This document shows positions 1-22,150 of a DNA stretch of 22,150 nucleotides, in pieces. The translations under genes were made by a program, and so were the position numbers. The DNA comes from a virus (Duplodnaviria; Heunggongvirae; Uroviricota; Caudoviricetes). The stretch lies in the IMG/VR virus record IMGVR_UViG_2617270955_000009. One strand, 5' to 3'. Positions within the stretch are counted from its first letter, which is position 1, and each line of letters opens with the position of its first letter. The notes beneath the pieces are model-generated. The model searched no databases and was not told where the DNA came from. It saw only the letters and a list, made by a program, of their open reading frames with translations.

Positions 1-219
1 TCACATCCACATAATTTGCTGCCCTGACGGCAACGGGTGCGGCCTTACGGCGTGGACTTCTCCCGGCTTCACGATGTATCTCTGTACCGACTCATAGGTG
101 ATGAACGTGGCGCTGCAATTCACGTTCTGACACTGGTGATAACGCTCTTTTGTCGTGTCAGTGATATAGCGGCTTGTACGCGCATGTGCGGCATGCTGGC
201 ATAAAGGACAATGAAACAT
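1..219 (-). CDS. ogr: Ogr late-gene transcriptional activator (zinc-finger, 72 aa)
   Basis: ORF 1..294 (-) contains MFHCPLCQHAAHARTSRYITDTTKERYHQCQNVNCSATFITYESVQRYIVKPGEVHAVRPHPLPSGQQIMWM, recognised as P2 Ogr with a Cys4 zinc-binding arrangement (CPLC ... CQNVNC). Start placed at the internal Met that gives the 72-aa P2-length product; stop codon is at window positions 1-3. Confidence 0.88.
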   Translation of the reverse strand: MFHCPLCQHAAHARTSRYITDTTKERYHQCQNVNCSATFITYESVQRYIVKPGEVHAVRPHPLPSGQQIMWM

Positions 220-300
220 CGCGAGCACCTCTTCCGGTTTTGTTGATAGTGCCATTTTAGTTAATTTATCCTTATAAAACAAACAGATAAACAAAATACA

Positions 301-1464
301 TCACTCATAATCTTCTGTTTCGTACTCCACATCAGAAAGCCTGACCTCAAGCTCTAAGGACGTCGTGAAGCCGCTATTATTCAGAAAATGTGTCACCTTA
401 GTGATTGTCCAGTCCTGCTCGTCTATGACGCGCTTAAAGCCTGACACTCTGACCGGTGTTTCCGTGTAAATATCTGCACGACCGGTAGCCAGGATGATGG
501 AGAACTCCGCAACGCCCCGTTGCAGTTTATCCCACTTCGCCTGAGCGGCACGCATAGCCTGCGCTTTTGTGGCATATACCGTGGTCAGGGCAAAAACGTT
601 GTCAGCTTCACCTGCCATGTATTCACCTTCGCGCGCTTCCGGTGCTTTTGGCGCTTTCTTCTGCGTGACCGGTTTCGCTTTCGGGTGCTCCAGTGCGCGC
701 AGGTGTTTCTCTTTCTTTTTGCGTTTCAGTTTTACCTTCTGCTTTTGTGGCTTCGGGTCTTTGGTGTGAAGCCACTTTGCCGTTACGCCGGTATAGGCTC
801 CACGGTCAGCAATCGCAAAATGATGACGGTCACCGTCGCTGCGGGTGATGGTAATCTGCGGGATTTTTTTACCGCTGGCCGTCACCCCCTGCCCCGCTTT
901 GAGAAACAACAGTTTTCCCATTTTTACCGACACCTCACCGCCGTTGCGTTCTGCAAGACGGGTCAGAAATTTCGCATCAGACTCCTGCGACTGGTCGATG
1001 TGCGGGATTTTAATTCCGGCCAGTGACGGAGCGACACTGGCTTCCAGCCTGTTACGGGAGGCTATCGCCTCAACAATCGCACCGAGCGTGGTGTCATGCC
1101 ATGAGCCTTCCCGGCGGGAATTGAGCGTCCCGCGAAAATCTGCACTCCGGGCACGGATGGTGACCACATCCGGCGCGCCCCGGTGTTCAACCTCATCAAC
1201 GGTAAATTTCCCTTTGCATACCAGGGCAAAACCTTTCCAGCCGATATACACCGTCAGGACAGCGCCACGAACCGGCAGCCCGACCTGCCCGTCGGCATCG
1301 TTCAGTTCAATATCAAGCTGGTCAGCCTCAAAGCCCCGGTTATCCGTCAGGGTCATGCTCATCAGACGGTCGCTGATATTGCCGGTAATATCCCTGCTGT
1401 CGAGCATCAGCATGTAATCCGGCGTCAGCGTACTGCCTGCATCAAATGTCAGCGTATCCAGCAT
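301..1464 (-). CDS. D: Tail protein D (late control gene D), 387 aa
   Basis: 387-aa ORF with lysine-rich central linker (KPQKQKVKLKRKKKEK); length and position between U and ogr match P2 gpD. Confidence 0.9.
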   Translation of the reverse strand: MLDTLTFDAGSTLTPDYMLMLDSRDITGNISDRLMSMTLTDNRGFEADQLDIELNDADGQVGLPVRGAVLTVYIGWKGFALVCKGKFTVDEVEHRGAPDVVTIRARSADFRGTLNSRREGSWHDTTLGAIVEAIASRNRLEASVAPSLAGIKIPHIDQSQESDAKFLTRLAERNGGEVSVKMGKLLFLKAGQGVTASGKKIPQITITRSDGDRHHFAIADRGAYTGVTAKWLHTKDPKPQKQKVKLKRKKKEKHLRALEHPKAKPVTQKKAPKAPEAREGEYMAGEADNVFALTTVYATKAQAMRAAQAKWDKLQRGVAEFSIILATGRADIYTETPVRVSGFKRVIDEQDWTITKVTHFLNNSGFTTSLELEVRLSDVEYETEDYE

Positions 1465-1943
1465 TATCCCGCCCCCGTCATACCCGTGAATTTAGTTGCC
1501 ATACTGCCCGCCTTACCGATGAGCGATTCCGCCTGTTTACCGATATCGCCATAAAGCGCGGCCAGTGATTCATCAACGCGGGTAAGTGACAGCGTAAAAT
1601 CAATTTTCCGGGGTGTGCCGTCGGCAAAGAAAATACTCCCTGTTTCACTCACCTTGCTGATGACATACATACCGTAAATCATGCCGGTGCCATCCAGCAA
1701 CGGCCACGCCCGGCCTTCCTCTGCCATCAGTCTGAGCGTGGTCATCGTCAGCTTGCCGCCGGTCAGTTCGGGATAAAGCACACCGGCAAGCGTCATGTTT
1801 TCCTCACCCACACCTAGAAACTGGTAGGCATCCCGTTTACCGATACGGGAATTTGACGGCCAGCGATAATCTGATTCACGCTGCATGGTCTGGTGTGGCA
1901 GCGTCTGGCGCATAAAAACAAACATCCCTAACGCGAGCATCAT
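1464..1943 (-). CDS. U: Tail protein U, 159 aa
   Basis: 159-aa ORF immediately downstream of T and overlapping the D start by 1 nt; size and synteny match P2 gpU. Confidence 0.85.
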   Translation of the reverse strand: MMLALGMFVFMRQTLPHQTMQRESDYRWPSNSRIGKRDAYQFLGVGEENMTLAGVLYPELTGGKLTMTTLRLMAEEGRAWPLLDGTGMIYGMYVISKVSETGSIFFADGTPRKIDFTLSLTRVDESLAALYGDIGKQAESLIGKAGSMATKFTGMTGAG

Positions 1944-1957
1944 TTTTCATCACCTCC

Positions 1958-4405
1958 TTAACCGTCATGCATCATGCTGGCACGGGCGCGCGCACGTTTA
2001 TCCCGCTCGTATTTTTCGAGCGCATCCTGTAACTGGCGGTCAAGCTGTGTCCCCGGCGCAGTACCACCCGTCAGGCTGATGTGATATTCGTTTTTACTCT
2101 GGTCCACATAAGAGCGGCCAGCCGGTGCCGTAACCGGCTGATAAGCCTGATAACCTGCATAAGAGCTGGTCGCCGGAATATAACCACCGGTGCCATACGT
2201 GGCGGCATGAGTTCTGGCGGCTGTCTGGTCAAGTGTGTCTGACTCTTTGTTGATGAACCCGAGCTTTTCCAGTACCCAGTCAATGCCGCTGCGTAATTTG
2301 TTGAACGCATTAAGCGGCAGCATCAGCGCGTCAGCCAGTGCCTGCCCGAACATGACGCCCGTGTCACGGCAACGGTTCAGGGTGTCCTGGGTGGCTTTGA
2401 CCGGGGCAATCAGGTTTTTAAACCACTGCCACGCAGCCTGTAACTTTTCACCCAGCCAGTCAAACACCGGCTTAAGTGGCGTGAACAGTTCTCCCACCGG
2501 CGCAAATGCCGCTTTCAGCCCTTCCACCACACCGCCAAAGAATGCGCTGACAGGCTCCCAGTATTTACGGATAAGTAACGCTCCGGCGACAATGGCGGCC
2601 ACCACGGCCACTACCGGCCAGCTAATCGCCCCGATGGCCGTCATAACGGCACTGCCAACCGTCGTGAAAATTGCCCCCATTGCGCCTGCTGCAGCAATGA
2701 TGGCATTGATGCCGGTGATAACCGGCCAGGCTACAAGACCAATGGCACCGATGATGCCAGTAAGCGCCAGTGCGCCACCGGCAATGAGGCCGATGGTTGA
2801 CGCCAGTGATTTGTTTTTCTGGATCCAGCCGTCGAGTTTTAACACATACTTTGTGGCCGTCTGCGTGAGCTTACGCAGTGCGCCTTCCTGCTGGTCAAAC
2901 AGGTCAGTCCCCACCGCCTCATAAGCGGACTGAAACTCTTTAAAGTCACCGCCGAGGTTGTCCTGCATGATATTTACCAGCTCGGCGGTCTTCCCGTCTG
3001 AGGCTTTAAACGCAGCGGTCAGTTTGTCCAGCTTTCCGGTTGAGGCGGCAGTCATCAGCACGGCGGCGGCTGAGCTGGCCTCCTCCCCGAAAATGGTTTT
3101 CATGTATTCAGCCTGCTGGGCAGTACCGAGCCGGTTTTTCTCAAAACTGGCCTGCATTTCTTTCAGAATGGTAAATATTGGCCGGGTGTTTCCCTTGCTG
3201 TCTGAGGTTTTCACTCCAAGCTCTTTGAGTGCATCCCATGCTTTTCCCGTCGGTGCCTGCAGGCGGCTTAACACGGCACGGCTTCCCGTCCCCGCCATTG
3301 AGCCTGTGATTTTTGCATCATGCAGCGCCCCGACCATTGCGGCGGTTTCTTCAATGCTGACACCGGCATTTTTTGCCACAGGTGCGGCATAGGTCAGCGC
3401 ATCGCTCATGCCGTCAAAATCGGCGGCGGTTTTGTTCATCGTCATGGAGAGAACATCCCCGATATGAGCGACCTTATCGTTTGAAAGCTGAAAGGCGGAT
3501 TTCATCCCCATCAGCAGGGCGGCGTTTTCTTCCATCGTGCGGCGGTTCGCCAGCGCCATATTCAGCGTGACCGGCGTTGCCGCCTGAATGGCATCAACAT
3601 CCCCACCCGCTTTCGCGATGATTATCTGTGCACCGGCCGCATCATCCGCCGAGGCGGCGGTATTGTCGCCGAGCTGGCGCGCCTGTTTGCGTAGTGCGGT
3701 CATTTCGGCGGAGTCTTTTGCCACTCCGAGCACGGCCTGCAATTCTGAGTTTTTCTGCGCAAACTCATAACCGGGCATCAGCAACTTAACTCCGGCCATC
3801 GTTCCCGCCGCCGCAATCCCCACACCGGCAGCGCCCACTGAGGCCATATTTCCGGCCAGTTCCTTTCCGGCCTGATAACGCTGTTTTACTGCATTAAGTT
3901 TTGCCTGTTGCGCACTGACACGCGCCAGCGCGTCACGCTGCCGGTTAAGCTGTGCGGTGGTTTCACTGATACGGTTTTTCAGTCCCTGCTCATCATGTGC
4001 AAGATTGCGGGTATTAATTCCCACAGCGGCCAGTTCCCGCTGCTGGCGCTTAACGGAATCCGTCAGGCGGTTATATTTCGCCTGTAAGTCCTCCGCCGCA
4101 CGCTTTGCGGATTCCAGCACTTTCGCCTGAGCACGGGTCGGACGTTCAGTGTTTTTAAACTGTGTGGCAAGTGCTTCGGCTTCCTGCCGTGCCTTTTCAA
4201 GTGCATGACCAGTCACGGCAAGCTGTGCGCTGGTCTTGCGAAATCCCTCAATACGGGATGCGTGACCGTTCAGCTCGCGCAGTGATTTTTGTGTTTCCCG
4301 GATATCCCCCGACAGCGACTTACTCGCTGTGCGGATGGATTTAAACGGGCGGGATGCCTGGTCAACAGCCCTGAGCAATACCTGTAATTTTACATTGTTA
4401 CTCAT
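1958..4405 (-). CDS. T: Tail tape measure protein T, 815 aa
   Basis: 815-aa ORF; coiled-coil-rich N-terminal third, Ala/Gly-rich hydrophobic middle segment, position after E/E'; matches P2 gpT length exactly. Confidence 0.92.
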   Translation of the reverse strand: MSNNVKLQVLLRAVDQASRPFKSIRTASKSLSGDIRETQKSLRELNGHASRIEGFRKTSAQLAVTGHALEKARQEAEALATQFKNTERPTRAQAKVLESAKRAAEDLQAKYNRLTDSVKRQQRELAAVGINTRNLAHDEQGLKNRISETTAQLNRQRDALARVSAQQAKLNAVKQRYQAGKELAGNMASVGAAGVGIAAAGTMAGVKLLMPGYEFAQKNSELQAVLGVAKDSAEMTALRKQARQLGDNTAASADDAAGAQIIIAKAGGDVDAIQAATPVTLNMALANRRTMEENAALLMGMKSAFQLSNDKVAHIGDVLSMTMNKTAADFDGMSDALTYAAPVAKNAGVSIEETAAMVGALHDAKITGSMAGTGSRAVLSRLQAPTGKAWDALKELGVKTSDSKGNTRPIFTILKEMQASFEKNRLGTAQQAEYMKTIFGEEASSAAAVLMTAASTGKLDKLTAAFKASDGKTAELVNIMQDNLGGDFKEFQSAYEAVGTDLFDQQEGALRKLTQTATKYVLKLDGWIQKNKSLASTIGLIAGGALALTGIIGAIGLVAWPVITGINAIIAAAGAMGAIFTTVGSAVMTAIGAISWPVVAVVAAIVAGALLIRKYWEPVSAFFGGVVEGLKAAFAPVGELFTPLKPVFDWLGEKLQAAWQWFKNLIAPVKATQDTLNRCRDTGVMFGQALADALMLPLNAFNKLRSGIDWVLEKLGFINKESDTLDQTAARTHAATYGTGGYIPATSSYAGYQAYQPVTAPAGRSYVDQSKNEYHISLTGGTAPGTQLDRQLQDALEKYERDKRARARASMMHDG

Positions 4406-4825
4406 TCGTGTTTCCGCTTCGCCGGAGCGCCTTTTCGCGCCATGTGATGAGTTCGGTCAGGCTCATGGGATACAGTTCTGATGGCGGCCAGTGAAATATC
4501 ACTGCCACATCCGCCATCAGGTCATCGACCGAGAGATTTTTCGGAAACGTTACTGCACCGAGTTCGGCGACAAAAAACCGACCACCTTACCGGCCAGCGC
4601 CACAAGGTCAGGCAGCTCCAGCGCGGCGACCTCCTGCTCAGTCAGCATCGGTGCCGTCATGCGCGGCAGCACTTTAATCAGTGCATCGACTTCGGAGTTT
4701 GCGACCGCAGCCAGACTGACACCGCGCAGCGTCCCGGCATTGGGTTTCATCAGCGTGACCTGTTCGATAACCTGCTCACCACGCTTGACCGGATTGTCCA
4801 GGGTAATCACATTTTCTTTGTTCAT
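4398..4825 (-). CDS. E+E': E+E' fusion made by programmed -1 frameshift (predicted 142 aa)
   Basis: On the minus strand the E frame reads GGT TTT TTG TCG. A -1 slip on T_TTT_TTG continues as VAELGAVTFPKNLSVDDLMADVAVIFHWPPSELYPMSLTELITWREKALRRSGNTNE and stops at TAA (4398-4400), overlapping the T start (ATGAGTAA). 85 aa of E plus 57 aa gives 142 aa, the known P2 E+E' size. Confidence 0.75.
4550..4825 (-). CDS. E: Tail assembly chaperone E, 91 aa
   Basis: 91-aa ORF MNKENVITLDNPVKRGEQV...GKVVGFLSPNSVQ; size and position (between FII and T) match P2 gpE. Confidence 0.88.
   Translation of the reverse strand: MNKENVITLDNPVKRGEQVIEQVTLMKPNAGTLRGVSLAAVANSEVDALIKVLPRMTAPMLTEQEVAALELPDLVALAGKVVGFLSPNSVQ
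4571..4577 (-). other. -1 ribosomal frameshift slippery heptamer T_TTT_TTG (minus strand)
   Basis: Plus-strand CAAAAAA at 4571-4577 is TTTTTTG on the coding strand, six codons before the E stop; this is the canonical P2 E/E' shift site. Confidence 0.75.
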
Positions 4826-4881
4826 GGTTTTCTCACTTCTGAATCAGGGTTAACCGGTCAGCCAGGCTGACCGGATGAAAA

Positions 4882-5400
4882 TCACAGGCCGATATTGCGG
4901 CGGTGTTGCTCCAGCCGGTCGACGCCGTTCACCTTCTCAATCATGTTGATGGTGTCAATTTCGACCAGCTCCTTACCGTCCATCGTCAGCCGGAAATAGG
5001 TGCAGACCACGGAGATTTTCGACTCGGTGTCTTCTCCCTGTTTACCCTCGCCGGTGTCGATTTCTTTCTGACGGCCACGCATGACCACTTCGACGGCCAC
5101 CGTTTCGCCGGTATCGTCACGCTGGTAAGAGCCTGCAAAACGAATCGGCACGGCATCCACACCGGTTGCGGCGTAAAGTTCCCAGATAACCGAATCCGGG
5201 AAGCCCCCGAGCGACCACTCCATTGACAGCGCATCGTCATCAAGGCCGAGGTCTACCGGTGCGCTGCCGTTCATCCCCGCACCGCGATAGTTTTCGAGCT
5301 TACGGGTCAGTTTTGGCAGCGTGACGGACTTCGCGACGCCCTGATAGCTGTAGCCGTTCAGAAAGACGTTCATTAACTTGAGTTTGCGCGGCATTGCCAT
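4882..5400 (-). CDS. FII: Tail tube protein FII, 172 aa
   Basis: 172-aa ORF directly downstream of FI; length and synteny match P2 gpFII. Confidence 0.9.
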   Translation of the reverse strand: MAMPRKLKLMNVFLNGYSYQGVAKSVTLPKLTRKLENYRGAGMNGSAPVDLGLDDDALSMEWSLGGFPDSVIWELYAATGVDAVPIRFAGSYQRDDTGETVAVEVVMRGRQKEIDTGEGKQGEDTESKISVVCTYFRLTMDGKELVEIDTINMIEKVNGVDRLEQHRRNIGL

Positions 5401-5412
5401 CGGTCAGACTCC

Positions 5413-6603
5413 TTAATTGCTGTTAACCGAGGTGACCAGATTTGCCAGGTATTTATCGGTAATACGCTGGCGCAGGGTCAGGTTTTCAAGAGGAGGCACC
5501 GGGGTATAGTCGTAGTCGATATACAGTTTTCCGGCCTTGAGGGTTTCCGCATCGTTGGATTCTTCGCTGAACCAGCAGGTCGCATCCACGATATAGCCGT
5601 TTGTTTTCAGCTCACGGAATTTGGCATTGATACCGTCAACGATGTCGCGAATCAGCGTTGCGGTGATGGGCTTGTCCACCGCCCACATGTGCGCCTCAGC
5701 CATCGTGTCGGCCAGCACCTGCGCGGTGCGGGTGTAGTTTTCAAAGAGGAACAGCGGGTCATCAGAGCAGGTACGGTTACCCCAGAAGCGGAAACCGTCG
5801 CGGCGAATCAGCGTAGTGACGCCTGACTCGTTAAGCAGGTCAGCATCAGTGCCGGACTCCTGCAAATCCCAGAATACAGATGCGCTGATGCCGGTAACAC
5901 CGTTTACCCCGACGTTGGACAGCGTTTTATGCCAGCCCTGCTCCTGGTCGATTTTAGCGCGCAGACCCAGCGCACGGGCGGTGGCATACGCGGTGGCGGT
6001 GGTGCTGGTGACCGTATCCCATGCGAGGAAATCCGGCCAGATGACCATCAGCTCACGCTGGCTGAAATTCTGGCGGTAGGCTTTCACCTCGGAAATGGTT
6101 TTACAGCCCCATGCGCTGATATACCCGAAAGCGCGCAGCTTCTGACAGACAGATGCCAGTGCAACAGCCACCTCTTTGGTGTCCAGTCCCGGTACGCCGA
6201 GAATACGCGGTTTAACACCGGTTACCGACTCCGCCGCCAGCAGGGCTTTCAGTCCGGTGTACTGACCGTTTTCGTCGGTGGTGCCGATGATATTGGAAAC
6301 GGTCTGCGCAAGTTTCGTTTCTTCGTCGTCGCCGGTGCCGTCTTCAACACGCACGACAACGGTGACCGGTTTTGACTGGTCAGCGATGGCCTGCAACGAC
6401 GCCGCCAGCGTGCCTTTTTTACCAGCCTTTGCAATTGCGCTCTGCACATTGGTAATCAGCACCGGTTTATTGAGGGGGAAGGTTTCCGCATCCGCATCGC
6501 TGGCCGTGCAGACCATGCCGACAATGGCAGTGGATACGGTGGAAATGACGCGGGTGCCGTCGTTAATCTCCAGCACCTGCACGCCGTGATGATAGTCACT
6601 CAT
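5413..6603 (-). CDS. FI: Contractile tail sheath protein FI, 396 aa
   Basis: 396-aa ORF; length and synteny match P2 gpFI. GGAG Shine-Dalgarno sits about 10 nt upstream of the ATG on the minus strand. Confidence 0.92.
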   Translation of the reverse strand: MSDYHHGVQVLEINDGTRVISTVSTAIVGMVCTASDADAETFPLNKPVLITNVQSAIAKAGKKGTLAASLQAIADQSKPVTVVVRVEDGTGDDEETKLAQTVSNIIGTTDENGQYTGLKALLAAESVTGVKPRILGVPGLDTKEVAVALASVCQKLRAFGYISAWGCKTISEVKAYRQNFSQRELMVIWPDFLAWDTVTSTTATAYATARALGLRAKIDQEQGWHKTLSNVGVNGVTGISASVFWDLQESGTDADLLNESGVTTLIRRDGFRFWGNRTCSDDPLFLFENYTRTAQVLADTMAEAHMWAVDKPITATLIRDIVDGINAKFRELKTNGYIVDATCWFSEESNDAETLKAGKLYIDYDYTPVPPLENLTLRQRITDKYLANLVTSVNSN

Positions 6604-6704
6604 CCGTTTAACTCCGTGGTTAATGGGTGCAACTATTTTCTGTTGTGCGAAGCATGAGACGCTATTTGACCTGGCTGGTCAGTGAATGAAACAACAGATA
6701 AAGA
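6604..6704 (-). promoter_or_regulatory. Expected late promoter region for the FI-FII-E-T-U-D operon (P_F equivalent); exact elements not resolved
   Basis: About 100 bp between a terminator hairpin and the FI start. Contains a TGACC-N5-GGTCA dyad (6667-6681) and a TGTTGT...ACAACA pair, but I could not find an exact TGT-N12-ACA Ogr-site consensus. Confidence 0.3.
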
Positions 6705-6729
6705 AAAGACGGGCAATCAGCCCGTCTTT
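6705..6729 (-). terminator. Rho-independent terminator hairpin (minus-strand oriented)
   Basis: AAAGACGGG-caatcag-CCCGTCTTT, a 9-bp stem with 7-nt loop, followed on the minus strand by the T-rich tract TCTTTATCTGTTGTTTC. Confidence 0.6.
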
Positions 6730-6777
6730 AAATCACAAATTTTGACAGTTTTTGATTTGCATTCGAGAATAACAGTT

Positions 6778-6800
6778 CGGGGGAGAAAAAACCTCCCCCG
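6778..6800 (-). terminator. GC-rich hairpin immediately 3' of the cargo operon (probable terminator)
   Basis: C-GGGGGAG-aaaaaac-CTCCCCC-G, an 8-bp G/C stem 15 nt after the TAA stop at 6815-6817; the downstream minus-strand tract (GAACTGTTATTCTC) is only moderately U-rich. Confidence 0.45.
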
Positions 6801-6814
6801 CCCACGTAACTTGC

Positions 6815-7864
6815 TTAACTACATGAATCAATGATGTTTTTCACAAGCTTATTTATTTCAGATTCATTAGTGCCAAATTCACCCGCTTTAAAATTAATAC
6901 CTCGCGCTGCAAGATTTCTTTTTATTTTACTTACTTCACTCAGCATAAAGTCATAATTTAACGTTTTTTCTTTAATGCCCTTTGAATATATTACAGGGAA
7001 GGCTTTCATTAATGCCGCATATCCTGTGAGTTTACTTAAATAATATTCCCTTGGTGTATTCCACTCAACTGGATAGACATTGCTAATAGCATTAAAATAA
7101 TTCAATATTATTTTTTGAATTACAGCGTCATTCTCTTCGATAAAATAATCGCGGAATATACACTGATTATTTGGCGTTAATGGCAGATTCATTTTTAACA
7201 TTCTTGCATCATCATCAGGTTTTTTTGAAATATGTTGGATAAGATATTTAATGAAAGTGCTTTGTGATAATGATGCATTATCTTGGTTTATTTCCTTTTT
7301 CCCAAGCATTTTTAGCTTTTTATAAAAAGGGGAATCAGGATTACTGTTTATTCCTCTCGCGATTTCGTGGCATGTTTTTTGTGGACTCCTGCGTTCTGCA
7401 AGCGAAAATAAATCATATACAATTGATGGATTTACACGAGTTTGTTTACTATTAATAATTGAGAAAACATAGGCTTTTTCTTCATCAGTAAGATCAAACA
7501 TTAAAACAACAGGTAGTTCAAAAAGTTTAGCATTAGAGGAATTTTTAATTCCCCATAATCTGTGTTGACCATCGATAACATCACCTATAACCACTTCAGA
7601 CTCAAAGTAAAAATAGGTATCATCCATTTTTAAATTGGATGAATCATCGACGGAAATTATGATCGGCGTTGGAAAAGTCGCATCCGGCTCACTAGTGTAC
7701 TTTGCGATTTCTGAAACTCTTGATGATGAAATATCCCTTTGCACACCAAATTCGAAATCTCTGCGACGATCAACTCTAACTATATCGAGCAAGTCAATGG
7801 CTCTTATTGATGTTAAATAGAAAGTACCGATTGGTTGATTAACTTCAATATATTTCAACTTCAT
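6815..7864 (-). CDS. DGQHR-domain protein (DndB-like, ParB/sulfiredoxin-fold), 349 aa; accessory cargo gene B
   Basis: Exact DGQHR motif at residues 98-102 (nt 7559-7573, VIDGQHRLWG), preceded by the family-typical N-terminal QPIGTFYLTSIRAIDLL element. AT-rich codon usage. GGAG Shine-Dalgarno 8-11 nt upstream. Start ATG overlaps the stop of the upstream membrane gene (ATGA at 7861-7864). Confidence 0.8.
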   Translation of the reverse strand: MKLKYIEVNQPIGTFYLTSIRAIDLLDIVRVDRRRDFEFGVQRDISSSRVSEIAKYTSEPDATFPTPIIISVDDSSNLKMDDTYFYFESEVVIGDVIDGQHRLWGIKNSSNAKLFELPVVLMFDLTDEEKAYVFSIINSKQTRVNPSIVYDLFSLAERRSPQKTCHEIARGINSNPDSPFYKKLKMLGKKEINQDNASLSQSTFIKYLIQHISKKPDDDARMLKMNLPLTPNNQCIFRDYFIEENDAVIQKIILNYFNAISNVYPVEWNTPREYYLSKLTGYAALMKAFPVIYSKGIKEKTLNYDFMLSEVSKIKRNLAARGINFKAGEFGTNESEINKLVKNIIDSCS

Positions 7865-8460
7865 ATCATAACTCCTTTACCATCATCAGTTACTTCATTG
7901 GTTGCCATTGTCTGATCTATAACTATTGCATCTTCTTTTTCTATATAACTTTCATCATTTATATCTGTATGTGCAGTAGCGTTAAGTTTTAATACGCCAA
8001 ATGTATAGCATACTAAGACTATAGAAATAACATAAATTATAGGTTGAGTTAAACCGAATGTTAAATCATTAGAATTTGGTAGGATTAAATCCTTTGATTG
8101 CGTAGCAGCGTATATTATACCTGATAATTGTAATAAAATAATCAATAATATTATTGATATGATTTTTATTGTTTTAAATTCAAGTTTTGAACTAAAAAAA
8201 GTTACAAACATAGGCCCAAGGGCAGAGGCTATTAATGCAATGGAAAATGTGTAAAAACTTCCTGACGAACCTTCTATGTAAATAGATTGATCTAGTGGTA
8301 TTGAATGTGAATAATATCTTATGATTATATTTGCAATAATCCCCATTTGCCCACAAACAACTGTAAAAACGATCCAAATAAAAAACTCTCTTTTGTTTTT
8401 TCTTATCGCATCGAATGGATAGGAAAGGGATTTCTTTAATATTTGCCAGTCTTTACTCAT
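7861..8460 (-). CDS. Small integral membrane protein, four predicted TM helices, acidic C-terminal tail (199 aa from ATG; 202 aa if the GTG at 8467-8469 is used); accessory cargo gene A
   Basis: Hydrophobic segments FFIWIVFTVVCGQMGIIANIII, FYTFSIALIASALGPMFVTFF, IKIISIILLIILLQLSGIIYAA and TQPIIYVISIVLVCYTFGVL; C-terminal DINDESYIEKEDAIVIDQTMATNEVTDDGKG. The ORF-track start at 8469 is a GTG; the first ATG is at 8458-8460 with AAGAG upstream. Confidence 0.7.
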   Translation of the reverse strand: MSKDWQILKKSLSYPFDAIRKNKREFFIWIVFTVVCGQMGIIANIIIRYYSHSIPLDQSIYIEGSSGSFYTFSIALIASALGPMFVTFFSSKLEFKTIKIISIILLIILLQLSGIIYAATQSKDLILPNSNDLTFGLTQPIIYVISIVLVCYTFGVLKLNATAHTDINDESYIEKEDAIVIDQTMATNEVTDDGKGVMI

Positions 8461-8646
8461 GTTATGCACTCTTTATTTAAACTTATCAACAATATGTAAC
8501 TATCAATTAATAACCGTTTACTCTTTTCAAATAATAAAATTATAATCATCAAAAAAATCGACATTATAATTAGACAACATTTTTAACACTAAGTGATACC
8601 TGACTCATGTCTCCAGACCCTAAAACCGCTTGCATAATTTAGAATG

Positions 8647-8675
8647 ATAATACTACCTTATAGTAGGCTTGTGAA
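8647..8675 (-). promoter_or_regulatory. Candidate sigma70-type promoter for the cargo operon (TTCACA-17 bp-TATTAT)
   Basis: Read from the minus strand of the AT-rich intergenic region; reasonable -35/-10 spacing but one of several possible matches in AT-rich DNA, with a long (about 180 nt) leader. Confidence 0.2.
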
Positions 8676-8864
8676 CTTATATAGCCTGAGTCAAGTAATT
8701 AATAAATCACTTATTTCGTTTTTTTTGCATTTGGTCGCTGTGATTTTTTCATAAACAAACTTACAATGATGTCAGCAATGTCTGCTCTTGGCACAGAGCG
8801 GACTGTCAGATTAGTTTTTACTCTGTGCCATAGATGTATAAACTCACATCAGAGCTTATACAAT

Positions 8865-9443
8865 TTATTGTGGCATTTCAGGCCATTCTATATCCGGAGC
8901 ATCTTCCGGCTGAATGCGATTCAGTAGCACACGGTATTTTTTCCAGTGTGTCAGGCTTAACTTTTCTTCCTCAGTTGCCATATCCAAATCGACAGCATCC
9001 TGCAGCGTGGCAATGATTTCACCTGCATATGCAATCTGCTCTTTCTTCTGAGACTCAGCCGCTCTGACAAGTGCATCACGCTCTGCATTCTCATCATTCA
9101 CCCACGCATTTCCGTTCCATTTCTGATAATCCCCCTCCGGGGAAATGGCTGTCACGTCTGGAGATAATGCGCCAAGTTCAGAAATATAAATGGCTGCTCC
9201 CGTTTTCGTTTCGTATACGGTCTTTCCGCGATGGTCTTCCATCAACTCCCATTTCATTTCATCTGCATTGAAAACGGCTGCATAACCAGCCGGTATATCA
9301 GGCGGCGCAATATCTGTACTGTTTGCAGGCAAACCTGTATACGGAGGAATATATGCATCACTTTCGCCAATAAATTCATTGGTTCCATCAAGTAAATTGA
9401 AAACGCGGATAGTTTGTGCTTCTGCACTCATTCTGAAAGCCAT
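8865..9443 (-). CDS. G: Tail fibre assembly protein (Tfa / gpG-like chaperone), 192 aa
   Basis: 192-aa ORF immediately 3' of tail fibre H with a Tfa-typical conserved C-terminus ([29 protein letters not shown]). Confidence 0.85.
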
Positions 9444-12061
9444 TATGCAAGCCTCACAATATAGTTAAATGCGATGTTTTTGACGGTGTTTTCGGTATTA
9501 CCTGTAGCATTAACGGTAATAGAGTGCCCGTGTGAGCCAATAGCAACCGTGTGTGAATGTGCACCAATACCAACCGTATGATTATGTGCGCCAATATCTA
9601 CCGTGTGGGCATGATTCCCGGCAGCTCCTGATGTGCCATTAAACGATGGGTTGTCAAAGCCTGTTTTACCGGTTTCACCATTAGTATTGGCATTCCCTCT
9701 GTAAATGGTATGTGTATGGTTACCAGTGGTATTAGTGGTTTTTGTTCCGTAGTTAAACGTACTGACTGTCTTCGTCCCGTAATCAAATGAACTGGTCGTT
9801 TTCGTCCCTAAATCCGTATTTGACGCACTGGCACTGTGAGTATGCGATTTAATCCCGTCCTGTTCCTGTGACAATACGGCACGCCCACTGGCGGGTTTGC
9901 CCTTGATTGTCCAGCCGCGCATATCTGGAATAACACCAGAAGGATAGACAATAGCCAGTTTCGGATATGCAGCCTTATCAAACGTCTGCCCCTGCATAAT
10001 TGCATAGCCTGCAGGTGGTGTATCTGATGGCCACGGCAGCGGAACACCAGGCGGAAACGCTTCAATATCTTTCGTCCCGTCAAAGGTTACGCCGTTAATT
10101 GTCCTTGCCGTTTTCAGCTTTGTTGCTGTAGCAGCATTGCCGGACAGTTCGCCTGAAAGACCGGCGCTGAAGGTTTGTTTCGCCGCCCATGTCTGGGCTT
10201 CGTCAATAATTGGCACACGTCTTGTGGTGATCGTGCGACTTCCCGGATTTCCTGAAATACGCACCATAAAAAAGCGGTAGTTCGCTTTACTTACAGTGCT
10301 GCGCCATACATGCATTGAGCGCCCCGCACCGGAATCATCACTCGGACCAACTGAGATGTTTATCAGGTTGCCATCAATGACGCCCCAGTCCATACCTTCG
10401 GGAATGTTGGTCATGTTATCAAGCCGAACGGTTATCAGACTGCCCGGCACAAAGTCGTAGGTCTGCCAGTCCAGGCTGGAGAGTTTTGCCACTGCACCGC
10501 CGATACCCAGATTCAGGGGAAGTGAATACGAGGTGTAGACTTCACGCCATTCGCTCCACGAGCTGCCGGTATAGACGCGCTCAAACGTGCGACCTTTAAG
10601 GGTTGCACCTGTTCCGGCAGTTGTATAACGCTGCCATACGTTAACACCATCAAAGCGCCTCAACACTTCCAGAATCCCGAGGACTGTCACGCCGTTTCCG
10701 TCCAGTATTGGACCGTTGGTCGCTTTACCTGTAACGCTGTAAATACCTGGTGAAGTCACCTCATTCAAATCCCCGTCGTAATAACGACTCTCTGACTGAT
10801 GACCGACTCTTAACCACGGTTCCCACTGTGGATTTGATGCATCCCAGCTTGCCGCAAGGCAGCGGACATACATATTTCCACGGCGAGTGGTATAACGTTG
10901 CGTTCTTCCATAATTCCCGCCTTCGAGGATCTCAAGCATCCCCTGAGCAAAGCCGCCTTCCTCTGGATAATTGCGTTCATATGAAGCTATAGCCGAGCTA
11001 CTGTTACGCCATAAACCAAGATGCTCGGCGGCTCCAAGCGTATTCAGGTCTATAGTCGTACTCAAAGGGCGGGTAGCAGATTGAGTGTGACGCCATACGC
11101 CCCACGGACCATCAGTGCCATTCCACTTATTGGCGAGTTTACGCATGTAAACATTGCCGTCTCTCGTGGTAAAGCGTTGCGTACCTGCAAAATTGCCGGC
11201 AGCAAAAACCTCAAGCACACCGACAGCATTATCTTCCGGGAAATTTTTCTCCAGTGTTGAGTTAGTTGAGGTAGCTTTAGACCAGATCCCCAGATAAGCC
11301 TTAACGGGACCAAATGTATTCAGGTCGGCATCAACCGGCATTTCGCCATTGTTTTTCATAAACGTCAGACTGGTAACGCCAACATTGTCCAGAAAAGCTG
11401 ATTTATCCTGGATATCTGCACCATTCTGATTTTTCGCCAGACGTGAATTTGCGTTGTCATTTGCTGCCTTGACCGCTTTTGGCGTTGCCGCCAATGACTC
11501 ACTGGTGCTGTTTGTTGCACTGCTTAACTGAGTAAAACCTTTTTCTGTCAGCGTGGCGTCAGGATGGCGGCGGGACTGCTCATGTTCTGCGATTTTGTCA
11601 TCGACGTAATCCTGCGTCGCCATCACTGTGCTGGCATCAATACTCAGCTCAACGGACGCCACGTTACTGACAATAATAACCATGCGGCAGGTCTGCGCAC
11701 GCCCGGAGCCTTCAGCGAGTTCAGGCTTATAGCTTTCTGCCATGTTGGCGACCGCAATCAGTGTTCCGGCATCGTCATACAGACCAAGCTCACGCATCCA
11801 GAAGCCGCCCACTTCGGGCGGTACAACCAGTTCAGCCACGATATAGTTTTTATTCTTATTATCCACGCTGACTTTATTCAGAGCGTGACGCCAGACCTCA
11901 TGCACCAGTTTCGTCTGACCGGCATCCGGCACCGGCAATTTGCCATTACCGTCACCCACGGCCATTGCAGACAGGTTTACTTTTTTCCCGCCGGGGACAG
12001 TGGCGGCTGCCAGCTTCGCGGCTCCGGCAGTAGTGATAACGGTTTTAAATTTCGTGCTCAT
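9443..12061 (-). CDS. H: Tail fibre protein H, 872 aa (longer than the 669 aa of P2)
   Basis: N-terminus ([21 protein letters not shown]...) is P2 gpH-like; the central part has three ~70-aa internal repeats; the C-terminus has His-x-His repeats ([36 protein letters not shown]). Confidence 0.88.
9515..9630. repeat. Tandem ~27-bp repeats within the 3' end of H, encoding the histidine-rich (HxH) repeat
   Basis: Plus-strand units resembling caaccgtgtgtgaatgtgcaccaatac / caaccgtatgattatgtgcgccaatat / ctaccgtgtgggcatgattcccggc; the period of 27 nt equals the 9-aa protein repeat. Confidence 0.6.
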
Positions 12062-12071
12062 TGTTTCTCAC

Positions 12072-12602
12072 TTATCCGGGATAAACAGTAATAACATCAC
12101 CATCACAGACCACACCGCCTGTATACAGATAGCCGGGAATGTCCTGGATAATGTTCAGGCCGATAAGGTGGCGACTTGCGGGTTTGGCATCGGCAATCAG
12201 CCGTTCCATTTCCAGATACATTTCCTCTGTGATACCGCTTTCCAGCACACCGATATCAAGACGAAAGGTTCCGGCCGGGTCGTTTGTCTCCCACCATTCC
12301 TTTACGTTAATGAGATAGCCGAGCGGCTCCACCACACGCCGGATTGCGCCGACAGTGCCTTTATGACAGTGGATGAAATAGGCATCGCGGATAACGGCGC
12401 GTTTTGTCGCTTCCGGCCACTTTTCATCCCACCTGTCGACCGAAAACGCCCACGCCAGCCACGGCAGCAGATTTGCCGGGCAGGTGTCCGGGTTCCACAG
12501 CTCACGAATACTGACCGGCGTTTTTTCAATTTCCGCACAGGCTTTTGCGGCGGCGACCTCAAGCGGTGATGAGCCGGTCGGCAGCAGGCGCGAATCACTC
12601 AT
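12072..12602 (-). CDS. I: Baseplate/tail protein I, 176 aa
   Basis: 176-aa ORF between J and H; length and synteny match P2 gpI. Confidence 0.85.
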   Translation of the reverse strand: MSDSRLLPTGSSPLEVAAAKACAEIEKTPVSIRELWNPDTCPANLLPWLAWAFSVDRWDEKWPEATKRAVIRDAYFIHCHKGTVGAIRRVVEPLGYLINVKEWWETNDPAGTFRLDIGVLESGITEEMYLEMERLIADAKPASRHLIGLNIIQDIPGYLYTGGVVCDGDVITVYPG

Positions 12603-13503
12603 CCGAGCCTCCGGTCACGACGCGGTATTCGGTACAGAAAGACGCCTGCGTATTGTTGAGCACGATGTCGGCCAGCGGTGCAGCCAGTTCGACACGCTGC
12701 ACGCCTTCCACATGCAAAGCGGCATAAATGGCAGACAGACGGATGTCGCGCCCCAGCCGGTGCTGTGCCGTGATGTACGCTTCCAGCTTTTTCACGGCGG
12801 CGGCGCGGATGGGTTCGCTTTCGGGACCAGGGTAAAGGTAAAGCGTGGCGTTTATCTGGTATTCAACGATGGCGGCAGACTGCACGGTCACGCGGTCGGC
12901 CACCGGCCTGACGTCCTCGCCATTAAGGGCGTTACGCACCACCGCCAGCAGGTCTTCGGATGCGACACCGTTATTTTCACGTGACAGCACAGAGATGGTG
13001 ACGCAGGCCGGAGAAGGACTGGTGACAGAGATATCCGCGACACGCCCGTCGGCACTTCGACCATGATACTGATAGGCCCCCACCGACCCGGCGACGCTTA
13101 AACCTTCAAACGCCTGCTGAATACGCAGACGATAATCGGTGTCAGATTCCATCACGGCCGGTGTCGGCGGGATAGTCGAATCATCTGCCGGGGTGATAAT
13201 CAGGCGCGTGGTGTTGTAATTGGCACCAATCACATCAAGGTCATTACCGGCAGCACAGGCCAGCATTACCGCCCGTGCGGCCTCATTCACACGCTGACGC
13301 CAGATAAGCTCACGATAAGCATTTTCCTCCAGCAGTTTGACGAGAGGCTCAGATTCCAGCGTCAGGGTACGGGCGACCGCCTCCTGCTGGTCTTCCGGGT
13401 AAAGGGAAATCAGTGTCGCCTTGCGTTCGGCAAGAATGGTTTCAAAGTCCAGCTCCTCGACCACATCCGGTGCGGGTAGCTGGTTCAGGTCGATAATCGG
13501 CAT
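12595..13503 (-). CDS. J: Baseplate assembly protein J, 302 aa
   Basis: 302-aa ORF; length and synteny match P2 gpJ; overlaps the I start by 8 nt. Confidence 0.88.
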   Translation of the reverse strand: MPIIDLNQLPAPDVVEELDFETILAERKATLISLYPEDQQEAVARTLTLESEPLVKLLEENAYRELIWRQRVNEAARAVMLACAAGNDLDVIGANYNTTRLIITPADDSTIPPTPAVMESDTDYRLRIQQAFEGLSVAGSVGAYQYHGRSADGRVADISVTSPSPACVTISVLSRENNGVASEDLLAVVRNALNGEDVRPVADRVTVQSAAIVEYQINATLYLYPGPESEPIRAAAVKKLEAYITAQHRLGRDIRLSAIYAALHVEGVQRVELAAPLADIVLNNTQASFCTEYRVVTGGSDE

Positions 13504-13507
13504 GGTT

Positions 13508-13855
13508 TCAACTCACAGGGATGGTTAACGAAAGTGGCTGGCCGGTGTCGTTGTGCTGGCCGGTTAACGTGACCGTCATTCGCCCGTCAAAACTGCGCTC
13601 AGTGGTGACGGATGACAGGGTGACGCGGGGTTCCCATTTCAGCACCGCCATGTAACAGGCGACCTTAATCTGCAACTCAAGCGCCGGGGTCTGCGGCTGG
13701 TCAATCATTGATGCCAGCAACGAGCCGTAATCACGACGCATCACCCGTGAGCCGACCGGTGTGCGCAGGATATCGCCGATACTCTGGCTGATATGCTCAA
13801 GGTCAGTGACCGTCAGGCCATCACTGCGATTCATTCCGAGATAACGCGCAGTCAT
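13508..13855 (-). CDS. W: Baseplate protein W, 115 aa
   Basis: 115-aa ORF between V and J; matches P2 gpW size; ATGA overlap with V. Confidence 0.85.
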   Translation of the reverse strand: MTARYLGMNRSDGLTVTDLEHISQSIGDILRTPVGSRVMRRDYGSLLASMIDQPQTPALELQIKVACYMAVLKWEPRVTLSSVTTERSFDGRMTVTLTGQHNDTGQPLSLTIPVS

Positions 13856-14487
13856 AGAGGTCCCCCTGTTGTGCCGCCACTGTCGCCGGGGTGTTTATGG
13901 GTATGCAGTACCTTACCGTTTGATGAGAGTTCACCGCCGGTGTGTTCAATGTTGCCGCGCATCGTCCCGCCCTTCTGTACTTCCAGCGTGCCGGTAATCA
14001 GCCTGTTGGTGCAGACCACCTCCGGCGTGTCCAGGGTGACACGGGTTGACGCTTTCACCGTGACCACCGGTACCGTGGCAGTAACAGAATCAGAAGCCGT
14101 CACGCTGGCCGTTTTAATTCCGCTTACCGTGAGTGCACTGGTTTCGGGTTCATACTCAATCACCGCCCCGTCAGAGAAACGGATATGCAGGGCATCAGCC
14201 GACGCAGACGGCGCAGGGTTATCGCCGGAATAAATCCCCGGCAGAACGAACGCCGTGTCGAGTTCACCGCCCACGGCCAGAATCAGCACCTGTTCCCCCA
14301 CGGAAGGTGCCCACCATGTGCGCGAACGACCGGCGCGCTGGGTCAGCCACTGCAGCCAGTCGGTGCACATGCCGCCGGTCTGCACACGGCAGCGACCGGC
14401 GTTAAGGTCGGTTTCGACGACAAGGCCGGTGCGGATCATGTTGCGCAGTGCGCGCGCGAGTTCCTGAATATTTGCGAGAGTGTTCAT
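13852..14487 (-). CDS. V: Baseplate spike/hub protein V, 211 aa
   Basis: 211-aa ORF; length and synteny match P2 gpV. Confidence 0.88.
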   Translation of the reverse strand: MNTLANIQELARALRNMIRTGLVVETDLNAGRCRVQTGGMCTDWLQWLTQRAGRSRTWWAPSVGEQVLILAVGGELDTAFVLPGIYSGDNPAPSASADALHIRFSDGAVIEYEPETSALTVSGIKTASVTASDSVTATVPVVTVKASTRVTLDTPEVVCTNRLITGTLEVQKGGTMRGNIEHTGGELSSNGKVLHTHKHPGDSGGTTGGPL

Positions 14488-14553
14488 AACGGGAAGGATG
14501 CCGCCGGGTCATACCGGCGGCAATGTGACGATGAGGTGTCGGGAATGGCACAA
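14488..14553 (-). promoter_or_regulatory. Expected Ogr-dependent late promoter for the V-W-J-I-H-G operon (P_V equivalent)
   Basis: 66-bp S-V intergenic gap. Minus strand reads TTGTGCCATTCCCGACACC ... TATGAC about 25 nt before the V ATG. A TGT...ACA dyad is present but with 10 nt rather than 12 nt spacing, so the assignment is tentative. Confidence 0.3.
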
Positions 14554-15006
14554 CTAACGGTCGAGGTGCGCCAGGATAATCTCTTCAATCATCTGCACAT
14601 CCTCACCGGTAAAGCCGAGCAGAGGACGCGCCGGATAATCAATTTTCTTACCGTCTTTCCGGGTTTCTTCCGACAGACCGAACTGATGCACACTGGCGAT
14701 TTTCGGCGACTTCCCGCCGTAAAATTCCATTGATGCCTGCTCCGGGCTGGCGCGGATATGCAAAAAACGACTGGTGATAAGTTTCGCAAACATTTTTCGC
14801 TTAACGCGACCGGTCTTTTTTCTGGCGCTCTGCTGCTGGCGTGGCGCATAGGGTGTGCCGTCCGGGGCTTTCTGTGTCATCACCCGACGCTGCTGACTCT
14901 GCCGCAGGCGTTTCGCCAGTTCGGCACTCAGTCGCCGACGCCCTGACGGTGACAGCGACTCAATAAGTCCGGTCAGCCGGTCTTCAAAACGCTTAAACTC
15001 ATTCAT
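14554..15006 (-). CDS. S: Tail completion protein S, 150 aa
   Basis: 150-aa ORF; length and synteny match P2 gpS; overlaps the R stop by 8 nt. Confidence 0.85.
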   Translation of the reverse strand: MNEFKRFEDRLTGLIESLSPSGRRRLSAELAKRLRQSQQRRVMTQKAPDGTPYAPRQQQSARKKTGRVKRKMFAKLITSRFLHIRASPEQASMEFYGGKSPKIASVHQFGLSEETRKDGKKIDYPARPLLGFTGEDVQMIEEIILAHLDR

Positions 15007-15466
15007 CCCACTTGCTCACCAGTTCGCCATTGATATACAGCTCCATCGGGCGGGTAACCGGCTCCGGCGGCGGAGGTTCCGGGATATTCTTCACATGCAG
15101 CGCGCCGTCCACCTCACTGACCAGCGTGCGCTCGGTCAGCATCAGGCTGATGCTGATATCAAAGCTGCTGTCATTGTTGATGTCTGCATAAAACGTGAAG
15201 CCCTTTTTCTGGCCTGCGTCGGTGGTCATGATGTCGGGCTGATTTTCCCGCAGCCACGCCAGCACCGGCACGATGAGCAGGTCAAAATCACCGGTAAAGT
15301 CGGTCACAATGACATTGAGCGTGTAACGCTTTTCGAATGACAACGACGCCGCCAGTGTGGAGGCAATACTCCCGTTATCCACGAATATCCGCAGCATCTC
15401 GGGACTGGTTTTCAGCACCGTGACGGCATCAGTCAGCGCCCTGCGCAGGCTGTCGGGTTTGAGCAT
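14999..15466 (-). CDS. R: Tail completion protein R, 155 aa
   Basis: 155-aa ORF; length and synteny match P2 gpR. Confidence 0.85.
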   Translation of the reverse strand: MLKPDSLRRALTDAVTVLKTSPEMLRIFVDNGSIASTLAASLSFEKRYTLNVIVTDFTGDFDLLIVPVLAWLRENQPDIMTTDAGQKKGFTFYADINNDSSFDISISLMLTERTLVSEVDGALHVKNIPEPPPPEPVTRPMELYINGELVSKWDE

Positions 15467-15719
15467 CGTTTTCGTCCTGACAGTGTTTAATCATTTTTAC
15501 CTGGCTGGCACAGCGTGCCAGCGCGTTCTCAAGCTGCCGGATATCGGCACTTAAATCACCGTTCGTCTCCGGGTCACTGCCCGGCATCGGGCAAAGGCTC
15601 ACTTTCGGGCAGGCGTTGTGGACAATCACTGGCGTCGGTGCAGGCCGGGCGCTGGTGCAACCGGCGCACAGCATCAGGCAGGCCAGCGCCGTACCAGCGG
15701 CGAAAATCTTCGTTTTCAT
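15429..15719 (-). CDS. lysC: LysC, outer-membrane lipoprotein spanin (Rz1-like, o-spanin), 96 aa
   Basis: Signal peptide with lipobox (LMLCAGC), Pro-rich mature region; lies out of frame across the 3' end of lysB and extends into the 5' end of R, the classic overlapped-spanin arrangement. Confidence 0.8.
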   Translation of the reverse strand: MKTKIFAAGTALACLMLCAGCTSARPAPTPVIVHNACPKVSLCPMPGSDPETNGDLSADIRQLENALARCASQVKMIKHCQDENDAQTRQPAQGAD

Positions 15720-15999
15720 TCAGTAACCTCGTGATGGTTTTCTCGCGCTGTGCTTCACGCTTCGCGGCGTTCTCCAGCTCCTGACGCAGTGCCACCTGCG
15801 CCAGCTCGTTTTTGTCTGCTCTGGTGAGGGCAACATGAAGCTGATTTTTCAGCATGGTGATGGTCGTTTGCTGCCCGTTGGCGACGTTGTTCGCCCTGTC
15901 CAGCGAGGCGCGCAGGCTGGCGTTTTCATGCTTCGCCAGAAACAGCCCCGCCACCGCCAGCGATAACAACACGACCAGCACAATCATCAGCTTTGACAT
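15574..15999 (-). CDS. lysB: LysB, inner-membrane spanin (Rz-like, i-spanin), 141 aa
   Basis: N-terminal TM segment (LMIVLVVLLSLAVAGLFLA) followed by a coiled-coil periplasmic domain; matches P2 LysB size. Confidence 0.82.
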   Translation of the reverse strand: MSKLMIVLVVLLSLAVAGLFLAKHENASLRASLDRANNVANGQQTTITMLKNQLHVALTRADKNELAQVALRQELENAAKREAQREKTITRLLNENEDFRRWYGAGLPDAVRRLHQRPACTDASDCPQRLPESEPLPDAGQ

Positions 16000-16412
16000 A
16001 ATTCCCGCCCCTCAAGACGCTGACGACAGGCTTTACGTATCAGCCGGAAAAACAGCGACGCCACAAGATAAATCAGCGCGGTAAAAATCCACCCGGCAGC
16101 GACCAGCGAGATAAACGTCGCCACCATCACCACCAGACCCACCGCCCGTCTGCACCACGTCACCGGCTGCAAAAACAGCGACGTGACAATCTTCACGGCC
16201 AGCGATTCCGGCGGCAGCTCCCGCCCGTAGCGTTCCAGTACATACTCAGTGGCATACACGCCGATACCACCGGCAACCACACAGATAACCGTCTCCAGAA
16301 TCGCCCAGGCGGCGACAAAATTGACGGCCACGCTCTGCGGGTAAATCAGGGACAATGCCAGCATCAGCGCCAGCGACACGTTCAGCATCAGTGAAAGGGA
16401 TAATTTCTTCAT
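15987..16412 (-). CDS. lysA: LysA, membrane protein affecting lysis timing (antiholin-like), 141 aa
   Basis: Multi-TM 141-aa ORF between K and lysB; matches P2 LysA size and position. Confidence 0.8.
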   Translation of the reverse strand: MKKLSLSLMLNVSLALMLALSLIYPQSVAVNFVAAWAILETVICVVAGGIGVYATEYVLERYGRELPPESLAVKIVTSLFLQPVTWCRRAVGLVVMVATFISLVAAGWIFTALIYLVASLFFRLIRKACRQRLEGRELCQS

Positions 16413-16426
16413 GGTGTTTACTCCGT

Positions 16427-16924
16427 TTAAGCCGGTACGCCGCCGGCGGTACGCCAGACGGTGACCAGTTTTTCCAGTGAATGCTCACGCTGACCGTAAC
16501 CGGCACCCGGCAGGGACGCCCAGATATTGCGACAGCGTGAAATGGCGCGCTCAATGCGTCCCGCCCGGATGTCATCCAGCGCACCGCGTTCGCGGATCAA
16601 CTGAATGGCGAGTCTGTCCTGTGACAACGGACTGAAATCAGGCAGGGCAAGCTGTTTGCGGTAGTGCGGCCAGAACAGGTAAAGCTGCTGATAGCGACCG
16701 GAGGCCGTGGATTTTTCACCGCGACGGTTAAACACCTTCGCAGGTCGGCCATGCGCGAACGGGTGGTCACTGTAGTCGGTGAAAATTTCCGGCTTCCCGT
16801 CCAGTCCGGTGACTATCACGTCATAGCCCCGGTTTTTCGTCAGCGGATGGTTCGCCGTCCCTTCGGACACGGCCAGCATGTCGAGAAAGGCGGCGATATT
16901 CTGATGCGTGTTAATTACCGGCAT
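16427..16924 (-). CDS. K: Endolysin K (lysozyme-family), 165 aa
   Basis: 165-aa ORF downstream of holin Y; matches P2 gpK size and position. Confidence 0.88.
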   Translation of the reverse strand: MPVINTHQNIAAFLDMLAVSEGTANHPLTKNRGYDVIVTGLDGKPEIFTDYSDHPFAHGRPAKVFNRRGEKSTASGRYQQLYLFWPHYRKQLALPDFSPLSQDRLAIQLIRERGALDDIRAGRIERAISRCRNIWASLPGAGYGQREHSLEKLVTVWRTAGGVPA

Positions 16925-17205
16925 TACGGTTTCCCCCTGCCCTTAAAACGGCGCTGAATGGCAATCTCAATCACCTGATAACCGGCGATACCCAGCATGG
17001 AGCCGATGCCGCACACCGCAGGCAGTGACAGGTCAGGAAACTGCACCAGAACAACACCGGCAACCATCGAGACAAAACCACCGAGCAACATGCGCCCGAT
17101 AAACAGACGCGGGGTGATGGGTTCACCACCGGCAAGCACCTTGCCGACAACAATCAGCACCCCAATCATGAAAAGCGACAGGACGCTTTTTTCTTCTGCT
17201 GTCAT
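16924..17205 (-). CDS. Y: Holin Y, 93 aa
   Basis: 93-aa ORF with hydrophobic TM segments and a charged C-terminus (RRFKGRGKP); position before K. Confidence 0.85.
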   Translation of the reverse strand: MTAEEKSVLSLFMIGVLIVVGKVLAGGEPITPRLFIGRMLLGGFVSMVAGVVLVQFPDLSLPAVCGIGSMLGIAGYQVIEIAIQRRFKGRGKP

Positions 17206-17208
17206 GCG

Positions 17209-17412
17209 TTACTCCCACAGATTGACAGTTTCAGCCACGGGCGCGGTCTGAACGTCGGGCAGTTCGACGGCGGTGCCGTGCGGCAGCACCGCCCCCAGTT
17301 CAGCCAGTCCCGGATTTGCGGCGAGCACGGCCTCGACCACGCCCTCAGTGCGCCCGTAATACCGGACACAAATGGCGTCGAGCGTGTCGCCCTGTAGCGC
17401 AAAGGTCTTCAT
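17209..17412 (-). CDS. X: Tail protein X (LysM-like), 67 aa
   Basis: ORF 17209..17481 contains MKTFALQGDTLDAICVRYYG... Start set at the internal Met, which gives the 67-aa P2 gpX and an ATGA overlap with the stop of L. Confidence 0.8.
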   Translation of the reverse strand: MKTFALQGDTLDAICVRYYGRTEGVVEAVLAANPGLAELGAVLPHGTAVELPDVQTAPVAETVNLWE

Positions 17413-17921
17413 CAGATTTGACTCACGATGCAGCGCGGCTTGTCCTGGATGCGCGCCACTGCCCAGCGCATATCCCGCCACAGCTCATCAATGGTGCTGT
17501 CTATGCTGTCGGCCTTTTTGTCGCCTTTCGCACTGGCATCCACGCCGCGATAACGCTCATAAAGCGACGCGGTCGCCATCGCACACACGGCGCGCTCGTA
17601 GTAAAAAACTTTGATGCTTTCACCGTCGATATCGTCCGCCGGGACGTCAGCCAGACGCGAAAAACCGGCAGCAATTTTCTGTTCGCGGTACTCGTACAGC
17701 TCCGCATTCGTCTCCGCCATGCCTGACTTGATGGCCTCACGCAGACGGGCGGGGGCGACGGTCTGCTCAAGGCGCATACGTTCCCGGACGCGCTTCGGGT
17801 CGATATCGGGAAAAAAGAACGTGTTTTTAATCACCGGCTCGTCGCCTGCCGGTTGCGGGATGACCGCCGTACCCTCACCGGACACGGGAGCCTCCTTTCG
17901 CGGAATAATCAGCGTCATCAT
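17412..17921 (-). CDS. L: Head completion/stabilisation protein L, 169 aa
   Basis: ORF 17412..17981 trimmed to the MMTLIIPRKEAPVSG start, which is preceded by a GAGG Shine-Dalgarno; this gives the 169-aa P2 gpL length. Confidence 0.82.
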   Translation of the reverse strand: MMTLIIPRKEAPVSGEGTAVIPQPAGDEPVIKNTFFFPDIDPKRVRERMRLEQTVAPARLREAIKSGMAETNAELYEYREQKIAAGFSRLADVPADDIDGESIKVFYYERAVCAMATASLYERYRGVDASAKGDKKADSIDSTIDELWRDMRWAVARIQDKPRCIVSQI

Positions 17922-18020
17922 GACTACCTCAGAAAAGTCGGGCGGTGGACGCCGGTGCAGTGTCAGGTGATTCACCCTCACTGACCGGCGTGCCGCCCTG
18001 GCGCGGGGCGCATTCGGTTG

Positions 18021-18764
18021 TTAACTGGCTTTCTTTTTCGGGCGTCCACGTTTTGCCGGTGTCGCACTCCGGGTCTTACGCGGGGCGCGGGTGGCCGCTT
18101 TTGGCTGCGGCTCCGGCTTCGGTTTCAGTTCCCGCTCCAGTCGTTCAATCTCTTTTTTGACGCCTGCCTGACAGTCGAGCTGTGTCGCACGTTGCAGGTG
18201 AGCCAGCGCACCGGCGGCATCACCACCGTCACGCAGAAACAGACCGGTAATTTTGTGCAGCTTTGCGCGCACTTCATCAGGCATGTCAGCCGTGGCGGTC
18301 AGTTCAAGGGTCTCCGTCAGCAGGCGGGTATCCACAGACTCACCGGCAGCGTGAGCGCGCATGGCCGCAAGCGCCACCTCCTCGGTGAACATGTACGGTG
18401 GGGTACGGCGGTGTTTACCCGGCATGGTCAGACCGTACTTCAGGGCATAACGGGCAATCTCCAGCGCACCGGCAATATCGCCGGTATCCAGACGCCACAG
18501 CATGACCGTCATCAGAATGTCATCCTGTGCACCTTTGCCCTGCTCCAGCACGCCGTTCACCCACGGCAACCAGAACGGCAGCAGTTCGCGTTTTTTCGCG
18601 GCCTTCAGCTCTTTTGAATAAATCGCTTTCAGTGTGCGCTGGTCTGCGGCGAGCTTAACCAGCATCTGCTCATAGACAGTTGCATGTCGCAGCGGGGCGG
18701 CTTCCCGCTGCGCGGTCATCGCTGCCGAGACCCGCATCATGTGGCGCTGTGCGGGACTCGTCAT
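18021..18764 (-). CDS. M: Terminase small (endonuclease) subunit M, 247 aa
   Basis: 247-aa ORF with a basic C-terminal tail (KRGRPKKKAS); matches P2 gpM size and position after N. Confidence 0.88.
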   Translation of the reverse strand: MTSPAQRHMMRVSAAMTAQREAAPLRHATVYEQMLVKLAADQRTLKAIYSKELKAAKKRELLPFWLPWVNGVLEQGKGAQDDILMTVMLWRLDTGDIAGALEIARYALKYGLTMPGKHRRTPPYMFTEEVALAAMRAHAAGESVDTRLLTETLELTATADMPDEVRAKLHKITGLFLRDGGDAAGALAHLQRATQLDCQAGVKKEIERLERELKPKPEPQPKAATRAPRKTRSATPAKRGRPKKKAS

Positions 18765-18767
18765 CGG

Positions 18768-19784
18768 TTACGCTCCCGGCTCTGCGGTCGCTTTAGCCAG
18801 TGTGGAGAAATCACCGACCTTAATTTTTTCCACCAGACAACCGGCGGCGTAGTCTTCCACCACGTAATCAATGTTCATTGACTCGTAGTTCTCCACGCGG
18901 TCGAGTTTCGGGTTTTCCTCAATCACGCGGCGATGGCTGTCATCCATGTAGTAGATGGACAGGTTTTCCAGCTTTGTGATGAGCATCGCATCCGCCGGGA
19001 AGTACGGGACGCGTACCGCCGGCAGGTTACCGATGCGTTTCTGGCTGATGATGACGTCAGCGGCCAGCATTTCGCTGTTGTCCTGCTCCTTGTTGACGAT
19101 GGGAAAATACTTGTCCGCCAGTAGCTGACGTCCCACAATCACCACAAGGTCAGGGTCTTCCTGATACCACGGCTCAATCAGGTTGTTGGTCGCATCCATC
19201 ACCAGTGCGTCAAGGCTGGCATAATCACCGCCCTTACCCACGCGGATAACCTCAGAGATGGTGTGCCCTTCCTCGTCAGTGACCTTGCTCATCACGCGCG
19301 CCGGTGCTTCATTGCGGTATTTCTGCAGCCAGCCGACCGCCACATCCTGTAGCATCGGATTACTGCTGCGGTCAGAGGTTTCGGCACGCCTCACGCCGTT
19401 AAAACCGGCCATGATTAAATCAAGGGACTGGCGTTTGATAATGGCGTTACGGATACGGAGCTGGAAATCCTGATAACGCGCCCACAGGTCAAGCGTTTTG
19501 TAGCGGATATAAAAATCGAAGTTAATCTGGTCGCATTCGTACTTGTTTGACGCCAGCTTCGAGAAGTCCTTCGGCTGACGCTCGGTGCCACCGGCGGTGT
19601 CGCTGGTGCTGGCGATGGAGCCGGTGACACCAATACCAATTTTTTCCCCTTTCATTTCGCTGACCGGCACAATGTTGATGCGGGTCAGAAAGTCAGAGGA
19701 CTCCTGCATGGTGTTCATCAGGGTCTGGGTGACCGACGGTTCAACGGTGAATTTTTTCGACACATCACCGGTGCGTATTTTCAT
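18768..19784 (-). pseudogene. N: Major capsid protein gene N, 5'-truncated by IS insertion (338 codons retained of about 357)
   Basis: ORF is P2 gpN-like from GDVSKKFTVEPSVTQTLMNTMQESSDF onward. The in-frame upstream sequence hits a stop within IS-type repeat sequence (GAGTGATCTCC), and the ATG at 19782-19784 is fortuitous at the junction. Confidence 0.8.
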
Positions 19785-19842
19785 GAAAGGAGATCACTCA
19801 ATAACTTCCATCGAGATCGGGTAATAACATTTGAACAGATCG

Positions 19843-19909
19843 CTGAATAACATCGATGGAGATCACTTTTGACTCATTTTGTTATTCAGTGATCTCCATC
19901 AATGTTATT
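19843..19909. repeat. Imperfect inverted repeat in the IS left terminus
   Basis: CTGAATAACATCGATGGAGATCACT (19843-19867) versus AGTGATCTCCATCAATGTTATT (19888-19909), 1 mismatch in 22 bp; related GGAGATCACTCAATAAC copy at 19789-19805. Confidence 0.7.
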
Positions 19910-19964
19910 GGAACTTCACAGGTGTGTTGATCTGTATCTTTTGCCATTCCGGTAAAGGATACCT

Positions 19965-21506
19965 ATGCCAACAGTTCCAATTTCTATGAGAAAACTTAAA
20001 GAAATTCTTAGGCTTAAATACGGTGTTGGACTCAGCCATCGACAAATTGGTCGTAGTCTTGCAATCTCCCCTTCCGTTGTATCCAGATATGCTAATCGGG
20101 CGGCTCAACTTGGCATAAAGCAGTGGCCCTTACCTACAGGATGGGATGATACAAAACTAAAACATGCGTTCCTTCAGACCCAGGTTAAGATGAAGAAGCA
20201 CTCTCTGCCTGACTGGGCTACAGTACACCGGGAACTGCGTAATAAATGCGTGACGCTGCAGCTACTCTGGGAAGAATACTGTGAGCGTAATCCAGGCGGT
20301 TTTTACAGCTATAACCATTACTGCCGGATGTACCGTGAATGGCTCAAAACCACTTCACCATCAATGCGTCAGGTACATAAAGCTGGCGAAAAACTTTTCG
20401 TTGATTACTGTGGACCTACCGTTGGCGTTACCGACCCTGAGACCGGAGAAATAAGAACTGCTCAGGTCATCGTAGCTGTTCTCGGGGCATCAAGTTACAC
20501 ATGGGCAGAGGCCACCTGGTCTCAGCAGCTTGAAGACTGGGTGATGAGTCATGTTCGCTGCTTCCAGTGGTTGGGTGGCGTTCCTGAACTTGTTGTTCCG
20601 GACAATCTGAAAAGCGCCACATCCAGGGCATGTAAGTATGATCCTGACGTTAACCCTACCTACCAGCAGATGCTTGAGCATTATAATGTCGCAGTTTTGC
20701 CTGCGCGGCCACGTAAACCGAAAGATAAAGCCAAAGCTGAAGTTGGCGTTCAGGTTGTTGAACGCTGGATCATGGCCCGAATCAGGCATGAGATCTTCTA
20801 CAGCCTTGCATCGCTTAATCAGCGCATTCGGGAGTTGCTGGAAAGACTGAATAACAAAATAATGCAGAAGTTGGGTTATTCACGTGCAGAACTCTTCATC
20901 CAGCTTGATAAACCCGCACTGAAGCCTCTTCCTGAAGCCAGTTACAGTTACACCCTGGTGAAGAAAGTCAGAGTTCATGCCGATTACCACGTGGAAATCG
21001 ACAAACATTACTACTCGGTTCCATGTTCGCTGTTAGGCCAGCAACTGGAAGCATGGATCTCCGGAGAACTGGTAAGACTCTTCAATCAGGGGCAGGAGGT
21101 TGCTGTGCACCCGCGCAAGCGTACTTATGGCTACAGTACCCGCAACGAGCACATGCCTGAAGCTCATCGACAGCATGCCACCTGGACGCCAGAGCGTCTT
21201 CTGGAATGGGCGGGGCACATAGGCAGTGAAACTCATAGTTATGTGCTTCATATACTGAACTCTCGTCCACATCCGGAACAAAGCTATCGCTTCTGCCTTG
21301 GACTCCTGAACCTTCATAAAAAATACAGTAAAGCCAGACTTAATGCAGCATGTGCAAGAGCTCTGAAAACAAAGGTATGGCGTCTGTCAGGTATTAAATC
21401 GATCCTGGAAAAAGGTCTGGATAAACAACCTGTTCAGGATCCAAAACCAGATCTGTTATCCACGATGGAACACGAAAACGTACGCGGCAGTGAGTATTAC
21501 CACTGA
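19965..21506 (+). CDS. istA: IS21-family transposase IstA, 513 aa
   Basis: 513-aa ORF with an N-terminal helix-turn-helix region (LSHRQIGRSLAISPSVVSRY) and a central integrase-like region; followed 12 nt later by an IstB-type gene. Confidence 0.85.
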   Translation: MPTVPISMRKLKEILRLKYGVGLSHRQIGRSLAISPSVVSRYANRAAQLGIKQWPLPTGWDDTKLKHAFLQTQVKMKKHSLPDWATVHRELRNKCVTLQLLWEEYCERNPGGFYSYNHYCRMYREWLKTTSPSMRQVHKAGEKLFVDYCGPTVGVTDPETGEIRTAQVIVAVLGASSYTWAEATWSQQLEDWVMSHVRCFQWLGGVPELVVPDNLKSATSRACKYDPDVNPTYQQMLEHYNVAVLPARPRKPKDKAKAEVGVQVVERWIMARIRHEIFYSLASLNQRIRELLERLNNKIMQKLGYSRAELFIQLDKPALKPLPEASYSYTLVKKVRVHADYHVEIDKHYYSVPCSLLGQQLEAWISGELVRLFNQGQEVAVHPRKRTYGYSTRNEHMPEAHRQHATWTPERLLEWAGHIGSETHSYVLHILNSRPHPEQSYRFCLGLLNLHKKYSKARLNAACARALKTKVWRLSGIKSILEKGLDKQPVQDPKPDLLSTMEHENVRGSEYYH

Positions 21507-21517
21507 TACGGGATCCA

Positions 21518-22150
21518 ATGATGAATCATCTTTACGAACAACTGACCGCACTTAAACTCACCGGCTTCCGTGATGCGCTTAAAAAGCAACTTGCTCAACC
21601 GGGCACATACCAGGAGCTGGGCTTCGAAGAACGCCTGTCATTACTGACAGCAGAAGAACTAACCTGCCGTGAAAACAGGAAGGCAGAGCGTCTGATCAAA
21701 CATGCACGGTTCAGACTTAATGCTGAGTTATCAAAGCTGGATTATCGTAACAATAGAGGGCTGGACAGGGCCCTCATCCGTTCACTCAGTCAGGGAAACT
21801 GGTTAACCCTGAAACAAAATATTTTACTGACCGGGGCCACCGGCAGCGGTAAAACGTTCCTGGCATGTGCACTTGGTCATAATGCCTGCCGACAGGGATA
21901 CAAGGTCTACTATTATCGCCTTAAAGCGCTGATGGAACAGTGCTATCAGGGGCATGCTGATGGAAGATACAGCAAACTTTTGACCAGGCTGAATAATAGC
22001 GATCTGCTGCTTCTGGATGACTGGGGGCTGGAACCTCTCTCATCAGAACAGCGTAGCGACCTGCTGGAAATAGTGGATCTGATGTACCAACGAGGCTCAA
22101 TCATCGTAGTGAGCCAGTTGCCGGTGGAAAACTGGTACAAAATGATCGGA
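21518..22150 (+). CDS. istB: IS21-family ATP-binding helper protein IstB (3'-partial, runs off window)
   Basis: My own translation from ATG 21518: MMNHLYEQLTALKLTGF... with Walker A GATGSGKT and Walker B LLLLDDWG; no stop before the window end. Confidence 0.8.
   Translation, partial: MMNHLYEQLTALKLTGFRDALKKQLAQPGTYQELGFEERLSLLTAEELTCRENRKAERLIKHARFRLNAELSKLDYRNNRGLDRALIRSLSQGNWLTLKQNILLTGATGSGKTFLACALGHNACRQGYKVYYYRLKALMEQCYQGHADGRYSKLLTRLNNSDLLLLDDWGLEPLSSEQRSDLLEIVDLMYQRGSIIVVSQLPVENWYKMIG

Follow-up and report, generated by a model that had tools for sequence, protein, structure and literature searches.

The tail gene E of this prophage encodes a product of 91 amino acids, and the -1 reading frame, designated E', runs open across the E stop codon up to the start of the tape-measure gene T. 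This raises the question of how the E' frame is read: by ribosomes that change frame within E, on an mRNA altered during transcription, or as a gene of its own. To address it, we analysed a stretch of 22,150 nucleotides, hereafter referred to as the window, together with related loci and the published record. Our reading is that the locus is almost certainly a programmed -1 ribosomal frameshift site, which would provide the chaperone pair gpE and gpE+E' of a P2-like (Peduovirus) E. coli prophage. The frameshift as such is already known (Christie et al. 2002, J Bacteriol 184:6522; Xu, Hendrix and Duda 2004), and the biology holds nothing new, as the recoding signal is of the textbook kind and the E. 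coli prophage that harbours it is very common. Its value lies in annotation, where spotting the heptamer leads to the correct 142-residue fusion instead of split genes. The features discussed below are compiled in Table 1.

Table 1. Coordinates of the E/E' locus and of the neighbouring tail genes in the window.
Feature	Coordinates	Strand	Basis
Gene E (gpE, tail assembly chaperone), zero-frame product of 91 aa	4825..4550	minus	ORF and translation; Pfam, PHROG and P2 match
Slippery heptamer T_TTT_TTG (X_XXY_YYZ), predicted -1 shift site	4577..4571	minus	sequence and phase
TAA in the -1 frame, 9 nt 5' of the heptamer	4589..4587	minus	5' limit of the open E' frame, restricts productive shift positions
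E' extension, -1 frame, 57 codons plus stop TAA (4400..4398)	4571..4398	minus	translation, Pfam PF06528, PHROG 1756 and 6416
Predicted gpE+E' fusion, 142 aa (codons 1-85 in frame 0 plus 57 codons in frame -1)	4825..4398	minus	translation; length and architecture as P2 gpE+E'
ATGAGTAA, T start codon (4405..4403) overlapping the E' stop (4400..4398)	4405..4398	minus	sequence
Gene T, tail tape-measure protein, 815 aa	4405..1958	minus	PF10145 PhageMin_Tail, E = 2.4e-45; 806/815 residues as P2 gpT
Gene FII, tail tube protein, 172 aa, directly 5' of E	5400..4882	minus	172/172 residues as P2 gpFII; homologue annotation
Gene FI, tail sheath protein, 396 aa, opens the F operon	6603..5413	minus	391/396 residues as P2 gpFI; P2 operon annotation
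Gene U, distal in the operon, full length	1943..1464	minus	97.5% identity to P2 gpU
Gene D, distal in the operon, full length	1464..301	minus	97.7% identity to P2 gpD

The original prediction had described a T_TTT_TTG heptamer six codons ahead of the E stop and a -1 frame that remains open for 57 codons and closes at a TAA within ATGAGTAA, where T begins. Both are present, the heptamer in the very position predicted, although on the minus strand, which had been left unstated, and translation of the -1 frame likewise bears out the rest. The E stop codon is a TAA (4552..4550, minus strand). The heptamer is phased as GG[T TTT TTG], comprising the Phe and Leu codons 84 and 85 of E, and is followed by the residues S P N S V Q before E terminates. 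Reading from G4571, the E' frame yields VAELGAVTFPKNLSVDDLMADVAVIFHWPPSELYPMSLTELITWREKALRRSGNTNE over 57 codons, so that the predicted fusion length of 142 residues agrees with the sum of 85 and 57. Moreover, the -1 frame is open from position 4586 only. Because it is shut by the TAA at 4589..4587, E' can be entered only within a window of 37 nt, and T_TTT_TTG is the sole full X_XXY_YYZ site in this interval. A -1 frame of this length is rare in the window: at least 57 open codons lie ahead at just 3.2% of the -1-frame positions in its genes, the median being 9. Taken together, the openness of the -1 frame, the single heptamer in the 37-nt overlap and the match of the extension to PF06528 show that the E/E' layout exceeds chance expectation.

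Both halves of the conceptual fusion belong to known protein families. The Pfam scan assigned gpE to PF10109 (Phage_TAC_7; fusion residues 7-85, 47 bits with a gathering score of 25), and the -1 extension matched PF06528 (Phage_P2_GpE) at fusion residues 104-139 with 76.3 bits (gathering score 23, E = 1.2e-21). Likewise, gpE matches PHROG 103, a 'tail protein' family (E = 2.6e-45), and E' matches PHROG 1756 (E = 1.4e-28) as well as PHROG 6416. At E <= 0.01 the Pfam scan of the fusion returned PF10109 and PF06528 only, hence no sequence homology to lambda gpG/gpT, and a PDB sequence search yielded no solved structure for any relative of gpE or E+E'.

Automatic pipelines split the pair into a 'phage tail assembly protein' and a free-standing 'GpE family phage tail protein' of 39 residues, and we therefore considered whether E' might be a separate gene that starts at an internal ATG, namely the Met of ...DDLMADVAV..., and is expressed with no frameshift at all. 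RefSeq/PGAP annotates exactly such a 39-residue gene in the closest complete genome (locus L099, 10396..10515), and many GenBank phage records also list E' as a small gene of its own. However, the methionine is not conserved among relatives, the aligned residue being isoleucine (Mannheimia 1127AP1), alanine (Ralstonia YO006_4), glutamate (Aeromonas phage 3) or valine (the Klebsiella clades), for which reason we rejected independent initiation at this codon. In addition, the open -1 frame and its coding conservation reach 5' of the methionine as far as the heptamer in all lineages, the alignment to PHROG 1756 begins at fusion residue 82 and thus ahead of the ATG, and the ATG is preceded by ...CUCGGUCGAUGACCUG-AUG, which contains no Shine-Dalgarno-like sequence. 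The curated records of P2 and L-413C and the literature (PMC3091744) describe a fusion as well. A separate E' gene is consequently extremely improbable, and E' appears to have no translation start of its own and to be reached only from E.

In alignment, the locus is essentially that of P2. The match to the P2-like tail-chaperone frameshift that had been predicted holds, as the E/E'/T region shows approximately 99% nucleotide identity to P2 and L-413C, with both the heptamer and ATGAGTAA invariant. At the protein level, 90 of the 91 gpE residues are identical to those of P2, the one difference being N/S, and the E' extension is identical from the slip site to the stop. The two phages share the T_TTT_TTG heptamer, the 91- and 142-residue products and the overlap of ATGAGTAA with T. 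They differ in the stop codon of E, which is TAA here and TGA in P2, a change that is synonymous (Val) in the E' frame, and in a few synonymous substitutions in E. Outside the locus, ISEc12 resides in gene N here, and other cargo occupies the Z/fun position. The GenBank records of P2 (AF063097) and L-413C annotate gpE+E' as a -1 frameshift product; that of P2 words it as "-1 frameshift; essential tail protein" and places its 'site of -1 translational frameshift' on the base that follows the terminal G of the heptamer.

In P2, a -1 shift at TTTTTTG yields the 91-residue E and the 142-residue E+E' (PMC3091744). According to Christie et al. (2002), as cited in PMC3091744 and PMC5009743, the P2 fusion arises by -1 frameshifting at a frequency of ~10% and is essential for the tail; the efficiency is given as 2- to 3-fold above that of lambda (PMC5009743). 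Production of the fusion, its frequency and its essentiality in the present prophage are transferred from the virtually identical P2 sequence, and would hold here by analogy.

To extend the comparison beyond close relatives, 284 related loci from four Peduoviridae clades were surveyed, which comprise 99 distinct E' peptides and 198 distinct haplotypes with E identities down to ~32%. An in-phase slippery heptamer combined with an open E' frame is present in 97 of the 99 distinct lineages, T_TTT_TTG itself in 90, and the heptamer is invariant across 67 close haplotypes. In the two remaining lineages E is broken by a 1-nt deletion. It had been named beforehand as counting against the frameshift if related genomes had stops in the -1 frame, yet 195 of the 198 haplotypes have this frame open and match the E' HMM. 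The other three (loci L131-L133) have lost 1 nt from a G-run further upstream, by which E itself is broken; the deletion is unrelated to the frameshift design, and these loci are thus no exceptions to it. The pattern persists in diverged Peduoviridae (E identity 32-71%), where 16 of 16 possess an X_XXY_YYZ heptamer in phase, along with an open -1 frame that contains the motif DDLMADIAxIFHWPP...WRExA. Moreover, in the stretch that codes for E' only, 14 of 22 variable sites fall on position 3 of the -1-frame codons (p = 0.0035), a periodicity of the coding type, and the TAA/TGA polymorphism at the E stop leaves the Val of the E' frame unchanged. The protein is also common in IMG/VR, where 540 stretches encode a relative of the present gpE, the best 80 of these 540 being 99-100% identical.

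The survey likewise bears on transcriptional slippage, by which RNA polymerase would add a U at the T6 run and normal translation would then give a fusion with the junction ...GFF-VAELG.... The site is indeed a homopolymeric T6, one extra U would move the downstream codons exactly into the E' frame, and 95 of the 99 lineages have a T6 with G, A or C as the next base. In addition, a weak hairpin that runs into the T-run (4598..4577) had been flagged as terminator-like and could in principle pause the polymerase. However, this hairpin is of ordinary stability (z = -0.7) and not conserved, and was discarded as an RNA signal. Efficient transcriptional slippage in enterobacteria usually requires runs of more than six. 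Furthermore, the run is always phased as X_XXY_YYZ relative to frame 0, which matters to ribosomes and not to RNA polymerase. Finally, two diverged lineages use the substitute heptamers G_GGA_AAG (Mannheimia 1127AP1) and C_CCT_TTC, which are not homopolymeric and yet obey the rule of tandem slippage. Slippage of the ribosome is therefore favoured over that of the polymerase, and we regard the transcriptional route as very unlikely.

The surroundings of the heptamer were inspected for stimulatory elements. In the window a small hairpin starts 2 nt 3' of the heptamer. However, the downstream 45-nt fold has a z-score of only -0.4, the scores of 17 relatives scatter around 0, and these sequences have no hairpin in common. 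A downstream stimulatory structure was ruled out on these grounds, in line with the published statement that the P2 site functions without one (PMC3091744). Further downstream, a perfect 10-bp stem, CUGAUGGCGG...CCGCCAUCAG, is located at ~4525..4484 with z ~-4. Across 91 distinct sequences, 63.0% of the cells pair compared with 62.4% in shuffles, and RNAalifold found no consensus structure; we thus rejected the stem as a conserved RNA element and attribute it to the LMAD and PPSE codons of the P2/186 clade, of which it is a by-product. Upstream, the Shine-Dalgarno-like AAGGTGG lies 4 nt 5' of the heptamer. Its role as a stimulator of the dnaX type is not supported, as the distance is only 4 nt and the element tracks a conserved peptide, being restricted to close relatives in which GKVVGF/AKVIGF is maintained. 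With neither a stimulatory structure nor a conserved Shine-Dalgarno-like element found around the site, its efficiency would therefore rest on the heptamer alone, which accords with the report on P2 (PMC3091744).

Based on these data, the following course of translation can be envisaged. Most ribosomes would decode GGU UUU UUG and six codons more and then release the 91-residue gpE. A minority (~10% according to the published value for P2) would slip back by one base on U_UUU_UUG, while tRNA-Phe occupies the P site and tRNA-Leu the A site; the two tRNAs would re-pair with UUU UUU. Reading would then continue in the -1 frame (GUC GCC GAA...) over 57 codons to give the 142-residue gpE+E', and terminate at the TAA overlapping with the start codon of T, the tape-measure gene. 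As to function, we infer a chaperone mechanism by analogy with lambda gpG/gpGT: the N-terminal domain common to both proteins would coat the tape-measure protein, and the E' domain on the rare fusion would recruit the tube protein. The slip frequency would fix the ratio of gpE to gpE+E' and in this way control tail assembly, and by the same analogy both proteins would be absent from the virion.

The junction of E' with T deserves separate consideration. Of the 99 lineages, 71 show an overlap between E' stop and T start, the -5 geometry seen here occurring in 37, and in a further 16 T starts no more than 5 nt downstream. Moreover, T is preceded by AGCGGAAACACGA-ATG and thus has no strong Shine-Dalgarno sequence. 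Given this overlap or close spacing and the lack of a strong Shine-Dalgarno sequence, ribosomes that have terminated on E+E' could reinitiate on T, whose synthesis would then be translationally coupled to the frameshifted ribosomes. If so, the amount of T would be tied to the rare fusion chaperone rather than to the abundant gpE. We consider this coupling doubtful and mention it only tentatively. The pattern of E'/T overlap is compatible with it but also typical of ordinary compact phage operons.

Next to its internal structure, the position of the locus is that of P2. The pair E/E' is flanked by FII, the tube gene, and T, the tape-measure gene, and the genes FI-FII-E-E'-T-U-D on the coding minus strand are collinear with P2 17534..24252, the FETUD tail operon, at 96.6% identity. 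Internal stops are absent from FI, FII, E, T, U, D, V, W, J, I, H, G, R, S and X, each of which has its full length. The sequence 5' of FI has diverged from P2, though TGT-N12-CCA is retained where the annotated activator site aligns, and the late activator Ogr is identical to that of P2 in 72 of 72 residues. The early and regulatory region of the prophage lies beyond the window. The prophage is IS-disrupted, as had been stated: ISEc12 (IS21 family) is inserted at 19771/19772 in the capsid gene N, and from 19772 onward, 70 nt into N, the homology to P2 is replaced. The frameshift had further been taken as confirmation that the tail assembly module is intact. This holds insofar as the tail ORFs are without exception full length; an intact frameshift signal alone is, however, no such confirmation. 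Judged by their ORFs, the data support tail and lysis modules that are apparently intact despite the broken capsid gene.

The insertion also raises the possibility that the signal is intact but idle, kept merely because the IS arrived recently, without a current role and bound to decay. In favour of this, ISEc12 breaks the major capsid gene only 70 nt from its start, and none of 5,426 complete E. coli genomes contains the exact ISEc12/N junction, which makes the insertion look strain-specific and recent; the closest relative carries the same prophage with the IS in lysA instead. On the same grounds, the junction being unique among these genomes, the capsid-less prophage is more readily explained by a recent accident, and its interpretation as a domesticated tailocin was dismissed. 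On the other hand, ogr, the lysis genes and the F operon in its entirety have remained intact, so that tail proteins including E+E' could still be made on induction, and TGT-N12-CCA is retained 5' of FI. We hold an idle signal to be possible, albeit somewhat unlikely; E+E' may thus be expressed in the present capsid-defective prophage. In any case, idleness concerns current use and neither the identity nor the mechanism of the site, and is hence compatible with a programmed ribosomal frameshift.

Comparison with other known systems places the locus in a wider context. Among the closest counterparts besides P2 is orf51/orf52 (gene H) of phage 186 (Eganvirus), which likewise has T_TTT_TTG six codons before the stop, extends 51 codons past it and overlaps the tape-measure start by the same -5 geometry; its record describes the product as 'probably produced by a translational frameshift'. 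In contrast, amino acid identity in E is only ~71%, and the N-terminus of the 186 protein is longer (111 aa). The E. coli dnaX gene (tau/gamma) similarly employs -1 tandem slippage on X_XXY_YYZ to generate two proteins with a common N-terminus. There, shifting on A_AAA_AAG reaches ~50% with the aid of an upstream Shine-Dalgarno-like element and a downstream stem-loop, whereas the E/E' site yielded no conserved stimulator, either 5' or 3' of the heptamer.

With lambda G/GT the locus has in common two overlapping ORFs between the tube and tape-measure genes, an X_XXY_YYZ heptamer and a -1 shift of low frequency. The systems differ in the heptamer, which is T_TTT_TTG here; the G_GGA_AAG of Mannheimia 1127AP1, in contrast, is the heptamer of lambda. 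Moreover, the P2 tail is contractile, and the partner would be the tube protein within the sheath. In lambda, the short form coats the tape-measure protein and the long form additionally recruits the tube protein (PMC5009743), and products of this class are chaperones absent from virions (PMC5009743, PMC3091744). The different classes of tail chaperones exhibit low mutual sequence similarity (PMC5009743). Viewed against the lambda G/GT class of Xu, Hendrix and Duda (2004), as summarised in PMC3091744 and PMC5009743, E/E' exhibits the overlapping pair of ORFs, the second of them in the -1 frame, the slippery sequence in the overlap and an arrangement conserved despite sequence drift. The lambda-like assignment made at the outset is therefore justified, since both sources place P2 in the same frameshift class: E/E' is not a sequence homologue of lambda G/GT, but would work like it.

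The E/E′ region shows the anatomy of a recoding unit, the elements of which are compiled in the table below. As anticipated by the original prediction, in which only the (minus) strand was missing, the slippery heptamer T_TTT_TTG precedes the stop codon of E by six codons (S P N S V Q), with Phe84 and Leu85 of E serving as the slip codons. Likewise, the -1 frame stays open for 57 codons and terminates within the first codons of the tape-measure gene T, and conceptual translation of the gpE+E′ fusion yields a protein of 142 aa. A TAA codon (4589..4587) shuts the -1 frame 9 nt upstream of the heptamer; a productive shift is confined to only 37 nt, which contain one full X_XXY_YYZ site. Among the genes of this window, at least 57 open codons lie ahead of only 3.2% of the -1-frame positions (median 9). 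Moreover, the -1 peptide matches the Pfam family PF06528 ('Phage P2 GpE') with E = 1.2e-21 and the portion read in frame 0 hits PF10109 ('Phage tail assembly chaperone proteins, E, or 41 or 14'). Both hits score far over their gathering cut-offs, and PHROGs tail families match both halves of the fusion.

Coordinates of the E/E′ recoding unit, the tape-measure ORF and the IS insertion (window positions)
Feature	Position	Strand	Description
E	4825..4550	minus	ORF of 91 aa, C-terminus ...AGKVVGFLSPNSVQ*, stop codon TAA 4552..4550
Slippery heptamer T_TTT_TTG	4577..4571	minus	Phase GG[T TTT TTG]
E′ frame (-1)	G4571 to TAA 4400..4398	minus	57 codons, VAELGAVTFPKNLSVDDLMADVAVIFHWPPSELYPMSLTELITWREKALRRSGNTNE
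E′/T overlap ATGAGTAA		minus	Contains E′ stop TAA 4400..4398 and T ATG 4405..4403
T	4405..1958	minus	Tape-measure ORF of 815 aa, starts at ATG 4405..4403
N remnant	18768..19771	minus	N cut by ISEc12 70 nt after its start
ISEc12 (IS21 family)	19772-22150, past window end		istA 19965..21506 on plus strand

Over 601 nt, the region shares 98-99% identity with 74 Peduovirus records. In the alignment to the P2 E/E′ region that had been proposed as a check, the heptamer, the entire E′ frame and the T overlap ATGAGTAA are unchanged with respect to P2 (AF063097) and Yersinia phage L-413C. The E stop codon is TAA in the window and TGA in both phages, a difference that is silent in the E′ frame, where the codon specifies Val either way. 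In the P2 record, gpE is annotated alongside gpE+E′ ('shares amino terminus with gpE; -1 frameshift; essential tail protein'), and the base that follows the heptamer's terminal G is marked as the 'site of -1 translational frameshift'; the L-413C record is annotated alike. The element is the P2 gpE/gpE+E′ itself, not just similar to it, and as such is already known and very common; Lynch et al. (PMC3091744), citing Christie et al. 2002 and Xu et al. 2004, describe for P2 a -1 shift at TTTTTTG with products of 91 aa (E) and 142 aa (E+E′). Close relatives carry either TAA or TGA at each of the two stops of the unit (4551 and 4399, minus strand); the E′-stop change at 4399 turns T codon 3 from N to D, and the E-stop change at 4551 is silent in the E′ frame.

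Stop codons in the -1 frame of related genomes had been named as evidence that would speak against the frameshift. This was examined in 16 diverged Peduoviridae whose E proteins share 32-71% identity with gpE, namely phage 186 and phages infecting Yersinia, Burkholderia, Ralstonia, Halomonas, Klebsiella, Salmonella, Pseudomonas, Aeromonas, Acidovorax and Mannheimia. All 16 keep the -1 frame open for 33-55 codons beyond the E stop; it encodes a conserved DDLMADIAxIFHWPP...WRExA motif, and an in-phase X_XXY_YYZ heptamer is located within the frame overlap (T_TTT_TTG in 12 of them, T_TTT_TTC in 2, C_CCT_TTC in a single Klebsiella phage and G_GGA_AAG in the Mannheimia phage). The replacement in Mannheimia phage vB_MhM_1127AP1 (NC_047750.1; 1182-1793) was pointed out by its annotators too; this record contains no tape-measure-sized ORF after E′, where U comes straight after a 128-aa hypothetical protein.

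A wider set, comprising these 16, IMG/VR loci seeded from three other clades and the P2 clade, amounted to 284 analysable loci with 198 distinct haplotypes and 99 distinct E′ peptides. The E′ HMM was matched by 195 of the 198 haplotypes, and the heptamer was present for 97 of the 99 peptides (90 T_TTT_TTG, 3 T_TTT_TTA, 2 T_TTT_TTC and 2 others). In the two exceptions, found at three loci on independent Burkholderia-type IMG/VR contigs (L131-L133), E is broken by a 1-nt deletion (G6 to G5) in a G-run ~275 nt into E and 18 nt upstream of T_TTT_TTG; the intact form of this run is an in-phase G_GGG_GGT heptamer. T_TTT_TTG and the E′ frame are still present; these loci reflect either a pseudogenised chaperone or a recurrent homopolymer sequencing error and are not counter-examples. 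Across 67 close haplotypes the heptamer is invariant, and in the E′-only stretch (4549..4406) 14 of 22 variable sites fall on codon position 3 of the -1 frame (binomial p = 0.0035), an excess that indicates selection on this frame.

In the RefSeq/PGAP annotation of the closest complete genome (NZ_CP123325.1, 10396-10515; window ~4517..4398), E′ is free-standing, a 'GpE family phage tail protein' of 39 aa with an internal ATG start, and many GenBank phage records likewise show a free-standing E′ instead of the 142-aa fusion. Such annotation speaks for independent initiation of a 39-aa peptide. However, this is unlikely, since other lineages have Ile, Ala, Glu or Val in place of the internal Met, and conservation reaches upstream past that position to the heptamer. 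The free-standing calls are a systematic annotation shortfall.

As read from the sequence, the best explanation for the fusion is ribosomal slippage on U_UUU_UUG, where the ribosome would slip in tandem by -1. Slippage of RNA polymerase is highly improbable, because the replacement heptamers of diverged lineages (G_GGA_AAG, C_CCT_TTC) are not homopolymers yet still obey the X_XXY_YYZ rule, and because the phase of the T-run relative to frame 0 is always kept. Both observations favour the ribosome as the slipping machine.

No stimulatory element was found near the slip site among downstream folds, a distal stem, an upstream hairpin and an SD-like motif; for P2, no downstream RNA structure was reported (Lynch et al., PMC3091744). 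The 45 nt downstream of the heptamer fold no better than shuffles and contain no hairpin common to relatives. Some 51 nt downstream (window ~4525-4484, minus strand), a perfectly paired 10-bp stem (CUGAUGGCGG/CCGCCAUCAG) encloses an inner stem of 6 bp and lies within the most conserved part of E′ (z ~-4). It failed the covariation test (91 sequences; 63.0% of cells pairing vs 62.4% in shuffles), RNAalifold gave no consensus structure for it (91 sequences), and it is not kept outside the P2/186 clade; it is thus a by-product of the LMAD/PPSE codons. Two further candidates were not borne out either: the terminator-like hairpin abutting the T6 run (4598-4577, minus strand) is weak (8 pairs, 4 of them G-U), of ordinary stability (z = -0.7) and not kept by relatives, and the SD-like AAGGTGG lies just 4 nt upstream and follows the conserved peptide.

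The frameshift had also been taken to confirm that the tail module is intact despite disruption of the prophage by an IS. At the ORF level the module is indeed intact, although the basis for this is the ORF check and not the frameshift site. Collinearity with P2 holds from ogr via D, U, T, E, FII and FI and again, further on, from G to N. No internal stop interrupts FI, FII, E, T, U, D, V, W, J, I, R, S, X, L, M, Y, K, lysA, lysB, lysC or ogr, each of which equals its P2 counterpart in length and is 93-100% identical to it. H and G, whose tail-fibre type differs from that of P2, are likewise full length. The disruption was borne out as well: P2 homology stops at 19771 (P2 coordinate 4150), 70 nt into the major capsid gene N, and ISEc12 follows from 19772. 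None of 5,426 complete E. coli genomes contains this N/ISEc12 junction, and in the closest genome, AREA_502, the same prophage lies beside yegQ with ISEc12 in lysA instead; the insertion in N therefore looks recent and strain-specific.

We observed further departures from P2. H (872 aa vs 669 in P2; 34% global identity; nucleotide homology stopping ~600 nt into the gene) and the fibre assembly protein G (192 aa vs 175; 30%), both in the region 8865-12061 (minus strand), constitute a predicted host-range module swap. Between G and FI (6815-8469, minus strand), the P2 Z/fun position, two cargo genes stand in place of fun(Z), encoding a 349-aa DGQHR/DndB/DpdB-like protein (Pfam PF14072, E = 5e-11; PADLOC DpdB, E = 1e-16) and an overlapping 202-aa protein with no match in Pfam or PADLOC. 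The pair may form a defence cassette of two genes at a known cargo hotspot of P2. The nonessential orf30 of P2 (~0.8 kb between S and V) is missing, with 66 nt (14488-14553) between the P2-homology blocks. The F-operon promoter region upstream of FI (6600-6717, minus strand) is far more diverged from P2 than the flanking genes (mean column identity 87% over 136 aligned columns, 3-nt indel); TGT-N12-CCA is kept at the aligned position of the annotated activator (Ogr) binding site of P2.

E′ stop and T start overlap in 71 of the 99 lineages, and T lacks a strong SD; stop/start overlaps like this one are also routine in phage operons. Coupling of T translation to termination of frameshifted ribosomes is conceivable but rather doubtful. 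By analogy with gpG/gpGT of lambda, for which Atkins et al. 2016 (PMC5009743) describe a chaperone model, gpE would coat the tape measure, and gpE+E′ would additionally recruit the tube protein; a PDB sequence search returned no solved structure for any gpE/E+E′ relative. Relative to lambda, frameshifting in P2 and its relatives is 2- to 3-fold more efficient (Atkins et al. 2016, PMC5009743). In comparison with lambda G/GT, E/E′ is no sequence homologue but works alike.

Follow-up and report, generated by a model that had tools for sequence, protein, structure and literature searches.

What occupies the interval between the tail genes G and FI of this phage, how did it come to be there, and what might it do for the host? 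The window, by which we mean the whole stretch of 22,150 nucleotides analysed (IMG/VR record IMGVR_UViG_2617270955_000009, Caudoviricetes), carries an AT-rich two-gene unit at this position, with hairpins and a boundary palindrome at its edges. The features of the locus are as follows.

5413..6603, minus strand: FI tail-sheath gene (Pfam Phage_sheath_1, Phage_sheath_1C and Gp18_domIII_N), the downstream conserved phage backbone
6604..6704, minus strand: P_F late-promoter region, from an alignment of eight P2-like upstream regions
6705..6729, minus strand: backbone terminator-like hairpin, a 10-bp stem followed by TCTTTATCTG / UUUUCUUUAU
6730..8799, minus strand: acquired cargo unit of ~2.07 kb and 31.5% GC, comprising leader, two genes and 3' hairpin
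6778..6800, minus strand: GC-rich 3' hairpin of the cargo, its stem of 9 bp including 7 GC pairs; may terminate transcription or stabilise the mRNA 3' end
6815..7864, minus strand: gene of a DGQHR-domain protein of 349 aa, DndB/DpdB-like, with a ParB/Srx fold
7861..8460, minus strand: gene of a membrane protein of 199 aa that has four long helices and whose C-terminal tail is acidic
8461..8799, minus strand: cassette-borne AT-rich leader of 339 nt, 29.8% GC, the presumed site of the cargo's own promoter
8777..8814, no strand assigned: L-type boundary palindrome on the G side, plus strand AATGTCTGCTCTTGGCACAGAGC GGACTGTCAGATTAG, where backbone and cassette homology overlap
8790..8829, minus strand: a second possible hairpin past gene G, longer and without a U-tail, GGCACAGAG-N22-CUCUGUGCC, overlapping the L palindrome
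8865..9443, minus strand: G tail-fibre assembly gene (Pfam Caudo_TAP, 2.3e-39, and RefSeq), the upstream phage backbone

A low-GC cargo unit in the Z/fun slot

In sliding windows, the GC content is 0.53‒0.59 up to 6400‒6699 and 0.26‒0.35 across 6700‒8800, and its recovery is gradual, with values of 0.37‒0.48 over 8650‒9250. Calculated exactly, the cargo (6730‒8799) has a GC content of 0.315, compared with 0.552 for positions 1‒6729 and 0.539 from 8800 to the end. Set against 0.54‒0.55, the value of 0.315 is the deviant base composition by which morons are recognised. The earlier note had claimed an abrupt GC drop at about 6.8 kb and a recovery at about 8.9 kb; both are seen in the profile, and GC3 agrees, being 0.25 and 0.20 in the two cargo genes and 0.68 in FI.

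The interval is the known Z/fun (G‒FI) accessory-gene hotspot of a P2-like (Peduovirus) prophage. It lies between G and FI, and its flanks are kept among relatives while its content varies; in a near-identical prophage, RefSeq labels the FI gene as phage tail sheath protein. The Z/fun hotspot has been described (Calendar 1998; Nilsson 2004, both as relayed by a citing paper), and PMC13586616 treats the tail-gene hotspot. Parts of the interval match 958 of 5426 complete E. coli genomes, mostly at the edges only; this cargo occurs in only three of the 5426, and both flanks surround other cargo in hundreds. The E. coli alternatives, among the matches listed, are DUF3800, SMEK, HTH plus acetyltransferase and hypothetical genes. 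From 54 P2-like IMG/VR loci we obtained 36 low-GC cargo clusters (835‒5830 bp, GC 0.31‒0.45), which include DarT with Macro (DarTG), AbiGi, RelA_SpoT, OLD/Gabija-like ATPases, Mrr_cat, SMEK and DUF3800 and, in one cargo, a retron RT with ATPase-Toprim_I-B (1.6e-210). An empty slot was sought in E. coli and none was found, the smallest insert being ~410 nt, and this cassette was not found in isolated phage genomes or plasmids. The same flanks thus hold differing cargos in E. coli and IMG/VR, as expected of the cassette-exchange site proposed earlier; alignment with other P2-like prophages, the suggested check, gave conserved flanks and varied cargo, and related prophages do have alternative cargos at this position. 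Replacement by unrelated genes suggests that the slot content is dispensable for phage growth. As a piece of P2 biology the slot is textbook knowledge; its recovery here confirms that a defence hotspot can be spotted by reading sequence alone.

On sequence grounds, the cargo is a horizontally acquired, self-contained foreign AT-rich unit. It aligns at 97.2% identity, over 2072‒2076 columns, with loci of Salmonella (L010-12) and Serratia (L013-15) that sit at non-phage chromosomal sites, and the homology ends at window positions 8799 and 6729. On the FI side, the slot lacks ~100 nt of backbone, among them a boundary palindrome of type R (see below), and the cargo abuts the backbone terminator, so that this junction is not a plain insertion. 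FI-side homology ends at the backbone hairpin in 2 of 40 evenly sampled rows of P2-like prophages. Recombination at the L palindrome would have brought the unit in, and the second join, at the terminator, would have been illegitimate or have formed a deletion.

Hairpins, leader and expression of the cargo

The tandem hairpins reported by the earlier note 3' of the cargo, at 6778‒6800 and 6705‒6729, were both recovered on the minus strand by a consensus scan, and only the latter has the stem-loop and following U-tract of an intrinsic terminator. The RNA of hairpin 6729..6705 folds at -17.9 kcal/mol (z -5.7), which none of 200 shuffles equalled. P2 and six phages that carry different cargos share it; where they have the stem GGCGGGC/GCCCGCC, the hairpin here reads GACGGGC/GCCCGTC, a compensatory change, and all 54 IMG/VR slots analysed contain it. 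This conservation upholds its reading as an ancestral phage terminator ahead of the FI late promoter. It ends 5 nt before a stretch aligning with the annotated pF activator-binding site of P2. Positions ~6672‒6700 align with the P2 activator (Ogr) binding site and ~6627‒6629 with the P2 F-operon start site (annotated in P2 at 17555‒17583 and 17626‒17628, with the FI ATG at 17652), all transferred by alignment and good to ~1 nt. The hairpin is a putative insulator of the Ogr-dependent P_F from upstream transcription.

Hairpin 6800..6778 begins 14 nt past the TAA stop of the DGQHR gene (6815‒6817), and its RNA also folds better than all 200 shuffles (-20.7 kcal/mol, z -3.3). Since its T-run lies in the loop and its tail, AACUGUUAUU, is no real U-tail, it is not a canonical intrinsic terminator. 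It is present in the Salmonella and Serratia copies, in Salmonella with 1‒2 substitutions just upstream of the stem, and is not conserved in more distant homologous cassettes; the gene pair thus does not inherently include it. The 2.07-kb unit common to Salmonella and Serratia includes this hairpin, which the cargo therefore brought with it. The claim that the cargo carries its own terminator therefore stands for the origin of the hairpin, which lies inside the shared unit, and not for a canonical terminator, as a U-tract is absent. Rfam scans of the window and nine loci returned no family for the hairpins or palindromes. Cargo transcripts would be halted or stabilised at this hairpin and definitively stopped at the backbone terminator.

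Upstream, the most likely start of the membrane-protein gene is ATG 8460 rather than GTG 8469, to judge from the RefSeq call and all 199-aa homologues. The leader, given previously as 395 bp (8470‒8864), consequently becomes 404 nt (8461‒8864), of which 8461‒8799 belongs to the cassette and 8800‒8864 to the phage backbone. The cassette part travels with the genes to Salmonella and to Serratia, where the upstream gene is divergent. The best promoter hexamer match is TTCACA-17-TATTAT at 8675..8647 (10/12); promoter-like hexamers are not clearly enriched in the region, with 19 found against 11.0 ± 3.5 in shuffles, and none stands out. A candidate cargo-borne promoter in the leader is plausible, and transcription in the lysogen would start from it.

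Alternatively, most expression of the cargo could come from late V-W-J-I-H-G operon transcripts that run on at their 3' end, the cargo having no lysogen-active promoter of its own. The cargo is co-oriented with G, and the hairpin after G (8829..8790; -22.6 kcal/mol, z -3.9; conserved in all aligned P2-like flanks) lacks a U-tail, so that late-operon read-through into the cargo is possible; the want of an outstanding promoter match fits this too. However, the 339-nt leader has moved with the genes into Salmonella and next to a divergent neighbour in Serratia, and fun(Z), old and tin of P2 are annotated as lysogenic-conversion genes. We consider expression mainly from the late operon quite improbable and retain a putative promoter of the cargo's own.

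A membrane protein paired with a DGQHR-domain protein

The stop of the membrane-protein gene overlaps the start of the DGQHR gene by 4 nt (ATGA). The DGQHR protein scores above the curated cutoffs of TIGR03187 (161.9 bits, cutoff 58.85) and Pfam DndB PF14072 (42.6 bits, cutoff 29.1), which places it among the DGQHR-domain, ParB/Srx-type proteins, and residues D98, G99, Q100, H101 and R102 are invariant. Its AlphaFold2 model has a pLDDT of 84.7, and the top PDB folds in Foldseek are ParB-CTP, KorB and Noc, weak matches (E ~0.02) that agree with this placement. Neither the protein itself nor a profile of 54 sequences brought up more than noise in PDB sequence searches. The membrane protein has no match in Pfam, PADLOC or PHROGs; 56 homologues were identified, and an alignment of 37 sequences has 36 invariant columns. 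AlphaFold2 predicts a helical structure (pLDDT 72.6), for which Foldseek found no relative in the PDB.

The two genes stay paired in seven genera. The 4-nt overlap is kept in E. coli, Salmonella, Serratia, Pectobacterium, Franconibacter and a Chryseobacterium integrative element, and the overlap is 1 nt in a V. cholerae superintegron cassette. In V. cholerae, the stop of the homologue is followed by what we take to be a VCR-like sequence, in a cassette-rich region of the superintegron. Across Enterobacteria, Vibrio and Bacteroidota, identity is ~50% for the DGQHR protein and ~37‒50% for its partner, and the context is mobile or variable in every locus. DGQHR variants of ~460 aa were considered as fusions to the membrane partner and rejected, as the extra length consists of C-terminal extensions. 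No named PADLOC v2 system matched both proteins, the DpdB match being to the DGQHR protein only. A literature search found no phenotype for the pair and nothing relevant on DGQHR/DndB-like anti-phage proteins or integron cassettes.

From this genomic context we infer that the pair is an anti-phage or exclusion module, in which the membrane protein would work with a ParB-like nucleotide- or DNA-binding protein. The cargo might instead serve DNA modification or another lysogenic-conversion trait, as an orphan regulator or ATPase of the DndB/DpdB type that has a partner in the membrane, since the best named relatives are DndB, DpdB and TIGR04172, the phosphorothioation-associated DGQHR protein. 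In Franconibacter, the pair adjoins dndC, dndD and dndE, so that a DNA-modification-linked role is possible. However, the scores fall far under the family cutoffs: DndB identity was rejected at 168.9 bits against 450 for TIGR04172, with no dnd genes around the pair in the near-identical annotated prophage, and DpdB identity at 56.2 against 300 for NF041060, with a PADLOC DpdB match of just 1.2e-16 and no dpd genes adjacent in the fetched loci. Neither dnd nor dpd genes lie beside the pair in this prophage or in the Salmonella, Serratia, Pectobacterium, Vibrio and Chryseobacterium loci, and the pair always rides in variable, defence-rich places. A role outside defence therefore seems to us improbable. 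As an anti-phage or exclusion candidate, the pair is compact, highly conserved and without a described function, and its mobile, defence-rich surroundings make it a cheap and well-defined subject for a phage-resistance test.

Boundary palindromes, cassette movement and known systems

The slot is bracketed by inverted palindromes of 24‒37 bp, of types L and R, each with inverted arms of 7‒11 bp around a spacer of 8‒10 bp. On the G side, L is present in 54 of 65 IMG/VR P2-like loci and also stands 5' of the cassette in Salmonella and Serratia. R, which ends 175‒176 nt upstream of the FI ATG, is found in 50 of 54 IMG/VR slots and lacking in the other four. In Salmonella and Serratia, L and R bound the unit in the same relative orientation; the P2 cassette has L only. 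At the Serratia LysR/LacI site, another cargo, encoding a YeeR_C protein, takes the place of the unit, and the flank homology ends exactly at both palindromes. Exchange boundaries thus fall within the sites in unrelated loci, namely the P2 G side, Salmonella and Serratia, including the alternative Serratia cargo. In multi-gene P2 cargos, seven internal palindromes separate modules (expected 0.1, at most 2 in any of 200 shuffles). By our reading of the loops, each of the seven is oriented as is usual for its site type, and one module junction reads R-19 nt-L. A cassette for a small Xer/FimB-like tyrosine recombinase of 200‒228 aa is common to the Salmonella array and the P2 slots L162 and L191.

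The motif is absent from the other accessory slots of P2 (orf30 and old/tin). In a genome-wide scan with 16 fixed bases, for which ~280 chance hits are estimated in 596 Gb, the matches listed are mostly REP-like repeats of soil Alphaproteobacteria near ordinary-looking genes, and similar abundant intergenic palindromes occur, again among the matches listed, in Xanthomonadales. The palindrome as a general marker of defence cassettes was rejected on this basis. A full-text literature search for the palindrome sequence gave primer coincidences only; Nilsson et al. 2004 may already describe the slot palindromes.

These observations can be read in two ways. The palindromes may be just conserved terminator-like or REP-like hairpins flanking morons, and the cargo may be exchanged by ordinary homologous recombination through G/H and FI, chiefly among related P2-like phages, and now and then through short homology at the hairpins. 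We give this reading an even chance: moron ends are where hairpins are to be expected, near-identical P2 elements are documented to swap defence loci rapidly, the FI-side breakpoints lie at several positions (query 366‒378, 357, 331, 275 and 241) and not at one, and the motif family, among the matches listed, acts as a generic intergenic repeat in other phyla. However, the hairpins have no U-tracts, homology between phage genes cannot explain transfer from or to the Salmonella and Serratia chromosomes, where the palindrome is the only shared flank, and terminators have no need to be strictly oriented, as the internal sites are by our reading. In the second reading, the palindromes would be true sites of a dedicated directional cassette system, like integron attC/attI or pdif, in which a recombinase, perhaps the small Xer/FimB-like enzyme that is itself a cassette, would recognise L and R and shuttle L...R units between chromosomes and the P2 slot. 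The shared L/R orientation around the unit, the exact ends of homology at the Serratia replacement, the excess of oriented internal sites with their R-19 nt-L junction, the occurrence of the recombinase cassette in both the Salmonella array and P2 slots, and the arms and spacer, which resemble a tyrosine-recombinase core site, all favour such a system. We nevertheless regard it as doubtful, since such a recombinase is missing from the neighbourhood in most P2-like phages and at the Serratia site, RecA- or Red-type homologous exchange could make do with the 24‒37 bp that are shared, the orf30 and old/tin slots lack the motif, the FI-side junction in the window is not at a site, and the abundant palindromes of Alphaproteobacteria and Xanthomonadales fit a REP-like element.

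On the whole, we hold it probable that a foreign unit with its own promoter, a 3' hairpin and an anti-phage or exclusion pair entered the Z/fun slot at L, ahead of the backbone terminator. The larger combined claim, that L and R form an unrecognised directional, integron-like exchange system without an integron integrase and that the pair is a new membrane-coupled ParB-like anti-phage system across phyla, we consider unlikely. If true, L...R modules would move defence and accessory units among the P2 slot, Salmonella, Serratia and E. coli CP4-like islands, and a link to the abundant palindrome pairs with ~20-nt spacing in other Proteobacteria would be possible. Recent surveys report rapid defence-gene swapping without a mechanistic explanation, and the same palindromes bordering phage-slot and chromosomal cassettes offer a testable handle on such exchange between phage and chromosome.

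Among known systems, Kiwa consists of a membrane protein, KwaA, and a DNA-binding protein, KwaB. The likeness is one of architecture only, a four-helix membrane protein of ~200 aa followed by a soluble nucleic-acid-binding protein of ~300‒350 aa. The PADLOC search of the pair returned no Kiwa model, and a Kiwa-like fold is not supported by Foldseek, which gave the weak ParB-like matches for one protein and nothing for the other; the comparison is an analogy, not membership. With DndB and DpdB, the DGQHR protein shares the domain, the motif and the ParB-like N-terminal fold, whereas it lacks dnd/dpd partners, scores far below the equivalog cutoffs and has a four-helix membrane protein as its obligatory partner.

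Integron cassettes and the pdif modules of Acinetobacter are units bracketed by short structured sites and stacked in arrays of consistent orientation. Here too, sites bracket units, arrays are oriented and the same unit recurs in unrelated replicons, and the V. cholerae homologue of the pair is a superintegron cassette flanked by a presumed VCR. Unlike integrons, the window shows no integron integrase, attC-like R''/R' boxes or VCR-like sequence. Arbiol, Comeau and Krisch reportedly described in 2010 the PeSL stem-loops of T4-type phages, which flank variable genes and were proposed to shuffle them by homologous recombination. Short conserved stem-loop sequences flank variable genes in both cases, but PeSLs contain an early promoter and occur in a single phage group only, whereas the palindromes here also occur in bacterial chromosomes. 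The morons of lambdoid phages (Juhala and Hendrix) are autonomous units of deviant composition between phage operons, with a terminator-like hairpin. The cargo is likewise a unit of deviant composition between two operons with such a hairpin, its promoter being predicted only; its boundaries, conserved palindromes shared with chromosomal sites, lie outside the moron definition.

The closest counterpart is the fun(Z) locus of P2. There, a single antisense gene occupies the slot, whereas here an operon of a membrane protein and a DGQHR protein is co-oriented with the tail genes, and the FI-side palindrome has been deleted together with its stretch of backbone. The position, the flanks and the backbone terminator with the P_F region are the same, and P2 fun(Z) and the other Z/fun slots likewise hold low-GC, non-structural, replaceable cargo, many of these cargos being defence genes.

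The AT-rich cassette and its junctions

The genes and the site considered here are laid out in the window as follows.

Features around the G-FI gap
4882-5400, minus strand, FII
5413-6603, minus strand, FI (tail sheath)
6815-7864, minus strand, 349-aa ORF (DGQHR protein)
7861-8460/8469, minus strand, 199/202-aa ORF (membrane protein, TM)
8777-8814, L-type palindrome, also in P2 and six P2-like phages (L016-L022) and among L143-L262
8865-9443, minus strand, G (tail-fibre assembly)
9443-12061, minus strand, H (tail fibre)

E. coli AREA_502 (NZ_CP123325) has a P2-like prophage beside yegQ/ogrK that shares 99.9% identity with the interval 6604-8864; over the first 16 kb of the window, identity to this prophage is 98.8%. 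The window ends in an IS21-family element (19771-22150; istA, 19965-21506) with the sequence of the AREA_502 element ISEc12 (100% identity). Since the element lies at a different prophage position from that in AREA_502, the prophage may be disrupted by it. A sub-threshold match to Rfam IS009 (57.2 bits, where the gathering score is 117) is located inside gene G at 8902-9100 on the minus strand and recurs in L018.

GC computed along the window bears out the abrupt drop described in the earlier note, with 0.315 in the cargo (6730-8799) against 0.552 and 0.539 in the left and right flanks, and the GC3 of the two cargo genes is 0.25 and 0.20 versus 0.68 in FI. Both tandem hairpins of that note were recovered by a consensus scan at 6800..6778 and 6729..6705, and both are far stabler than shuffled sequence (−20.7 kcal/mol, z −3.3, and −17.9 kcal/mol, z −5.7, respectively). 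The hairpin at 6729..6705 is by sequence a canonical intrinsic terminator, its stem being followed by UUUUCUUUAU, and the GC-rich hairpin at 6800..6778 has a U-run inside the loop and is without a U-tail. The membrane-protein gene most likely starts, judging from the RefSeq call and the 199-aa homologues, at ATG 8460, and therefore the leader would be 404 nt long instead of the proposed 395 bp. Promoter-like hexamers in the region scanned were without clear enrichment (19 found versus 11.0 ± 3.5 in shuffles).

Chromosomal loci without P2 genes nearby carry the unit 8799..6729 at 97.2% identity. In Salmonella enterica (L010-12) the copy is found not far from glyS, with tacAT and a gene for a small integrase as neighbours, and the Serratia marcescens copy (L013-15) lies between LacI-type and LysR-type genes. 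The GC-rich hairpin and 339 nt of the leader fall inside this unit and therefore arrived with the cargo. The hairpin at 6729..6705 is outside the unit and is kept in P2 and in six P2-like phages whose cargos differ. It stops 5 nt short of the stretch aligning with the P2 pF activator site, which in the P2 annotation is located 97-69 nt upstream of the FI ATG, with the start site at 26-24 nt. Its stem is GACGGGC/GCCCGTC here versus GGCGGGC/GCCCGCC in the other P2-likes (L016-L022), a compensatory change that keeps the pairing. These features support a model of a cargo hairpin followed by a backbone terminator, in which 6729..6705 would be the ancestral terminator insulating P_F.

However, the other P2-likes carry about 100 nt of additional FI-side backbone, including a boundary palindrome, that is absent in the window, and the Salmonella-Serratia unit extends about 185 bp further at the 3′ end than the unit in the window. 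FI-side homology ended at the hairpin 6729..6705 in two of 40 evenly sampled P2-like prophage rows. On these alignments, the FI-side junction is no clean insertion. The observation in the earlier note is real and its interpretation is largely right: the comparisons with Salmonella/Serratia and with the P2-likes agree with a cargo that brought its own hairpin upstream of the ancestral terminator, but neither the clean join nor a U-tail on the cargo hairpin was found.

Exchange of cargos in the Z/fun slot

In P2 itself, fun(Z) occupies the G-FI gap (P2 annotation). Megablast matched the interval in 958 of 5426 complete E. coli genomes, mostly at its edges only, and the cargo itself was present in only three of the 5426; in isolated phages and plasmids, megablast did not find the cargo. 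Among the matches listed, the genomes with both flanks contained DUF3800, SMEK, HTH plus acetyltransferase, or hypothetical genes in the slot. The search for empty slots in E. coli was negative. Of 1705 E. coli genomes that retain the FI-side flank, the one with the least content (L264, E. coli THO-015) has about 410 nt between the boundary elements; this slot, with one annotated 55-aa ORF beside its FI end, is not truly empty.

In an IMG/VR sample of 65 recovered P2-like loci, the G-side boundary element was present in 54, and 50 of these 54 slots have an FI-side R element whose end lies precisely 175-176 nt upstream from the FI ATG. The cargos between the boundary elements are 835-5830 bp long, have a GC content of 0.31-0.45, carry genes in either orientation and sort into 36 clusters. 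Their proteins include DarT plus Macro, AbiGi, RelA_SpoT, OLD/Gabija-like ATPases, Mrr_cat, SMEK, DUF3800, FRG and a trypsin-like protease, and also a retron-type RT with ATPase-Toprim_I-B (1.6e-210). The conserved flanks around different cargos, both in E. coli and in the 36 IMG/VR clusters, support the proposed cassette-exchange site.

Boundary palindromes inside and outside the phage slot

In all aligned P2-likes, the G-side backbone ends with TAATCTGACAGTCCGCTCTGTGCCAAAAGCGGACATT and the FI-side backbone starts with AATGTCCGCTTTTCGCTCAAAGCAGACTGTCAGATTT. These L (G-side) and R (FI-side) sites are inverted repeats of about 37 bp, each with a small palindrome, GTCCGCT-N10-AGCGGAC, and they differ in loop type (L, TGTGCC; R, TCGCTCA). 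Palindromes also occur between the modules of multi-module P2 cargos (L197, L234, L244, L249 and L256), seven in all versus 0.1 expected (maximum of two in 200 shuffles), and operons have none. By our reading of the loops, 7/7 are in the orientation of their own site type, and one junction, in L256, is R-19 nt-L. The L/R motif was not found in the other accessory slots of P2, and the palindrome matched no Rfam family.

The homology of the cassette to Salmonella and Serratia starts inside the L site, and an R site closes the longer chromosomal units. Serratia LysR/LacI sites without the TM-DGQHR unit (L269-L272, versus L013-L015) encode a 473-aa YeeR_C protein instead, and flank homology stops exactly at the R and L palindromes when the cargos are compared; this intergenic region is a swap site in its own right. 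In Salmonella, the region from tacAT to glyS (L010 2625-6921) consists of arrayed gene blocks with palindrome copies between them, in the order tacAT, a 368-aa ORF, a 200-aa tyrosine recombinase consisting of the catalytic domain only (L010 4036-4638), and TM-DGQHR. The recombinase block (L010 3979-4602) is 89% identical to part of the P2-slot cargo L162/L191, the small recombinase being 200-228 aa long among the copies. The L and R sites could be part of a dedicated recombinase system.

Alternatively, general recombination could make use of the sites as short patches of homology or as REP-like hairpins. A lone L-type palindrome that carries the P2-type extension GGACTGTCAGATTAG was seen in E. 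coli Ceylon31 (L263 6000-6037), where it lies between a TIR-domain gene and a yeeP-like GTPase gene of a CP4-like island that also holds Ag43, DUF932, antirestriction and RadC genes. A genome scan (L023-L142) revealed the palindrome family (ATGTCCGCT-N10-AGCGGACAT) as an abundant multi-copy intergenic repeat among the matches listed, with hosts that include soil Alphaproteobacteria (e.g. Pseudolabrys) and Xanthomonadales; among these matches, the palindromes are often paired exactly 20 nt apart and tightly bracket single genes, and the genes beside them in the soil Alphaproteobacteria and Xanthomonadales look ordinary. We slightly prefer general recombination over a dedicated recombinase system.

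The TM-DGQHR pair and its relation to known systems

With 161.9 bits, the 349-aa protein scores above the cutoff of the DGQHR domain model (58.85), and it also passes Pfam DndB; all 54 homologues have the DGQHR motif unchanged. The scores for TIGR04172 (168.9) and DpdB (56.2) are far under the cutoffs of 450 and 300, respectively. The best PDB matches of its AlphaFold2 model (pLDDT 84.7) are ParB-CTP, KorB, Noc and PadC, all weakly significant. Variants of about 460 aa (P0082, P0083, P0101, P0105 and P0120) are extended at the C terminus by a conserved stretch of about 105 aa. The membrane partner matched no family; it has four long predicted helices, strongly conserved motifs and an acidic tail.

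The pair is kept in every genus examined (E. coli, Salmonella, Serratia, Pectobacterium, Franconibacter, V. cholerae and Chryseobacterium), its two genes overlapping by 4 nt, or by 1 nt in V. cholerae. It lies with an integrase in an island rich in toxin-antitoxin genes in Pectobacterium and in an integrative element in Chryseobacterium. The V. cholerae pair is presumably a VCR-flanked superintegron cassette, the VCR starting at the stop codon (L006 7043-7133); a stretch of this VCR, AGAGGGACTGTCA, resembles the P2 repeat AGAGCGGACTGTCA, possibly by chance. No defence model or paper among those searched covers the pair, and we therefore infer a defence or exclusion module from context only. 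The main alternative is a role linked to DNA modification. In Franconibacter (L005 7167-13050), an HATPase_c_3 protein and then a 150-aa ORF follow the pair, which faces dndE, dndD and dndC; this arrangement hints that in some hosts the pair is functionally linked to phosphorothioation.

Judging from its title, Nilsson et al. 2004 may already have noted boundary repeats and a connection with pathogenic enterobacteria; the L/R palindrome grammar is possibly new. The slot itself is already known, the G-FI gap having been described as a P2 accessory and defence hotspot (PMC13586616), and the TM-DGQHR cargo is a new member in this known slot.

Follow-up and report, generated by a model that had tools for sequence, protein, structure and literature searches.

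Layout of the locus

The window, that is, the whole stretch of 22,150 nucleotides that was analysed, belongs to a P2-like prophage of E. coli carrying a cassette of two genes, one for a multi-transmembrane (TM) protein and one for a DGQHR protein. The other ORFs of the window are P2 late genes, and no dndC, dndD, dndE or dpd genes are present among them. The features of the locus are:

5413..6603, minus strand: flanking tail sheath gene, equivalent of P2 FI (Pfam Phage_sheath_1 and Phage_sheath_1C; RefSeq agrees)
6705..6729, minus strand: second hairpin with T-tract at the cassette/backbone junction (AAAGACGGGC-TGATT-GCCCGTCTTT, then TCTTT)
6729..8799, minus strand: mobile two-gene cassette (leader, gene A, gene B and proximal hairpin), delimited by Salmonella homology and GC content
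6778..6800, minus strand: GC-rich hairpin, candidate for a cassette-borne terminator, 15 nt past the gene B stop
6815..7864, minus strand: gene B, 349 aa, DGQHR protein
7861..7878, minus strand: translational coupling as read from the sequence, with an AAAGGAG Shine-Dalgarno within the end of gene A and an ATGA stop/start overlap at 7861-7864
7861..8460, minus strand: gene A, 199 aa, ATG start at 8460
8461..8799, minus strand: AT-rich 5' leader with a candidate promoter of its own, TTCACA-17-TATTAT, at 8675-8647
8790..8829, minus strand: inverted repeat after gene G at the left cassette junction (GGCACAGAG...CTCTGTGCC), also a sequence reading
8865..9443, minus strand: flanking tail-fibre assembly gene, equivalent of P2 G (Pfam Caudo_TAP, E 2e-39; RefSeq agrees)

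The original prediction placed a translationally coupled two-gene operon in the slot between G and FI that is occupied by Z/fun in P2. The assignment of both flanks by Pfam and RefSeq and a comparison of the slot with P2 agree with this placement, and the ATGA overlap is readily seen in the sequence together with the AAAGGAG motif before gene B. Among related loci, 39 have the same 4-nt overlap of A and B, and 7 have an overlap of 1 nt. The ORF call for gene A extends over 7861..8469 from a GTG start (202 aa), but the ATG is preferred, and the gene is better placed at 7861..8460 because all homologues as well as RefSeq start at the ATG at 8460.

The GC content of the cassette is 0.32 vs 0.55 for the backbone, and the island that holds the two genes is at 28-33% GC. 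The low-GC island, with values of 0.26-0.38 over 6650-8900, lies between flanks of 0.52-0.60; the predicted contrast in composition is therefore real, while the 30-37% claimed for the operon has to be corrected slightly downward. A Salmonella chromosomal islet, which is not a P2 prophage, is 97.2% identical to the cassette over 2,072 bp. This near-identical islet and the low GC support the claim that the operon is horizontally acquired cargo. Homology to the Salmonella islet starts at 8799, within the 3' arm of the inverted repeat, and homology to the P2 pF promoter region picks up again left of ~6716. Of 5,426 complete E. coli genomes, 3 have the cargo and 1,439 have the flanks. The cargo contains 6 GATC sites against 6.2 expected, a number that is uninformative on Dam dependence. 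It is noted that GATC is depleted in the phage backbone.

When scanned against the consensus, the candidate promoter in the leader matches at 10 of 12 positions; it may drive the operon. In strain MSB1_4E an IS1 is located at ~8684-8699, just upstream of the -35 of the leader. The leader is kept in the Salmonella copy of the cassette, and its conservation is absent in the Pectobacterium and Franconibacter copies. The idea that the leader contains a conserved RNA or other regulatory element was rejected, there being no cross-host conservation and no match to an Rfam family. The hairpin at 6778-6800 (CGGGGGAG-GTTTTTT-CTCCCCCG) has a 9-bp stem with seven GC pairs and falls within the block common to the Salmonella islet. 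The operon had been credited with its own terminator hairpin; the hairpin is there, but no T-tract follows its stem, and for this reason it can only be called a putative terminator. The 3' half of the second hairpin, at 6705-6729, is common to P2 upstream of pF.

The two gene products

The gene A product has four hydrophobic cores (residues 28-46, 71-89, 98-116 and 141-159) in its 199 residues, in line with the four-helix membrane protein of about 200 aa described originally. It is predicted to be a 4-TM inner-membrane protein of N-in/C-in topology, with its acidic 40-aa C-terminal tail predicted to be cytoplasmic. There is almost no conservation across the family, only G67 being retained (80%). 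No recognisable effector fold was found in the protein, and the PADLOC scan gave no match for it at E ≤ 1. The TM partners form 261 clusters at 50% identity from many phyla, and in none of these clusters is the TM protein fused or part of another architecture. Because A-B fusions are absent from all 261, a physical interaction between A and B is something we can only infer.

Gene B codes for a DGQHR domain protein, as had been claimed; TIGR03187 matches residues 6-290 with 161.9 bits, well above the cut-off of 58.85. In 80 relatives, conservation is 96-100% for D98-G-Q-H-R102, Q42-R43 and F134xxxN138. The DGQHR P-motif is intact, and about 50 residues, many of them polar, are near-invariant across the phyla from which these relatives come. 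So many invariant polar residues suggest an enzyme or a switch under selection. The structural check that the original prediction called for assigns a ParB/Srx (ParB-CTPase) fold to the N-terminal domain. This NTP-binding, NTPase-like fold makes up the N-terminal half, and the C-terminal half is helical. The best Foldseek matches are Noc, ParB-CDP and KorB, with weak E-values of 0.02-0.05, and searches of PDB entries by sequence or profile retrieved no solved relatives.

No recognisable nuclease domain was found in gene B, and its C-terminal half gave no HNH match. The motif R159-x6-H166 resembles the HEPN Rx4-6H motif, and HEPN-containing DndB-type proteins are said to have been proposed by Makarova et al. 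in 2013. Although B carries this motif, the structure searches brought up no HEPN protein, and a HEPN RNase domain is without structural support. Longer B variants have C-terminal extensions of ~110-190 aa, in which no effector domain could be recognised.

Co-inheritance and genomic contexts

Genes A and B each have hundreds of homologues, and neither ORF can therefore be a product of chance. A multi-TM ORF of 170-275 aa lies directly upstream of the DGQHR gene in ~71 of 79 species-level loci from many phyla, usually with a 4-nt overlap between the two genes, as counted in neighbourhood censuses in which ORFs were called crudely and TM helices were predicted from hydropathy. By hhalign, even the distant TM partners are homologues of A (probability 97.7%, E 1.7e-12). 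The divergences of A and B are correlated, with a Mantel r of 0.70 that was reached in 0 of 999 permutations. The mean identity is 15% for the TM partner vs 36.5% for B. A and B are an ancient, co-inherited module of many phyla and not a peculiarity of P2.

In the sister clade, a DNA methyltransferase abuts the pair in 35 of 53 loci. The enzymes are of the D12/Dam, N6_N4, MT-A70 and C5 classes, mostly Dam-class, and vary in position and orientation. Those of the D12 class are homologues of Dam over their full length, with 28-35% identity to the E. coli enzyme. Five of the sister-clade loci have D12, N6_N4 and a DpnII REase, followed by the TM and DGQHR genes. The methyltransferase-TM-DGQHR triad of this clade is restriction-modification-like in its layout. 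A cognate methyltransferase alongside the pair is a feature of the sister clade and not of the window, where no methyltransferase gene is found in the cassette or its flanks. Among clade-1 relatives, 4 of 21 loci have DndD/PbeC and DndE as neighbours; the Franconibacter copy of this clade adjoins dndCDE and Mrr. The window indeed has no dnd or dpd partners; the conclusion drawn from the missing dnd, ssp and dpd partners, that there is no link to DNA modification, is misleading at the family level, given the methyltransferases and the DpnII cassettes of the sister clade and the Dnd/Pbe genes that often adjoin close relatives.

Many copies are found in mobile or defence-related surroundings. The Salmonella copy is in an integrase-remnant islet with TacAT, the Pectobacterium copy in a TA island, and the V. 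cholerae copy in the superintegron with HigB and CcdAB cassettes. A Vibrio copy resides in an AlpA island and adjoins Gabija GajA/GajB; one further copy is in a mobile element with GmrSD and SocA, and another is TniQ/TnsD (Tn7-like) cargo. Lone clade-1 copies are located among housekeeping genes in Chryseobacterium, Acinetobacter (beside valS) and Aeromonas, a context that is neutral with regard to a defence role. Such a role is plausible from the P2 hotspot, Gabija, Dnd/Pbe, GmrSD, TA-island and superintegron contexts. The system is uncharacterised, as had been supposed, since neither PADLOC-DB nor the searchable literature provides a match. A is not represented by any PADLOC-DB model, and B matches only the DpdB model of that collection, weakly (E 1.2e-16). 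The pair is undescribed in the literature on DGQHR, DndB-like and ParB-like proteins with a membrane partner, including that on P2 hotspots, integrons and Tn7. A 2026 survey of P2/P4 regards P2 hotspot cargoes of unknown function as likely undiscovered defences (PMC13586616).

Possible function and comparison with known systems

From the coupled genes, the fold and motifs of B, the co-inheritance, the link to methyltransferases and the contexts described above, we tentatively propose, at somewhat less than an even chance, that A and B form an as yet undescribed innate immune module linked to DNA modification, with B as an NTP-dependent DNA sensor and A as a membrane effector or anchor. By analogy with DndB, SspE and DndI, gene B would bind DNA and would use NTP binding and hydrolysis to tell tolerated self from foreign DNA. 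It would then activate A, which would collapse membrane integrity and confer phage resistance through abortive infection or growth arrest. Alternatively, A may hold B at the membrane, where incoming DNA appears. A DndB-like protein has been found to bind ATP/GTP (bioRxiv 10.1101/2025.10.10.680097). In the sister clade, the adjacent adenine methyltransferase would supply the self mark; the P2/Salmonella/Vibrio form would have lost a dedicated methyltransferase and might read a host mark or sense another cue. It should be mentioned that the restriction-modification logic of the sister clade may not be transferable to the window cassette, because the latter has no methyltransferase.

There is also a small chance that the TM and DGQHR proteins constitute the 'restriction' half of an unrecognised class of R-M-like immunity, in which the ParB-fold NTPase would read adenine methylation as the self mark and would pass the signal to the 4-TM protein and not to a nuclease. 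The methyltransferase-less form in P2, Salmonella and Vibrio elements would then use the host Dam (GATC) mark, and could have dispensed with a methyltransferase of its own because housekeeping Dam methylation of the host would mark self.

The same compact, overlapping two-gene cassette on mobile elements could also be an addiction or TA-like stabilisation module, although we consider this unlikely. A would be the toxin (holin-like or a depolariser) and B its regulator or antitoxin, for example a DndB-type repressor, and the pair would stabilise the mobile elements or methyltransferase genes with which it travels, with no sensing of phage. TA neighbours are indeed frequent (TacAT and CcdA in Pectobacterium/Salmonella; HigB and CcdAB in V. 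cholerae), and DndB has been described as an ATP-modulated transcriptional repressor (PMC4507180; PMC10853773). However, a length of 349 aa and ~50 near-invariant, catalytic-looking residues would be unusual for an antitoxin, and four methyltransferase classes in variable arrangement are a signature of self/non-self marking and not of a simple TA system. Moreover, such a module would overlap with the proposed immune module, because many TA systems are abortive-infection defences.

The characterised DGQHR proteins all work with DNA-modification machinery, which raises the question of whether B, like DndB and DpdB, tunes or targets a modifying enzyme that is localised by A. The models for such a helper are DndB as a negative regulator of phosphorothioation and DpdB as an ATPase supporting DpdA, and the methyltransferase-less copies would be left-over orphans or would work on enzymes of the host. 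The matches of B to the DndB, DGQHR_dnd_1 and DpdB models (the latter two below cut-off) and the frequent methyltransferase adjacency in the sister clade fit this explanation, as do the five loci with a complete DpnII R-M system, where further restriction activity is not strictly needed. Dam-class methyltransferases are self-sufficient enzymes, however, and the obligate 4-TM partner would have no role. The two-gene form without a methyltransferase has stayed intact and conserved, and it has moved as one unit, leader included, more than once (97% identity between E. coli P2 and the Salmonella islet; also an integron cassette, Tn7 cargo and a copy beside Gabija), which is hard to square with a helper devoid of its enzyme. 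We regard this explanation as rather improbable.

Small prophage membrane proteins often act in superinfection exclusion, and A could block DNA injection by other phages at the envelope (Sie-type) with B as an accessory. The location of the pair in the P2 slot of fun(Z), which blocks T5, and the fast evolution of the TM partner relative to B, as expected of a phage-contacting protein, would agree with this. However, most family members are outside prophages, in chromosomal R-M-like loci, integrons and islands, and exclusion would explain neither why B is conserved and enzyme-like nor why the family is linked to methyltransferases, so that we give it little credence. A Noc-like DNA-membrane tether, with B as an NTP-dependent clamp recruited by A in segregation, nucleoid organisation or element maintenance, is very improbable: in Noc, binding of CTP is coupled to binding of the membrane (bioRxiv 10.1101/2025.10.10.680097), and Noc leads the Foldseek matches together with ParB-CDP and KorB, but the E-values of these matches are weak, the pair is not accompanied by ParA, by parS-like repeats or by genes for replication, and it is sporadic, horizontally moved and associated with genes of R-M, Dnd, Gabija and TA systems.

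Should A and B prove to be an immune module, the bacterial defence repertoire would gain a family that is widespread but has escaped annotation until now. The reading of DNA modification by ParB-fold NTPases would be extended from phosphorothioate and deazaguanine to ordinary adenine methylation, with a membrane protein as output in place of a nuclease. The methyltransferase-TM-DGQHR triads offer a clean genetic test bed, and the methyltransferase-less P2 and Salmonella copies pose the question of whether a mobile defence cassette can rely on Dam methylation by the host to recognise self. One of the P2 hotspot cargoes annotated as 'unknown function' would also be accounted for.

Among known systems, P2 Fun(Z) occupies the same slot between G and FI and is, like the cassette, a cargo that the phage does not need. 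According to the annotation of NC_001895, cloned Fun(Z) blocks T5. It consists of one protein of 528 aa, whose gene runs antisense to the late genes, whereas the cassette has two genes, and the homology to Z/fun that had been left open was rejected by direct BLASTP against NP_046777.1, with E-values of 1.8 (B) and 4.5 (A). As for Kiwa, the suggested resemblance is one of layout and does not extend to homology, as neither A nor B has a KwaA/KwaB match in PADLOC or a DUF4868 match in Pfam. Lambda RexAB, which is also carried by a prophage, is set beside the pair for its layout. The layout common to RexAB, Kiwa and the pair is a small membrane protein of ~4 TM with a cytoplasmic nucleic-acid-related protein, and all of them are candidates for abortive or membrane-acting defence. 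The pair differs in that B has a DGQHR/ParB fold and is neither DUF4868 nor RexA, that the TM gene comes first, and that the family is linked to methyltransferases.

The closest named family to gene B is DGQHR_dnd_1 (TIGR04172), matched nearly full-length with 168.9 bits (E 1.7e-49) against a cut-off of 450; gene B is not a member of this family, nor of DpdB (NF041060; 56.2 bits, cut-off 300). The Pfam DndB match, at 42.6 bits (GA 29.1), covers only residues 9-152 and profile positions 7-161 of 338. Given this partial match and no dndC, dndD or dndE in the window, an assignment of gene B as DndB was rejected. DndB, DGQHR_dnd_1 and DpdB have in common with gene B the DGQHR domain, the ParB/Srx fold and, at the family level, an association with modification genes. 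However, DndB and DpdB have dndCDE or dpdA partners, none of which is in the window, and their modification machinery is that of phosphorothioate (PT) or deazaguanine, whereas the modification enzyme of the gene B family, where present, is a DNA methyltransferase. Gene B also has an obligate 4-TM partner, which these proteins are not known to have.

DndI is a 656-aa DUF262(DGQQR)+HNH protein with a ParB-fold domain whose ATPase gates the effector; this ATPase is switched on further by self DNA that carries the modification, so that NTP hydrolysis and release follow, and unmodified DNA is attacked (PMC11662687). The 'DGQHR domain protein' of dnd loci described by TIGR04172 was considered as DndI and rejected in view of this architecture (PMC11662687). 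SspE and DndI are, like the gene B family, ParB-fold NTPases beside a DNA-modification system, DndI being a mechanistic analogue only. They sense phosphorothioate as the self mark, have a fused HNH nickase and carry the motif DGQQR, in contrast to DGQHR in gene B. Gene B is without an HNH/DUF1524 nuclease domain, and its putative effector would be a separate membrane protein; a SspE/DndI/GmrSD-type protein was rejected, as Pfam shows neither DUF262 nor DUF1524.

Type II R-M systems have a restriction endonuclease fold, none being recognisable in A or B, and a methyltransferase, which the window cassette does not have. The likeness to the DpnII/Dam (GATC) type is found in the sister clade, where the pair abuts a Dam-class methyltransferase in the varying position and orientation typical of R and M genes, and where a full DpnM-DpnA-DpnII cassette sometimes carries the pair as an appendage.

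The AT-rich cargo and its mobile unit

The window is a P2-like E. coli prophage whose late genes are read from the minus strand. Two minus-strand ORFs, A and B, lie between the tail-fibre assembly gene (G) and the sheath gene (FI), and the GC content of 0.26-0.38 over 6650-8900 compares with 0.52-0.60 on either side.

8865-9443: tail-fibre assembly gene (Caudo_TAP), flank of the cargo
7861-8460, minus strand: gene A, four-TM membrane protein
6815-7864, minus strand: gene B, DGQHR-domain protein
6778-6800: GC-rich hairpin 3' of B
6705-6729: second hairpin (with T-tract), where the cargo meets the P2 backbone
5413-6603: sheath gene, other flank of the cargo

A and B share the ATGA at 7861-7864, which holds the stop codon of the one and the start codon of the other, and a ribosome-binding site, AAAGGAG, lies 7 nt upstream. 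The ORFs, GC content and sequence thus bear out the two-gene AT-rich operon with ATGA overlap and hairpin of the original prediction, save for the start of A, where all homologues agree with the ATG at 8460 and not with the GTG at 8469. In an identical prophage, RefSeq labels A 'hypothetical protein' (199 aa, WP_001530525.1) and B 'DGQHR domain-containing protein' (349 aa, WP_001530524.1). It is noted that 8902-9000 (minus strand), within the tail-fibre assembly gene, gives a sub-threshold match to Rfam IS009 (39.4 bits against a gathering score of 117, E 4.7e-07), probably because that family originated in P2-like prophage sequence.

The cargo was found in 3 of 5,426 complete E. coli genomes, every time in the G/FI slot, and its flanks in 1,439 of the same genomes; a search of all deposited phage genomes did not recover it. 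A near-identical gene A (98%) is much commoner in Salmonella, where the pair occupies a small non-prophage islet that adjoins glyQS and also contains a TacAT module and the remnant of an integrase gene. The E. coli cassette and this islet share 97.2% DNA identity from window position 8799 to 6729, which puts the size of the mobile unit at 2.07 kb: an AT-rich leader of 340 bp, then A, B and the first hairpin. Each of its two ends falls within a hairpin. The leader contains a candidate promoter-like site (8675-8647); neither conservation in more distant hosts nor an Rfam family was found for the leader. In E. coli MSB1_4E, an IS1 element interrupts the leader between genes G and A (at ~8684-8699 in window terms), just upstream of the candidate -35 hexamer, with both ORFs intact; the pair could thereby be switched off or come under different control.

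An IS21-type transposase gene (19965-21506, plus strand; 513 aa, rve and Mu-transposase C domains, the same size as ISEc12 istA) adjoins the P2 major capsid gene (18768-19784, minus strand), whose ORF is missing ~15 profile positions at its start (337 aa; strain AREA_502 has 357 aa). Because of this insertion and the shortened capsid ORF, the prophage is probably defective. In AREA_502 the same IS family is found elsewhere, in the lysis region. GATC is scarce in the P2-like backbone (1 site against 25.3 expected in 1-6715; 23 against 51.1 in 8865-22150) and matches expectation in the AT-rich cargo (6 against 6.2 in 6716-8864).

Protein B and its membrane partner

B belongs to the DGQHR domain family (161.9 bits, cut-off 58.85) and to the ParB/Srx fold superfamily. 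It scores far under the cut-offs of DGQHR_dnd_1 (168.9 bits against 450) and DpdB (56 against 300); the Pfam DndB match is limited to its first 150 residues, and PADLOC returned weak DpdB matches alone. Single-sequence and profile searches found no solved homologue. The motifs QR, DGQHR, FxxxN and R159-S-P-x-K-x-x-H166, as well as K185xLG, Q201, D219, D246 and W268, are 86-100% conserved in 80 relatives, a pattern that marks B, as judged from the alignment, as an enzyme or switch under purifying selection. Some DGQHR proteins of clade 1, the group of relatives that includes the window cassette, are longer (~460-536 aa; P0138, P0139, P0143, P0152, P0161 and others; L008:8001-9386, L014, L027), with C-terminal extensions of 110-190 aa in which no recognisable domain was found.

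When a single genome of each species was scanned with the B alignment, 80 loci (53-30% identity) emerged, in Bacteroidota, Alpha-, Beta- and Gammaproteobacteria, Firmicutes, Spirochaetes, Fibrobacteres, Acidobacteria, Planctomycetes, Chloroflexi, Ignavibacteria, Cloacimonadota and a CPR bacterium. With mechanical ORF calling and TM prediction by hydropathy alone, the B start coincides in ~71 of 79 loci with the end of a 170-275-aa ORF on the same strand that has two or more predicted TM segments, the remaining loci being mostly at contig ends; 39 loci show a 4-nt overlap and 7 a 1-nt overlap. The A profile detects this partner down to ~42% B identity and not below. Profile-profile comparison nevertheless indicates that the distant partners are homologous to A (probability 97.7%, E 1.7e-12, 161 columns). 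Pairwise divergences of A and B correlate (Mantel r 0.70, reached by 0 of 999 permutations), with A evolving much faster (mean identity 15% against 36.5% for B). Nearly no residue identity is left in the A family; its architecture is kept throughout, with a positive N-head in 80% and a ~35-aa tail that is net negative in 70%. An exhaustive profile search gave 261 TM-family clusters of 54-275 aa, all stand-alone, with no A-B fusion among them. On these comparisons, the A-B pair is ancient and obligate.

Linkage to DNA modification and other contexts

In a flanking-gene census of the 80 best loci, a DNA methyltransferase is by far the commonest neighbour of the pair. The relatives fall into two groups in a neighbour-joining, midpoint-rooted tree: clade 1 has an adjacent methyltransferase in 2 of 26 loci, and its sister clade an abutting one in 35 of 53, upstream of the TM gene or just 3' of B and on either strand. 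Most are D12/Dam enzymes, with N6_N4, MT-A70 and C5 also represented; five loci read D12, N6_N4, DpnII REase, TM, DGQHR, or have the N6_N4 gene downstream. A methyltransferase that is always adjacent but varies in class and orientation is the classical signature of a restriction-modification pair. Over their full length, the D12 enzymes are homologous to E. coli Dam with 28-35% identity, the same range as in DpnII cassettes, which makes GATC specificity plausible. In methyltransferase-less clade 1, DndD/PbeC and DndE are neighbours in 4 of 21 loci, and the Franconibacter copy adjoins dndCDE, DndA and an Mrr nuclease.

In V. parahaemolyticus the pair lies in an AlpA island directly 3' of GajA/GajB, in V. 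cholerae in a superintegron cassette amid HigB, CcdAB and TIR cassettes, and in Pectobacterium in an integrase island rich in TA modules. A metagenomic mobile element carries it with a giant MTase-helicase, SocA and GmrSD, and a relative is Tn7-like cargo; neutral insertions among housekeeping genes occur in Chryseobacterium, Acinetobacter and Aeromonas. At L012:4330-9390 and L024:4265-9364 (a Methylococcaceae MAG and Idiomarina), the TM gene starts exactly where the coding region of a giant, ~1,690-aa protein with a HerA/DUF87-TrwB-like ATPase region stops, which suggests that the pair is part of a larger operon in some lineages. In Franconibacter (L093:10167-12353), the DGQHR gene is followed, on its own strand, by the gene of a HATPase_c_3 (MORC/GHKL-like) protein of 576 aa and a 150-aa ORF; of 21 clade-1 neighbourhoods, 3 contain HATPase_c_3. 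The leader of this locus (~8150-8230) contains a tRNA 3'-end-like sequence, GGTTCGAGTCC...CACCA, suggesting that the island was inserted at a tRNA gene.

Possible mechanism and comparison with known systems

Enterobacterales, Vibrionales and Aeromonadales hosts are classically all Dam+. DNA binding by DndB is ATP-modulated (PMC4507180; PMC10853773), and a DndB-like protein binds ATP and GTP (bioRxiv 10.1101/2025.10.10.680097). In DndI/SspE, a DUF262-domain NTPase is stimulated by modified self DNA, releasing the protein, and a fused HNH nickase attacks unmodified DNA (PMC11662687). By analogy with these characterised ParB-fold relatives, B may be an NTP-dependent DNA sensor, and A may replace the nuclease as output or anchor B at the membrane, a model that we put forward tentatively, at slightly less than an even chance. 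On this model, permeabilisation of the membrane would be the output, and infection would be abortive. At loci with a methyltransferase, TM and DGQHR gene, the self mark would come from the adjacent methyltransferase; the P2/Salmonella/Vibrio form, since it has no methyltransferase of its own, may respond to a host mark or to some other cue. Whatever in this scheme goes further than anatomy, fold, conservation and context is what we infer. As rivals to it we consider an addiction/TA module, a factor that helps or regulates modification, superinfection exclusion at the envelope level, and a Noc-like DNA-membrane tether. That the pair is a defence or conflict module of some kind we regard as somewhat more likely than not.

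P2 fun(Z), the resident of the same slot, consists of one gene, which runs on the opposite strand and encodes 528 aa. Homology to it had been left open earlier; alignment found no similarity of fun(Z) to A or B. Tested in turn as DndB, DGQHR_dnd_1, DpdB, SspE/DndI, Kiwa or Fun(Z), B belongs to none of them, which upholds the earlier distinction of the pair from Kiwa. PADLOC-DB v2 has no model for the pair, and full-text literature searches, including the two papers on P2 hotspots, found no description of it. On these grounds we class the pair, by analogy, as a variant within ParB-fold, DNA-modification-linked immunity, from whose known forms it differs in its obligate 4-TM partner and in the coupling of its family to ordinary DNA methyltransferases.

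What the first reader, a model, noticed from the sequence alone, without database searches (positions are those of the whole stretch)
6815..7864. Orphan DndB-like DGQHR protein with no Dnd partners
The exact DGQHR motif (residues 98-102) and the N-terminal QPIGTFYLTSIRAIDLL element are hallmarks of the DndB/DGQHR branch of the ParB/sulfiredoxin fold. In Dnd systems DndB is a DNA-binding regulator; ParB-fold proteins can be DNA-binding NTPases or nickases. A standalone copy in a prophage moron suggests a role as sensor or effector acting on DNA, for example recognising modified or invading DNA.
Basis: partly seen in the sequence, partly recalled or inferred. Interest (0 to 1): 0.7.

Follow-up and report, generated by a model that had tools for sequence, protein, structure and literature searches.

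The report
Membrane protein plus DGQHR cassette
The DndB-like DGQHR protein is real, but it is half of a widely transferred two-gene cassette with a small four-helix membrane protein, sitting in the defence-cargo slot of a P2-like prophage, so it is probably an undescribed anti-phage module.

Summary
ORF 6815-7864(-) encodes a 349-aa protein with a genuine DGQHR domain (TIGR03187 E 2.5e-47) and a ParB/sulfiredoxin-fold N-terminal half. It has no Dnd or Dpd partners.

It is not standalone. Its start overlaps by 4 nt (ATGA) the stop of a 199-aa four-TM protein gene (7861-8460). That pairing recurs in 55 of 58 loci from many bacterial phyla and one archaeon, and no third gene is conserved.

The 2.08-kb cassette has 32% GC against 54% in the rest of the window. 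It fills the P2 Z/fun cargo slot between tail-fibre assembly and tail sheath. A sibling prophage carries an AAA ATPase plus DUF4435 pair (PARIS architecture) in the same slot.

The same pair is:
- a single integron cassette in Vibrio vulnificus;
- Tn7-like cargo in two loci;
- a 97%-identical chromosomal islet in Salmonella.

More distant relatives, also preceded by a small multi-TM gene, sit beside restriction-modification, dnd or pbe genes.

Best reading, inferred and untested: an NTP-switched DNA sensor coupled to a membrane effector or anchor that acts against phages or other invading DNA. I found no defence model or paper describing it beyond an untested Pfam label, "DndB + hypothetical", in one supplementary table.

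The parts
6815..7864 (-). Gene for the 349-aa DGQHR-domain protein: a ParB/Srx-fold N-terminal half and a helical C-terminal half
7861..8460 (-). Gene for the 199-aa four-TM partner protein. The likely start is ATG 8460; the mechanical ORF starts at GTG 8469. It has a basic N-terminus, four hydrophobic helices and an acidic C-terminal tail ending D-D-G-K-G-V-M-I.
   Evidence: (RefSeq annotates 199 aa). It matches no Pfam, NCBIfam, PADLOC or PHROG family. G67 and Q139 are invariant; P15, Y70, D193 and G196 are nearly invariant.
7861..7864 (-). ATGA overlap: the stop of the TM gene overlaps the start of the DGQHR gene (translational coupling). The Shine-Dalgarno AAGGAG lies at 7877-7872, inside the TM coding sequence.
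   Evidence: The same 4-nt overlap occurs in 41 of 53 related pairs.
8461..8806 (-). AT-rich leader of the cassette, with a promoter-like site at 8675-8647. It travels with the two genes.
   Evidence: consensus scan only. (homology with the Salmonella copy extends to 8806).
6778..6800 (-). Terminator-like GC-rich hairpin 15 nt after the DGQHR stop codon
6705..6729 (-). Second terminator-like hairpin at the cassette/backbone junction
   Evidence: Homology with the Salmonella copy ends at 6729 and sibling-prophage backbone homology ends at 6724.
6729..8806 (-). The whole mobile cassette: 2,078 bp at 31.6% GC, against 54.3% for the rest of the window
   Evidence: GC. (97.1% identical over 2,079 aligned columns to a Salmonella enterica islet). 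(backbone homology with the sibling prophage breaks at 6724 and resumes at 8765).
5413..6603 (-). Flank: P2 FI tail sheath gene, one border of the Z/fun cargo slot
8865..9443 (-). Flank: P2 G tail-fibre assembly gene, the other border of the slot

Best explanation
The finding is the second gene of a self-contained, horizontally mobile two-gene operon: a small four-TM inner-membrane protein followed by a DGQHR (ParB/Srx-fold) protein. The operon is carried as cargo in the Z/fun variable slot of a P2-like prophage.

Most likely it is an anti-phage or anti-mobile-DNA module expressed from the lysogen. The proposed working model, all inferred, is:
1. The DGQHR protein is an NTP-binding and NTP-hydrolysing DNA-binding switch, as shown for its relative DpdB and for a DndB-like protein.
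2. It is held at the inner membrane by the cytoplasmic tail of the TM partner.
3. When it engages foreign DNA (entering, replicating or differently modified), it either gates the TM protein as a membrane-damaging abortive-infection effector, in the manner of RexA/RexB, or acts on DNA at the entry site.

Shown here: the domain and fold, the obligate pairing, mobility as a unit, purifying selection, and residence in known cargo and defence slots.
Inferred: NTPase activity, DNA sensing, the physical TM-DGQHR interaction, and the defence phenotype.
For: Domain and fold.

Pairing:
- The TM gene lies directly upstream in 55 of 58 loci across Bacteroidota, Pseudomonadota, Bacillota, Verrucomicrobiota, Planctomycetota, Spirochaetota and Methanolobus.
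- A 4-nt overlap occurs in 41 of 53 pairs.
- No third gene is conserved.
- Pairwise identities of the two proteins correlate (r = 0.88, Mantel p = 0.001).
- The 150 best of 368 TM-family representatives are only 92-275 aa, so none is fused to another domain.

Mobility as a unit:
- In V. vulnificus, attC-like repeats flank the pair and none lies between the genes.
- The pair is Tn7-like cargo in L053 and L055.
- The 2,079-bp segment is 97% identical between this prophage and a Salmonella islet.
- pN/pS is about 0.14 for both genes.

Defence-type context:
- The slot is the P2 Z/fun hotspot (10.1101/2024.10.15.618418).
- A sibling prophage with a 95-98% identical backbone has an AAA ATPase plus DUF4435 pair, the PARIS architecture, in the same slot (PMC9122126).
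- Neighbours elsewhere include DNA methyltransferases, type I, III and IV restriction genes, PD-Lambda-5, AbiH and integrases.
- More distant DGQHR clades, also preceded by a small multi-TM ORF, sit beside BglII-type restriction-modification, dndBCDE or pbeABCD-like genes.

Biochemical precedent:
- DpdB is a dimeric, DNA-stimulated ATPase (PMC10164549).
- A DndB-like protein binds ATP and GTP (PMC12704722).
Against: - There is no experimental test of this pair.
- Neither protein matches any PADLOC v2 defence model except weak DpdB hits.
- Neighbourhoods are heterogeneous and include housekeeping genes, for example ValRS in 4 loci.
- The physical interaction is inferred only from gene linkage and co-divergence.
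- The conserved C-terminal D..G of the TM protein overlaps the downstream gene's Shine-Dalgarno sequence in E. coli, so part of that conservation could be at the nucleotide level.
- The TM partners of distant clades show no detectable homology to this one (hhalign probability 2.8%).
Confidence: 0.55

Rival explanations
1. Membrane-anchored DNA-attacking enzyme (entry exclusion). The DGQHR protein is itself the effector, a ParB/Srx-type nickase or DNase. The TM protein only tethers it to the inner membrane, where incoming phage or plasmid DNA appears.
For: ParB/Srx-superfamily proteins with NTP-modulated nicking are documented (Maindola 2014 and RK2 ParB, as cited in PMC12839542). The fold is confirmed. 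The protein has 71 invariant residues across phyla, which fits an enzyme. P2's native gene in this slot, Z/fun, is an exclusion function.
Against: No HNH, DUF1524 or PD-(D/E)xK domain or motif was detected. DpdB, the best-studied full-length relative, lacks endonuclease activity (PMC10164549). An anchor-only role does not explain the invariant polar residues in the TM protein (G67, Q139).
Confidence: 0.17
2. Addiction or toxin-antitoxin-like module. The TM protein is a membrane toxin. The DGQHR protein is a DndB-like repressor or antitoxin that keeps it in check and so stabilises the mobile elements that carry it.
For: DndB is a sequence-specific autorepressor (PMC4507180). The two genes are tightly coupled. 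The pair occurs in integron cassette arrays, on plasmids and next to TA genes. An imperfect inverted repeat lies in the leader at 8698-8752.
Against: The gene order (TM first) and the very high conservation of the NTP-pocket motifs are not needed for a simple repressor. A 349-aa antitoxin with an NTPase fold would be atypical. There is no recognisable HTH domain. The inverted repeat is weak (85% complementary).
Confidence: 0.13
3. Detached accessory of a DNA-modification system. The pair normally serves phosphorothioation, methylation or deazaguanine systems as a regulator or helper, as DndB and DpdB do. Here it is an orphaned, functionless passenger.
For: The closest named family is TIGR04172, 'PT-associated DGQHR protein 1'. 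Relatives lie beside dndBCDE, pbe-like genes and BglII-type restriction-modification genes.
Against: In this clade no modification gene is conserved nearby in 58 loci. Both ORFs are intact in 55 of 58 loci. pN/pS is 0.14. The pair moves on its own as an integron cassette.
Confidence: 0.07
4. Partition or tethering function: a ParB-like protein that attaches DNA of the element to the membrane for maintenance.
For: ParB/Srx fold. PHROG 1033 is labelled 'ParB-like partition protein'.
Against: There is no ParA partner, and no ParB_N or HTH match. The pair occurs in chromosomal integron cassettes and in integrated prophages, which do not need partition.
Confidence: 0.04

Closest known systems
TIGR04172 'DNA phosphorothioation-associated DGQHR protein 1' (NCBIfam hypothetical equivalog)
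   Same: It is the best-scoring named full-length family (168.9 bits over residues 5-343). It shares the clade-specific motifs (QPxG-type N-terminus, DAxFP, SxxYxLF). Its members are also preceded by a 172-180-aa multi-TM ORF.
   Different: The score is far below the 450-bit cutoff and identity is about 27-28%. TIGR04172 members sit beside dndBCDE or pbeABCD-like genes, whereas the window and the 58 close loci have no such genes. The TM partners are not detectably homologous.
DndB (regulator of the dndBCDE phosphorothioation operon)
   Same: DGQHR domain, with the QR / DGQHR / FxxxN motifs and the ParB/Srx fold.
   Different: Identity to a true DndB is 19%. The PADLOC DndB model does not match. 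There are no dndCDE genes nearby. The partner here is a membrane protein. DndB lacks the QPIG N-terminal motif.
DpdB (ATPase of the 7-deazaguanine Dpd system)
   Same: Same two-part architecture: a ParB-like NTPase domain followed by a helical C-terminal domain. The weak full-length HMM match covers residues 5-317. DpdB is a dimeric, DNA-stimulated ATPase (PMC10164549), which is the best biochemical precedent.
   Different: The score is 56 bits against a cutoff of 300. There is no dpdA or dpdC nearby, and DpdB has no TM partner described.
RexA/RexB of phage lambda (prophage-encoded abortive infection)
   Same: Analogy only, recalled from established knowledge: a prophage moron operon encoding a cytosolic sensor plus a small four-TM membrane protein that acts as effector.
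   Different: No sequence or fold relation was found, and no PADLOC hit. RexA is not ParB-like. The gene order and the trigger are unknown here.
GmrSD / SspE / BrxU / DndI (DUF262 ParB-like NTPase fused to an HNH nuclease)
   Different: Those proteins carry a fused DUF1524/HNH nuclease. This protein has none and is instead coupled to a membrane protein.
PARIS (AriA/AriB), as the alternative occupant of the same prophage slot
   Same: It occupies the identical position between G and FI in a sibling prophage with a 95-98% identical backbone. It is a two-gene cassette.
   Different: The proteins are unrelated (AAA ATPase plus DUF4435). The relation is positional, not homologous. I identified it from annotated domain names only.

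Membership tests
DGQHR domain family (TIGR03187 / Pfam PF14072) | HMM score above the curated cutoff | tested here: met
   TIGR03187 scores 161.9 bits against 58.85, and PF14072 scores 42.6 against 29.1.
DGQHR domain family (TIGR03187 / Pfam PF14072) | QR pair, DGQHR pentapeptide and FxxxN motif (as defined in PMC4619093) | tested here: met
   Q42 R43, D98-R102 and F134..N138 are conserved across alignments A1 and A5; only G99 falls short of invariance in A5, where it is near-invariant.
ParB/sulfiredoxin fold | Structural similarity of the N-terminal domain to ParB/Srx members | tested here: met
DndB (functional family) | Encoded in or next to a dndCDE phosphorothioation operon | tested here: not met
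   There are no dnd genes in the 22-kb window. No conserved neighbour other than the TM gene exists in 58 loci. The rest of the host genome was not searched.
DndB (functional family) | Match to a DndB-specific model | tested here: not met
   The PADLOC DndB model gives no hit and only DpdB models match. Identity to a true DndB is 19%.
DndB (functional family) | Sequence-specific binding to its own promoter as a repressor | not testable with these tools
   Only a weak inverted repeat lies in the leader.
DpdB | NF041060 equivalog score of at least 300, and dpdA/dpdC neighbours | tested here: not met
   The score is 56.2 bits, and no dpd genes are nearby.
TIGR04172 PT-associated DGQHR protein 1 | Score of at least 450 bits | tested here: not met
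   The score is 168.9 bits.
TIGR04172 PT-associated DGQHR protein 1 | Adjacency to phosphorothioation (dnd or pbe) genes | tested here: not met
   Absent here and in the 58 close loci. Present for true members in L063-L065.
GmrSD / SspE-type type IV restriction enzymes | ParB-like NTPase fused to a DUF1524/HNH nuclease domain | tested here: not met
   There is no nuclease domain hit in Pfam, NCBIfam or PADLOC.
ParB CTPase (chromosome or plasmid partition) | ParB_N match, an HTH centromere-binding domain and a ParA partner | tested here: not met
   No ParB_N or HTH Pfam hit at E of 1 or below, and no ParA-like neighbour.
Known anti-phage defence systems (PADLOC-DB v2.0) | Both proteins match the models of a catalogued system | tested here: not met
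   The DGQHR protein matches only DpdB models weakly, and the TM protein matches nothing.
Candidate 'TM + DGQHR' two-gene module (defined here) | A small multi-TM ORF immediately upstream on the same strand, overlapping or abutting the DGQHR gene | tested here: met
   ATGA overlap in the window, and the arrangement is present in 55 of 58 loci.
Candidate 'TM + DGQHR' two-gene module (defined here) | NTP binding or hydrolysis, DNA binding, a TM-DGQHR complex and a defence phenotype | not testable with these tools
   Inferred only from DpdB and a DndB-like protein (PMC10164549, PMC12704722).

The most novel reading that the evidence does not exclude
The small polytopic membrane protein plus DGQHR NTPase pair is a previously unrecognised, pan-prokaryotic class of immune module. 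In it, a ParB/Srx-fold nucleotide switch reads the state of DNA (foreign, entering or differently modified) and transmits that directly to a membrane effector. Its TIGR04172 relatives beside dnd and pbe genes would then be a further, membrane-linked arm of phosphorothioate-based immunity.
Probability: 0.3. Interest if true: 0.75.

Novelty: new variant of a known kind. Interest (0 to 1): 0.6.

Why it matters
DGQHR proteins are known only as helpers of DNA-modification systems: DndB as a repressor and DpdB as an ATPase. A clade that has left those systems and is fixed to a membrane partner gives the ParB/Srx nucleotide switch a new output.

The cassette spreads across phyla and sits in prophage, integron, transposon and plasmid cargo slots. 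It is small (2.1 kb) and already lies in an E. coli prophage, so it can be cloned and tested directly.

A positive result would add a defence family that current annotation tools miss. It could also explain the function of the 'PT-associated DGQHR protein 1' genes next to dnd and pbe clusters.

Tried and rejected
- A profile search with the TM alignment in the word-indexed database was capped at 8,000 candidates and added few members. The exhaustive search gave 368 representatives; the 150 listed were all 275 aa or shorter, so no informative fusion was found.
- hhalign of this clade's TM family against the TM ORFs upstream of TIGR04172 genes gave probability 2.8%, so homology of the distant partners is unproven.
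- I considered PbeABCD as a possible home for DGQHR proteins. It is not: PbeA is helicase-like and PbeC is SMC-like (PMC6459918).
- Literature searches found no description of the pair. These covered DGQHR, DndB-like, the P2 hotspot papers, DefensePredictor and metagenomic selections. The only trace is the Pfam label 'DndB + hypothetical' in Table S5A of Rousset 2022, for the other P2 hotspot and untested. I could not retrieve those proteins to check whether they are related.
- Deposited phage genomes hold no close homologue.
- A complex prediction of TM plus DGQHR could not be run with the tools available.

Full report
**1. The observation**

The ORF at 6815-7864 on the minus strand encodes a 349-aa protein. 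DGQHR lies at residues 98-102 and QPIGTFY at residues 10-16.

The match is to the whole domain, not to a pentapeptide:
- TIGR03187 (DGQHR domain): E 2.5e-47, 161.9 bits against a cutoff of 58.85, over residues 6-290.
- Pfam DndB PF14072 is above its gathering score.
- PHROG 1033 'ParB-like': E 8e-29.

The three motifs that define the domain are a QR pair, DGQHR and FxxxN (PMC4619093). Here they are Q42-R43, D98-R102 and F134..N138. They are conserved in an alignment of 30 close homologues and in a wider alignment that includes a true DndB.

**2. What family it is and is not**

The full-length models for named functional families all fail their cutoffs:

| Family model | Score (bits) | Cutoff (bits) |
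|---|---|---|
| TIGR04172, 'PT-associated DGQHR protein 1' | 168.9 | 450 |
| DpdB (NF041060) | 56 | 300 |
| PADLOC DndB | no hit | n/a |

Identity to a true DndB is 19%, and to TIGR04172 members 27-28%. The window otherwise holds P2-like tail, baseplate, lysis and head genes plus an IS21 element, with no dnd or dpd gene.

So 'DGQHR-domain protein without Dnd partners' is correct. 'DndB' as a function is not supported.

**3. It is not standalone**

Immediately upstream lies a gene for a 199-aa protein with four hydrophobic helices (7861-8460). The likely start is ATG 8460, as in RefSeq WP_001530525. The protein matches no Pfam, NCBIfam, PADLOC or PHROG family. Its TGA stop overlaps the ATG of the DGQHR gene (ATGA), and the Shine-Dalgarno AAGGAG sits inside its last codons.

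I fetched 58 loci encoding 41-53%-identical DGQHR proteins from species representatives. They come from Bacteroidota, Pseudomonadota, Bacillota, Verrucomicrobiota, Planctomycetota, Spirochaetota, a candidate-phyla member and the archaeon Methanolobus.
- A profile of the TM protein finds a homologue directly upstream in 55 of 58 loci. Two of the three exceptions are cut by contig ends.
- The overlap is 4 nt in 41 of 53 pairs and 1 nt in 6.
- Clustering all flanking ORFs shows no third conserved gene. The next most common cluster is in 7 loci.
- Pairwise identities of the two proteins correlate strongly (Pearson 0.88, Mantel p = 0.001).
- An exhaustive profile search of 1.84 billion representatives finds 368 TM-family members. 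The 150 best listed are all 92-275 aa, so none is fused to another domain.

The TM protein has invariant G67 and Q139, and near-invariant P15, Y70, D193 and G196. Its basic N-terminus and even number of helices predict that both ends are cytoplasmic. The acidic C-terminal tail would then be available to the DGQHR protein. That last step is inference.

**4. It moves as a unit and sits where cargo sits**

In the window, the cassette (6729-8806) has 31.6% GC against 54.3% for the rest. It lies between the tail-fibre assembly gene G and the tail sheath gene FI. This is the Z/fun variable slot of P2-like phages, known to carry defence-like cargo (10.1101/2024.10.15.618418; PMC9122126).

- A sibling prophage has a 95-98% identical backbone. 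Homology breaks at window 6724 and resumes at 8765. In exactly that slot it carries an AAA ATPase plus a DUF4435 protein, the architecture of the validated PARIS system.
- Only 3 of 5,426 complete E. coli genomes carry the cassette.
- The same 2,079 bp is 97.1% identical in a Salmonella enterica chromosomal islet. That islet lies beside glyQS and a TacA-family/acetyltransferase (TacAT-type) gene pair and an integrase fragment, and the Salmonella TM protein is indexed in 570 blocks of the collection.
- Between the two copies pN/pS is about 0.14 for both genes, from 9 and 20 substitutions.
- In Vibrio vulnificus the pair lies in an integron cassette array next to AbiH and acetyltransferase cassettes. 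attC-like repeats lie just before the TM gene and just after the DGQHR gene, with none between, so it is one cassette.
- In Gallionella and Methylobacter MAGs it is cargo next to TnsA, TnsB, TnsC and TniQ genes.
- Across 133 flanking proteins, the recurrent families include DNA methyltransferases of three classes, type I, III and IV restriction components, PD-Lambda-5, PLD nucleases and integrases. Housekeeping genes such as ValRS also appear.

**5. More distant relatives**

DGQHR proteins at 22-34% identity on plasmids are also preceded by a 170-207-aa multi-TM ORF. Those on pTR3_1 (Acinetobacter) and pRiA4 (Rhizobium) sit beside BglII-type restriction-modification genes and toxin-antitoxin genes. 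True TIGR04172 members sit divergently from dndBCDE plus a cysteine desulfurase, or next to pbeABCD-like genes.

These upstream ORFs are not detectably homologous to the TM family here (hhalign probability 2.8%). The parallel is therefore architectural, not proven common descent.

**6. How it most likely works**

Shown: a ParB/Srx-fold protein with fully conserved nucleotide-pocket motifs. It is obligately co-encoded and co-evolving with a small polytopic membrane protein, it is mobile as a unit, and it is under purifying selection in cargo and defence slots.

Precedent: DpdB, the best-studied full-length relative, is a dimeric ATPase stimulated by DNA and is modelled as a clamp around dsDNA (PMC10164549). 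A DndB-like protein binds ATP and GTP (PMC12704722). DUF262 cousins are modification-sensing NTPases (PMC10164549).

Inference: the DGQHR protein is an NTP-switched DNA sensor held at the inner membrane by the TM partner. Engagement with foreign DNA either gates the membrane protein, giving abortive infection as with RexAB, or blocks DNA at entry.

My estimates:
- the two genes form one functional module: about 0.95;
- the module is a defence or exclusion function: about 0.55-0.6;
- the membrane-effector version specifically: about 0.3.

Rivals are a membrane-anchored nickase, a TA-like pair with the DGQHR protein as repressor, an orphaned modification accessory, and a partition function. Each is listed with the result that would refute it.

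**7. Known or new**

PADLOC v2 has no model for either protein beyond weak DpdB hits. Full-text searches found no description of a TM plus DGQHR pair. These covered DGQHR, DndB-like, the P2/P4 hotspot papers, DefensePredictor and metagenomic selections.

The only trace is the Pfam label 'DndB + hypothetical' for two loci in Table S5A of Rousset et al. 2022. Those loci are in the other P2 hotspot and were not tested, and I could not retrieve the proteins to check relatedness.

I therefore rate it a new variant of a known kind: a prophage-borne candidate defence cassette built on a known domain. It is more interesting than a routine moron because of the conserved membrane coupling and the breadth of transfer. 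It remains untested.

Noticed in passing
L069 4717-8202 (NZ_CP183084.1), corresponding to the window slot 6725-8764: A sibling ST131-type P2-like prophage with a 95-98% identical backbone carries an AAA ATPase plus a DUF4435 protein (PARIS architecture) in exactly the slot occupied here by the TM + DGQHR cassette. This is a clean example of cargo swapping at the Z/fun hotspot.
   Followed up: yes
L066-L068 5655-7732 (Salmonella enterica chromosomes): The same 2,079-bp cassette, 97.1% identical, sits in a Salmonella islet beside glyQS, a TacA-family/acetyltransferase (TacAT-type) gene pair, a 368-aa unknown protein and a 200-aa integrase fragment. The TM protein is indexed in 570 blocks there, so the cassette is common in Salmonella and rare in E. 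coli.
   Followed up: partly
L053 11217-15414; L055 15093-19288; L059 15049-19320; L021 2916-5742: A recurring set of neighbouring genes near the cassette: a second DGQHR protein (about 345 aa), a 528-aa protein with a weak radical-SAM match, and a roughly 520-aa GHKL/HSP90-like ATPase. All three are present in L053 and L055; L059 has the DGQHR protein and the ATPase, and L021 has the 528-aa-type protein and the ATPase. In L053 and L055 it lies in Tn7-like cargo. It looks like another uncharacterised DGQHR-based system.
   Followed up: partly
L053 6997-9288 and L021 5965-8256: A 763-aa protein lies directly upstream of the TM gene. It has a DGQHR domain at residues 230-560 and an N-terminal region with weak CARF/PD-(D/E)xK-nuclease-like hits (E about 1e-4).
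   Followed up: no
L063 6463-8236; L064 7447-9242; L065 7297-9071: True TIGR04172 'PT-associated DGQHR protein 1' genes are each preceded by a 172-180-aa multi-TM ORF. They sit next to dndBCDE plus a desulfurase, or next to pbeABCD-like genes. The pair may be an unrecognised component of phosphorothioate-based defence islands.
   Followed up: partly
L061 1084-5051 (pTR3_1) and L062 1279-6158 (pRiA4): Two unrelated plasmids (Acinetobacter, Rhizobium) place a TM + DGQHR pair beside a BglII/BstYI-family restriction enzyme and an adenine methyltransferase. The link to that one restriction-modification type may not be coincidental.
   Followed up: no
P0082, P0096, P0101, P0105; L010, L012, L017, L030: About 460-aa variants of the DGQHR protein carry a conserved C-terminal extension of about 110 aa with no Pfam match. 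They come mainly from gut and rumen Bacteroidales.
   Followed up: no
window 19965-21506 (+): An IS21-family (ISEc12) istA gene follows directly after the 338-aa ORF at 18768-19784, which I take from P2 gene order to be the major capsid gene (not checked against annotation). It lies where the scaffold gene is expected, so the prophage is probably defective. The closest complete genome, AREA_502, has the same IS at a different place, in the lysis region.
   Followed up: partly
NZ_LR890693.1 (hit H3 compared with H67): In strain MSB1_4E an IS1 element lies within the matched region, while the two coding sequences are intact and contiguous. It therefore lies outside the two genes, in the flanking non-coding DNA; its exact position was not determined.
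   Followed up: no
window 7872-7877: The Shine-Dalgarno sequence of the DGQHR gene lies within the TM gene's codons for the conserved C-terminal D-D-G-K-G motif. Part of that protein-level conservation may reflect nucleotide-level constraint.
   Followed up: no
window 9443-12061 (-): The tail-fibre protein (872 aa) ends in a histidine-rich run of short HxH-type repeats (…GNHTHT…[33 protein letters not shown]…).
   Followed up: no
window 8765-8806: This roughly 40-bp stretch is homologous both to the P2 backbone of the sibling prophage and to the Salmonella islet. It overlaps a perfect 10-bp-arm hairpin (8789-8830). It may mark the recombination junction by which the cassette entered the slot.
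   Followed up: no

Follow-up and report, generated by a model that had tools for sequence, protein, structure and literature searches.

Which function does a gene of a small membrane protein (gene A) have that lies directly before the gene of a DGQHR-domain protein (gene B), between the tail genes of a P2-like prophage? This question was raised by a locus in a stretch of 22,150 nucleotides from a virus of the Caudoviricetes (IMG/VR record IMGVR_UViG_2617270955_000009), in the following called the window. We propose that genes A and B form a self-contained module, most likely of the anti-phage, abortive-infection or exclusion type, and that gene A encodes its inner-membrane subunit; A would be the membrane effector and B the sensor. 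The chance that this tentative reading is correct is estimated at slightly less than even. The features of the locus are listed in Table 1.

Table 1 Features of the A-B locus with their positions in the window
Feature	Position	Strand	Remarks
AT-rich island	6604..8864	.	GC 0.32, flanks ~0.56; lies between tail sheath gene FI and tail-fibre assembly gene G
Second terminator-like hairpin	6705..6729	-	
Terminator-like GC hairpin with T-run	6778..6800	-	directly 3' of gene B
Gene B	6815..7864	-	349 aa; DGQHR-domain (DndB-like, ParB/Srx-fold) protein, no TM segment
ATGA overlap, gene A stop / gene B start	7861..7864	-	read directly: ...gtt atg ata TGA / ATG aag ttg
Gene A CDS	7861..8460	-	199 aa + stop, ATG start; unannotated family of small four-helix membrane proteins
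Predicted cytoplasmic C-terminal tail	7864..7980	-	residues 161-199; D-I-N-D-E-S-Y...E-D-x-x-V, terminal D193-G-K-G196-V-M-I
AAGGAG, Shine-Dalgarno for gene B	7872..7877	-	within the last gene A codons (ggtaAAGGAGttatgatATGa)
TM4	7981..8046	-	residues 139-160; Q139 95%, Y152 94% conserved
TM3	8101..8169	-	residues 98-120; preceded by cytoplasmic F95-x-x-x-K99 loop
TM2	8188..8256	-	residues 69-91; G67-S68 just before
TM1	8314..8382	-	residues 27-49; conserved stripe T33-G37-Q38-G40-N44-R48
Upstream in-frame GTG	8467..8469	-	rejected start codon; overlaps AAAGAG
Shine-Dalgarno-like AAAGAG	8469..8474	-	8 nt upstream of gene A ATG; positions -14 to -9
Promoter-like site TTCACA-17-TATTAT	8647..8675	-	~190 nt upstream of gene A; consensus scan only, 10/12 matches

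The ORF 7861-8469(-) is present in the window. At the GC content of the island, an open frame of 199 codons arises with a chance of about 7e-8, and the longest ORF in 500 shuffles of the island had at most 176 codons, compared with 353 observed. Homologues range from Enterobacteria to Bacteroidota. Thus, gene A is a real gene, as its length exceeds the expectation from composition and homologues are found over this range. The identical 600 nt are annotated in RefSeq as a hypothetical protein (WP_001530525.1). In the initial annotation the start codon was regarded as ambiguous. The positions of both candidates could be verified, the first ATG at 8458-8460 and an in-frame GTG at 8467-8469, but not the ambiguity. 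The GTG at 8469 was rejected as start, since it sits within the AAAGAG and has no Shine-Dalgarno-like element of its own, and RefSeq as well as every database homologue begin at the ATG. Distant homologues of Franconibacter and Vibrio have an aligned ATG start without N-terminal extension. The ATG at 8460 is the start of gene A, and the supposed ambiguity is an artefact of the ORF rule.

Four hydrophobic helices, described before for gene A, were found by two methods. The Kyte-Doolittle segments comprise residues ~27-49, 69-91, 98-120 and 139-160 (numbered from the ATG; peaks 1.8-2.6), and the AlphaFold2 model (pLDDT 74.8) shows helices at residues 23-52, 56-86, 93-123 and 138-157, together with an N-terminal helix (3-21) and a low-confidence tail helix (170-192). 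The hydrophobic segments were present in every homologue inspected. Seven K/R residues are located in residues 1-26, three K in the loop 92-100 and none or one in each of the other two loops; because of this charge distribution an N-in/C-in topology is indicated. With four hydrophobic helices of TM length and a positive-inside charge bias (Kyte-Doolittle, AlphaFold2), gene A is predicted to encode an integral inner-membrane protein with four TM helices and a basic N-terminus.

The TM segments are the most conserved part of gene A, and polar and small residues are kept inside the helices. Within TM1, G37 and G40 are conserved in 82% and 92% of the family, respectively. The most conserved stretch, G-S-F-Y-T-F-S-I-A-L-I-A-S-A-L-G-P, belongs to the TM2 region. 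Here no variation was seen among 19 sequences from two phyla at G67, S68, F69, Y70, T71, S73, I74, A75, A78, S79, L81, G82 and P83, and among 120 representatives G67 (95%) and Y70 (88%) are retained. The strong conservation of the TM segments, with the stretch from G67 as well as Q139 and Y152, speaks against gene A as a passive anchor. Structure searches with the model of gene A yielded generic helical bundles only and no channel or pore family.

For gene B, a hydrophobic segment was looked for and not found. The protein scores above the cutoffs of TIGR03187 (161.9 bits, cutoff 58.85) and PF14072 (E=5.4e-11; 42.6, cutoff 29.1) and matches the PADLOC model of DpdB with E=1.2e-16. Among 20 sequences Q42-R43, D98-G99-Q100-H101-R102 and F134...N138 are invariant, so that gene B carries the intact QR, DGQHR and FxxxN signature as defined in PMC4619093. 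Foldseek searches with the model of gene B (pLDDT 84.7) gave Noc, ParB-CDP and PadC as top matches, with weak E-values of 5.5e-3 to 0.3 and low TM-scores. The single best structure match was Noc (7nfu, probability 0.97), a membrane-binding ParB-family CTPase. In Noc, an NTP switch of the ParB fold, the association with the membrane depends on the nucleotide state (PMC12704722). Noc differs from gene B in that it binds the membrane with its own amphipathic helix and has a role in cell division, whereas gene B is presumably tethered by a separate integral membrane protein. The C-terminal half of gene B contains an invariant R159-x6-H166, which suggested a HEPN RNase (Makarova 2013); profile searches against PDB and Pfam gave no support for this. 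A nuclease domain (HNH or other) or another effector domain was not recognisable in gene B by profile searches, the C-terminal half included.

Both genes were found together in nearly all loci. Homologues of gene A comprise 36 close sequences and 265 representative clusters (E<=1e-3), all of them stand-alone proteins of 54-275 aa; a natural A-B fusion was not found among the matches listed. Searches of Pfam, PADLOC, PHROGs and NCBIfam gave no significant family for gene A, and tblastn detected no match in GenBank phages or PLSDB plasmids. An ORF of the A family is located directly upstream of gene B in 75 of the 80 metagenome loci found via B. Four of the remaining five have less than 265 nt of upstream contig, and in the fifth another membrane protein bears the same tail. 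Gene B is downstream in all A-centred loci, except for one truncated copy. The overlap of both genes, from which co-expression had been deduced, was read in the window and is kept as an ATGA-type overlap in ~41 of 46 non-redundant loci. The conserved overlap and the AAGGAG for gene B inside gene A support translational coupling, and the counts point to an obligate pair.

The C-terminal tail of gene A had been described as strongly acidic. This holds for the copy in the window, with ten D/E and two K in residues 163-199 (net charge -8), but not for the family, in which the median net charge is only -3 and 15% of the members are not acidic. It is rather sequence motifs than acidity that are conserved, namely D-[LI]-D-D-x-x-[YF] and a C-terminal D-G-x-G-x-K-L. 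Position -4 is Gly in 42 and position -7 is Asp in 43 of the 46 non-redundant loci. All four codons are used for the glycine (GGA 18, GGG 10, GGT 9, GGC 5) and both for the aspartic acid (GAT 24, GAC 19). Conservation as a by-product of the ribosome-binding site of gene B was therefore ruled out, and the varying synonymous codons indicate that the constraint acts on the protein and not on an RNA signal.

Similar endings were also found in other membrane proteins. Plasmids of Acinetobacter, Bacillus thuringiensis, Rhizobium, Pontibrevibacter, Lactococcus and Lactiplantibacillus carry more distant DGQHR genes (22-34% identity), each with an abutting upstream gene of a membrane protein which is not homologous to gene A. 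Such partners occur in Alphaproteobacteria, Acinetobacter and Bacillota, some of them with a similar C-terminal ending. At one locus (L096) a non-homologous partner with two TM segments bears the same ending as gene A, and four-TM partners of distant DGQHR proteins end with DLDGFEV, DNGGFKL or EGENFKL. The exchange of the membrane partner around DGQHR genes appears modular, which is typical of effector slots. From these endings we infer that the tail of gene A, especially the terminal D-G-x-G-hydrophobic-x-hydrophobic, is a candidate peptide by which gene B docks at the membrane.

The island in the P2-like prophage has genes A and B as its only cargo, as seen in the annotated identical locus of E. 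coli, and in other P2-like phages the same flanking genes enclose different cargo. With its variable DNA of foreign composition between G and FI, the island corresponds to the Z/fun locus of P2, a hotspot of phage defence (PMC13586616). A Rfam scan of the island gave nothing in the intergenic regions. In one of three E. coli carriers an IS1 copy lies just upstream of the operon. Outside of prophages the pair was found in superintegron cassettes of Vibrio cholerae, on chromosomes and on plasmids. Neighbours of defence type at other loci are McrBC, RM, SLFN/AlbA_2, a giant methylase-helicase fusion, DndC/D/E/H and PbeA/C, furthermore MADS, AriA, LmuB, ThsA, PtuA, SduA and AbiU. Three of the ~58 non-redundant loci of the clade are linked to dnd genes (L008, L044 and L096, all abutting dndE-D-C). 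At L044 the order is dndH, A, B and then the convergent dndE-D-C; the pair occupies the slot of dndI in Salmonella (PMC11662687). The initial annotation had compared gene A with the small membrane proteins of two-gene defence systems, which are often effector or sensor anchor, and the setting agrees with a defence pair in the Z/fun hotspot, the defence-rich neighbourhoods and the obligate pairing. The putative defence role of the pair rests on this genomic context.

The pair appears to match no described defence system. No paper on it was found in the literature searched (topics DGQHR, DndB-like, accession, integron and P2 hotspot). DndB and DpdB belong to the same domain family as gene B (PF14072, TIGR03187), with the QR, DGQHR and FxxxN motifs intact. 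Gene B was rejected as DpdB with a score of 56.2 for NF041060 (cutoff 300) and with an island that holds genes A and B only. It was also rejected as DndB, as the flanks are P2 tail genes and no dnd or dpd genes are present in the window. In relatives linked to dnd genes, the pair is oriented convergently to dndE-D-C and is not the first gene of that operon. The dndB genes differ in this respect: in one annotated dnd locus (L113) they lie within a dndBCD operon and not behind a gene of a membrane protein. The closest named family of gene B is TIGR04172, 'DNA phosphorothioation-associated DGQHR protein 1' (E=1.7e-49). Membership was rejected with 168.9 bits against a cutoff of 450 and no dnd genes in the window. 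Members of TIGR04172 have an abutting or overlapping upstream four-TM gene of ~173 aa, the product of which ends with D-x-x-G-F-x-hydrophobic, an architecture which they have in common with the pair. Their four-TM partners are without detectable homology to gene A, and they sit beside dnd or pbe, unlike the copy in the window.

DndI, SspE and GmrSD-BrxU (DUF262 ParB-fold NTPase with DUF1524 HNH) resemble gene B in the ParB/Srx-fold NTP-binding domain, the DGQ(H/Q)R motif and, as proposed for gene B, the sensing of DNA or its modification (PMC11662687, PMC4619093). DndI uses its ParB-fold ATPase domain to sense phosphorothioate DNA and to control the nuclease fused to it (PMC11662687). Gene B differs with DGQHR instead of DGQQR, a length of 349 aa and no HNH, and a separate membrane protein replaces the fused nuclease. 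No PADLOC match to these systems was obtained for gene B, and its C-terminal half matched no HNH or nuclease family. The pair was rejected as DndI, which is a different protein (DUF262-HNH).

A small four-TM protein co-encoded on a prophage with a cytoplasmic nucleic-acid-associated partner, as found here, is the architecture of the Kiwa and Rex types. RexA/RexB of lambda is a prophage pair in which the four-TM RexB is a membrane effector controlled by the cytoplasmic partner. This is the mechanism proposed for the A-B pair. The gene order of rex is reversed and RexA is not of the ParB fold. Gene A was rejected as a homologue of lambda RexB (hhalign probability 0.1%, E=0.58). Kiwa consists of the four-TM KwaA and the cytoplasmic DNA-associated KwaB and is also found on P2/P4-type elements. 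The likeness lies in the two-gene logic of a small four-TM protein with a cytoplasmic DNA-associated partner. As Kiwa the pair was rejected, since gene A matches no KwaA model and gene B is DndB-like and not KwaB (DUF4868).

If gene A is the effector and gene B the sensor, the tail of A, especially its terminal peptide, would dock B at the membrane. Gene B would be an NTP-dependent sensor of DNA or of a DNA modification, like the related ParB-fold domains in DndI, SspE and GmrSD. Upon contact of B with invading DNA, gene A would be switched from a closed to an active state. Its membrane bundle would oligomerise or open, the membrane function would collapse and the infection would be stopped. 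[quoted passage not shown] The analogy to DndI may not apply to the prophage copy, because so few loci of the clade are dnd-linked.

A wider proposal, which is conceivable but rather unlikely, assigns the combinations of a membrane protein with a DGQHR protein to one widespread defence family. Its ParB-fold NTP switch would recognise incoming DNA or the modification state of this DNA and would control, via a short conserved C-terminal docking peptide, a membrane effector that can be exchanged. This family would span Proteobacteria, Bacteroidota and Bacillota, and its members would be located on prophages, in integron cassettes, on plasmids and in dnd/pbe islands; a description of it was not found in the literature and databases searched. 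If this is true, the pair would be the membrane-killing counterpart of the SspE/DndI nucleases and a new family among the prophage-borne defences. It would join the ParB-fold NTP switches of chromosome segregation, Noc, DndB, DpdB and SspE/DndI with membrane-disrupting effectors of abortive infection, two subjects which have been investigated separately until now. The seven-residue D-G-x-G-hydrophobic-x-hydrophobic should be the interface, because otherwise unrelated membrane partners have it, exact in one case and looser in others. Hundreds of pairs annotated as "hypothetical protein / DGQHR domain-containing protein" would receive a function, including those with the "DNA phosphorothioation-associated DGQHR protein 1" gene and those of the Vibrio cholerae superintegron cassettes.

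The roles of both proteins could also be reversed, with gene B as the effector and gene A as sensor or anchor, as nucleases occur among the ParB-fold proteins; Osa is assigned to this superfamily (PMC11662687). Like in Kiwa, gene A would hold B where phage DNA enters, and B would clamp, nick or block this DNA. This arrangement is possible, but we consider it doubtful. The architecture of a four-TM protein with a cytoplasmic DNA-binding partner matches it, and the best fold matches of gene B are the DNA-clamping ParB and the membrane-binding Noc. Gene B is also far more conserved across phyla than gene A (~50% compared with 25-45% identity), as for an enzyme. However, the TM core of gene A, with its invariant polar residues, is more highly conserved than an anchor requires, and the membrane partner is swapped for unrelated ones. 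For the studied DGQHR relative DndB, ATP-dependent regulation and DNA binding were reported and not nuclease activity. Homology to KwaA or KwaB was not detected.

Compared with gene A as the effector, three further readings have little probability. An accessory role in phosphorothioation, in which the pair senses or regulates the sulfur modification of the DNA backbone like DndB or DndI and has no role without dnd or pbe of the host, is very unlikely. The match to TIGR04172, which is the best one in NCBIfam, and the three loci adjoining dndE-D-C point in this direction. The true TIGR04172 genes by dndBCD or PbeA/PbeC are also preceded by a four-TM gene, and a study of 2011 mentions a DGQHR gene located between dptH and dptE (PMC3226654). 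Nevertheless, gene B stays far under the cutoff of this family (169 bits), and dnd genes are missing from the neighbourhood of most loci, among them this prophage, the Vibrio integron cassettes and small plasmids. Since Salmonella, Serratia, Citrobacter and Pectobacterium have copies of gene A with 97-99% identity, the function of the pair, or its tolerance by the cell, cannot depend on the modification of the host. Superinfection exclusion, with gene A blocking competing phages at DNA injection or at another step in the envelope and B as a mere regulator, would fit a prophage inner-membrane protein encoded at the Z/fun locus. The Z/fun gene of P2 excludes T5. The coupling to a highly conserved NTP-binding protein of DNA type and the occurrence on chromosomes, integrons and plasmids outside of prophages would be left unexplained, and this reading is highly improbable. 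Equally small is the chance of a toxin-antitoxin system, in which gene A is a small membrane toxin neutralised by B and the island is stabilised without an anti-phage role. The compact two-gene operon on mobile elements, the neighbouring toxin-antitoxin genes VapC, MazEF and SocA and the IS1 copy mentioned above would agree with such a system. In contrast, a deeply conserved NTPase of 349 aa is atypical as antitoxin, the toxin gene would be first and translationally coupled, and the neighbours are mainly defence systems.

The open reading frame (ORF) at 7861-8469, proposed in the initial annotation for the small membrane protein of gene A, was found as described. A stop-free run of 199 codons has a probability of about 7e-8 at the composition of the island that carries the gene, and the longest ORF in shuffled island sequence never exceeded 176 codons. 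Hence, chance in AT-rich DNA does not account for this frame. Its start codon had been regarded as ambiguous. Both candidates, GTG at 8467-8469 and ATG at 8460, are present, but there is no true ambiguity and the ATG is favoured. The GTG was listed only because, by the ORF rule, a frame begins at the first ATG, GTG or TTG that follows a stop. An AAAGAG element is located at -14 to -9 of ATG 8460, its last G being the first base of the GTG; in the sequence upstream of the GTG no comparable element was detected. The RefSeq gene call (600 nt) begins at ATG 8460, every close homologue present at full length in the protein database has 199 aa, and distant homologues show an aligned ATG start with no extension. 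The GTG was therefore rejected, and ATG 8460 is treated as the probable start.

Four hydrophobic helices were expected for gene A and were seen in the hydropathy profile (TM1 to TM4, residues 27-49, 69-91, 98-120 and 139-160). The long helices of an AlphaFold2 model (19 homologues; pLDDT 74.8, pTM 0.64) match these segments. Further helices were modelled at the N-terminus (3-21) and, with low confidence, at 170-192 in the C-terminal tail. Seven K/R are found at the N-terminus and three K in the 92-100 loop, with almost none in the other two loops. Therefore, both termini, tail included, should be cytoplasmic. No informative match resulted from fold searches with this model.

No family match for gene A was obtained in Pfam, NCBIfam, PADLOC or PHROGs. 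A word-indexed search yielded 36 relatives; those of Salmonella, Serratia, Citrobacter, Pectobacterium, Pantoea, Providencia and Franconibacter share 58-99% identity, those of Flavobacterium and related bacteria about 40%. The profile search of 1.84 billion representatives gave 265 clusters at E<=1e-3; among the matches listed, each of at most 275 aa, no fusion to another domain was detected. The most conserved part is intramembrane. Enterobacteria and Bacteroidota have the stretch G67-S-F-Y-T-F-S-I-A-L-I-A-S-A-L-G-P at TM2 in nearly invariant form, and the best-kept positions in 120 representatives are P15, W29, G37, G40, G67, F69, Y70, I74, F95, K99, Q139 and Y152. In TM1 the polar or small residues T33, G37, G40, N44 and R48 are spaced by 3-4 residues and thus lie on one helix face, which may form a specific packing or conduction surface.

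The strongly acidic tail held for the copy in the window (residues 163-199: 10 D/E, 2 K; net charge -8), but not as a rule of the family. Tails of the 120 representatives are net acidic in 85% (median net charge -3) and neutral or basic in 15%, so that -8 represents the acidic end of the range. Conserved in its place are two sequence motifs, [FY]-x-D-[LI]-[DN]-D-x-x-[YF]-x3-[ED]-[DN]-x-x-V and, at the extreme C-terminus, D193-G-x-G196-x-K-[LIV]. Since the last codons of gene A also hold the ribosome-binding site of gene B, a canonical AAGGAG, synonymous codons were counted in 46 non-redundant loci. Gly at -4 (42/46 loci) is encoded by all four codons (GGA 18, GGG 10, GGT 9, GGC 5) and Asp at -7 (43/46) by both (GAT 24, GAC 19). 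Thus, the constraint acts on the protein, and a nucleotide-level effect of the ribosome-binding site was rejected. The tail is the key feature of gene A by its motifs rather than by its charge.

Gene B was assigned to the DGQHR domain family by its profile scores (TIGR03187, 161.9 bits, cutoff 58.85; PF14072 DndB, 5e-11; PADLOC DpdB, 1e-16). The QR, DGQHR and FxxxN signature (motifs as defined in PMC4619093) is invariant in its homologues, and conservation is striking, with about 50% identity among E. coli, Vibrio, Acinetobacter and Chryseobacterium. No hydrophobic segment was found in the protein. The best structural matches of its model are Noc, ParB and PadC. R159-S-P-x-K-T-x-H166 (7369-7392), invariant in 20/20 aligned homologues, resembles the HEPN Rx4-6H signature; profile searches detected neither HEPN nor any other family in the C-terminal half. 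A gut-metagenome subclade (L015-L017:5001-6386; P0118, P0119, P0123 and others) has B proteins of about 460 aa with an extra 110 aa or so at the C-terminus. An A-family gene is still located upstream there, and the neighbours encode a 2,061-aa Eco57I/N6-methylase/SNF2 fusion, a Toprim primase and a SocA toxin.

The ATGA overlap of the A stop and the B start (7861-7864) was confirmed. As to the co-expression concluded from it, an overlap of this type is retained in about 41/46 loci. When the A profile was run over all ORFs of 80 metagenome loci fetched via gene B, an A-family ORF was detected directly upstream of B on the same strand in 75. Four of the remaining five have less than 265 nt of contig upstream of B. 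In the fifth (L096:3333-3995, contig OLHF01000133.1), A is replaced by an unrelated protein of 220 aa, which has two transmembrane helices at its N-terminus as well as a soluble domain and whose gene overlaps B by 4 nt. Its end, ...DEYIEHENREVQALNEGSENLETDGEGVRV (...DEYIEHE...TDGEGVRV), represents the same tail as in gene A. This locus is flanked by dndE-D-C and a 938-aa ORF without PADLOC match. In loci centred on A, B follows in every case but one, a Chitinophaga bin copy (L025:5893-6252) which covers profile positions 6-118 and is probably truncated or decayed.

Distant DGQHR genes, only 22-34% identical to B, are carried on plasmids of Acinetobacter, Bacillus thuringiensis, Rhizobium rhizogenes, R. 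leguminosarum and Pontibrevibacter. Each has an abutting or overlapping upstream gene for 169-207 aa with three or four transmembrane helices, for which no homology to gene A was detectable. Three of these partners end in EGENFKL, DLDGFEV and DNGGFKL, resembling DDGKGVMI of gene A; the remaining two (RKRGDN and RRSRGIH) differ from the motif. On Lactococcus and Lactiplantibacillus plasmids the upstream partner consists of a soluble domain, two transmembrane helices and an acidic tail. Thus, a membrane-protein gene before a DGQHR gene is an old, modular arrangement, the membrane part of which has been swapped several times. A different arrangement is found in the Pseudomonas filamentous phage PfAC19 (L118, 2366-4345). 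Its DGQHR gene (25% identity), beside the inovirus repressor, has a hypothetical gene of 324 aa without clear N-terminal transmembrane helices on its downstream rather than its upstream side.

The window belongs to a P2-like prophage; the annotation of the identical E. coli locus is included in the table. The island between the sheath and fibre-assembly genes comprises 2.26 kb with a GC content of 0.32, compared with about 0.56 for the prophage, and looks like one transcription unit. Further P2-like phages and prophages carry other cargo between the same flanks (DUF3800, SMEK and metal-binding proteins). The site is the tail-gene Z/fun locus, which is counted among the P2 defence hotspots (PMC13586616). 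A-B was found as cargo in only 3 of the 5,426 E. coli genomes that are complete.

Features of the A-B island and its flanks
Feature	Position	Strand	Source
Tape measure, E, tail tube and tail sheath genes	sheath 5413-6603	minus	annotation of identical E. coli locus
"DGQHR domain-containing protein", then "hypothetical protein"	after sheath gene		annotation of identical E. coli locus
Two terminator-like hairpins after gene B	6800-6778 and 6729-6705		sequence scan
Gene B (349 aa)	6815-7864	minus	
Gene A (199 aa)	7861-8460	minus	
Promoter-like site upstream of gene A	8675-8647		sequence scan
Tail-fibre assembly protein gene, tail fibre next	8865-9443		annotation of identical E. coli locus

Elsewhere the pair adjoins McrBC and an SLFN/AlbA_2 gene (Flavobacterium), a BglII-type restriction-modification system (15-kb Acinetobacter plasmid) or, on a gut mobile element, the 2,061-aa methylase-helicase fusion and a SocA toxin-antitoxin gene. 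A flank scan of 141 ORFs from 40 non-redundant loci matched DndC/D/H, PbeC, MADS, AriA, LmuB, ThsA, PtuA, SduA and AbiU, as well as methyltransferases and PADLOC candidate systems. In Vibrio cholerae (L009-L011, chromosome 2 contigs; A 49%, B 52% identical to the window copies) the pair appears to be a superintegron cassette. Its surroundings are DUF645, TIR, acetyltransferase and glyoxalase cassettes, and one strain has an integrase gene at a distance of about 3 kb.

Very likely, A is a polytopic protein of the inner membrane whose gene obligately accompanies, and is translationally coupled to, that of a cytoplasmic ParB-fold DGQHR protein. As judged from the sequences, selection acts on the tail motifs of A at the protein level, and in at least one locus these motifs persist where the membrane domain has been replaced. 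A role of the pair in defence or exclusion is probable. The tail of A would be the interface holding B at the membrane. B may be a sensor or switch, by analogy with DndI, SspE and GmrSD and because of the reported role of DndB as ATP-dependent regulator; no recognisable effector domain was found in B by family profile searches including its C-terminal half. A would then be the effector, since its membrane core is best conserved and its slot is exchanged between clades. Small membrane partners in two-gene prophage systems, e.g. RexB, serve as effectors. The complete chain from sensor to membrane effector is regarded as tentative. The main alternative, reversed roles of A and B as in Kiwa, is less likely.

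Lesser alternatives are a phosphorothioate-specific accessory function, simple superinfection exclusion and an addiction module.

The pair abuts convergent dndE-dndD-dndC in three loci of this clade (L008, L044, L096), with the order dndH, A, B, dndE-D-C in L044. In Salmonella the slot of A-B is occupied by dndI, coding for a DUF262-HNH enzyme in which the nuclease is controlled by a ParB-fold ATPase domain that senses phosphorothioate DNA (PMC11662687). True members of "DNA phosphorothioation-associated DGQHR protein 1" are found beside dndBCD or PbeA/PbeC with their own four-TM partner. Gene B of the window lies outside any dnd operon, fails the equivalog tests of DpdB and TIGR04172 and has no HNH domain such as that of DndI and SspE. 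Homology searches ruled out gene A as KwaA or RexB, PADLOC 2.0 has no model for gene A or the pair, and no description of a membrane-protein/DGQHR system was found in the literature searched. Because of this and the failed equivalog tests, A-B is classed as a two-gene module of sensor and membrane partner, with A from a membrane family not described so far and B from an unstudied clade of DGQHR proteins. Gene A is real and of more interest than a generic "small membrane protein".

In Franconibacter (L008:7751-9937) a 576-aa HATPase_c_3 protein with a weak PADLOC MzaB match (E=3e-18) and a 150-aa protein, encoded between the pair and dndE, may be another defence module. Inside the tail-fibre assembly gene G of the window (8902-9000, minus strand) a partial Rfam match to IS009 was detected (39.4 bits, E=4.7e-7), under the gathering score of 117 and truncated where the scanned stretch ends. 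Both ends of the window (1-500 and 19501-22150) have a lowered GC content of 0.45-0.49 vs about 0.57 and may be other variable loci or prophage borders. In E. coli MSB1_4E, one of the three cargo-bearing complete genomes, an IS1 insertion (L002:3600-4363) precedes the promoter-like site by about 10-25 nt, equivalent to about 8684-8699 of the window, and may affect expression of the A-B operon.

Follow-up and report, generated by a model that had tools for sequence, protein, structure and literature searches.

A 35-codon frame overlapping the start of a membrane-protein gene in a P2-type prophage is very probably a recent chance ORF in an AT-rich leader

Comparison of homologous loci argues strongly that a small hydrophobic frame ending in the start codon of a prophage membrane-protein gene is no gene, but a recent chance ORF in a neutrally drifting AT-rich leader. 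The frame, termed here the micro-ORF, lies in a window of 22,150 nucleotides, the whole stretch of viral DNA that was analysed (Caudoviricetes; IMG/VR record IMGVR_UViG_2617270955_000009). It is present exactly as the initial annotation had described it, with 35 codons on the minus strand and a TGA stop that overlaps the ATG of the downstream gene (gene A). Its start codon is absent and its reading frame is broken in all the relatives that can be aligned there, which argues that the micro-ORF is not a gene; it would be neutral and untranslated. The features on which the argument draws are the following.

Positions 5413-6603: tail sheath gene (Phage_sheath), one flank of the cassette.
Positions 6778-6800, minus strand: terminator-like GC-rich hairpin, 15 nt after the stop of gene B, with a 9-bp stem (seven GC pairs) and a loop of 5.
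Positions 6815-7864, minus strand: gene B, for a 349-aa DGQHR-domain, DndB-like, ParB-fold protein.
Positions 7861-8460, minus strand: gene A, first of the cassette; its product is a membrane protein of 199 aa with four hydrophobic segments.
Positions 8457-8564, minus strand: micro-ORF of 35 codons (MSIFLMIIILLFEKSKRLLIDSYILLISLNKECIT) with its ATG at 8564-8562; very probably a lineage-specific chance ORF.
Positions 8461-8640, minus strand: putative AT-rich 5' untranslated leader of the A-B operon, ~180 nt, which holds the micro-ORF.
Positions 8647-8675, minus strand: sigma-70-type promoter, TTCACA-17 nt-TATTAT, matching the consensus at 10 of 12 positions.
Positions 8788-8835, minus strand: boundary hairpin, GGCACAGAG-N22-CTCTGTGCC, at the 5' edge of the cassette.
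Positions 8865-9443: tail fibre assembly gene (Pfam Caudo_TAP), the other flank of the cassette.

The window is a P2-type prophage. Between its tail-fibre-assembly and sheath genes lies a block of low GC content (23-39% over ~6700-8850; the sheath gene has 50-60% and the tail fibre genes ~45-55%), which contains two co-oriented genes, gene A for a 4-TM protein and the DGQHR/DndB-like gene B. At the same insertion site other P2-like phages match the flanks only, and the inserts differ there. For the identical island of E. coli AREA_502, the RefSeq/PGAP annotation gives genes A and B exactly, with gene A starting from the ATG at 8460, and does not call the micro-ORF. The block combines a distinct GC content, a promoter and a terminator-like hairpin of its own, and a slot between conserved phage operons, as is found in phage morons. 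On these sequence features the cassette is a moron of two genes, equipped with a promoter and a terminator of its own, both of which are predicted to be active.

The cassette extends over 2.1 kb of the minus strand, from about position 8832 to 6729 of the window, and it moves as a whole. Copies at 97%, 88%, 82%, 80%, 75% and 68% DNA identity lie beside integrases, type IV secretion genes, toxin-antitoxin modules and IS elements, and also in ordinary chromosomal neighbourhoods. The leader moves together with the cassette, and the region of the micro-ORF can therefore be aligned across copies. The island is found in three of 5426 complete E. coli genomes; all three copies are at least 99% identical and are thus uninformative about selection. 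A search of the phage and plasmid collections gave no copy of the cassette, as the matches corresponded to the P2 backbone flanks and to a short boundary element. A scan of genome contigs with single-protein patterns found nothing, and an alignment-based rescan of these contigs returned Bacteroidota relatives only, with leaders too distant to align. The Bacteroidota loci were used only for the search for ORFs that overlap the gene A start and for gene pairing. PADLOC gave weak DpdB matches to gene B only and no system for the pair of genes A and B, and two papers on P2 hotspots make no mention of this pair of a DGQHR protein and a membrane protein. In appearance the cassette is a candidate defence system, as yet uncharacterised, in the G/FI slot of P2.

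The two genes of the cassette are well conserved. The hydrophobic segments of the gene A product span residues 25-48, 71-91, 91-122 and 132-163 (KD), and the protein matches no family in Pfam, PADLOC, the TIGR models or PHROGs. The database holds 36 homologues, from 99% to ~39% identity, and an alignment of 17 of them, down to 37% identity, keeps 36 invariant columns. In all the Enterobacterales homologues the N-terminus aligns from the Met at 8460. Its different frame rules out that the micro-ORF is a mis-called extension of the gene A N-terminus; also against this reading, the extensions seen at the N-terminus of gene A in Bacteroidota are hydrophilic and unrelated to it. The gene B product scores 42.6 bits against Pfam DndB (cutoff 29.1) and 161.9 bits against the TIGR03187 DGQHR model (cutoff 58.85), and hence carries the domain. 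It stays below the equivalog cutoffs of both DpdB (56 versus 300) and DGQHR_dnd_1 (169 versus 450), and it is therefore filed as neither. The gene A and gene B pair recurs in Enterobacterales and in seven of eight Bacteroidota loci, in contexts that resemble defence islands.

The ATG of gene B overlaps the stop of gene A as ATGA and is preceded by a strong Shine-Dalgarno sequence (-8.2 kcal/mol). An overlap of 4 nt or 1 nt between the two genes is kept in all the Enterobacterales loci and in seven of the eight Bacteroidota loci. This conservation points to the A/B junction as the genuine translational coupling of the cassette.

The promoter places the micro-ORF with respect to the transcript. 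In 11 of the 12 leader variants, down to relatives of 69-71% identity, it retains both hexamers 17 nt apart, and the sequence between them drifts. Transcription would start near position 8640, ~7 nt downstream of the promoter, and the conserved promoter thus sets the micro-ORF inside a leader of ~180 nt. The distance from the promoter to the ATG of gene A is ~180 nt in the window versus ~120-155 nt in diverged relatives. From these elements we propose that transcription would proceed from the sigma-70 promoter (8675-8647), giving an RNA with an unstructured leader; ribosomes would initiate at the gene A ATG (8460), with its weak Shine-Dalgarno sequence, and would pass to gene B through the conserved ATGA overlap, with the strong Shine-Dalgarno sequence ahead of it. 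The Shine-Dalgarno sequence of gene A is weak throughout the copies of the cassette. A long (120-180 nt), AT-rich and apparently unstructured leader is kept across cassettes in spite of sequence divergence; xenogeneic silencing and a site for binding of a regulator are possible reasons for its length.

The stop of the micro-ORF, a TGA at 8459-8457, and the ATG of gene A at 8460-8458 overlap to read ATGA (8460-8457), and this placement follows from the fact that gene A begins with ATG AGT, of which bases two to four read TGA. The product is rich in Ile, Leu and Phe because second codon positions are T-rich in DNA of 26-30% GC. The initial annotation had noted that the frame lacks a convincing Shine-Dalgarno sequence. 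In agreement, the 20 nt upstream of its ATG (AAAAATGTTGTCTAATTATA) pair with the anti-Shine-Dalgarno sequence at 0 kcal/mol at best, compared with -2.4 kcal/mol for gene A and -5.6 to -8.2 kcal/mol for gene B and two flanking phage genes. The micro-ORF is thus devoid of this initiation signal, although a start independent of it is possible on AU-rich RNA. The micro-ORF matches no family in Pfam, PADLOC or PHROGs, and the exact 35-aa peptide is absent from ~15 billion predicted proteins; a gene A of identical protein sequence is recorded on 156 contigs.

The conservation of the frame was assessed in 28 copies of the cassette, which were gathered from graded loci of gene A homologues and from viral contigs and which represent 12 distinct leader variants. 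The state of the micro-ORF is given below, with the identity of the accompanying gene A.

Window, L001, L023 and L024 (gene A 100%): micro-ORF intact; the same prophage, 99.9% to 100% identical over the compared regions.
L011 (gene A 98%): ACA in place of the ATG; codon 14 TAG in place of AAG.
L027/28, Salmonella (gene A 99%, variant P0002, 399 contigs): ACA in place of the ATG; codon 14 TAG in place of AAG.
L029-35 (gene A 97%, variant P0011, 38 contigs): ACA in place of the ATG; codon 14 TAG in place of AAG.
L012-14, Serratia-type (gene A 98%): ACA in place of the ATG; frameshift by a 1-nt insertion before codon 14.
Remaining relatives (gene A 70-92%): multiple stops and indels in the micro-ORF frame.

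The micro-ORF is therefore intact in one leader variant of the 12, and this variant is a single clone. The ATG is missing in every relative alignable at that position, where the codon reads ACA, or ATT in the most diverged of them (L004). Two of the leaders with the TAG at codon 14 accompany the commonest gene A variants, P0002 and P0011. In the 11 variants other than that of the window, the frame ahead of the gene A start stays free of stops for 21, 21, 21, 21, 6, 6, 15, 4, 2, 2 and 25 codons. An upstream ORF of at least 15 codons that ends within -30 to +12 of the gene A start was found in none of 19 other loci, Bacteroidota included. The initial annotation had proposed that frameshifts or stops in homologous islands would speak against the frame, and both are found; its verdict that the frame is probably spurious is borne out. 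The other small ORFs of the spacer, on either strand, behave alike: they are shared among copies of at least 97% identity and gone in relatives of 91%. The exception is a frame of 27-34 aa at the 5' end of the cassette (VPRADIA..IIVSLFMKK), which persists further.

The rates of substitution agree with the loss of the frame. Against four close relatives, the segment of the micro-ORF shows 5.8-8.7% mismatches, with indels in some of the comparisons. The corresponding values are 2.6-5.3% for the rest of the leader and 4% for the promoter block, both free of gaps, and 1.5-2.3% for gene A and 1.9-2.8% for gene B, both with zero gaps. The divergence of the segment is thus three to four times that of the adjacent genes. 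Compared with the closest relatives, the frame differs by I>N, L>S, K>stop and L>S and by one synonymous change. This pattern bears no mark of purifying selection on a small ORF, at sites that are too few for a formal dN/dS. To judge by its substitutions and indels, the segment evolves as non-coding DNA.

The origin of the frame can be traced by polarising the differences with outgroups. The T at 8563, the G at 8562 and the A at 8525 are derived and unique to the lineage of the window; C and A occupy positions 8563 and 8562 in six relatives, and T occupies position 8525 in all eight. We propose that three point changes in the neutral leader DNA of this single prophage lineage gave rise to the micro-ORF. 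Two of them (ACA>ATG) would have made the start, and the third (TAG>AAG) would have removed the stop.

How readily such frames arise was assessed with 5000 shuffles of the 408-nt spacer that preserve its dinucleotides. As the initial annotation had supposed for AT-rich DNA, at least one ATG-ORF of at least 35 aa is present in 48% of the shuffled spacers (mean 0.61). Two such ORFs are present in the real spacer, on opposite strands, and outside the real genes the 2.3-kb island contains five ATG-ORFs of at least 35 aa. As a bare ORF, then, the micro-ORF is not beyond chance. An open frame of at least 35 codons that ends in the ATGA of gene A is found in ~5% of the shuffles, and one that also has an ATG in ~1%. 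The rarity of this configuration and the hydrophobicity of the product were singled out post hoc, and they are outweighed by the absence of conservation. The second ORF of the spacer, of 36 aa (MIILPYSRLVNLYSLSQVINK...) on the plus strand at 8644-8754, runs antisense across the cassette promoter; it is missing or changed in most relatives, in a spacer that yields such frames easily.

The ~1% configuration leads to the alternative that survives best, which we nevertheless consider improbable. The micro-ORF could be a newborn, lineage-specific uORF translated by ribosomes that enter the unstructured AU-rich leader at the AUG at 8564; after stopping at the UGA within the AUGA they would reinitiate on gene A and raise the expression of this weakly initiated gene, the peptide itself being irrelevant. 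The ATGA overlap expected of a coupled uORF is indeed found in the window. The pairing of gene A with the anti-Shine-Dalgarno sequence is weak enough that upstream translation could in principle help initiation. The leader is not unusually structured, so that the AUG at 8564 is probably accessible, and unstructured AU-rich leaders can be translated without a Shine-Dalgarno sequence. Moreover, the enabling changes are derived, and each of the four substitutions unique to the lineage within the 108 nt either enables the ORF or raises its hydrophobicity. Yet three of these four are guaranteed by the ORF having been noticed, no sign of selection accompanies them, and the rarity statistic is itself post hoc. 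The frame also has no Shine-Dalgarno sequence at all, and the lineage that carries it is as rare as the three E. coli genomes indicate. All the other cassettes, including those with the far commoner P0002 and P0011, do without any uORF; expression of gene A therefore does not require one. If it were true, this reading would offer a snapshot of the birth of a uORF that tunes the mobile operon of a candidate defence cassette.

A second alternative, that the frame encodes a genuine small hydrophobic membrane peptide acting as a third component of the cassette (toxin-like or regulatory) with the gene A product, is barely credible. The peptide is hydrophobic (GRAVY 1.23, within the top 2-6% of chance frames of like composition), it starts with a very hydrophobic 12-mer (MSIFLMIIILLF), and its frame adjoins a membrane-protein gene in the same orientation. 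However, the longest uncharged run is 12 residues, too short for a membrane-spanning helix, which takes ~18-20 uncharged residues; the remainder is broken by E, K, K, R, D and K, and the best 19-aa KD window (1.66) includes E, K, K and R. The peptide therefore has no credible transmembrane helix. The frame is destroyed in all relatives although both genes of the cassette persist in two phyla, the differences within it are mostly nonsense and non-synonymous, and it has neither a family match nor any annotation. The suggestion of the initial annotation that the frame, if real, would be a small leader or membrane peptide coupled to gene A thus finds no support in its initiation signal, in its charge distribution, in the structure of the leader or in the 19 loci.

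Equally doubtful is an attenuation-type leader peptide that steers alternative RNA structures and with them the expression of gene A. The cassette does keep a long leader, of 120-180 nt, and the micro-ORF lies wholly inside it, but the leader folds no better than its shuffles (z-score 0.11), its consensus structure over nine variants is weak (alifold -4.97 kcal/mol) with a negligible covariation term (-0.98), neither conserved alternative helices nor a terminator-like hairpin was found within 8461-8640, between the micro-ORF and gene A, an Rfam search of 6500-9000 placed no family in the leader, the ORF is absent in relatives, and it contains no runs of a regulatory codon.

Compared with known systems, the micro-ORF, read as a recent chance ORF, belongs by its sequence with the spurious short ORFs of AT-rich or acquired DNA. 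Like them it is short, has no Shine-Dalgarno sequence and owes its Ile, Leu, Phe, Lys and Asn to composition; like them it is unconserved in close relatives and evolves at a non-coding rate with indels. Unlike them, it runs exactly into the start codon of the gene that follows. With AUGA-coupled uORFs and leader peptides it shares a position immediately before a gene of the same strand, with an overlap of 4 nt, and it appears to mimic a translationally coupled uORF without being one. The real coupling of the cassette provides the contrast: the A/B junction has a strong Shine-Dalgarno sequence and extends from Enterobacterales to Bacteroidota, whereas the junction of the micro-ORF with gene A has an upstream frame that lacks this signal and exists in one clone only. 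We would neither annotate the micro-ORF as a gene nor pursue it as a leader or membrane peptide. The region would in truth hold the promoter and long leader for a mobile cassette of two genes in the G/FI slot of P2, and it is this cassette, with its uncharacterised cargo of a 4-TM and a DGQHR/DndB-like protein, that merits follow-up.

The cassette has counterparts among the morons at the Z/fun position of P2, between G and FI. GenBank records of these morons, such as AJ512677, reportedly go with a 2004 study by Nilsson, Karlsson and Haggard-Ljungquist (Mol Biol Evol 21:1-13). The cassette resembles them in being AT-rich and in lying between the tail fibre assembly and sheath genes. It likewise has its own -35/-10 promoter downstream of a boundary inverted-repeat element, which is 92% identical to that annotated in P2-EC31, and a terminator-like hairpin after its last gene. 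It differs in its cargo, which is neither ORF1 of P2-EC31 nor Z/fun of P2, and in that the window has no matching right inverted repeat.

The 3' edge of the cassette is marked by the terminator-like hairpin at 6778-6800. It lies inside the block common to other copies of the cassette, which ends at 6729, and it is likely the 3' end of the cassette transcript. A second terminator-like hairpin follows in tandem at 6705-6729 on the minus strand, straddling the junction where the homology with the P2 backbone resumes (~6716); it probably belongs to the phage.

At the 5' edge, homology to the cassettes of other genomes begins at 8799-8832, within the boundary hairpin. Over 48 nt this hairpin matches, at 92% identity, a portion of the annotated Z-region 'left inverted repeat' of P2-EC31 (AJ512677; L036 60-107), and a right inverted repeat to match it was not found in the window. 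The hairpin may be an element that bounds hotspot cargo or takes part in its recombination. On unrelated plasmids of Klebsiella, Salmonella, Pantoea, Yersinia and Citrobacter, unannotated spots (H71-H79) match the 55-78 nt with which the cassette begins. A 27-aa GTG frame (VPRADIADIIVSLFMKK...) at 8711-8794 on the minus strand is open and similar down to relatives of 80% identity (L002, L005). Because it coincides with the boundary element that is also present on the unrelated plasmids, its persistence is attributed to the DNA level, where the conservation probably lies. The DNA at 8770-8745 (CATTGTAA-GTTTGT-TTATGAAAAAAT) bears a loose likeness, judged by eye only, to dif/Xer-type sites. A partial Rfam match to IS009 (RF02111) lies at 8902-9000 on the minus strand, within the tail fibre assembly gene; its score of 39 bits is well below the gathering score of 117, and its 5' end is clipped by the edge of the searched stretch.

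The sequence of the 5' end recurs in a Pantoea copy of the cassette. There, 52 nt at 5428-5479 of L002 (5273-5324 of L003) are 79% identical to positions 8803-8752 of the window, and they lie downstream of the cassette, after the next gene (DUF6678). The element of the 5' end may thus bracket successive cargo modules.

Follow-up and report, generated by a model that had tools for sequence, protein, structure and literature searches.

Background

Phage P2 encodes its tail fibre, gpH (669 aa; NC_001895), between gene I and the assembly gene, and gpH itself has neither an array of knob domains nor a tip with His-x-His (HxH) motifs. The needle of T4 gp37 holds seven axial iron sites, and residues of its tip bind OmpC and LPS (PMC6957217); iron sites formed by HxH motifs have been described in PMC6957217 and PMC6116203. 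The R1 and R2 pyocin fibres of Pseudomonas aeruginosa (PDB 6CL5/6CL6 and 6CU2) have tandem Knob1-Knob2 domains, a shaft that holds an HxH iron site, and a lectin-like foot as their C-terminal domain. Knob2 is the most variable region of these fibres and has been proposed to determine the killing spectrum; in the K1F tailspike (endosialidase), sialic acid is bound by a knob-like domain (PMC6116203). Chimeras of P2 and S16 fibres (P2:S16) have been built artificially to retarget P2 (PMC9594776). A close described relative of the fibre studied here belongs to Peduovirus P24A7b (LR595887 / NC_049390; 874 aa), which shares its architecture and gene order and has a TfaP/TfaQ-type assembly protein.

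Here, we followed up a first-pass annotation, made from the letters of the DNA, of a caudoviricete sequence from IMG/VR (IMGVR_UViG_2617270955_000009; a window of 22,150 nucleotides, whose numbering is used throughout). The open reading frame at 9443..12061 (872 aa, intact) very probably specifies the tail fibre with which a P2-like (Peduovirus-type) Escherichia coli prophage binds its receptor, as a mosaic built on a P2-type base. It is a real but ordinary modular mosaic with its own Tfa chaperone, and all of its parts, as well as their combination, are already present in sequenced phages; it thus offers a clean example, is of little import beyond that, and settles no standing question. Relatives were sampled as 67 complete fibre genes from IMG/VR viral contigs, and tips were compared across 14 distinct sequences. 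The fibre gene, all of its features and the chaperone gene lie on the (-) strand.

Results and discussion

An intact fibre gene in a defective prophage

The gene occupies the position of P2 gene H, between a gpI homologue (12072-12602; Pfam Tail_P2_I) and the Tfa gene, and was identified from the open reading frame list, three Pfam families (PF12571, PF03406, and PF07484) and PHROG tail-fibre families. At the nucleotide level, it is 99.8% identical to the gene for the RefSeq 'phage tail protein' WP_001530528.1 in NZ_OZ040994. The order of the surrounding genes, as read from open reading frames, Pfam matches, the annotation of that 99.8%-identical locus and the P2 gene map, is that of the P2 late operon, V-W-J-I-H-(G/Tfa), with the genes for sheath and tube coming next.

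The prophage that carries the gene is defective. The IS21-family element ISEc12 is found at 19772-22150, and ~618 bp beside it are absent relative to the NZ_OZ040994 prophage. With them, the major capsid gene has lost its 5' end and the gpO scaffold gene a part of its sequence, and the fibre may never serve on an infectious virion in this genome. P24A7b, in contrast, is an isolated phage. Such lesions would suit a decaying remnant of a dead prophage without current function, but we regard this account of the fibre gene as improbable, given that its reading frame of 872 codons is unbroken and that the tail genes on either side are full-length open reading frames. Moreover, 14 complete genomes among the matches listed carry the gene at 99.2-99.8% identity, 148 complete E. 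coli genomes match it over 80% or more of its length, the same 872-aa architecture recurs in 14 of the 67 fibre genes sampled from viral contigs, and the isolated P24A7b shares it. The ISEc12 copy is also 100% identical to one in another strain, which points to a recent event.

A P2-type attachment module at the N-terminus

Residues 1-151 (11609..12061) form a P2-type N-terminal tail-collar/fibre domain that matches the full length of the PF12571 profile (E = 6.6e-58) and is 84% identical to P2 gpH. It is followed by a Phage_fiber_2 repeat, a rod segment common to P2 H and Mu S, at residues 170-211 (11429..11554; PF03406, E = 1.5e-20), and residues 167-233 match structures of the Mu tail fibre S (5YVQ and 8JU3). 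By homology with P2, residues 1-151 would attach the fibre to the baseplate, as a homotrimer.

The alignment with gpH covers residues 1-207 at 85% identity, and no alignment between the two proteins was found anywhere beyond residue 207. The first-pass annotation had described a P2 gpH-like N-terminus on a protein about 200 aa longer than gpH, and both statements hold (872 versus 669 aa, i.e., 203 aa extra), as does its expectation that the C-terminal region would not align end to end with gpH. Its description of the protein as an extended gpH fits the length but misses the nature of the difference, as unrelated modules stand in place of the P2 sequence from about residue 207 onwards.

A row of four knob-type domains

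Residues 241-620 comprise a row of beta domains whose fold, from two monomer structure predictions of the knob region, is shared with Knob1 and Knob2 of the R1/R2 pyocin fibres. Self-BLAST with the entire fibre protein returned the identity match alone and no internal repeat, whereas comparison of segment against segment aligned K1 (residues 241-330; 11072..11341) with K2 (residues 334-423; 10793..11062) at 42.5% identity over 80 aa (BLASTP, E = 4.5e-24); K2 also has a profile match at E of about 1e-46 and a fold match. These two copies look like the product of a more recent duplication. The third, diverged copy, K3 (residues 427-512; 10526..10783), reached only E = 0.004 against a single profile, unimproved after iterating the K1/K2 profile over 120 homologues, so that profile-profile comparison was needed; hhalign of K3 with the profiles of K1 and K2 then gave a probability of 90% and E = 1.6-1.9e-6 over 68 aligned columns. 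K3 retains DLN, G-LEV, QRYTT, and W..W, and has neither LGxW nor NFPE/NYPE. The fourth, K4 (residues about 520-620; 10202..10504), was recognised by fold alone, with matches of moderate Z (5.7-7.8), and is unrelated in sequence to K1-K3 (hhalign probability 0.1%).

Neither Pfam nor NCBIfam produced a match in residues 212-662, although near-identical proteins are labelled 'pyocin knob domain-containing' by NCBI, presumably from a model absent from the scanned libraries. Because no NCBIfam family matched, the knob assignment rests on folds of moderate Z together with the source annotations of homologues. With the pyocin fibres themselves, which have two knobs against four here and end in the lectin-like foot rather than a gp37-type needle, sequence identity is only 8-19%. 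Another counterpart of the array is found in the distal fibre of the T-even Shigella phage JK23 ('large distal tail fiber subunit', P0070), with the same K1-K2-K3-K4 order and 60% identity over 95% of residues 232-650, but with another N-terminus and another, HxH-free C-terminus.

The three internal repeats proposed in the first-pass annotation are thus borne out by BLASTP (K1/K2) and hhalign (K3), with adjustments: the unit is about 90 aa rather than ~70, the repeats span nt 10526-11341 rather than roughly 10620-11300, and of the elements said to be shared (LGxW, NFPE/NYPE, QRFTTR/QRYTTR, and W...W), the first two do not extend to K3. They had not been recognised as pyocin-type knob domains, and the copy detectable by fold only had been missed. 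The variation in repeat number that it had proposed looking for among P2-like prophages is not seen in close relatives, where the number of units is constant (K1-K2-K3-K4 in 64 of 67); three-unit arrays (K1-K3-K4) are confined to the distant Atlantibacter S74-type fibres.

A gp37-type tip with six HxH motifs

A conserved linker (residues 621-662; 10076..10201), which includes a stretch of 23 residues, leads from the knobs into the tip and holds the recombination junction, placed at about residues 651-656 (about nt 10095-10110). Residues 663-872 align with the entire crystallised fragment of the T4 gp37 tip (2XGF chain residues 23-242; phmmer E = 4.9e-76), including the collar and both needle strands. 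The collar covers residues 663-737 (9851..10075; PF07484 Collar at residues 672-719, E = 5.6e-10). The outgoing needle strand, residues 738-784 (9710..9850), was delimited by alignment to 2XGF and the 14 distinct tips and contains 10-aa units (30 residues) as well as HxH at 740/742 and 782/784. The hypervariable block, residues 785-814 (9620..9709), is the positional equivalent of the T4 gp37 head (tip) domain and would supply the receptor-contacting loops. The return strand, residues 815-850 (9512..9619), consists of four 9-aa GxHxH(T/S)(V/I)xI units, three filling 27 residues and the other reading GSHGHSITV, with HxH at 817/819, 826/828, 835/837, and 844/846. The last 22 residues, 851-872 (9446..9511), are nearly identical to the C-terminus of T4 gp37.

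The six HxH motifs align with T4 iron-binding motifs 1 and 3-7, the four return-strand units corresponding to motifs 4-7, and are invariant in the 14 distinct related tips. The alignment indicates that these units are homologous, beyond mere similarity, to the iron-coordinating motifs of gp37, in line with the first-pass annotation, which had described HxH repeats in fibre tips as known metal-coordinating motifs in other phages. Metal binding and an intertwined trimeric needle would be expected from this homology: the chain is predicted to extend along the trimer axis and then double back, with six HxH per chain holding six metal (iron) ions buried at the three-fold axis. Since T4 motif 2 and a 5-residue insert in the return strand are absent, the needle is predicted to be one metal layer shorter, and its geometry would differ in detail from that of T4. 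The fibre further differs from gp37 in its head (tip) loops, which are unrelated, and in the rest of the fibre, which is P2-type and not T4-type.

At the DNA level, the return strand is encoded by a 27-bp tandem repeat at 9537-9607 (Tandem Repeats Finder; 2.6 copies, 79% matches, score 86). The repeat had been noted before, at about 9520-9625, close to the four units at the protein level (nt 9512-9619), and attributed to the last ~70 residues; the His-rich region in fact extends over ~110 residues, as it includes the motifs at 740/742 and 782/784 upstream. A head-to-tail array of this kind, together with the occurrence of related tips with 6 or 7 HxH motifs, could suggest a slippage-prone contingency array that varies fibre length or specificity, which we consider very improbable. 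The units are just 79% identical in DNA, and all 14 distinct tips, like T4, keep the four C-terminal units. The two HxH counts among related tips differ elsewhere, by T4 motif 2 plus the 5-residue return-strand insert, and come with a different hypervariable block, so that block replacement and not slippage alters the number. Slippage of the 27-bp repeat was rejected on these grounds.

Where the fibre might bind its host

Among the 14 tips, residues 785-814 are the main variable segment, with at least four sequence variants between an invariant collar and invariant His boxes. These loops, at the far end of the needle, are the predicted site of contact with the host receptor (LPS or a protein of the outer membrane) and would thereby set host range. 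The knobs lengthen the fibre in the working model, and one may ask whether they do anything else. That they are mere structural spacers, with host specificity residing wholly in the gp37-type tip, is possible but less likely than not: the hypervariable block is flanked by conserved His boxes, receptor-contacting residues of T4 map to the tip (PMC6957217), and the K1-K2-K3-K4 order holds in nearly all close relatives irrespective of the tip.

The comparison with P24A7b argues against this. The two fibres are 79% identical overall and 98% at the N-terminus, and the needle with its hypervariable block is 100% and the collar 93% identical, yet the knobs are only 44-70% identical, with K1 and K3 at 44%. 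A conserved tip beside diverged knobs is the pattern expected if knob surfaces themselves diversify, and the roles of pyocin Knob2 and of the K1F domain described in PMC6116203 likewise speak against a mere spacer. By analogy with R-type pyocins, the knobs may add a secondary carbohydrate-binding surface. The stronger proposal, that the four-knob array is a second, independently evolving receptor-binding surface (e.g., for O-antigen or LPS sugars) alongside the tip, is one we put forward tentatively and consider rather unlikely; if true, the fibre of P2-like phages would have two binding sites, either of which could be swapped. Less likely still, the full-length tail, lysis, and fibre open reading frames of the IS-inactivated prophage might be kept as a phage-tail-like bacteriocin whose killing spectrum the fibre would set.

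Module exchange and the Tfa cassette

The fibre gene was very probably put together by recombination from three exchangeable modules: the attachment domain and short rod (residues 1 to about 230), which are predicted to anchor the homotrimer on the baseplate, the knob row, and the tip. The attachment domain, the knob array, and the tip with Tfa each have different closest relatives; the modules swap independently, in agreement with the earlier view of a recombination-prone receptor-binding cassette. Phage 10W illustrates one such exchange: up to the linker its identity is 88-100%, whereas beyond it the two are unrelated and 10W carries a P2-like tip past residue about 650, with identity dropping from 90% (linker) to 16% (collar). 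The matches that Megablast gave with 10W, P24C9, and phages like them end at query position 653 or 668. This natural P2-type fibre shows three well-defined swap points, namely after the attachment domain, at a conserved 19-residue stretch of the linker, and at the His boxes flanking 785-814. A natural chimera of P2 with a T4 gp37-type tip and a lambda-type Tfa also exists in this gene, resembling in kind the artificial P2:S16 chimeras, and its junctions could inform efforts to engineer the host range of P2-based particles or of tailocins.

The chaperone gene (8865..9443; 192 aa) has a start codon that overlaps the fibre stop at 9443. Its product belongs to the tail-fibre assembly family of lambda Tfa and P2 gpG (PF02413, Caudo_TAP, E = 2.3e-39; PHROG 105) and has the features of Tfa proteins, i.e., a Caudo_TAP domain, a location directly downstream of the fibre gene, a conserved C-terminal half, and a variable N-terminal half; against P2 gpG, only the C-terminal half (residues 95-192) aligns, at 38%. 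In T4, by comparison, the chaperone next to gp37 is gp38. Tfa is very probably the cognate folding chaperone and moves with the tip as a single cassette. Tip and Tfa are inherited together (nucleotide identity of the pair, 96% in P24A7b and 84% in STYP1), and the likeness extends to the stf/tfa junction of lambda (Tfa family PF02413), with 79% DNA identity to the 3' end of the fibre gene and the start of Tfa, although lambda Stf is siphovirus-borne and has another N-terminal part.

The fibre gene is P2-type only in its attachment region

The fibre gene (ORF 9443-12061, minus strand) is intact, encodes 872 aa and lies in a P2-type late operon, with homologues of gpV, gpW, gpJ and gpI upstream (gpI: Tail_P2_I, E = 2e-54) and, downstream, the gene of the 192-aa tail-fibre assembly protein Tfa (8865-9443, minus strand; PF02413, E = 2e-39), which overlaps the fibre stop codon. 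Over its full length it is 99.8% identical to a gene of E. coli NZ_OZ040994 that RefSeq annotates as "phage tail protein" and whose neighbours are annotated as a P2-like prophage, and at least 80% of the gene was found in 148 of 5,426 complete E. coli genomes. The first-pass annotation had described an extended gpH, with a P2 gpH-like N-terminus and about 200 additional residues. Both the N-terminal likeness (residues 1-207, 85% identity) and the excess length (203 aa; 872 versus 669) were borne out, but P2 gpH could not be aligned beyond residues 1-207, and the sequence past the attachment region differs from gpH throughout. Judged by alignment, the fibre is not an extension of gpH but a different sequence beyond that region.

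A gp37-type tip with a HxH repeat

Residues 663-872, the tip, matched the entire crystallized T4 gp37 tip fragment (2XGF, E = 4.9e-76; phmmer, all PDB sequences), with a Pfam Collar domain at residues 672-719. This T4 fragment consists of a collar and then a needle, along whose axis seven iron ions are each coordinated by HxH motifs from the three chains; OmpC and LPS are bound by distal-tip residues (PMC6957217; PMC6116203). The C-terminal 27-bp tandem HxH repeat with 9-aa units, read earlier from the sequence, was recovered by Tandem Repeats Finder (period 27 at 9537-9607, score 86) as four units at residues 815-850 (one being GSHGHSITV), with further HxH motifs at 740/742 and 782/784; its proposed link to metal-coordinating fibre motifs agrees with the match to the iron-holding gp37, and the fibre is likewise predicted to bind metal. 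The fibre motifs align with T4 motifs 1 and 3-7. The fibre lacks both motif 2, present on the T4 outgoing strand, and a 5-residue insert found on the T4 return strand, and these matching deletions on both strands suggest that its needle would be one metal layer shorter than that of T4. The outgoing strand (window 9710-9850, residues 752-781) has its own 10-aa periodicity, against 9 aa on the return strand; in relatives with seven HxH motifs and in T4, the middle 10-aa unit of this strand carries HxH instead.

The survey of variation drew on IMG/VR contigs and comprised 67 complete fibre genes with N-terminal domains at least 97% identical to that of the window fibre, a sample biased to close relatives. 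Gp37-type tips with 6 or 7 HxH motifs occurred in 31 of the 67 and unrelated tips without HxH motifs in 33, the exact 872-aa form being found in 14. When 14 distinct gp37-type tips were aligned with T4, the collar was almost invariant, the His boxes invariant and the C-terminus near-identical, while residues 785-814, between the second and third HxH of the window fibre and at the position of the T4 head domain, formed a hypervariable block with at least four unrelated variants. The HxH array might be read as a contingency repeat changing by slippage, but this is not supported: in the tip alignment, the difference between 6 and 7 motifs goes together with a different hypervariable block, which argues for block replacement rather than slippage of the 27-bp unit.

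Central knob repeats

Three central repeats of ~70 aa had been proposed, and three units (K1-K3, nt 10526-11341) were supported, although each spans about 90 aa. K1 (241-330) and K2 (334-423) share 42.5% identity over 80 aa (E = 4.5e-24; segment-versus-segment BLASTP). K3 (427-512) was weak with a simple profile (E = 0.004); when a separate profile was made for each unit from its homologues, K3 aligned nearly end-to-end with the other units (hhalign probability 90%, E about 2e-6, 68 columns). All units share DLN, G-LEV, QRYTT and W..W elements, but K3 lacks the LGxW and NFPE/NYPE motifs named earlier. No model in the Pfam and NCBIfam libraries scanned matched these repeats. Their match list comprised Acinetobacter phage AS12 gp42 tailspike (10.5), phi812 receptor-binding protein (9.9), R2-type pyocin fibre 6CU2 (9.6), R2 pyocin fibre 6CL6 (8.7), phi11 gp45 (8.2), Pa193 gp47 (8.1), T4 gp34 (6.9) and phage K gp144 (6.9); several of these are in the list of Buth et al. 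for the "Knob" fold of R1/R2 pyocin fibres (PMC6116203), and many near-identical proteins are labelled "pyocin knob domain-containing" by NCBI. A comparison of repeat number among P2-like relatives, also proposed earlier, found K1-K2-K3-K4 (K4 being a fourth knob-like domain recognizable by fold) in 64 of the 67 sampled fibres.

The same four-knob array occurs at 60% identity in the T-even distal fibre of Shigella phage JK23, so that, by sequence comparison, the knob array also transfers between phage families. Atlantibacter fibres P0117-P0120 carry a three-unit array, K1-K3-K4, fused to a Peptidase_S74 intramolecular-chaperone C-terminus rather than a Tfa-dependent tip; the knob cassette thus occurs with each of the two known strategies of fibre folding, and the K1-K3-K4 arrangement suggests that K1/K2 arose by a later tandem duplication.

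A mosaic fibre

That P2-like, lambda-like and T-even phages exchange fibre modules horizontally has long been established. P2-gp37 chimeras have already been engineered (PMC9594776). Phage 10W (919 aa) is identical to our fibre in the attachment domain (1-160; 100%), close in the rod (161-240; 88%), K1-K4 (95-99%) and linker (90%), and dissimilar in the collar (16%) and the needle and hypervariable block (17-24%), having a P2-like ...YINGTWYNVAQV end. Peduovirus P24A7b (874 aa) gives 98%, 86%, 44-70%, 95%, 93% and 100% for the same regions in order, while P2 gpH (669 aa) matches the attachment domain (84%) and rod (52%) and is unrelated from the knobs onward. These per-domain identities show three independently exchanging modules. 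DNA matches to 10W-like phages end at window nt about 10095-10110 (residues about 651-656), within the conserved linker. Tip and Tfa are inherited together: as a unit, their P24A7b counterparts are 96% identical and those of Salmonella phage STYP1 84% identical, and a stretch spanning the end of H and the start of Tfa is 79% identical to the lambda stf/tfa junction. P2 gpG aligns only to the C-terminal half of Tfa (38%). In work on Mu S-Tfa (PDB 5YVQ), a variable N-terminal half reportedly binds the cognate tip while the C-terminal half is conserved, and by analogy the half-by-half match to gpG fits this division.

Proposed function

Homology, domain limits, fold class, HxH conservation and mosaicism were all observed; the reading with the best support is a receptor-binding fibre, probably homotrimeric. 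Its P2-type N-terminus would anchor it to the baseplate, the knobs would form a beaded shaft that may contribute a sugar-binding surface, and the gp37-type needle, stabilized by six predicted axial metal sites, would present the 785-814 loops to a putative host receptor, with Tfa ensuring correct C-terminal trimerization. That the knobs are pure spacers is plausible; however, where needle and hypervariable block are identical, K1 and K3 still diverge strongly from one protein to another, which argues that knob surfaces diversify too. All fibre components belong to described families, the architecture recurs in many prophages and in P24A7b, an isolated phage that has been classified, and RefSeq already contains the protein; the initial observation was correct, and what it describes is a mosaic tail fibre of an ordinary kind. 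Any novelty would at most lie in a functional two-site fibre (knobs and tip) or in the tail of this defective prophage having been domesticated.

Prophage state and cargo

Window 19772-22150 is the IS21-family element ISEc12 (istA 19965-21506, plus strand), 100% identical to the copy interrupting gpO in NZ_OZ040994; a 23-bp tandem repeat (19789-19864) sits in the IS end. Relative to NZ_OZ040994, about 618 bp adjoining ISEc12 are absent. This loss takes away ~70 nt at the start of the major capsid gene, together with what remained of the C-terminal part of the gpO scaffold gene, and very probably leaves the prophage incapable of head formation. This state suggests that the fibre gene could be a dead remnant, but the fibre and tail-gene ORFs are still full-length and the same fibre form is found in many genomes and viral contigs.

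A two-gene cargo insert (window 6725-8863; ORFs 6815-7864 and 7861-8469, minus strand) occupies the P2 Z/fun hotspot, between the tail sheath and Tfa genes. Its products are a 349-aa DGQHR/DndB-like protein (Pfam DndB, E = 5e-11; PADLOC DpdB, E = 1e-16) and a 202-aa protein without a family match, probably membrane-spanning given its long hydrophobic stretches, and the insert may serve anti-phage defence. It is absent from the otherwise near-identical NZ_OZ040994 prophage, and of 5,426 complete E. coli genomes only 3 contain it in full; in other genomes the Z/fun site is occupied by different cargo, e.g., a DUF3800 protein.

Follow-up and report, generated by a model that had tools for sequence, protein, structure and literature searches.

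The absence of orf30 from most relatives of P2, together with the existence of three accessory-gene slots, is textbook knowledge for the P2 group. The three moron regions of P2-like phages are TO, Z and orf30, and gain and loss of cargo slot by slot is the accepted view of these phages (PMC3091744, PMC6823313). In P2 the 786-bp orf30 is inserted between genes S and V, and it is absent from Wphi and L-413C (PMC2771037). The P2 reference (NC_001895) places S at 8915-9367 and V at 10308-10943, with 940 bp between them. This interval holds orf30 (9439-10224, 261 aa, on the opposite strand), which is annotated as 'nonessential', and it is also annotated with the O-operon terminator (9397-9433) and the activator site of the late promoter pV (10239-10266). 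An extra ORF between S and V of P2, which the first-pass annotation of the DNA studied here had placed there, is therefore present in the reference record. The consensus of P2-type late promoters is TGT-N12-ACA (PMC3931495).

The window, the whole stretch of 22,150 nucleotides analysed here (IMG/VR record IMGVR_UViG_2617270955_000009), covers the late-gene half of a P2-like prophage of E. coli, whose late genes are encoded on the minus strand. The gene order runs from ogr (1-219) through D, U, T, E/E' and FII to FI (5413-6603), followed by a cargo region; beyond the cargo lie G (8865-9443), H, I, J, W, V (13852-14487) and S (14554-15006), and beyond S come R, lysC/B/A, K, Y, X, L, M, a truncated N and an IS element. 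The late-gene activator gene ogr (1-219, minus strand) has a 72-aa product, for which RefSeq uses the name OgrK in a near-identical prophage; comparison of the translations found the Ogr proteins of the window and of P2 to be identical. Gene S (tail completion/virion morphogenesis; minus strand) encodes 150 aa in the ORF list and ends with a TAG stop codon at 14556-14554, and its product matches phrog_26 (E = 9.5e-58), annotated in PHROGs as tail completion/Neck1. Gene V (baseplate spike/assembly protein; minus strand) encodes 211 aa, as judged from the ORF list and PHROGs; its ATG lies at 14487-14485, and the V ORF has no start further upstream. With V starting at 14487 and S stopping at 14554, the S-V intergenic gap (14488-14553, minus strand) is 66 bp, as first reported. 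It has a GC content of 61%, and we read it as the late promoter pV and an empty accessory-gene slot.

Alignment of the window with P2 by blastn, the check that had been proposed for this junction, delimited the gap closely. Window positions 14552-19771 correspond to P2 9369-4150 (97.4% identity, the S-to-N block) and window positions 11456-14487 to P2 13339-10308 (91.8%), so that homology breaks at 14552/9369, two nucleotides past the S stop codon, and resumes at 14487/10308, the A of the V ATG. Neither an orf30 homologue nor any other ORF was found in the gap (ORF list; blastn against P2 9370-10307), in line with the claim that orf30 is absent here and that a promoter-sized gap alone separates the two genes. 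Over the 66 nt before V, window and P2 are identical at 19/66 positions, which is approximately chance level. GC content is 33% in the P2 pV module and 35% in the P2 intergenic region/orf30 cassette, whereas the window gap reaches 61%, similar to the 55-60% of S and V on either side. Because the P2 pV is AT-rich like orf30, while the window gap has the GC content of its neighbours, we take the P2 promoter to have come in with the AT-rich cassette, and the window pV looks native. As judged from these alignments, window and P2 differ by the replacement of everything between S and V, pV included, rather than by the simple gain or loss of a single ORF. P2 has the alternative allele, an AT-rich cassette with a terminator, orf30 and its own unrelated, equally spaced pV.

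To determine the frequency of the two alleles, matches of a 186-bp S-gap-V probe with 80% coverage or more were counted as tight junctions, and the P2 orf30 cassette was counted separately. Tight junctions were found in 53 phage records and the P2 orf30 cassette in 21, while among 5426 complete E. coli genomes the tight junction was present in 1024 and the orf30 cassette in 460. It follows from these counts that P2, the reference phage, has the minority allele at S-V, and that the 'absent' orf30 is the common state and no peculiarity of this prophage. The S-V observation is correct yet ordinary, being published already and describing the commonest arrangement. It carries little weight in itself; its use lies in annotation, where the V start codon is fixed, the slot is marked empty and P2 is shown as the minority allele.

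Among themselves, the orf30 cassettes share 90-100% identity. Distant homologues of orf30 (21-39% identity) occupy the same slot in the same orientation in Enterobacter, Buttiauxella and another enterobacterial prophage, indicating that the orf30 family is an old occupant of the slot and not specific to P2; on this sequence similarity, orf30 belongs to a conserved family rather than being an orphan. Read by eye, the P2 orf30 product has hydrophobic, membrane-like stretches at both ends. Pfam and PADLOC scans of P2 orf30 and of ORF16 of R18C returned zero matches.

In gene orientation the gap reads TTGTGCCATTCCCGACACCTCATCGTCACATTGCCGCCGGTATGACCCGGCGGCATCCTTCCCGTT, followed by the V ATG. At its S-proximal end lies a putative Ogr (activator) site (14535-14554, minus strand) with the sequence GTTGTG-CCATTCCCGAC-ACC, with its opening G doubling as the final base of the S stop codon. 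The site has the form TGT-N12-ACC and matches the consensus at 5/6 positions, the same score as P2 pF and pO (TGT-N12-CCA), and its GTTGTG half-site is identical to the left half-sites of these two promoters. The right half-site is ACC, not ACA, and an exact dyad is also found, at 14537-14552, with a spacing of N10, not N12. The TGT...ACA-type dyad noted in the first-pass annotation is therefore present as TGT-N10-ACA, while at the canonical spacing the window reads TGT-N12-ACC. As a bare pattern TGT-N10-ACA is not above chance (2 occurrences in the window versus 5.65 expected), and the combination GTTGT-N26-TTG is likewise not significant in the window (1 versus 0.98 expected). Since the dyad as such occurs at chance level, its meaning derives from its position and its conservation in relatives.

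Downstream of this site, a putative -35 element TTGCCG (14518-14523, minus strand; 4/6 matches to TTGACA, assigned by sigma-70 geometry) is separated by 17 bp from a putative -10 element CATCCT (14495-14500, minus strand), and P2 pV has CAATCT at the same position as the latter. The predicted core TTGCCG-N17-CATCCT, with 7/12 matches, would be a weak sigma-70 promoter. A generic sigma-70 scan called no promoter in the gap, an outcome that is expected for an activator-dependent promoter but does not in itself speak for one. The V ATG lies ~56 nt downstream of the centre of the putative TGT-N12-ACC site. Counted from the first T of TTGT, the transcription starts annotated in P2 are 65 nt away at pO and pP, 66-68 nt at pF and 66 nt at pV, where the GenBank/RefSeq annotation puts the start on the first base of V (10308). 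The same count from the window TTGT to the V ATG is 66 nt, as in P2 pV, so that the site would have the position of about -55 typical of P2-type late promoters if transcription starts at the ATG. The transcription start of the window pV is predicted to fall on the A of the V ATG or on the nucleotide preceding it (14487-14488, minus strand).

From a collection with one genome per bacterial species, 80 loci encoding V relatives were gathered, nearly all of them from Enterobacterales. We compared 81 V-upstream modules, 77 of them from these loci and one each from the window, P2, R18C and a Klebsiella phage. TTGT was located 65-66 nt upstream of the V ATG in 76/81 modules. Among 33 distinct aligned sequences (A1), GTTGT, the TTG of the -35 element and the CA...T of the -10 element (A2, T6) were invariant, with the two elements 17 bp apart. 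A Shine-Dalgarno-like 4-mer occurred in only 9/62 distinct V-upstream sequences, well away from the start codon in every case, and purines made up 22% of the last 12 nt. From the fixed distance between site and ATG, together with the absence of a Shine-Dalgarno sequence, we infer that pV transcripts start at the V ATG, and the V mRNA is probably leaderless. A literature search for leaderless transcripts together with P2 and Ogr returned nothing relevant. The fixed 65-66-nt spacing across genera, together with the hairpin in the promoter (see below), would refine the delimitation of P2 late operons.

One of these sequences bears on gene annotation. In the Klebsiella phage ST147-VIM1phi7.1 (NC_049451; L004, 1439-2182), the RefSeq start of V lies 34 codons above the conserved MNTL... 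start at 1541. The annotated V CDS thereby crosses the conserved pV module, which is probably a start-codon misannotation. In Kosakonia and relatives (L012-L014, L018-L020, L022 and L024-L026; 2404-2500), R and not S lies directly upstream of V, with a gap of 77-94 nt, and no S homologue was found within 2.5 kb upstream of V. These loci carry a stem followed by a T-run, CGGACA-GCCT-TGTCCG-TTTTT, and an exact TGT-N12-ACA site, the right half of which is overlapped by the stem and T-run.

The slot was surveyed for cargo in L005-L084, using the ~2.5 kb that precede V in each locus. Among the 71 loci that could be classified, 34 were tight (S or R stop to V start 53-94 nt, the S-V gaps being mostly 66 or 68 nt) and 37 were cargo-bearing (112-2165 nt). 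Any cargo preceded the promoter module. From the 34 loci in which the gap exceeded 700 nt came 47 cargo ORFs, which fell into 35 unrelated clusters. A slot with conserved S (or R) on one side and V on the other, and with content that varies among relatives, is what characterizes the orf30 region, and this is the arrangement found. The families represented include RelA_SpoT (PADLOC candidate PDC-S33), HEPN_Apea, KAP/STAND-like NTPase, DUF4062, an ion-channel domain, GmrSD_N/NsnA-like, Mrr_cat and a fimbrial protein; many other cargo proteins gave no family matches. S-V cargo in other Enterobacterales is thus diverse and partly defence-like. Recent papers on defence hotspots focus on the old/tin and Z/fun loci.

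The Z/fun slot of the window does contain cargo, as had been noted (6718-8864, minus strand); it has a GC content of 32%, is co-oriented with the late genes and has no P2 homology by blastn. While P2 carries fun(Z) at this slot, the window carries a DndB/DGQHR-like gene and a 202-aa ORF. The DGQHR/DndB-like protein (6815-7864, minus strand; 349 aa) matches DndB in Pfam (5.4e-11), DpdB in PADLOC (1.2e-16) and a ParB-like PHROG, and its RefSeq name is 'DGQHR domain-containing protein'. The 202-aa ORF (7861-8469, minus strand) overlaps the 349-aa gene by 4 nt, and Pfam, PHROG and PADLOC searches with it gave no match. This two-gene cassette was found in no sequenced phage record (at most 9% coverage) and may be a defence or DNA-modification-sensing module. 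The S-V cargo of one surveyed locus, L081, has a similar size pattern (349 + 201 aa, against 349 + 202 aa in the window), and the idea that the two pairs are the same was dropped, as blastp similarity was absent; the L081 protein is GmrSD_N/NsnA-like. The prophage thus differs from P2 in moron content at more than one site, namely the orf30 slot and the Z/fun slot, and the first-pass view of independent cargo gain and loss at defined slots agrees with the accepted picture (PMC3091744, PMC6823313).

Two further regions of the window depart from P2. G and the 3' part of H (8865-11455), which encode the tail fibre and its assembly protein, have no P2 match at the blastn level, and the block from 5' H to V is only 91.8% identical to P2, compared with 96.6-97.4% for the rest. 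As judged from the alignment, the divergence of G/H indicates a mosaic structure in which the host-range module was exchanged. At the other end, P2 homology in the N remnant (18768-19771) stops at 19771, equivalent to P2 4150 and 70 nt into the major capsid gene N. It is followed by an IS21-family element (19772-22150; RefSeq name ISEc12 istA in near-identical prophages) with a 513-aa ORF at 19965-21506. With its capsid gene disrupted, the prophage is probably defective.

Taken together, the S-V gap is very probably an empty orf30 slot, in which the 66 bp would form a complete minimal Ogr-dependent pV and nothing else. The coordinates, the lack of orf30, the points at which homology breaks, the conserved and evenly spaced motifs and the allele frequencies are direct observations, while Ogr binding, the transcription start, leaderless translation and any function of the spacer hairpin are inferred. 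The S stop codon TAG runs directly into the putative activator half-site GTTGTG, and Ogr (1-219) would be expected to activate the predicted pV late in infection. The weak sigma-70 core (TTGCCG, 17 bp, CATCCT) would come next, and transcription would begin on the A of the V ATG or one nucleotide ahead of it, producing a leaderless V-W-J-I-H-G operon mRNA.

The tight junction might instead be a secondary loss, with orf30 deleted from a P2-type ancestor and the gap left as a deletion scar. Such an origin would suit the recent shared ancestry implied by the ~97% identity of P2 and the prophage on either side of the slot, as well as the frequent turnover of cargo at S-V, with 35 unrelated clusters and 37 cargo-bearing loci in the survey. 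However, none of the 66 bp is homologous to the 940 bp of P2, the two promoter modules agreeing at 19/66 positions, and a simple deletion of orf30 was rejected on this absence of residual homology. The GC content of the gap is also that of the flanking genes, while P2 pV is AT-rich like orf30. Moreover, the same promoter type is found in many other genera of Enterobacterales, with or without cargo (for example in Pectobacterium, Brenneria and Enterobacter, and also in a Klebsiella phage), and the tight allele outnumbers the orf30 allele by ~2:1, making a deletion scar very unlikely. A still more improbable case, which we consider scarcely tenable, is that V has no promoter of its own and is co-transcribed with S from pO, the motifs being coincidental. 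S and V are indeed co-oriented and 66 bp apart, neither a canonical terminator nor a sigma-70 promoter was called in the gap, and the dyad pattern by itself is at chance level. Against this, no Shine-Dalgarno sequence precedes V and its translation is not coupled to that of S, such that a read-through transcript would translate V poorly. The GTTGT, TTG and CA...T elements do not vary and keep a constant spacing to the ATG in many genera, which is difficult to account for if there is no promoter, and P2 has a mapped activator-dependent pV with the same geometry.

Alternatively, the functional core of the gap could be a perfect 9-bp GC-rich inverted repeat, TGCCGCCGG-N6-CCGGCGGCA (14499-14522, minus strand), that spans -35 to -12 of pV. 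Nested in the pV spacer, it might serve the upstream O operon (O through S) as a hairpin that resembles a terminator or stabilises the 3' end. The predicted hairpin has a 6-nt loop and a stability of ~ -19.5 kcal/mol, and the 101-nt region around it has a z-score of -2.4 relative to shuffles. Across 33 relatives the stem is kept, with 88.6% of cells paired, while the loop sequence varies and the inner stem pairs show double changes (GC 16, CG 5, AU 1; CG 15, UG 14, UA 2); the covariation score was reached in 0/500 shuffles, a control that ignores phylogeny. Some of this stem conservation is due to the promoter, since the outer arm bases share positions with the -35 element and reach the -10 element. 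The repeat lies upstream of the predicted pV start and would thus be transcribed only from upstream. In P2, where an O-operon terminator is annotated separately beside S, pV has no hairpin. Nesting within pV could be explained by the tight junction leaving no other room. At tight junctions, 31/34 have a structure of -9.5 kcal/mol or lower in the 55 nt before the V ATG, and these structures are stabler than those at cargo-bearing loci (Mann-Whitney p = 0.0014, again ignoring phylogeny), although modules of both slot states fold ~4 kcal/mol better than their own shuffles. In two other promoter types, among them the Kosakonia type with a stem and T-run at the equivalent place, a different hairpin is found close by.

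Of the two features of an intrinsic terminator, a GC-rich stem-loop is present, whereas a U-rich tract 3' of the stem is not: the tail after the stem, UCCUUCCCGUU, has no U-tract, the tails of relatives are 49% C and 42% U, and a terminator scan made no call in the gap. If the repeat formed an RNA hairpin, G-U pairs would be expected to be commoner on the sense strand; wobble pairs show no strand asymmetry (20 sense versus 19 antisense), and this argument was dropped. An Rfam search with the inverted repeat gave no family matches. We therefore regard a hairpin serving the O operon as possible, if somewhat doubtful. A broader proposal goes further and is rather unlikely as a whole: that the 66-nt pV is a self-contained cassette with an activator site overlapping the S stop, a leaderless start and a nested terminator/stabiliser hairpin, and that the S-V slot is an under-explored third cargo/defence hotspot at which cassettes are exchanged together with part of pV.

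Returning to the reading of the gap as an empty slot with a minimal pV, comparison with known phages places the window close to several of them. Wphi, L-413C, fiAA91-ss, pro483 and most sequenced Peduovirus have the same 66-bp junction (96-99.5% identity over the 186-bp probe). From junctions of the Wphi/L-413C type the window differs by point changes only, the best listed match being 99.5% identical with no 100% copy among the matches listed. R18C has the same slot boundaries, retains the proximal 37 nt of the window-type promoter and shows the same 66-nt spacing, and its hairpin is that of the window with one compensatory C-G to T-A change. It differs in having a 246-aa ORF between S and pV and, next to this cargo, a different half of the activator site (see also PMC6823313). 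As R18C keeps only part of pV, recombination joints can fall inside the promoter.

P2 pV has the geometry of the window promoter, with TTGT 66 nt before V and a -10 element of the form CA..CT, but in an unrelated AT-rich sequence and without the hairpin that the window carries in its spacer. P2 pF has a 25-26-nt leader with GGAG before FI, whereas the start predicted for the window pV coincides with the ATG. The Ogr/delta-dependent promoters pF, pO and pP of P2 lack a GC-rich inverted repeat in the spacer, unlike the window; their spacing to the transcription start would be that of its predicted pV if the latter starts at the V ATG.

Follow-up and report, generated by a model that had tools for sequence, protein, structure and literature searches.

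IS insertions into the structural genes of prophages are routine, and the insertion described here belongs to a phenomenon that is already known: in the RefSeq annotation of Escherichia coli S88 the same element already sits in this gene, istA and istB lying between two partial 'P2 family phage major capsid protein' pseudogenes. The gene in question, N, is the second gene of the Ogr-dependent P2 operon that is transcribed from P_O, ONMLKRS (PMC3931495). During maturation gpO cleaves the first 31 residues of gpN; within this segment the alpha0 helix (residues 1-14) contacts neighbouring subunits, whereas residues 15-26 form no ordered structure in the procapsid (PMC7552001). In P2-like prophages pseudogenes are almost the rule, 98% having at least one (PMC13586616).

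The stretch of DNA that we analysed, referred to throughout as the window, is 22,150 nt long and contains the late genes of such a prophage as far as N, followed by an ISEc12 element that runs to the window's end. At its other end, K-12 laboratory derivatives match the window at positions 3-513 only, over ogrK and the adjacent D fragment, with about 96% identity; in K-12 these are the known cryptic P2 remnant, an example of a truly truncated P2 prophage.

We consider it highly likely that, in the window, ISEc12 transposed into a resident E. coli P2-like prophage and struck N at codon 24 in the orientation opposite to the late genes, that this was a simple and recent insertion, and that the prophage would neither form particles nor lyse its host efficiently unaided.

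The ISEc12 element and its junction with the capsid gene

The junction region comprises the following features, with the evidence for each.

18768-19771, minus strand: 3' fragment of N, the P2-family major capsid gene (PF05125, alignment with gpN, comparison with AH20J067 and with ISEc12 ends)
19772-22150, plus strand: ISEc12 (IS21 family), first 2,379 of 2,581 bp (100% identity to RefSeq-annotated ISEc12 copies)
19772-19964, plus strand: non-coding left end of ISEc12, with the terminal inverted repeat and internal direct and inverted GGAGATCACT-type repeats (repeat search)
19782-19784, minus strand: fortuitous ATG of a 338-aa chimeric ORF, inside the IS terminal repeat (sequence read directly)
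19965-21506, plus strand: istA, ISEc12 transposase, full length at 513 aa (ORF; Pfam rve, E=2.7e-10, and Mu-transpos_C_2)
21521-22150, plus strand: istB, helper ATPase, first 210 of 248 codons, cut at the window end (PF01695 IstB_IS21, E=5.9e-53)

Over all its 2,379 visible bases the element shows 100% identity to copies labelled 'IS21-like element ISEc12 family' in RefSeq. Full copies are 2,581 bp long, so that the right-hand 202 bp fall outside the window. The left end starts with TGCGTATTTTCATGAAAGGAG at 19772, exactly as in the copies of strains S88 and D5, and the termini are of the IS21 type (5'-TG ... CA-3'), the left end reading TGCGTATTTTCATG... and the right end, in full copies, ...GGTAATACGCA. 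A repeat search found GGAGATCACT-type motifs in direct and inverted orientation (D1 and I1-I4) within 19782-19910, which, from what is known of the IS21 family, are presumably IstA binding sites. The two-gene arrangement of IS21 elements is also present: istA encodes a DDE transposase with an rve core, and istB, next in line, an IstB-type AAA+ helper ATPase. The length of istA equals that of the annotated istA WP_001298859.1 (1,542 bp), and istB starts 15 nt past the istA stop, the same spacing as in S88. Both genes run opposite to the phage late genes; an earlier reading of the window, made from its sequence only, had placed them on the strand opposite to N, and the ORFs and their Pfam domains bear this out.

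Comparison with the two full ISEc12 copies of S88 and D5, and with the uninterrupted N gene of the P2-like prophage of AH20J067, places the boundary between N and the IS between 19771 and 19772. The N fragment, a 1,004-bp 3' part, picks up at the second base of codon 24 (GCC) and continues through the stop codon; it lacks codons 1-23 together with the first base of codon 24. Across the junction the minus strand reads ATG AAA ATA CGC A|CC GGT GAT GTG, where codons 1-4 (MKIR) and the first base of codon 5 of the chimeric ORF are IS terminal-repeat DNA. The sequence-only reading had estimated that N lacks some 20-25 codons, which agrees with the 23 codons and one base found missing here. It had also placed IS DNA upstream of a fortuitous ATG, which holds as far as it goes, with the refinement that the ATG itself and the first four codons are IS DNA as well.

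The minus-strand ORF at 18768-19784 (338 aa) matches PF05125 with E=1.2e-144 over profile positions 15-327 of 327, and its residues 3-338 align with residues 22-357 of P2 gpN (PDB 7JW1, 357 aa) with E=2e-218 and about 98% identity, true identity beginning at G25. A gpN precursor has at its N-terminus the alpha0 helix and a 31-residue propeptide; here residues 1-24 are replaced by the IS-derived MKIRT. Judged by its sequence, N in the window is thus an interrupted pseudogene fragment and not a complete member of the PF05125 family. The annotated 338-aa 'N' ORF is a chimera that begins in the IS terminal repeat, and this matters for annotation, since what a gene caller reports as a 338-aa 'capsid protein' is a chimeric pseudogene fragment.

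The late region and its cargo genes

Apart from N, the late region looks like that of an uninterrupted prophage. On the minus strand the gene order is ogr-D-U-T-E/E'-FII-FI-(hotspot)-G-H-I-J-W-V-S-R-lysCBA-K-Y-X-L-M-N, which is the order of P2. The AH20J067 prophage, the closest intact relative, which lies between fieF and cpxP, is 98.5% identical to the window at the nucleotide level over 19.77 kb, with two single-base gaps only. All 26 late genes other than N are open and have ATG starts, the same lengths as in AH20J067 and 93-100% protein identity. The following of these are needed below.

1-219, minus strand: ogr, 72 aa, ATG start, identical to OgrK of AH20J067
6815-7864, minus strand: cargo gene 1, a DGQHR-domain protein of 349 aa (Pfam DndB, 5e-11; PADLOC DpdB, 1e-16)
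7861-8460, minus strand (to 8469 with a GTG start): cargo gene 2, upstream of cargo gene 1, 199 aa, or 202 aa from the GTG start (ORF)
14554-18764, minus strand: genes downstream of N in the P_O operon, namely M, L, X, Y, K, lysA, lysB, lysC, R and S, open and with lengths as in AH20J067
18021-18764, minus strand: M (ORF map)

The window opens precisely with the stop codon of ogr, close to the prophage's attR side. A 97-aa ORF that begins at a TTG (1-294) was considered as ogr and rejected as an over-extension of the real gene at 1-219.

An exact match to the Ogr-type late promoter motif TGT-N12-ACA was sought upstream of V and FI and was not found at either place. By eye, the intergenic region between S and V (14488-14553, minus strand) contains TGTGCCATTCCCGACACC, a TGT-N12-ACC with one mismatch to the Ogr-type motif, at the position expected for P_V. 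Also by eye, the minus strand of 6700-6800, between the cargo genes and FI, has a pair of strong hairpins, G+C-rich and with T runs behind them, gggcgggggagg...ctcccccg and aaagacgggctgattgcccgtcttttc; they probably act as terminators and insulate the cargo genes from the tail operon of P_F.

The cargo pair sits between the tail-fibre assembly gene G and the sheath gene FI, which is the variable position of the P2 Z/fun type and a hotspot for accessory genes. For the 199-aa protein we found no match in Pfam or PADLOC. Both cargo proteins are 100% identical to their AH20J067 copies, and strain AREA_502 has the same protein accessions.

The sequence-only reading held that ogr, the tail genes and the cargo operon are intact, which the lengths in AH20J067 confirm, all being open, and went on to suggest a grounded prophage kept for its accessory functions. 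In general, retention for cargo is plausible, and recent work describes conserved defence genes that persist in defective P2 elements (PMC13586616). The proposal can be put in two forms: a domesticated prophage under selection for the DpdB-like DGQHR cargo pair, or a producer of headless tails (a tailocin), the tail operons having their own promoters, P_V and P_F (PMC3931495). The cargo pair does resemble DpdB, and its proteins are shared unchanged with the two other strains; however, the cargo is equally conserved in prophages that are uninterrupted, and efficient release of a tailocin is unlikely with R, S and the lysis genes placed beyond the IS in their operon.

The state of the rest of the locus also speaks against a grounded prophage. 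Such a prophage might show several independent lesions, or one lesion conserved across a host lineage. Here N alone is disrupted, with the 26 other genes full length and no second lesion among them, and the left junction occurs in 0 of 5,426 complete E. coli genomes; it was likewise not found in the GTDB representative genomes or in the JGI metagenomes, and the exact 338-aa ORF is on record in one Logan contig, from two samples. Since the late region carries no other damage, the insertion appears recent, and a single lesion in a rare allele points to a recent event and not to long-term retention, the pattern being that of a recent and effectively neutral hit. A recent-looking single lesion in itself neither favours nor rules against selection for the cargo. 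With no secondary decay and a rare allele, the claim that this prophage is kept for its accessory functions is left unsupported, and we regard either form of it as improbable.

Beyond the element and downstream of it

The window ends inside istB, and what adjoins the IS on its right has to be judged from other copies. Six ISEc12 insertions in P2-like prophages served as comparators; each is given with its gene, strain and target-site duplication, followed by the duplication predicted for the window.

N, S88: ACTGG
M, D5: CCGTT
lysA, AREA_502: CTCTG
T/E, ST131 strain 439: CTGAG
FI, CMZE120: GCAGG
G, strain 20377: CAGTG
19767-19771, strand not assigned: predicted left copy of the target-site duplication ACCGG in the window, by analogy with the six comparators, the predicted right copy lying at about 22353-22357, beyond the window

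In all six the element is 2,581-2,582 bp long, flanked by a perfect 5-bp duplication, simple, and with both flanks kept; a 5-bp duplication has also been recorded for ISEc12 in tssM (PMC10711316). By analogy, the window would hold a simple ISEc12 insertion with a 5-bp ACCGG duplication at codon 24 of N. Past its end we would expect 202 more bases of ISEc12, ending ...CACGGTAATACGCA, then ACCGG, and then CGTCGATGCCGTTCAG... (N codons 23 to 1, in reverse complement). Beyond the IS there would thus be a 25-codon stub of N, followed by O, P, Q and the early genes arranged as in AH20J067, with P and Q expected on the plus strand. The predicted right junction was not found in the GTDB representative genomes.

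The alternative is that an IS-mediated deletion or rearrangement has brought unrelated DNA to the right of the element. The prophage would then have lost the 5' end of N along with O, P and Q, possibly the early region too, and would be a remnant with a true truncation. IS elements can cause deletions of adjacent DNA, the window stops within istB, and K-12 has such a P2 remnant, the ogrK and D fragment that matches the window at 3-513 only. Against this stand the six comparators, every one a simple insertion with a perfect 5-bp duplication and both flanks present, and the left side of the prophage, which is without any damage. We therefore think a deletion quite unlikely. The sequence-only reading had stated that an IS21-family insertion truncates N. 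That an IS21-family element, ISEc12, interrupts the gene at codon 24 stands; 'truncates' is more than a window that stops 202 bp before the right end of the IS can demonstrate, the comparators all being simple interruptions with both gene halves, and 'interrupts' is the safer wording.

Normal gpN would not be made from the interrupted N. ISEc12 now lies between P_O and M, L, X, Y, K, lysA/B/C, R and S, that is, upstream of the small terminase gene (M), a head completion gene (L), the lysis genes (Y, K, lysA/B/C) and the tail completion genes (R and S). Ogr-activated transcription from P_O would have to cross 2.58 kb of untranslated antisense IS RNA, and we infer a polar effect of the IS on the genes from M to S. 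On the antisense strand of the IS we counted four terminator-like hairpins where 3.0 +/- 1.8 were expected, which is not above chance, so that polarity would depend on Rho. It is Rho-dependent termination that underlies the polarity argument, and polarity of this type would starve M, L, the lysis genes, R and S of transcript.

Without complementation by a co-resident P2-like phage we would then expect no particles and no efficient lysis. Because N is an essential structural gene and because M, L, the lysis genes, R and S are separated from P_O, the prophage is very probably unable to make particles unaided. The earlier suggestion that it is defective thus gains good support by inference, from the interruption of N and the isolation of the M-to-S genes alike. 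The suggestion that its lysis module is intact is right for the sequence but probably not for expression, the lysis genes being downstream of the IS in the same operon. Many E. coli genomes contain more than one match to the window's late region, and a co-resident P2-like prophage could complement the interrupted one. In practice, unless there is a helper phage, this prophage is to be counted as defective or non-inducible.

Could the chimeric ORF nevertheless work? The fragment encodes gpN residues 25-357, including the whole of the mature protein N* (residues 32-357). Since the missing residues 1-24 all lie inside the 31-residue propeptide, the ORF still encodes the whole mature capsid protein together with residues 25-31. 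The sequence thus places the defect chiefly in expression and in procapsid assembly, with a coding loss limited to the propeptide; if translated, the chimeric ORF might keep some assembly activity.

A prophage that is still functional would require that a protein consisting of MKIRT and gpN 25-357 be translated and assemble, and that read-through of the IS express the downstream genes. The ORF is open and in frame and keeps the gpO cleavage-site region, and what it lacks falls within the residues that gpO removes, part of them (residues 15-26) disordered in the procapsid (PMC7552001). However, the alpha0 helix that is lost with residues 1-14 makes inter-subunit contacts in the procapsid, and 2.58 kb of antisense IS separate the ORF from P_O. 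We found no Shine-Dalgarno sequence before the chimeric ATG, which is preceded by GATCTCCTTTC (minus strand, GAGTGATCTCCTTTC), whereas the start codon of the uninterrupted N in AH20J067 follows an AGGA at a distance of about 10 nt. For the minus strand of 18700-22150 a consensus scan gave no sigma-70-like promoter, and hence none facing out of the left end of the IS. Taken together, these points make a functional prophage very improbable.

An assembly artefact, with an N-containing contig chimerically joined to a collapsed ISEc12 repeat, is very unlikely. Misassembly is typical of IS copies, and a genome can have ISEc12 at up to 17 places, but the break coincides with the first base of the IS terminal repeat (TG...), where real transposition would place it. 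The junction that the sequence-only reading had wanted checked also recurs in the Logan short-read contig ERR13951900_142. Over 11,032 bases this contig has 0 mismatches to the window, and it stops 28 nt inside the IS, as is usual for short-read contigs when they reach a repeat, although it could come from the same isolate.

ISEc12 in P2-like late regions and the known insertions

Only one aspect of this locus is of wider interest, the apparent over-representation of ISEc12 in P2-like late regions. Seven ISEc12 sites in P2-like late genes, those of the window and of the six comparators, were read directly, and the hit tables add further insertions, among them some in O, P and L/X. When all matches to window positions 1-19771 were sampled at even spacing, ISEc12 was found inside 3 of 20 full late regions, and ISEc22 inside one. 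Across the 5,426 genomes ISEc12 occupies 5,267 places, in 1,824 genomes, and its frequency in P2-like late regions looks about tenfold above the uniform expectation for a 20-kb target, a figure uncorrected for clonal inheritance, for confounding by host lineage and for relaxed selection.

In the first seven sites istA was always antisense to the late genes, which raised the idea of a strict orientation bias; such a bias would have suggested selection against transcripts that read through into ogr or the lysis genes. It was refuted by a chimeric query in which the IS was turned round. Within about 2.6 kb of M-N, ISEc12 is present in the window's orientation in 21 genomes and reversed in 11, and any orientation bias is at most weak.

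A further case touches the site itself. WP_205883948.1, a 333-aa 'partial' N protein from three NCBI draft contigs, begins at G25 (window 19769-19771) and differs from the window's N at three residues. Its sequence suggests that the same site may have been hit in another N allele, perhaps independently, or that it may be a recombinant descendant.

Relaxed selection and clonal inheritance may be the whole explanation of the recurrence, and P2-like prophages and ISEc12 may share host lineages. That ISEc12 has a real preference for P2-like late-gene DNA, and acts as a recurrent, semi-specific inactivator of these prophages in E. coli, is a tentative idea that we rate as rather doubtful. If it were true, a very common family of E. 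coli prophages, which also carry hotspots for defence systems, would be repeatedly inactivated by ISEc12.

Among the known insertions the closest to the window is that in the S88 prophage (NC_011742.1), where ISEc12 (2,581 bp) interrupts the same target gene, N, in the same orientation to the late genes, in a prophage that is otherwise intact. The two differ in where N was hit. In S88 the insertion lies mid-gene, leaving a 663-bp 3' part and the duplication ACTGG, whereas here it lies at codon 24, leaving a 1,004-bp 3' part and a predicted duplication ACCGG. A complete mature capsid protein can be encoded by the window's fragment but not by those of S88. In D5, AREA_502, 439, CMZE120 and 20377 the same IS has entered the same kind of prophage as in the window, in other genes. 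In strain 439 (ST131) the T/E copy is 2,582 bp long (locus 7374-9955) with istA annotated as frameshifted, and the tail-fibre gene H is fragmented; the prophage of that strain is more decayed than the window's.

Outside prophages, the ISEc12 insertion in tssM of E. coli ST131 clade C/H30 is comparable in that the element inactivates an essential part of a multi-gene machine, as a simple insertion with the duplication ACTGC (PMC10711316). The tssM insertion is fixed in its clade, at 99.8% of 2,478 genomes (PMC10711316), whereas the window's allele was found in 0 of 5,426 complete genomes. Finally, the ogrK/D' remnant of K-12 and the defective P2 elements (PMC13586616) resemble the prophage of the window in that accessory genes remain where autonomous particle formation is lost, as we expect it to be here. 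Those elements carry multiple pseudogenes or large deletions, whereas the prophage of the window has a single lesion in late operons that are otherwise complete.
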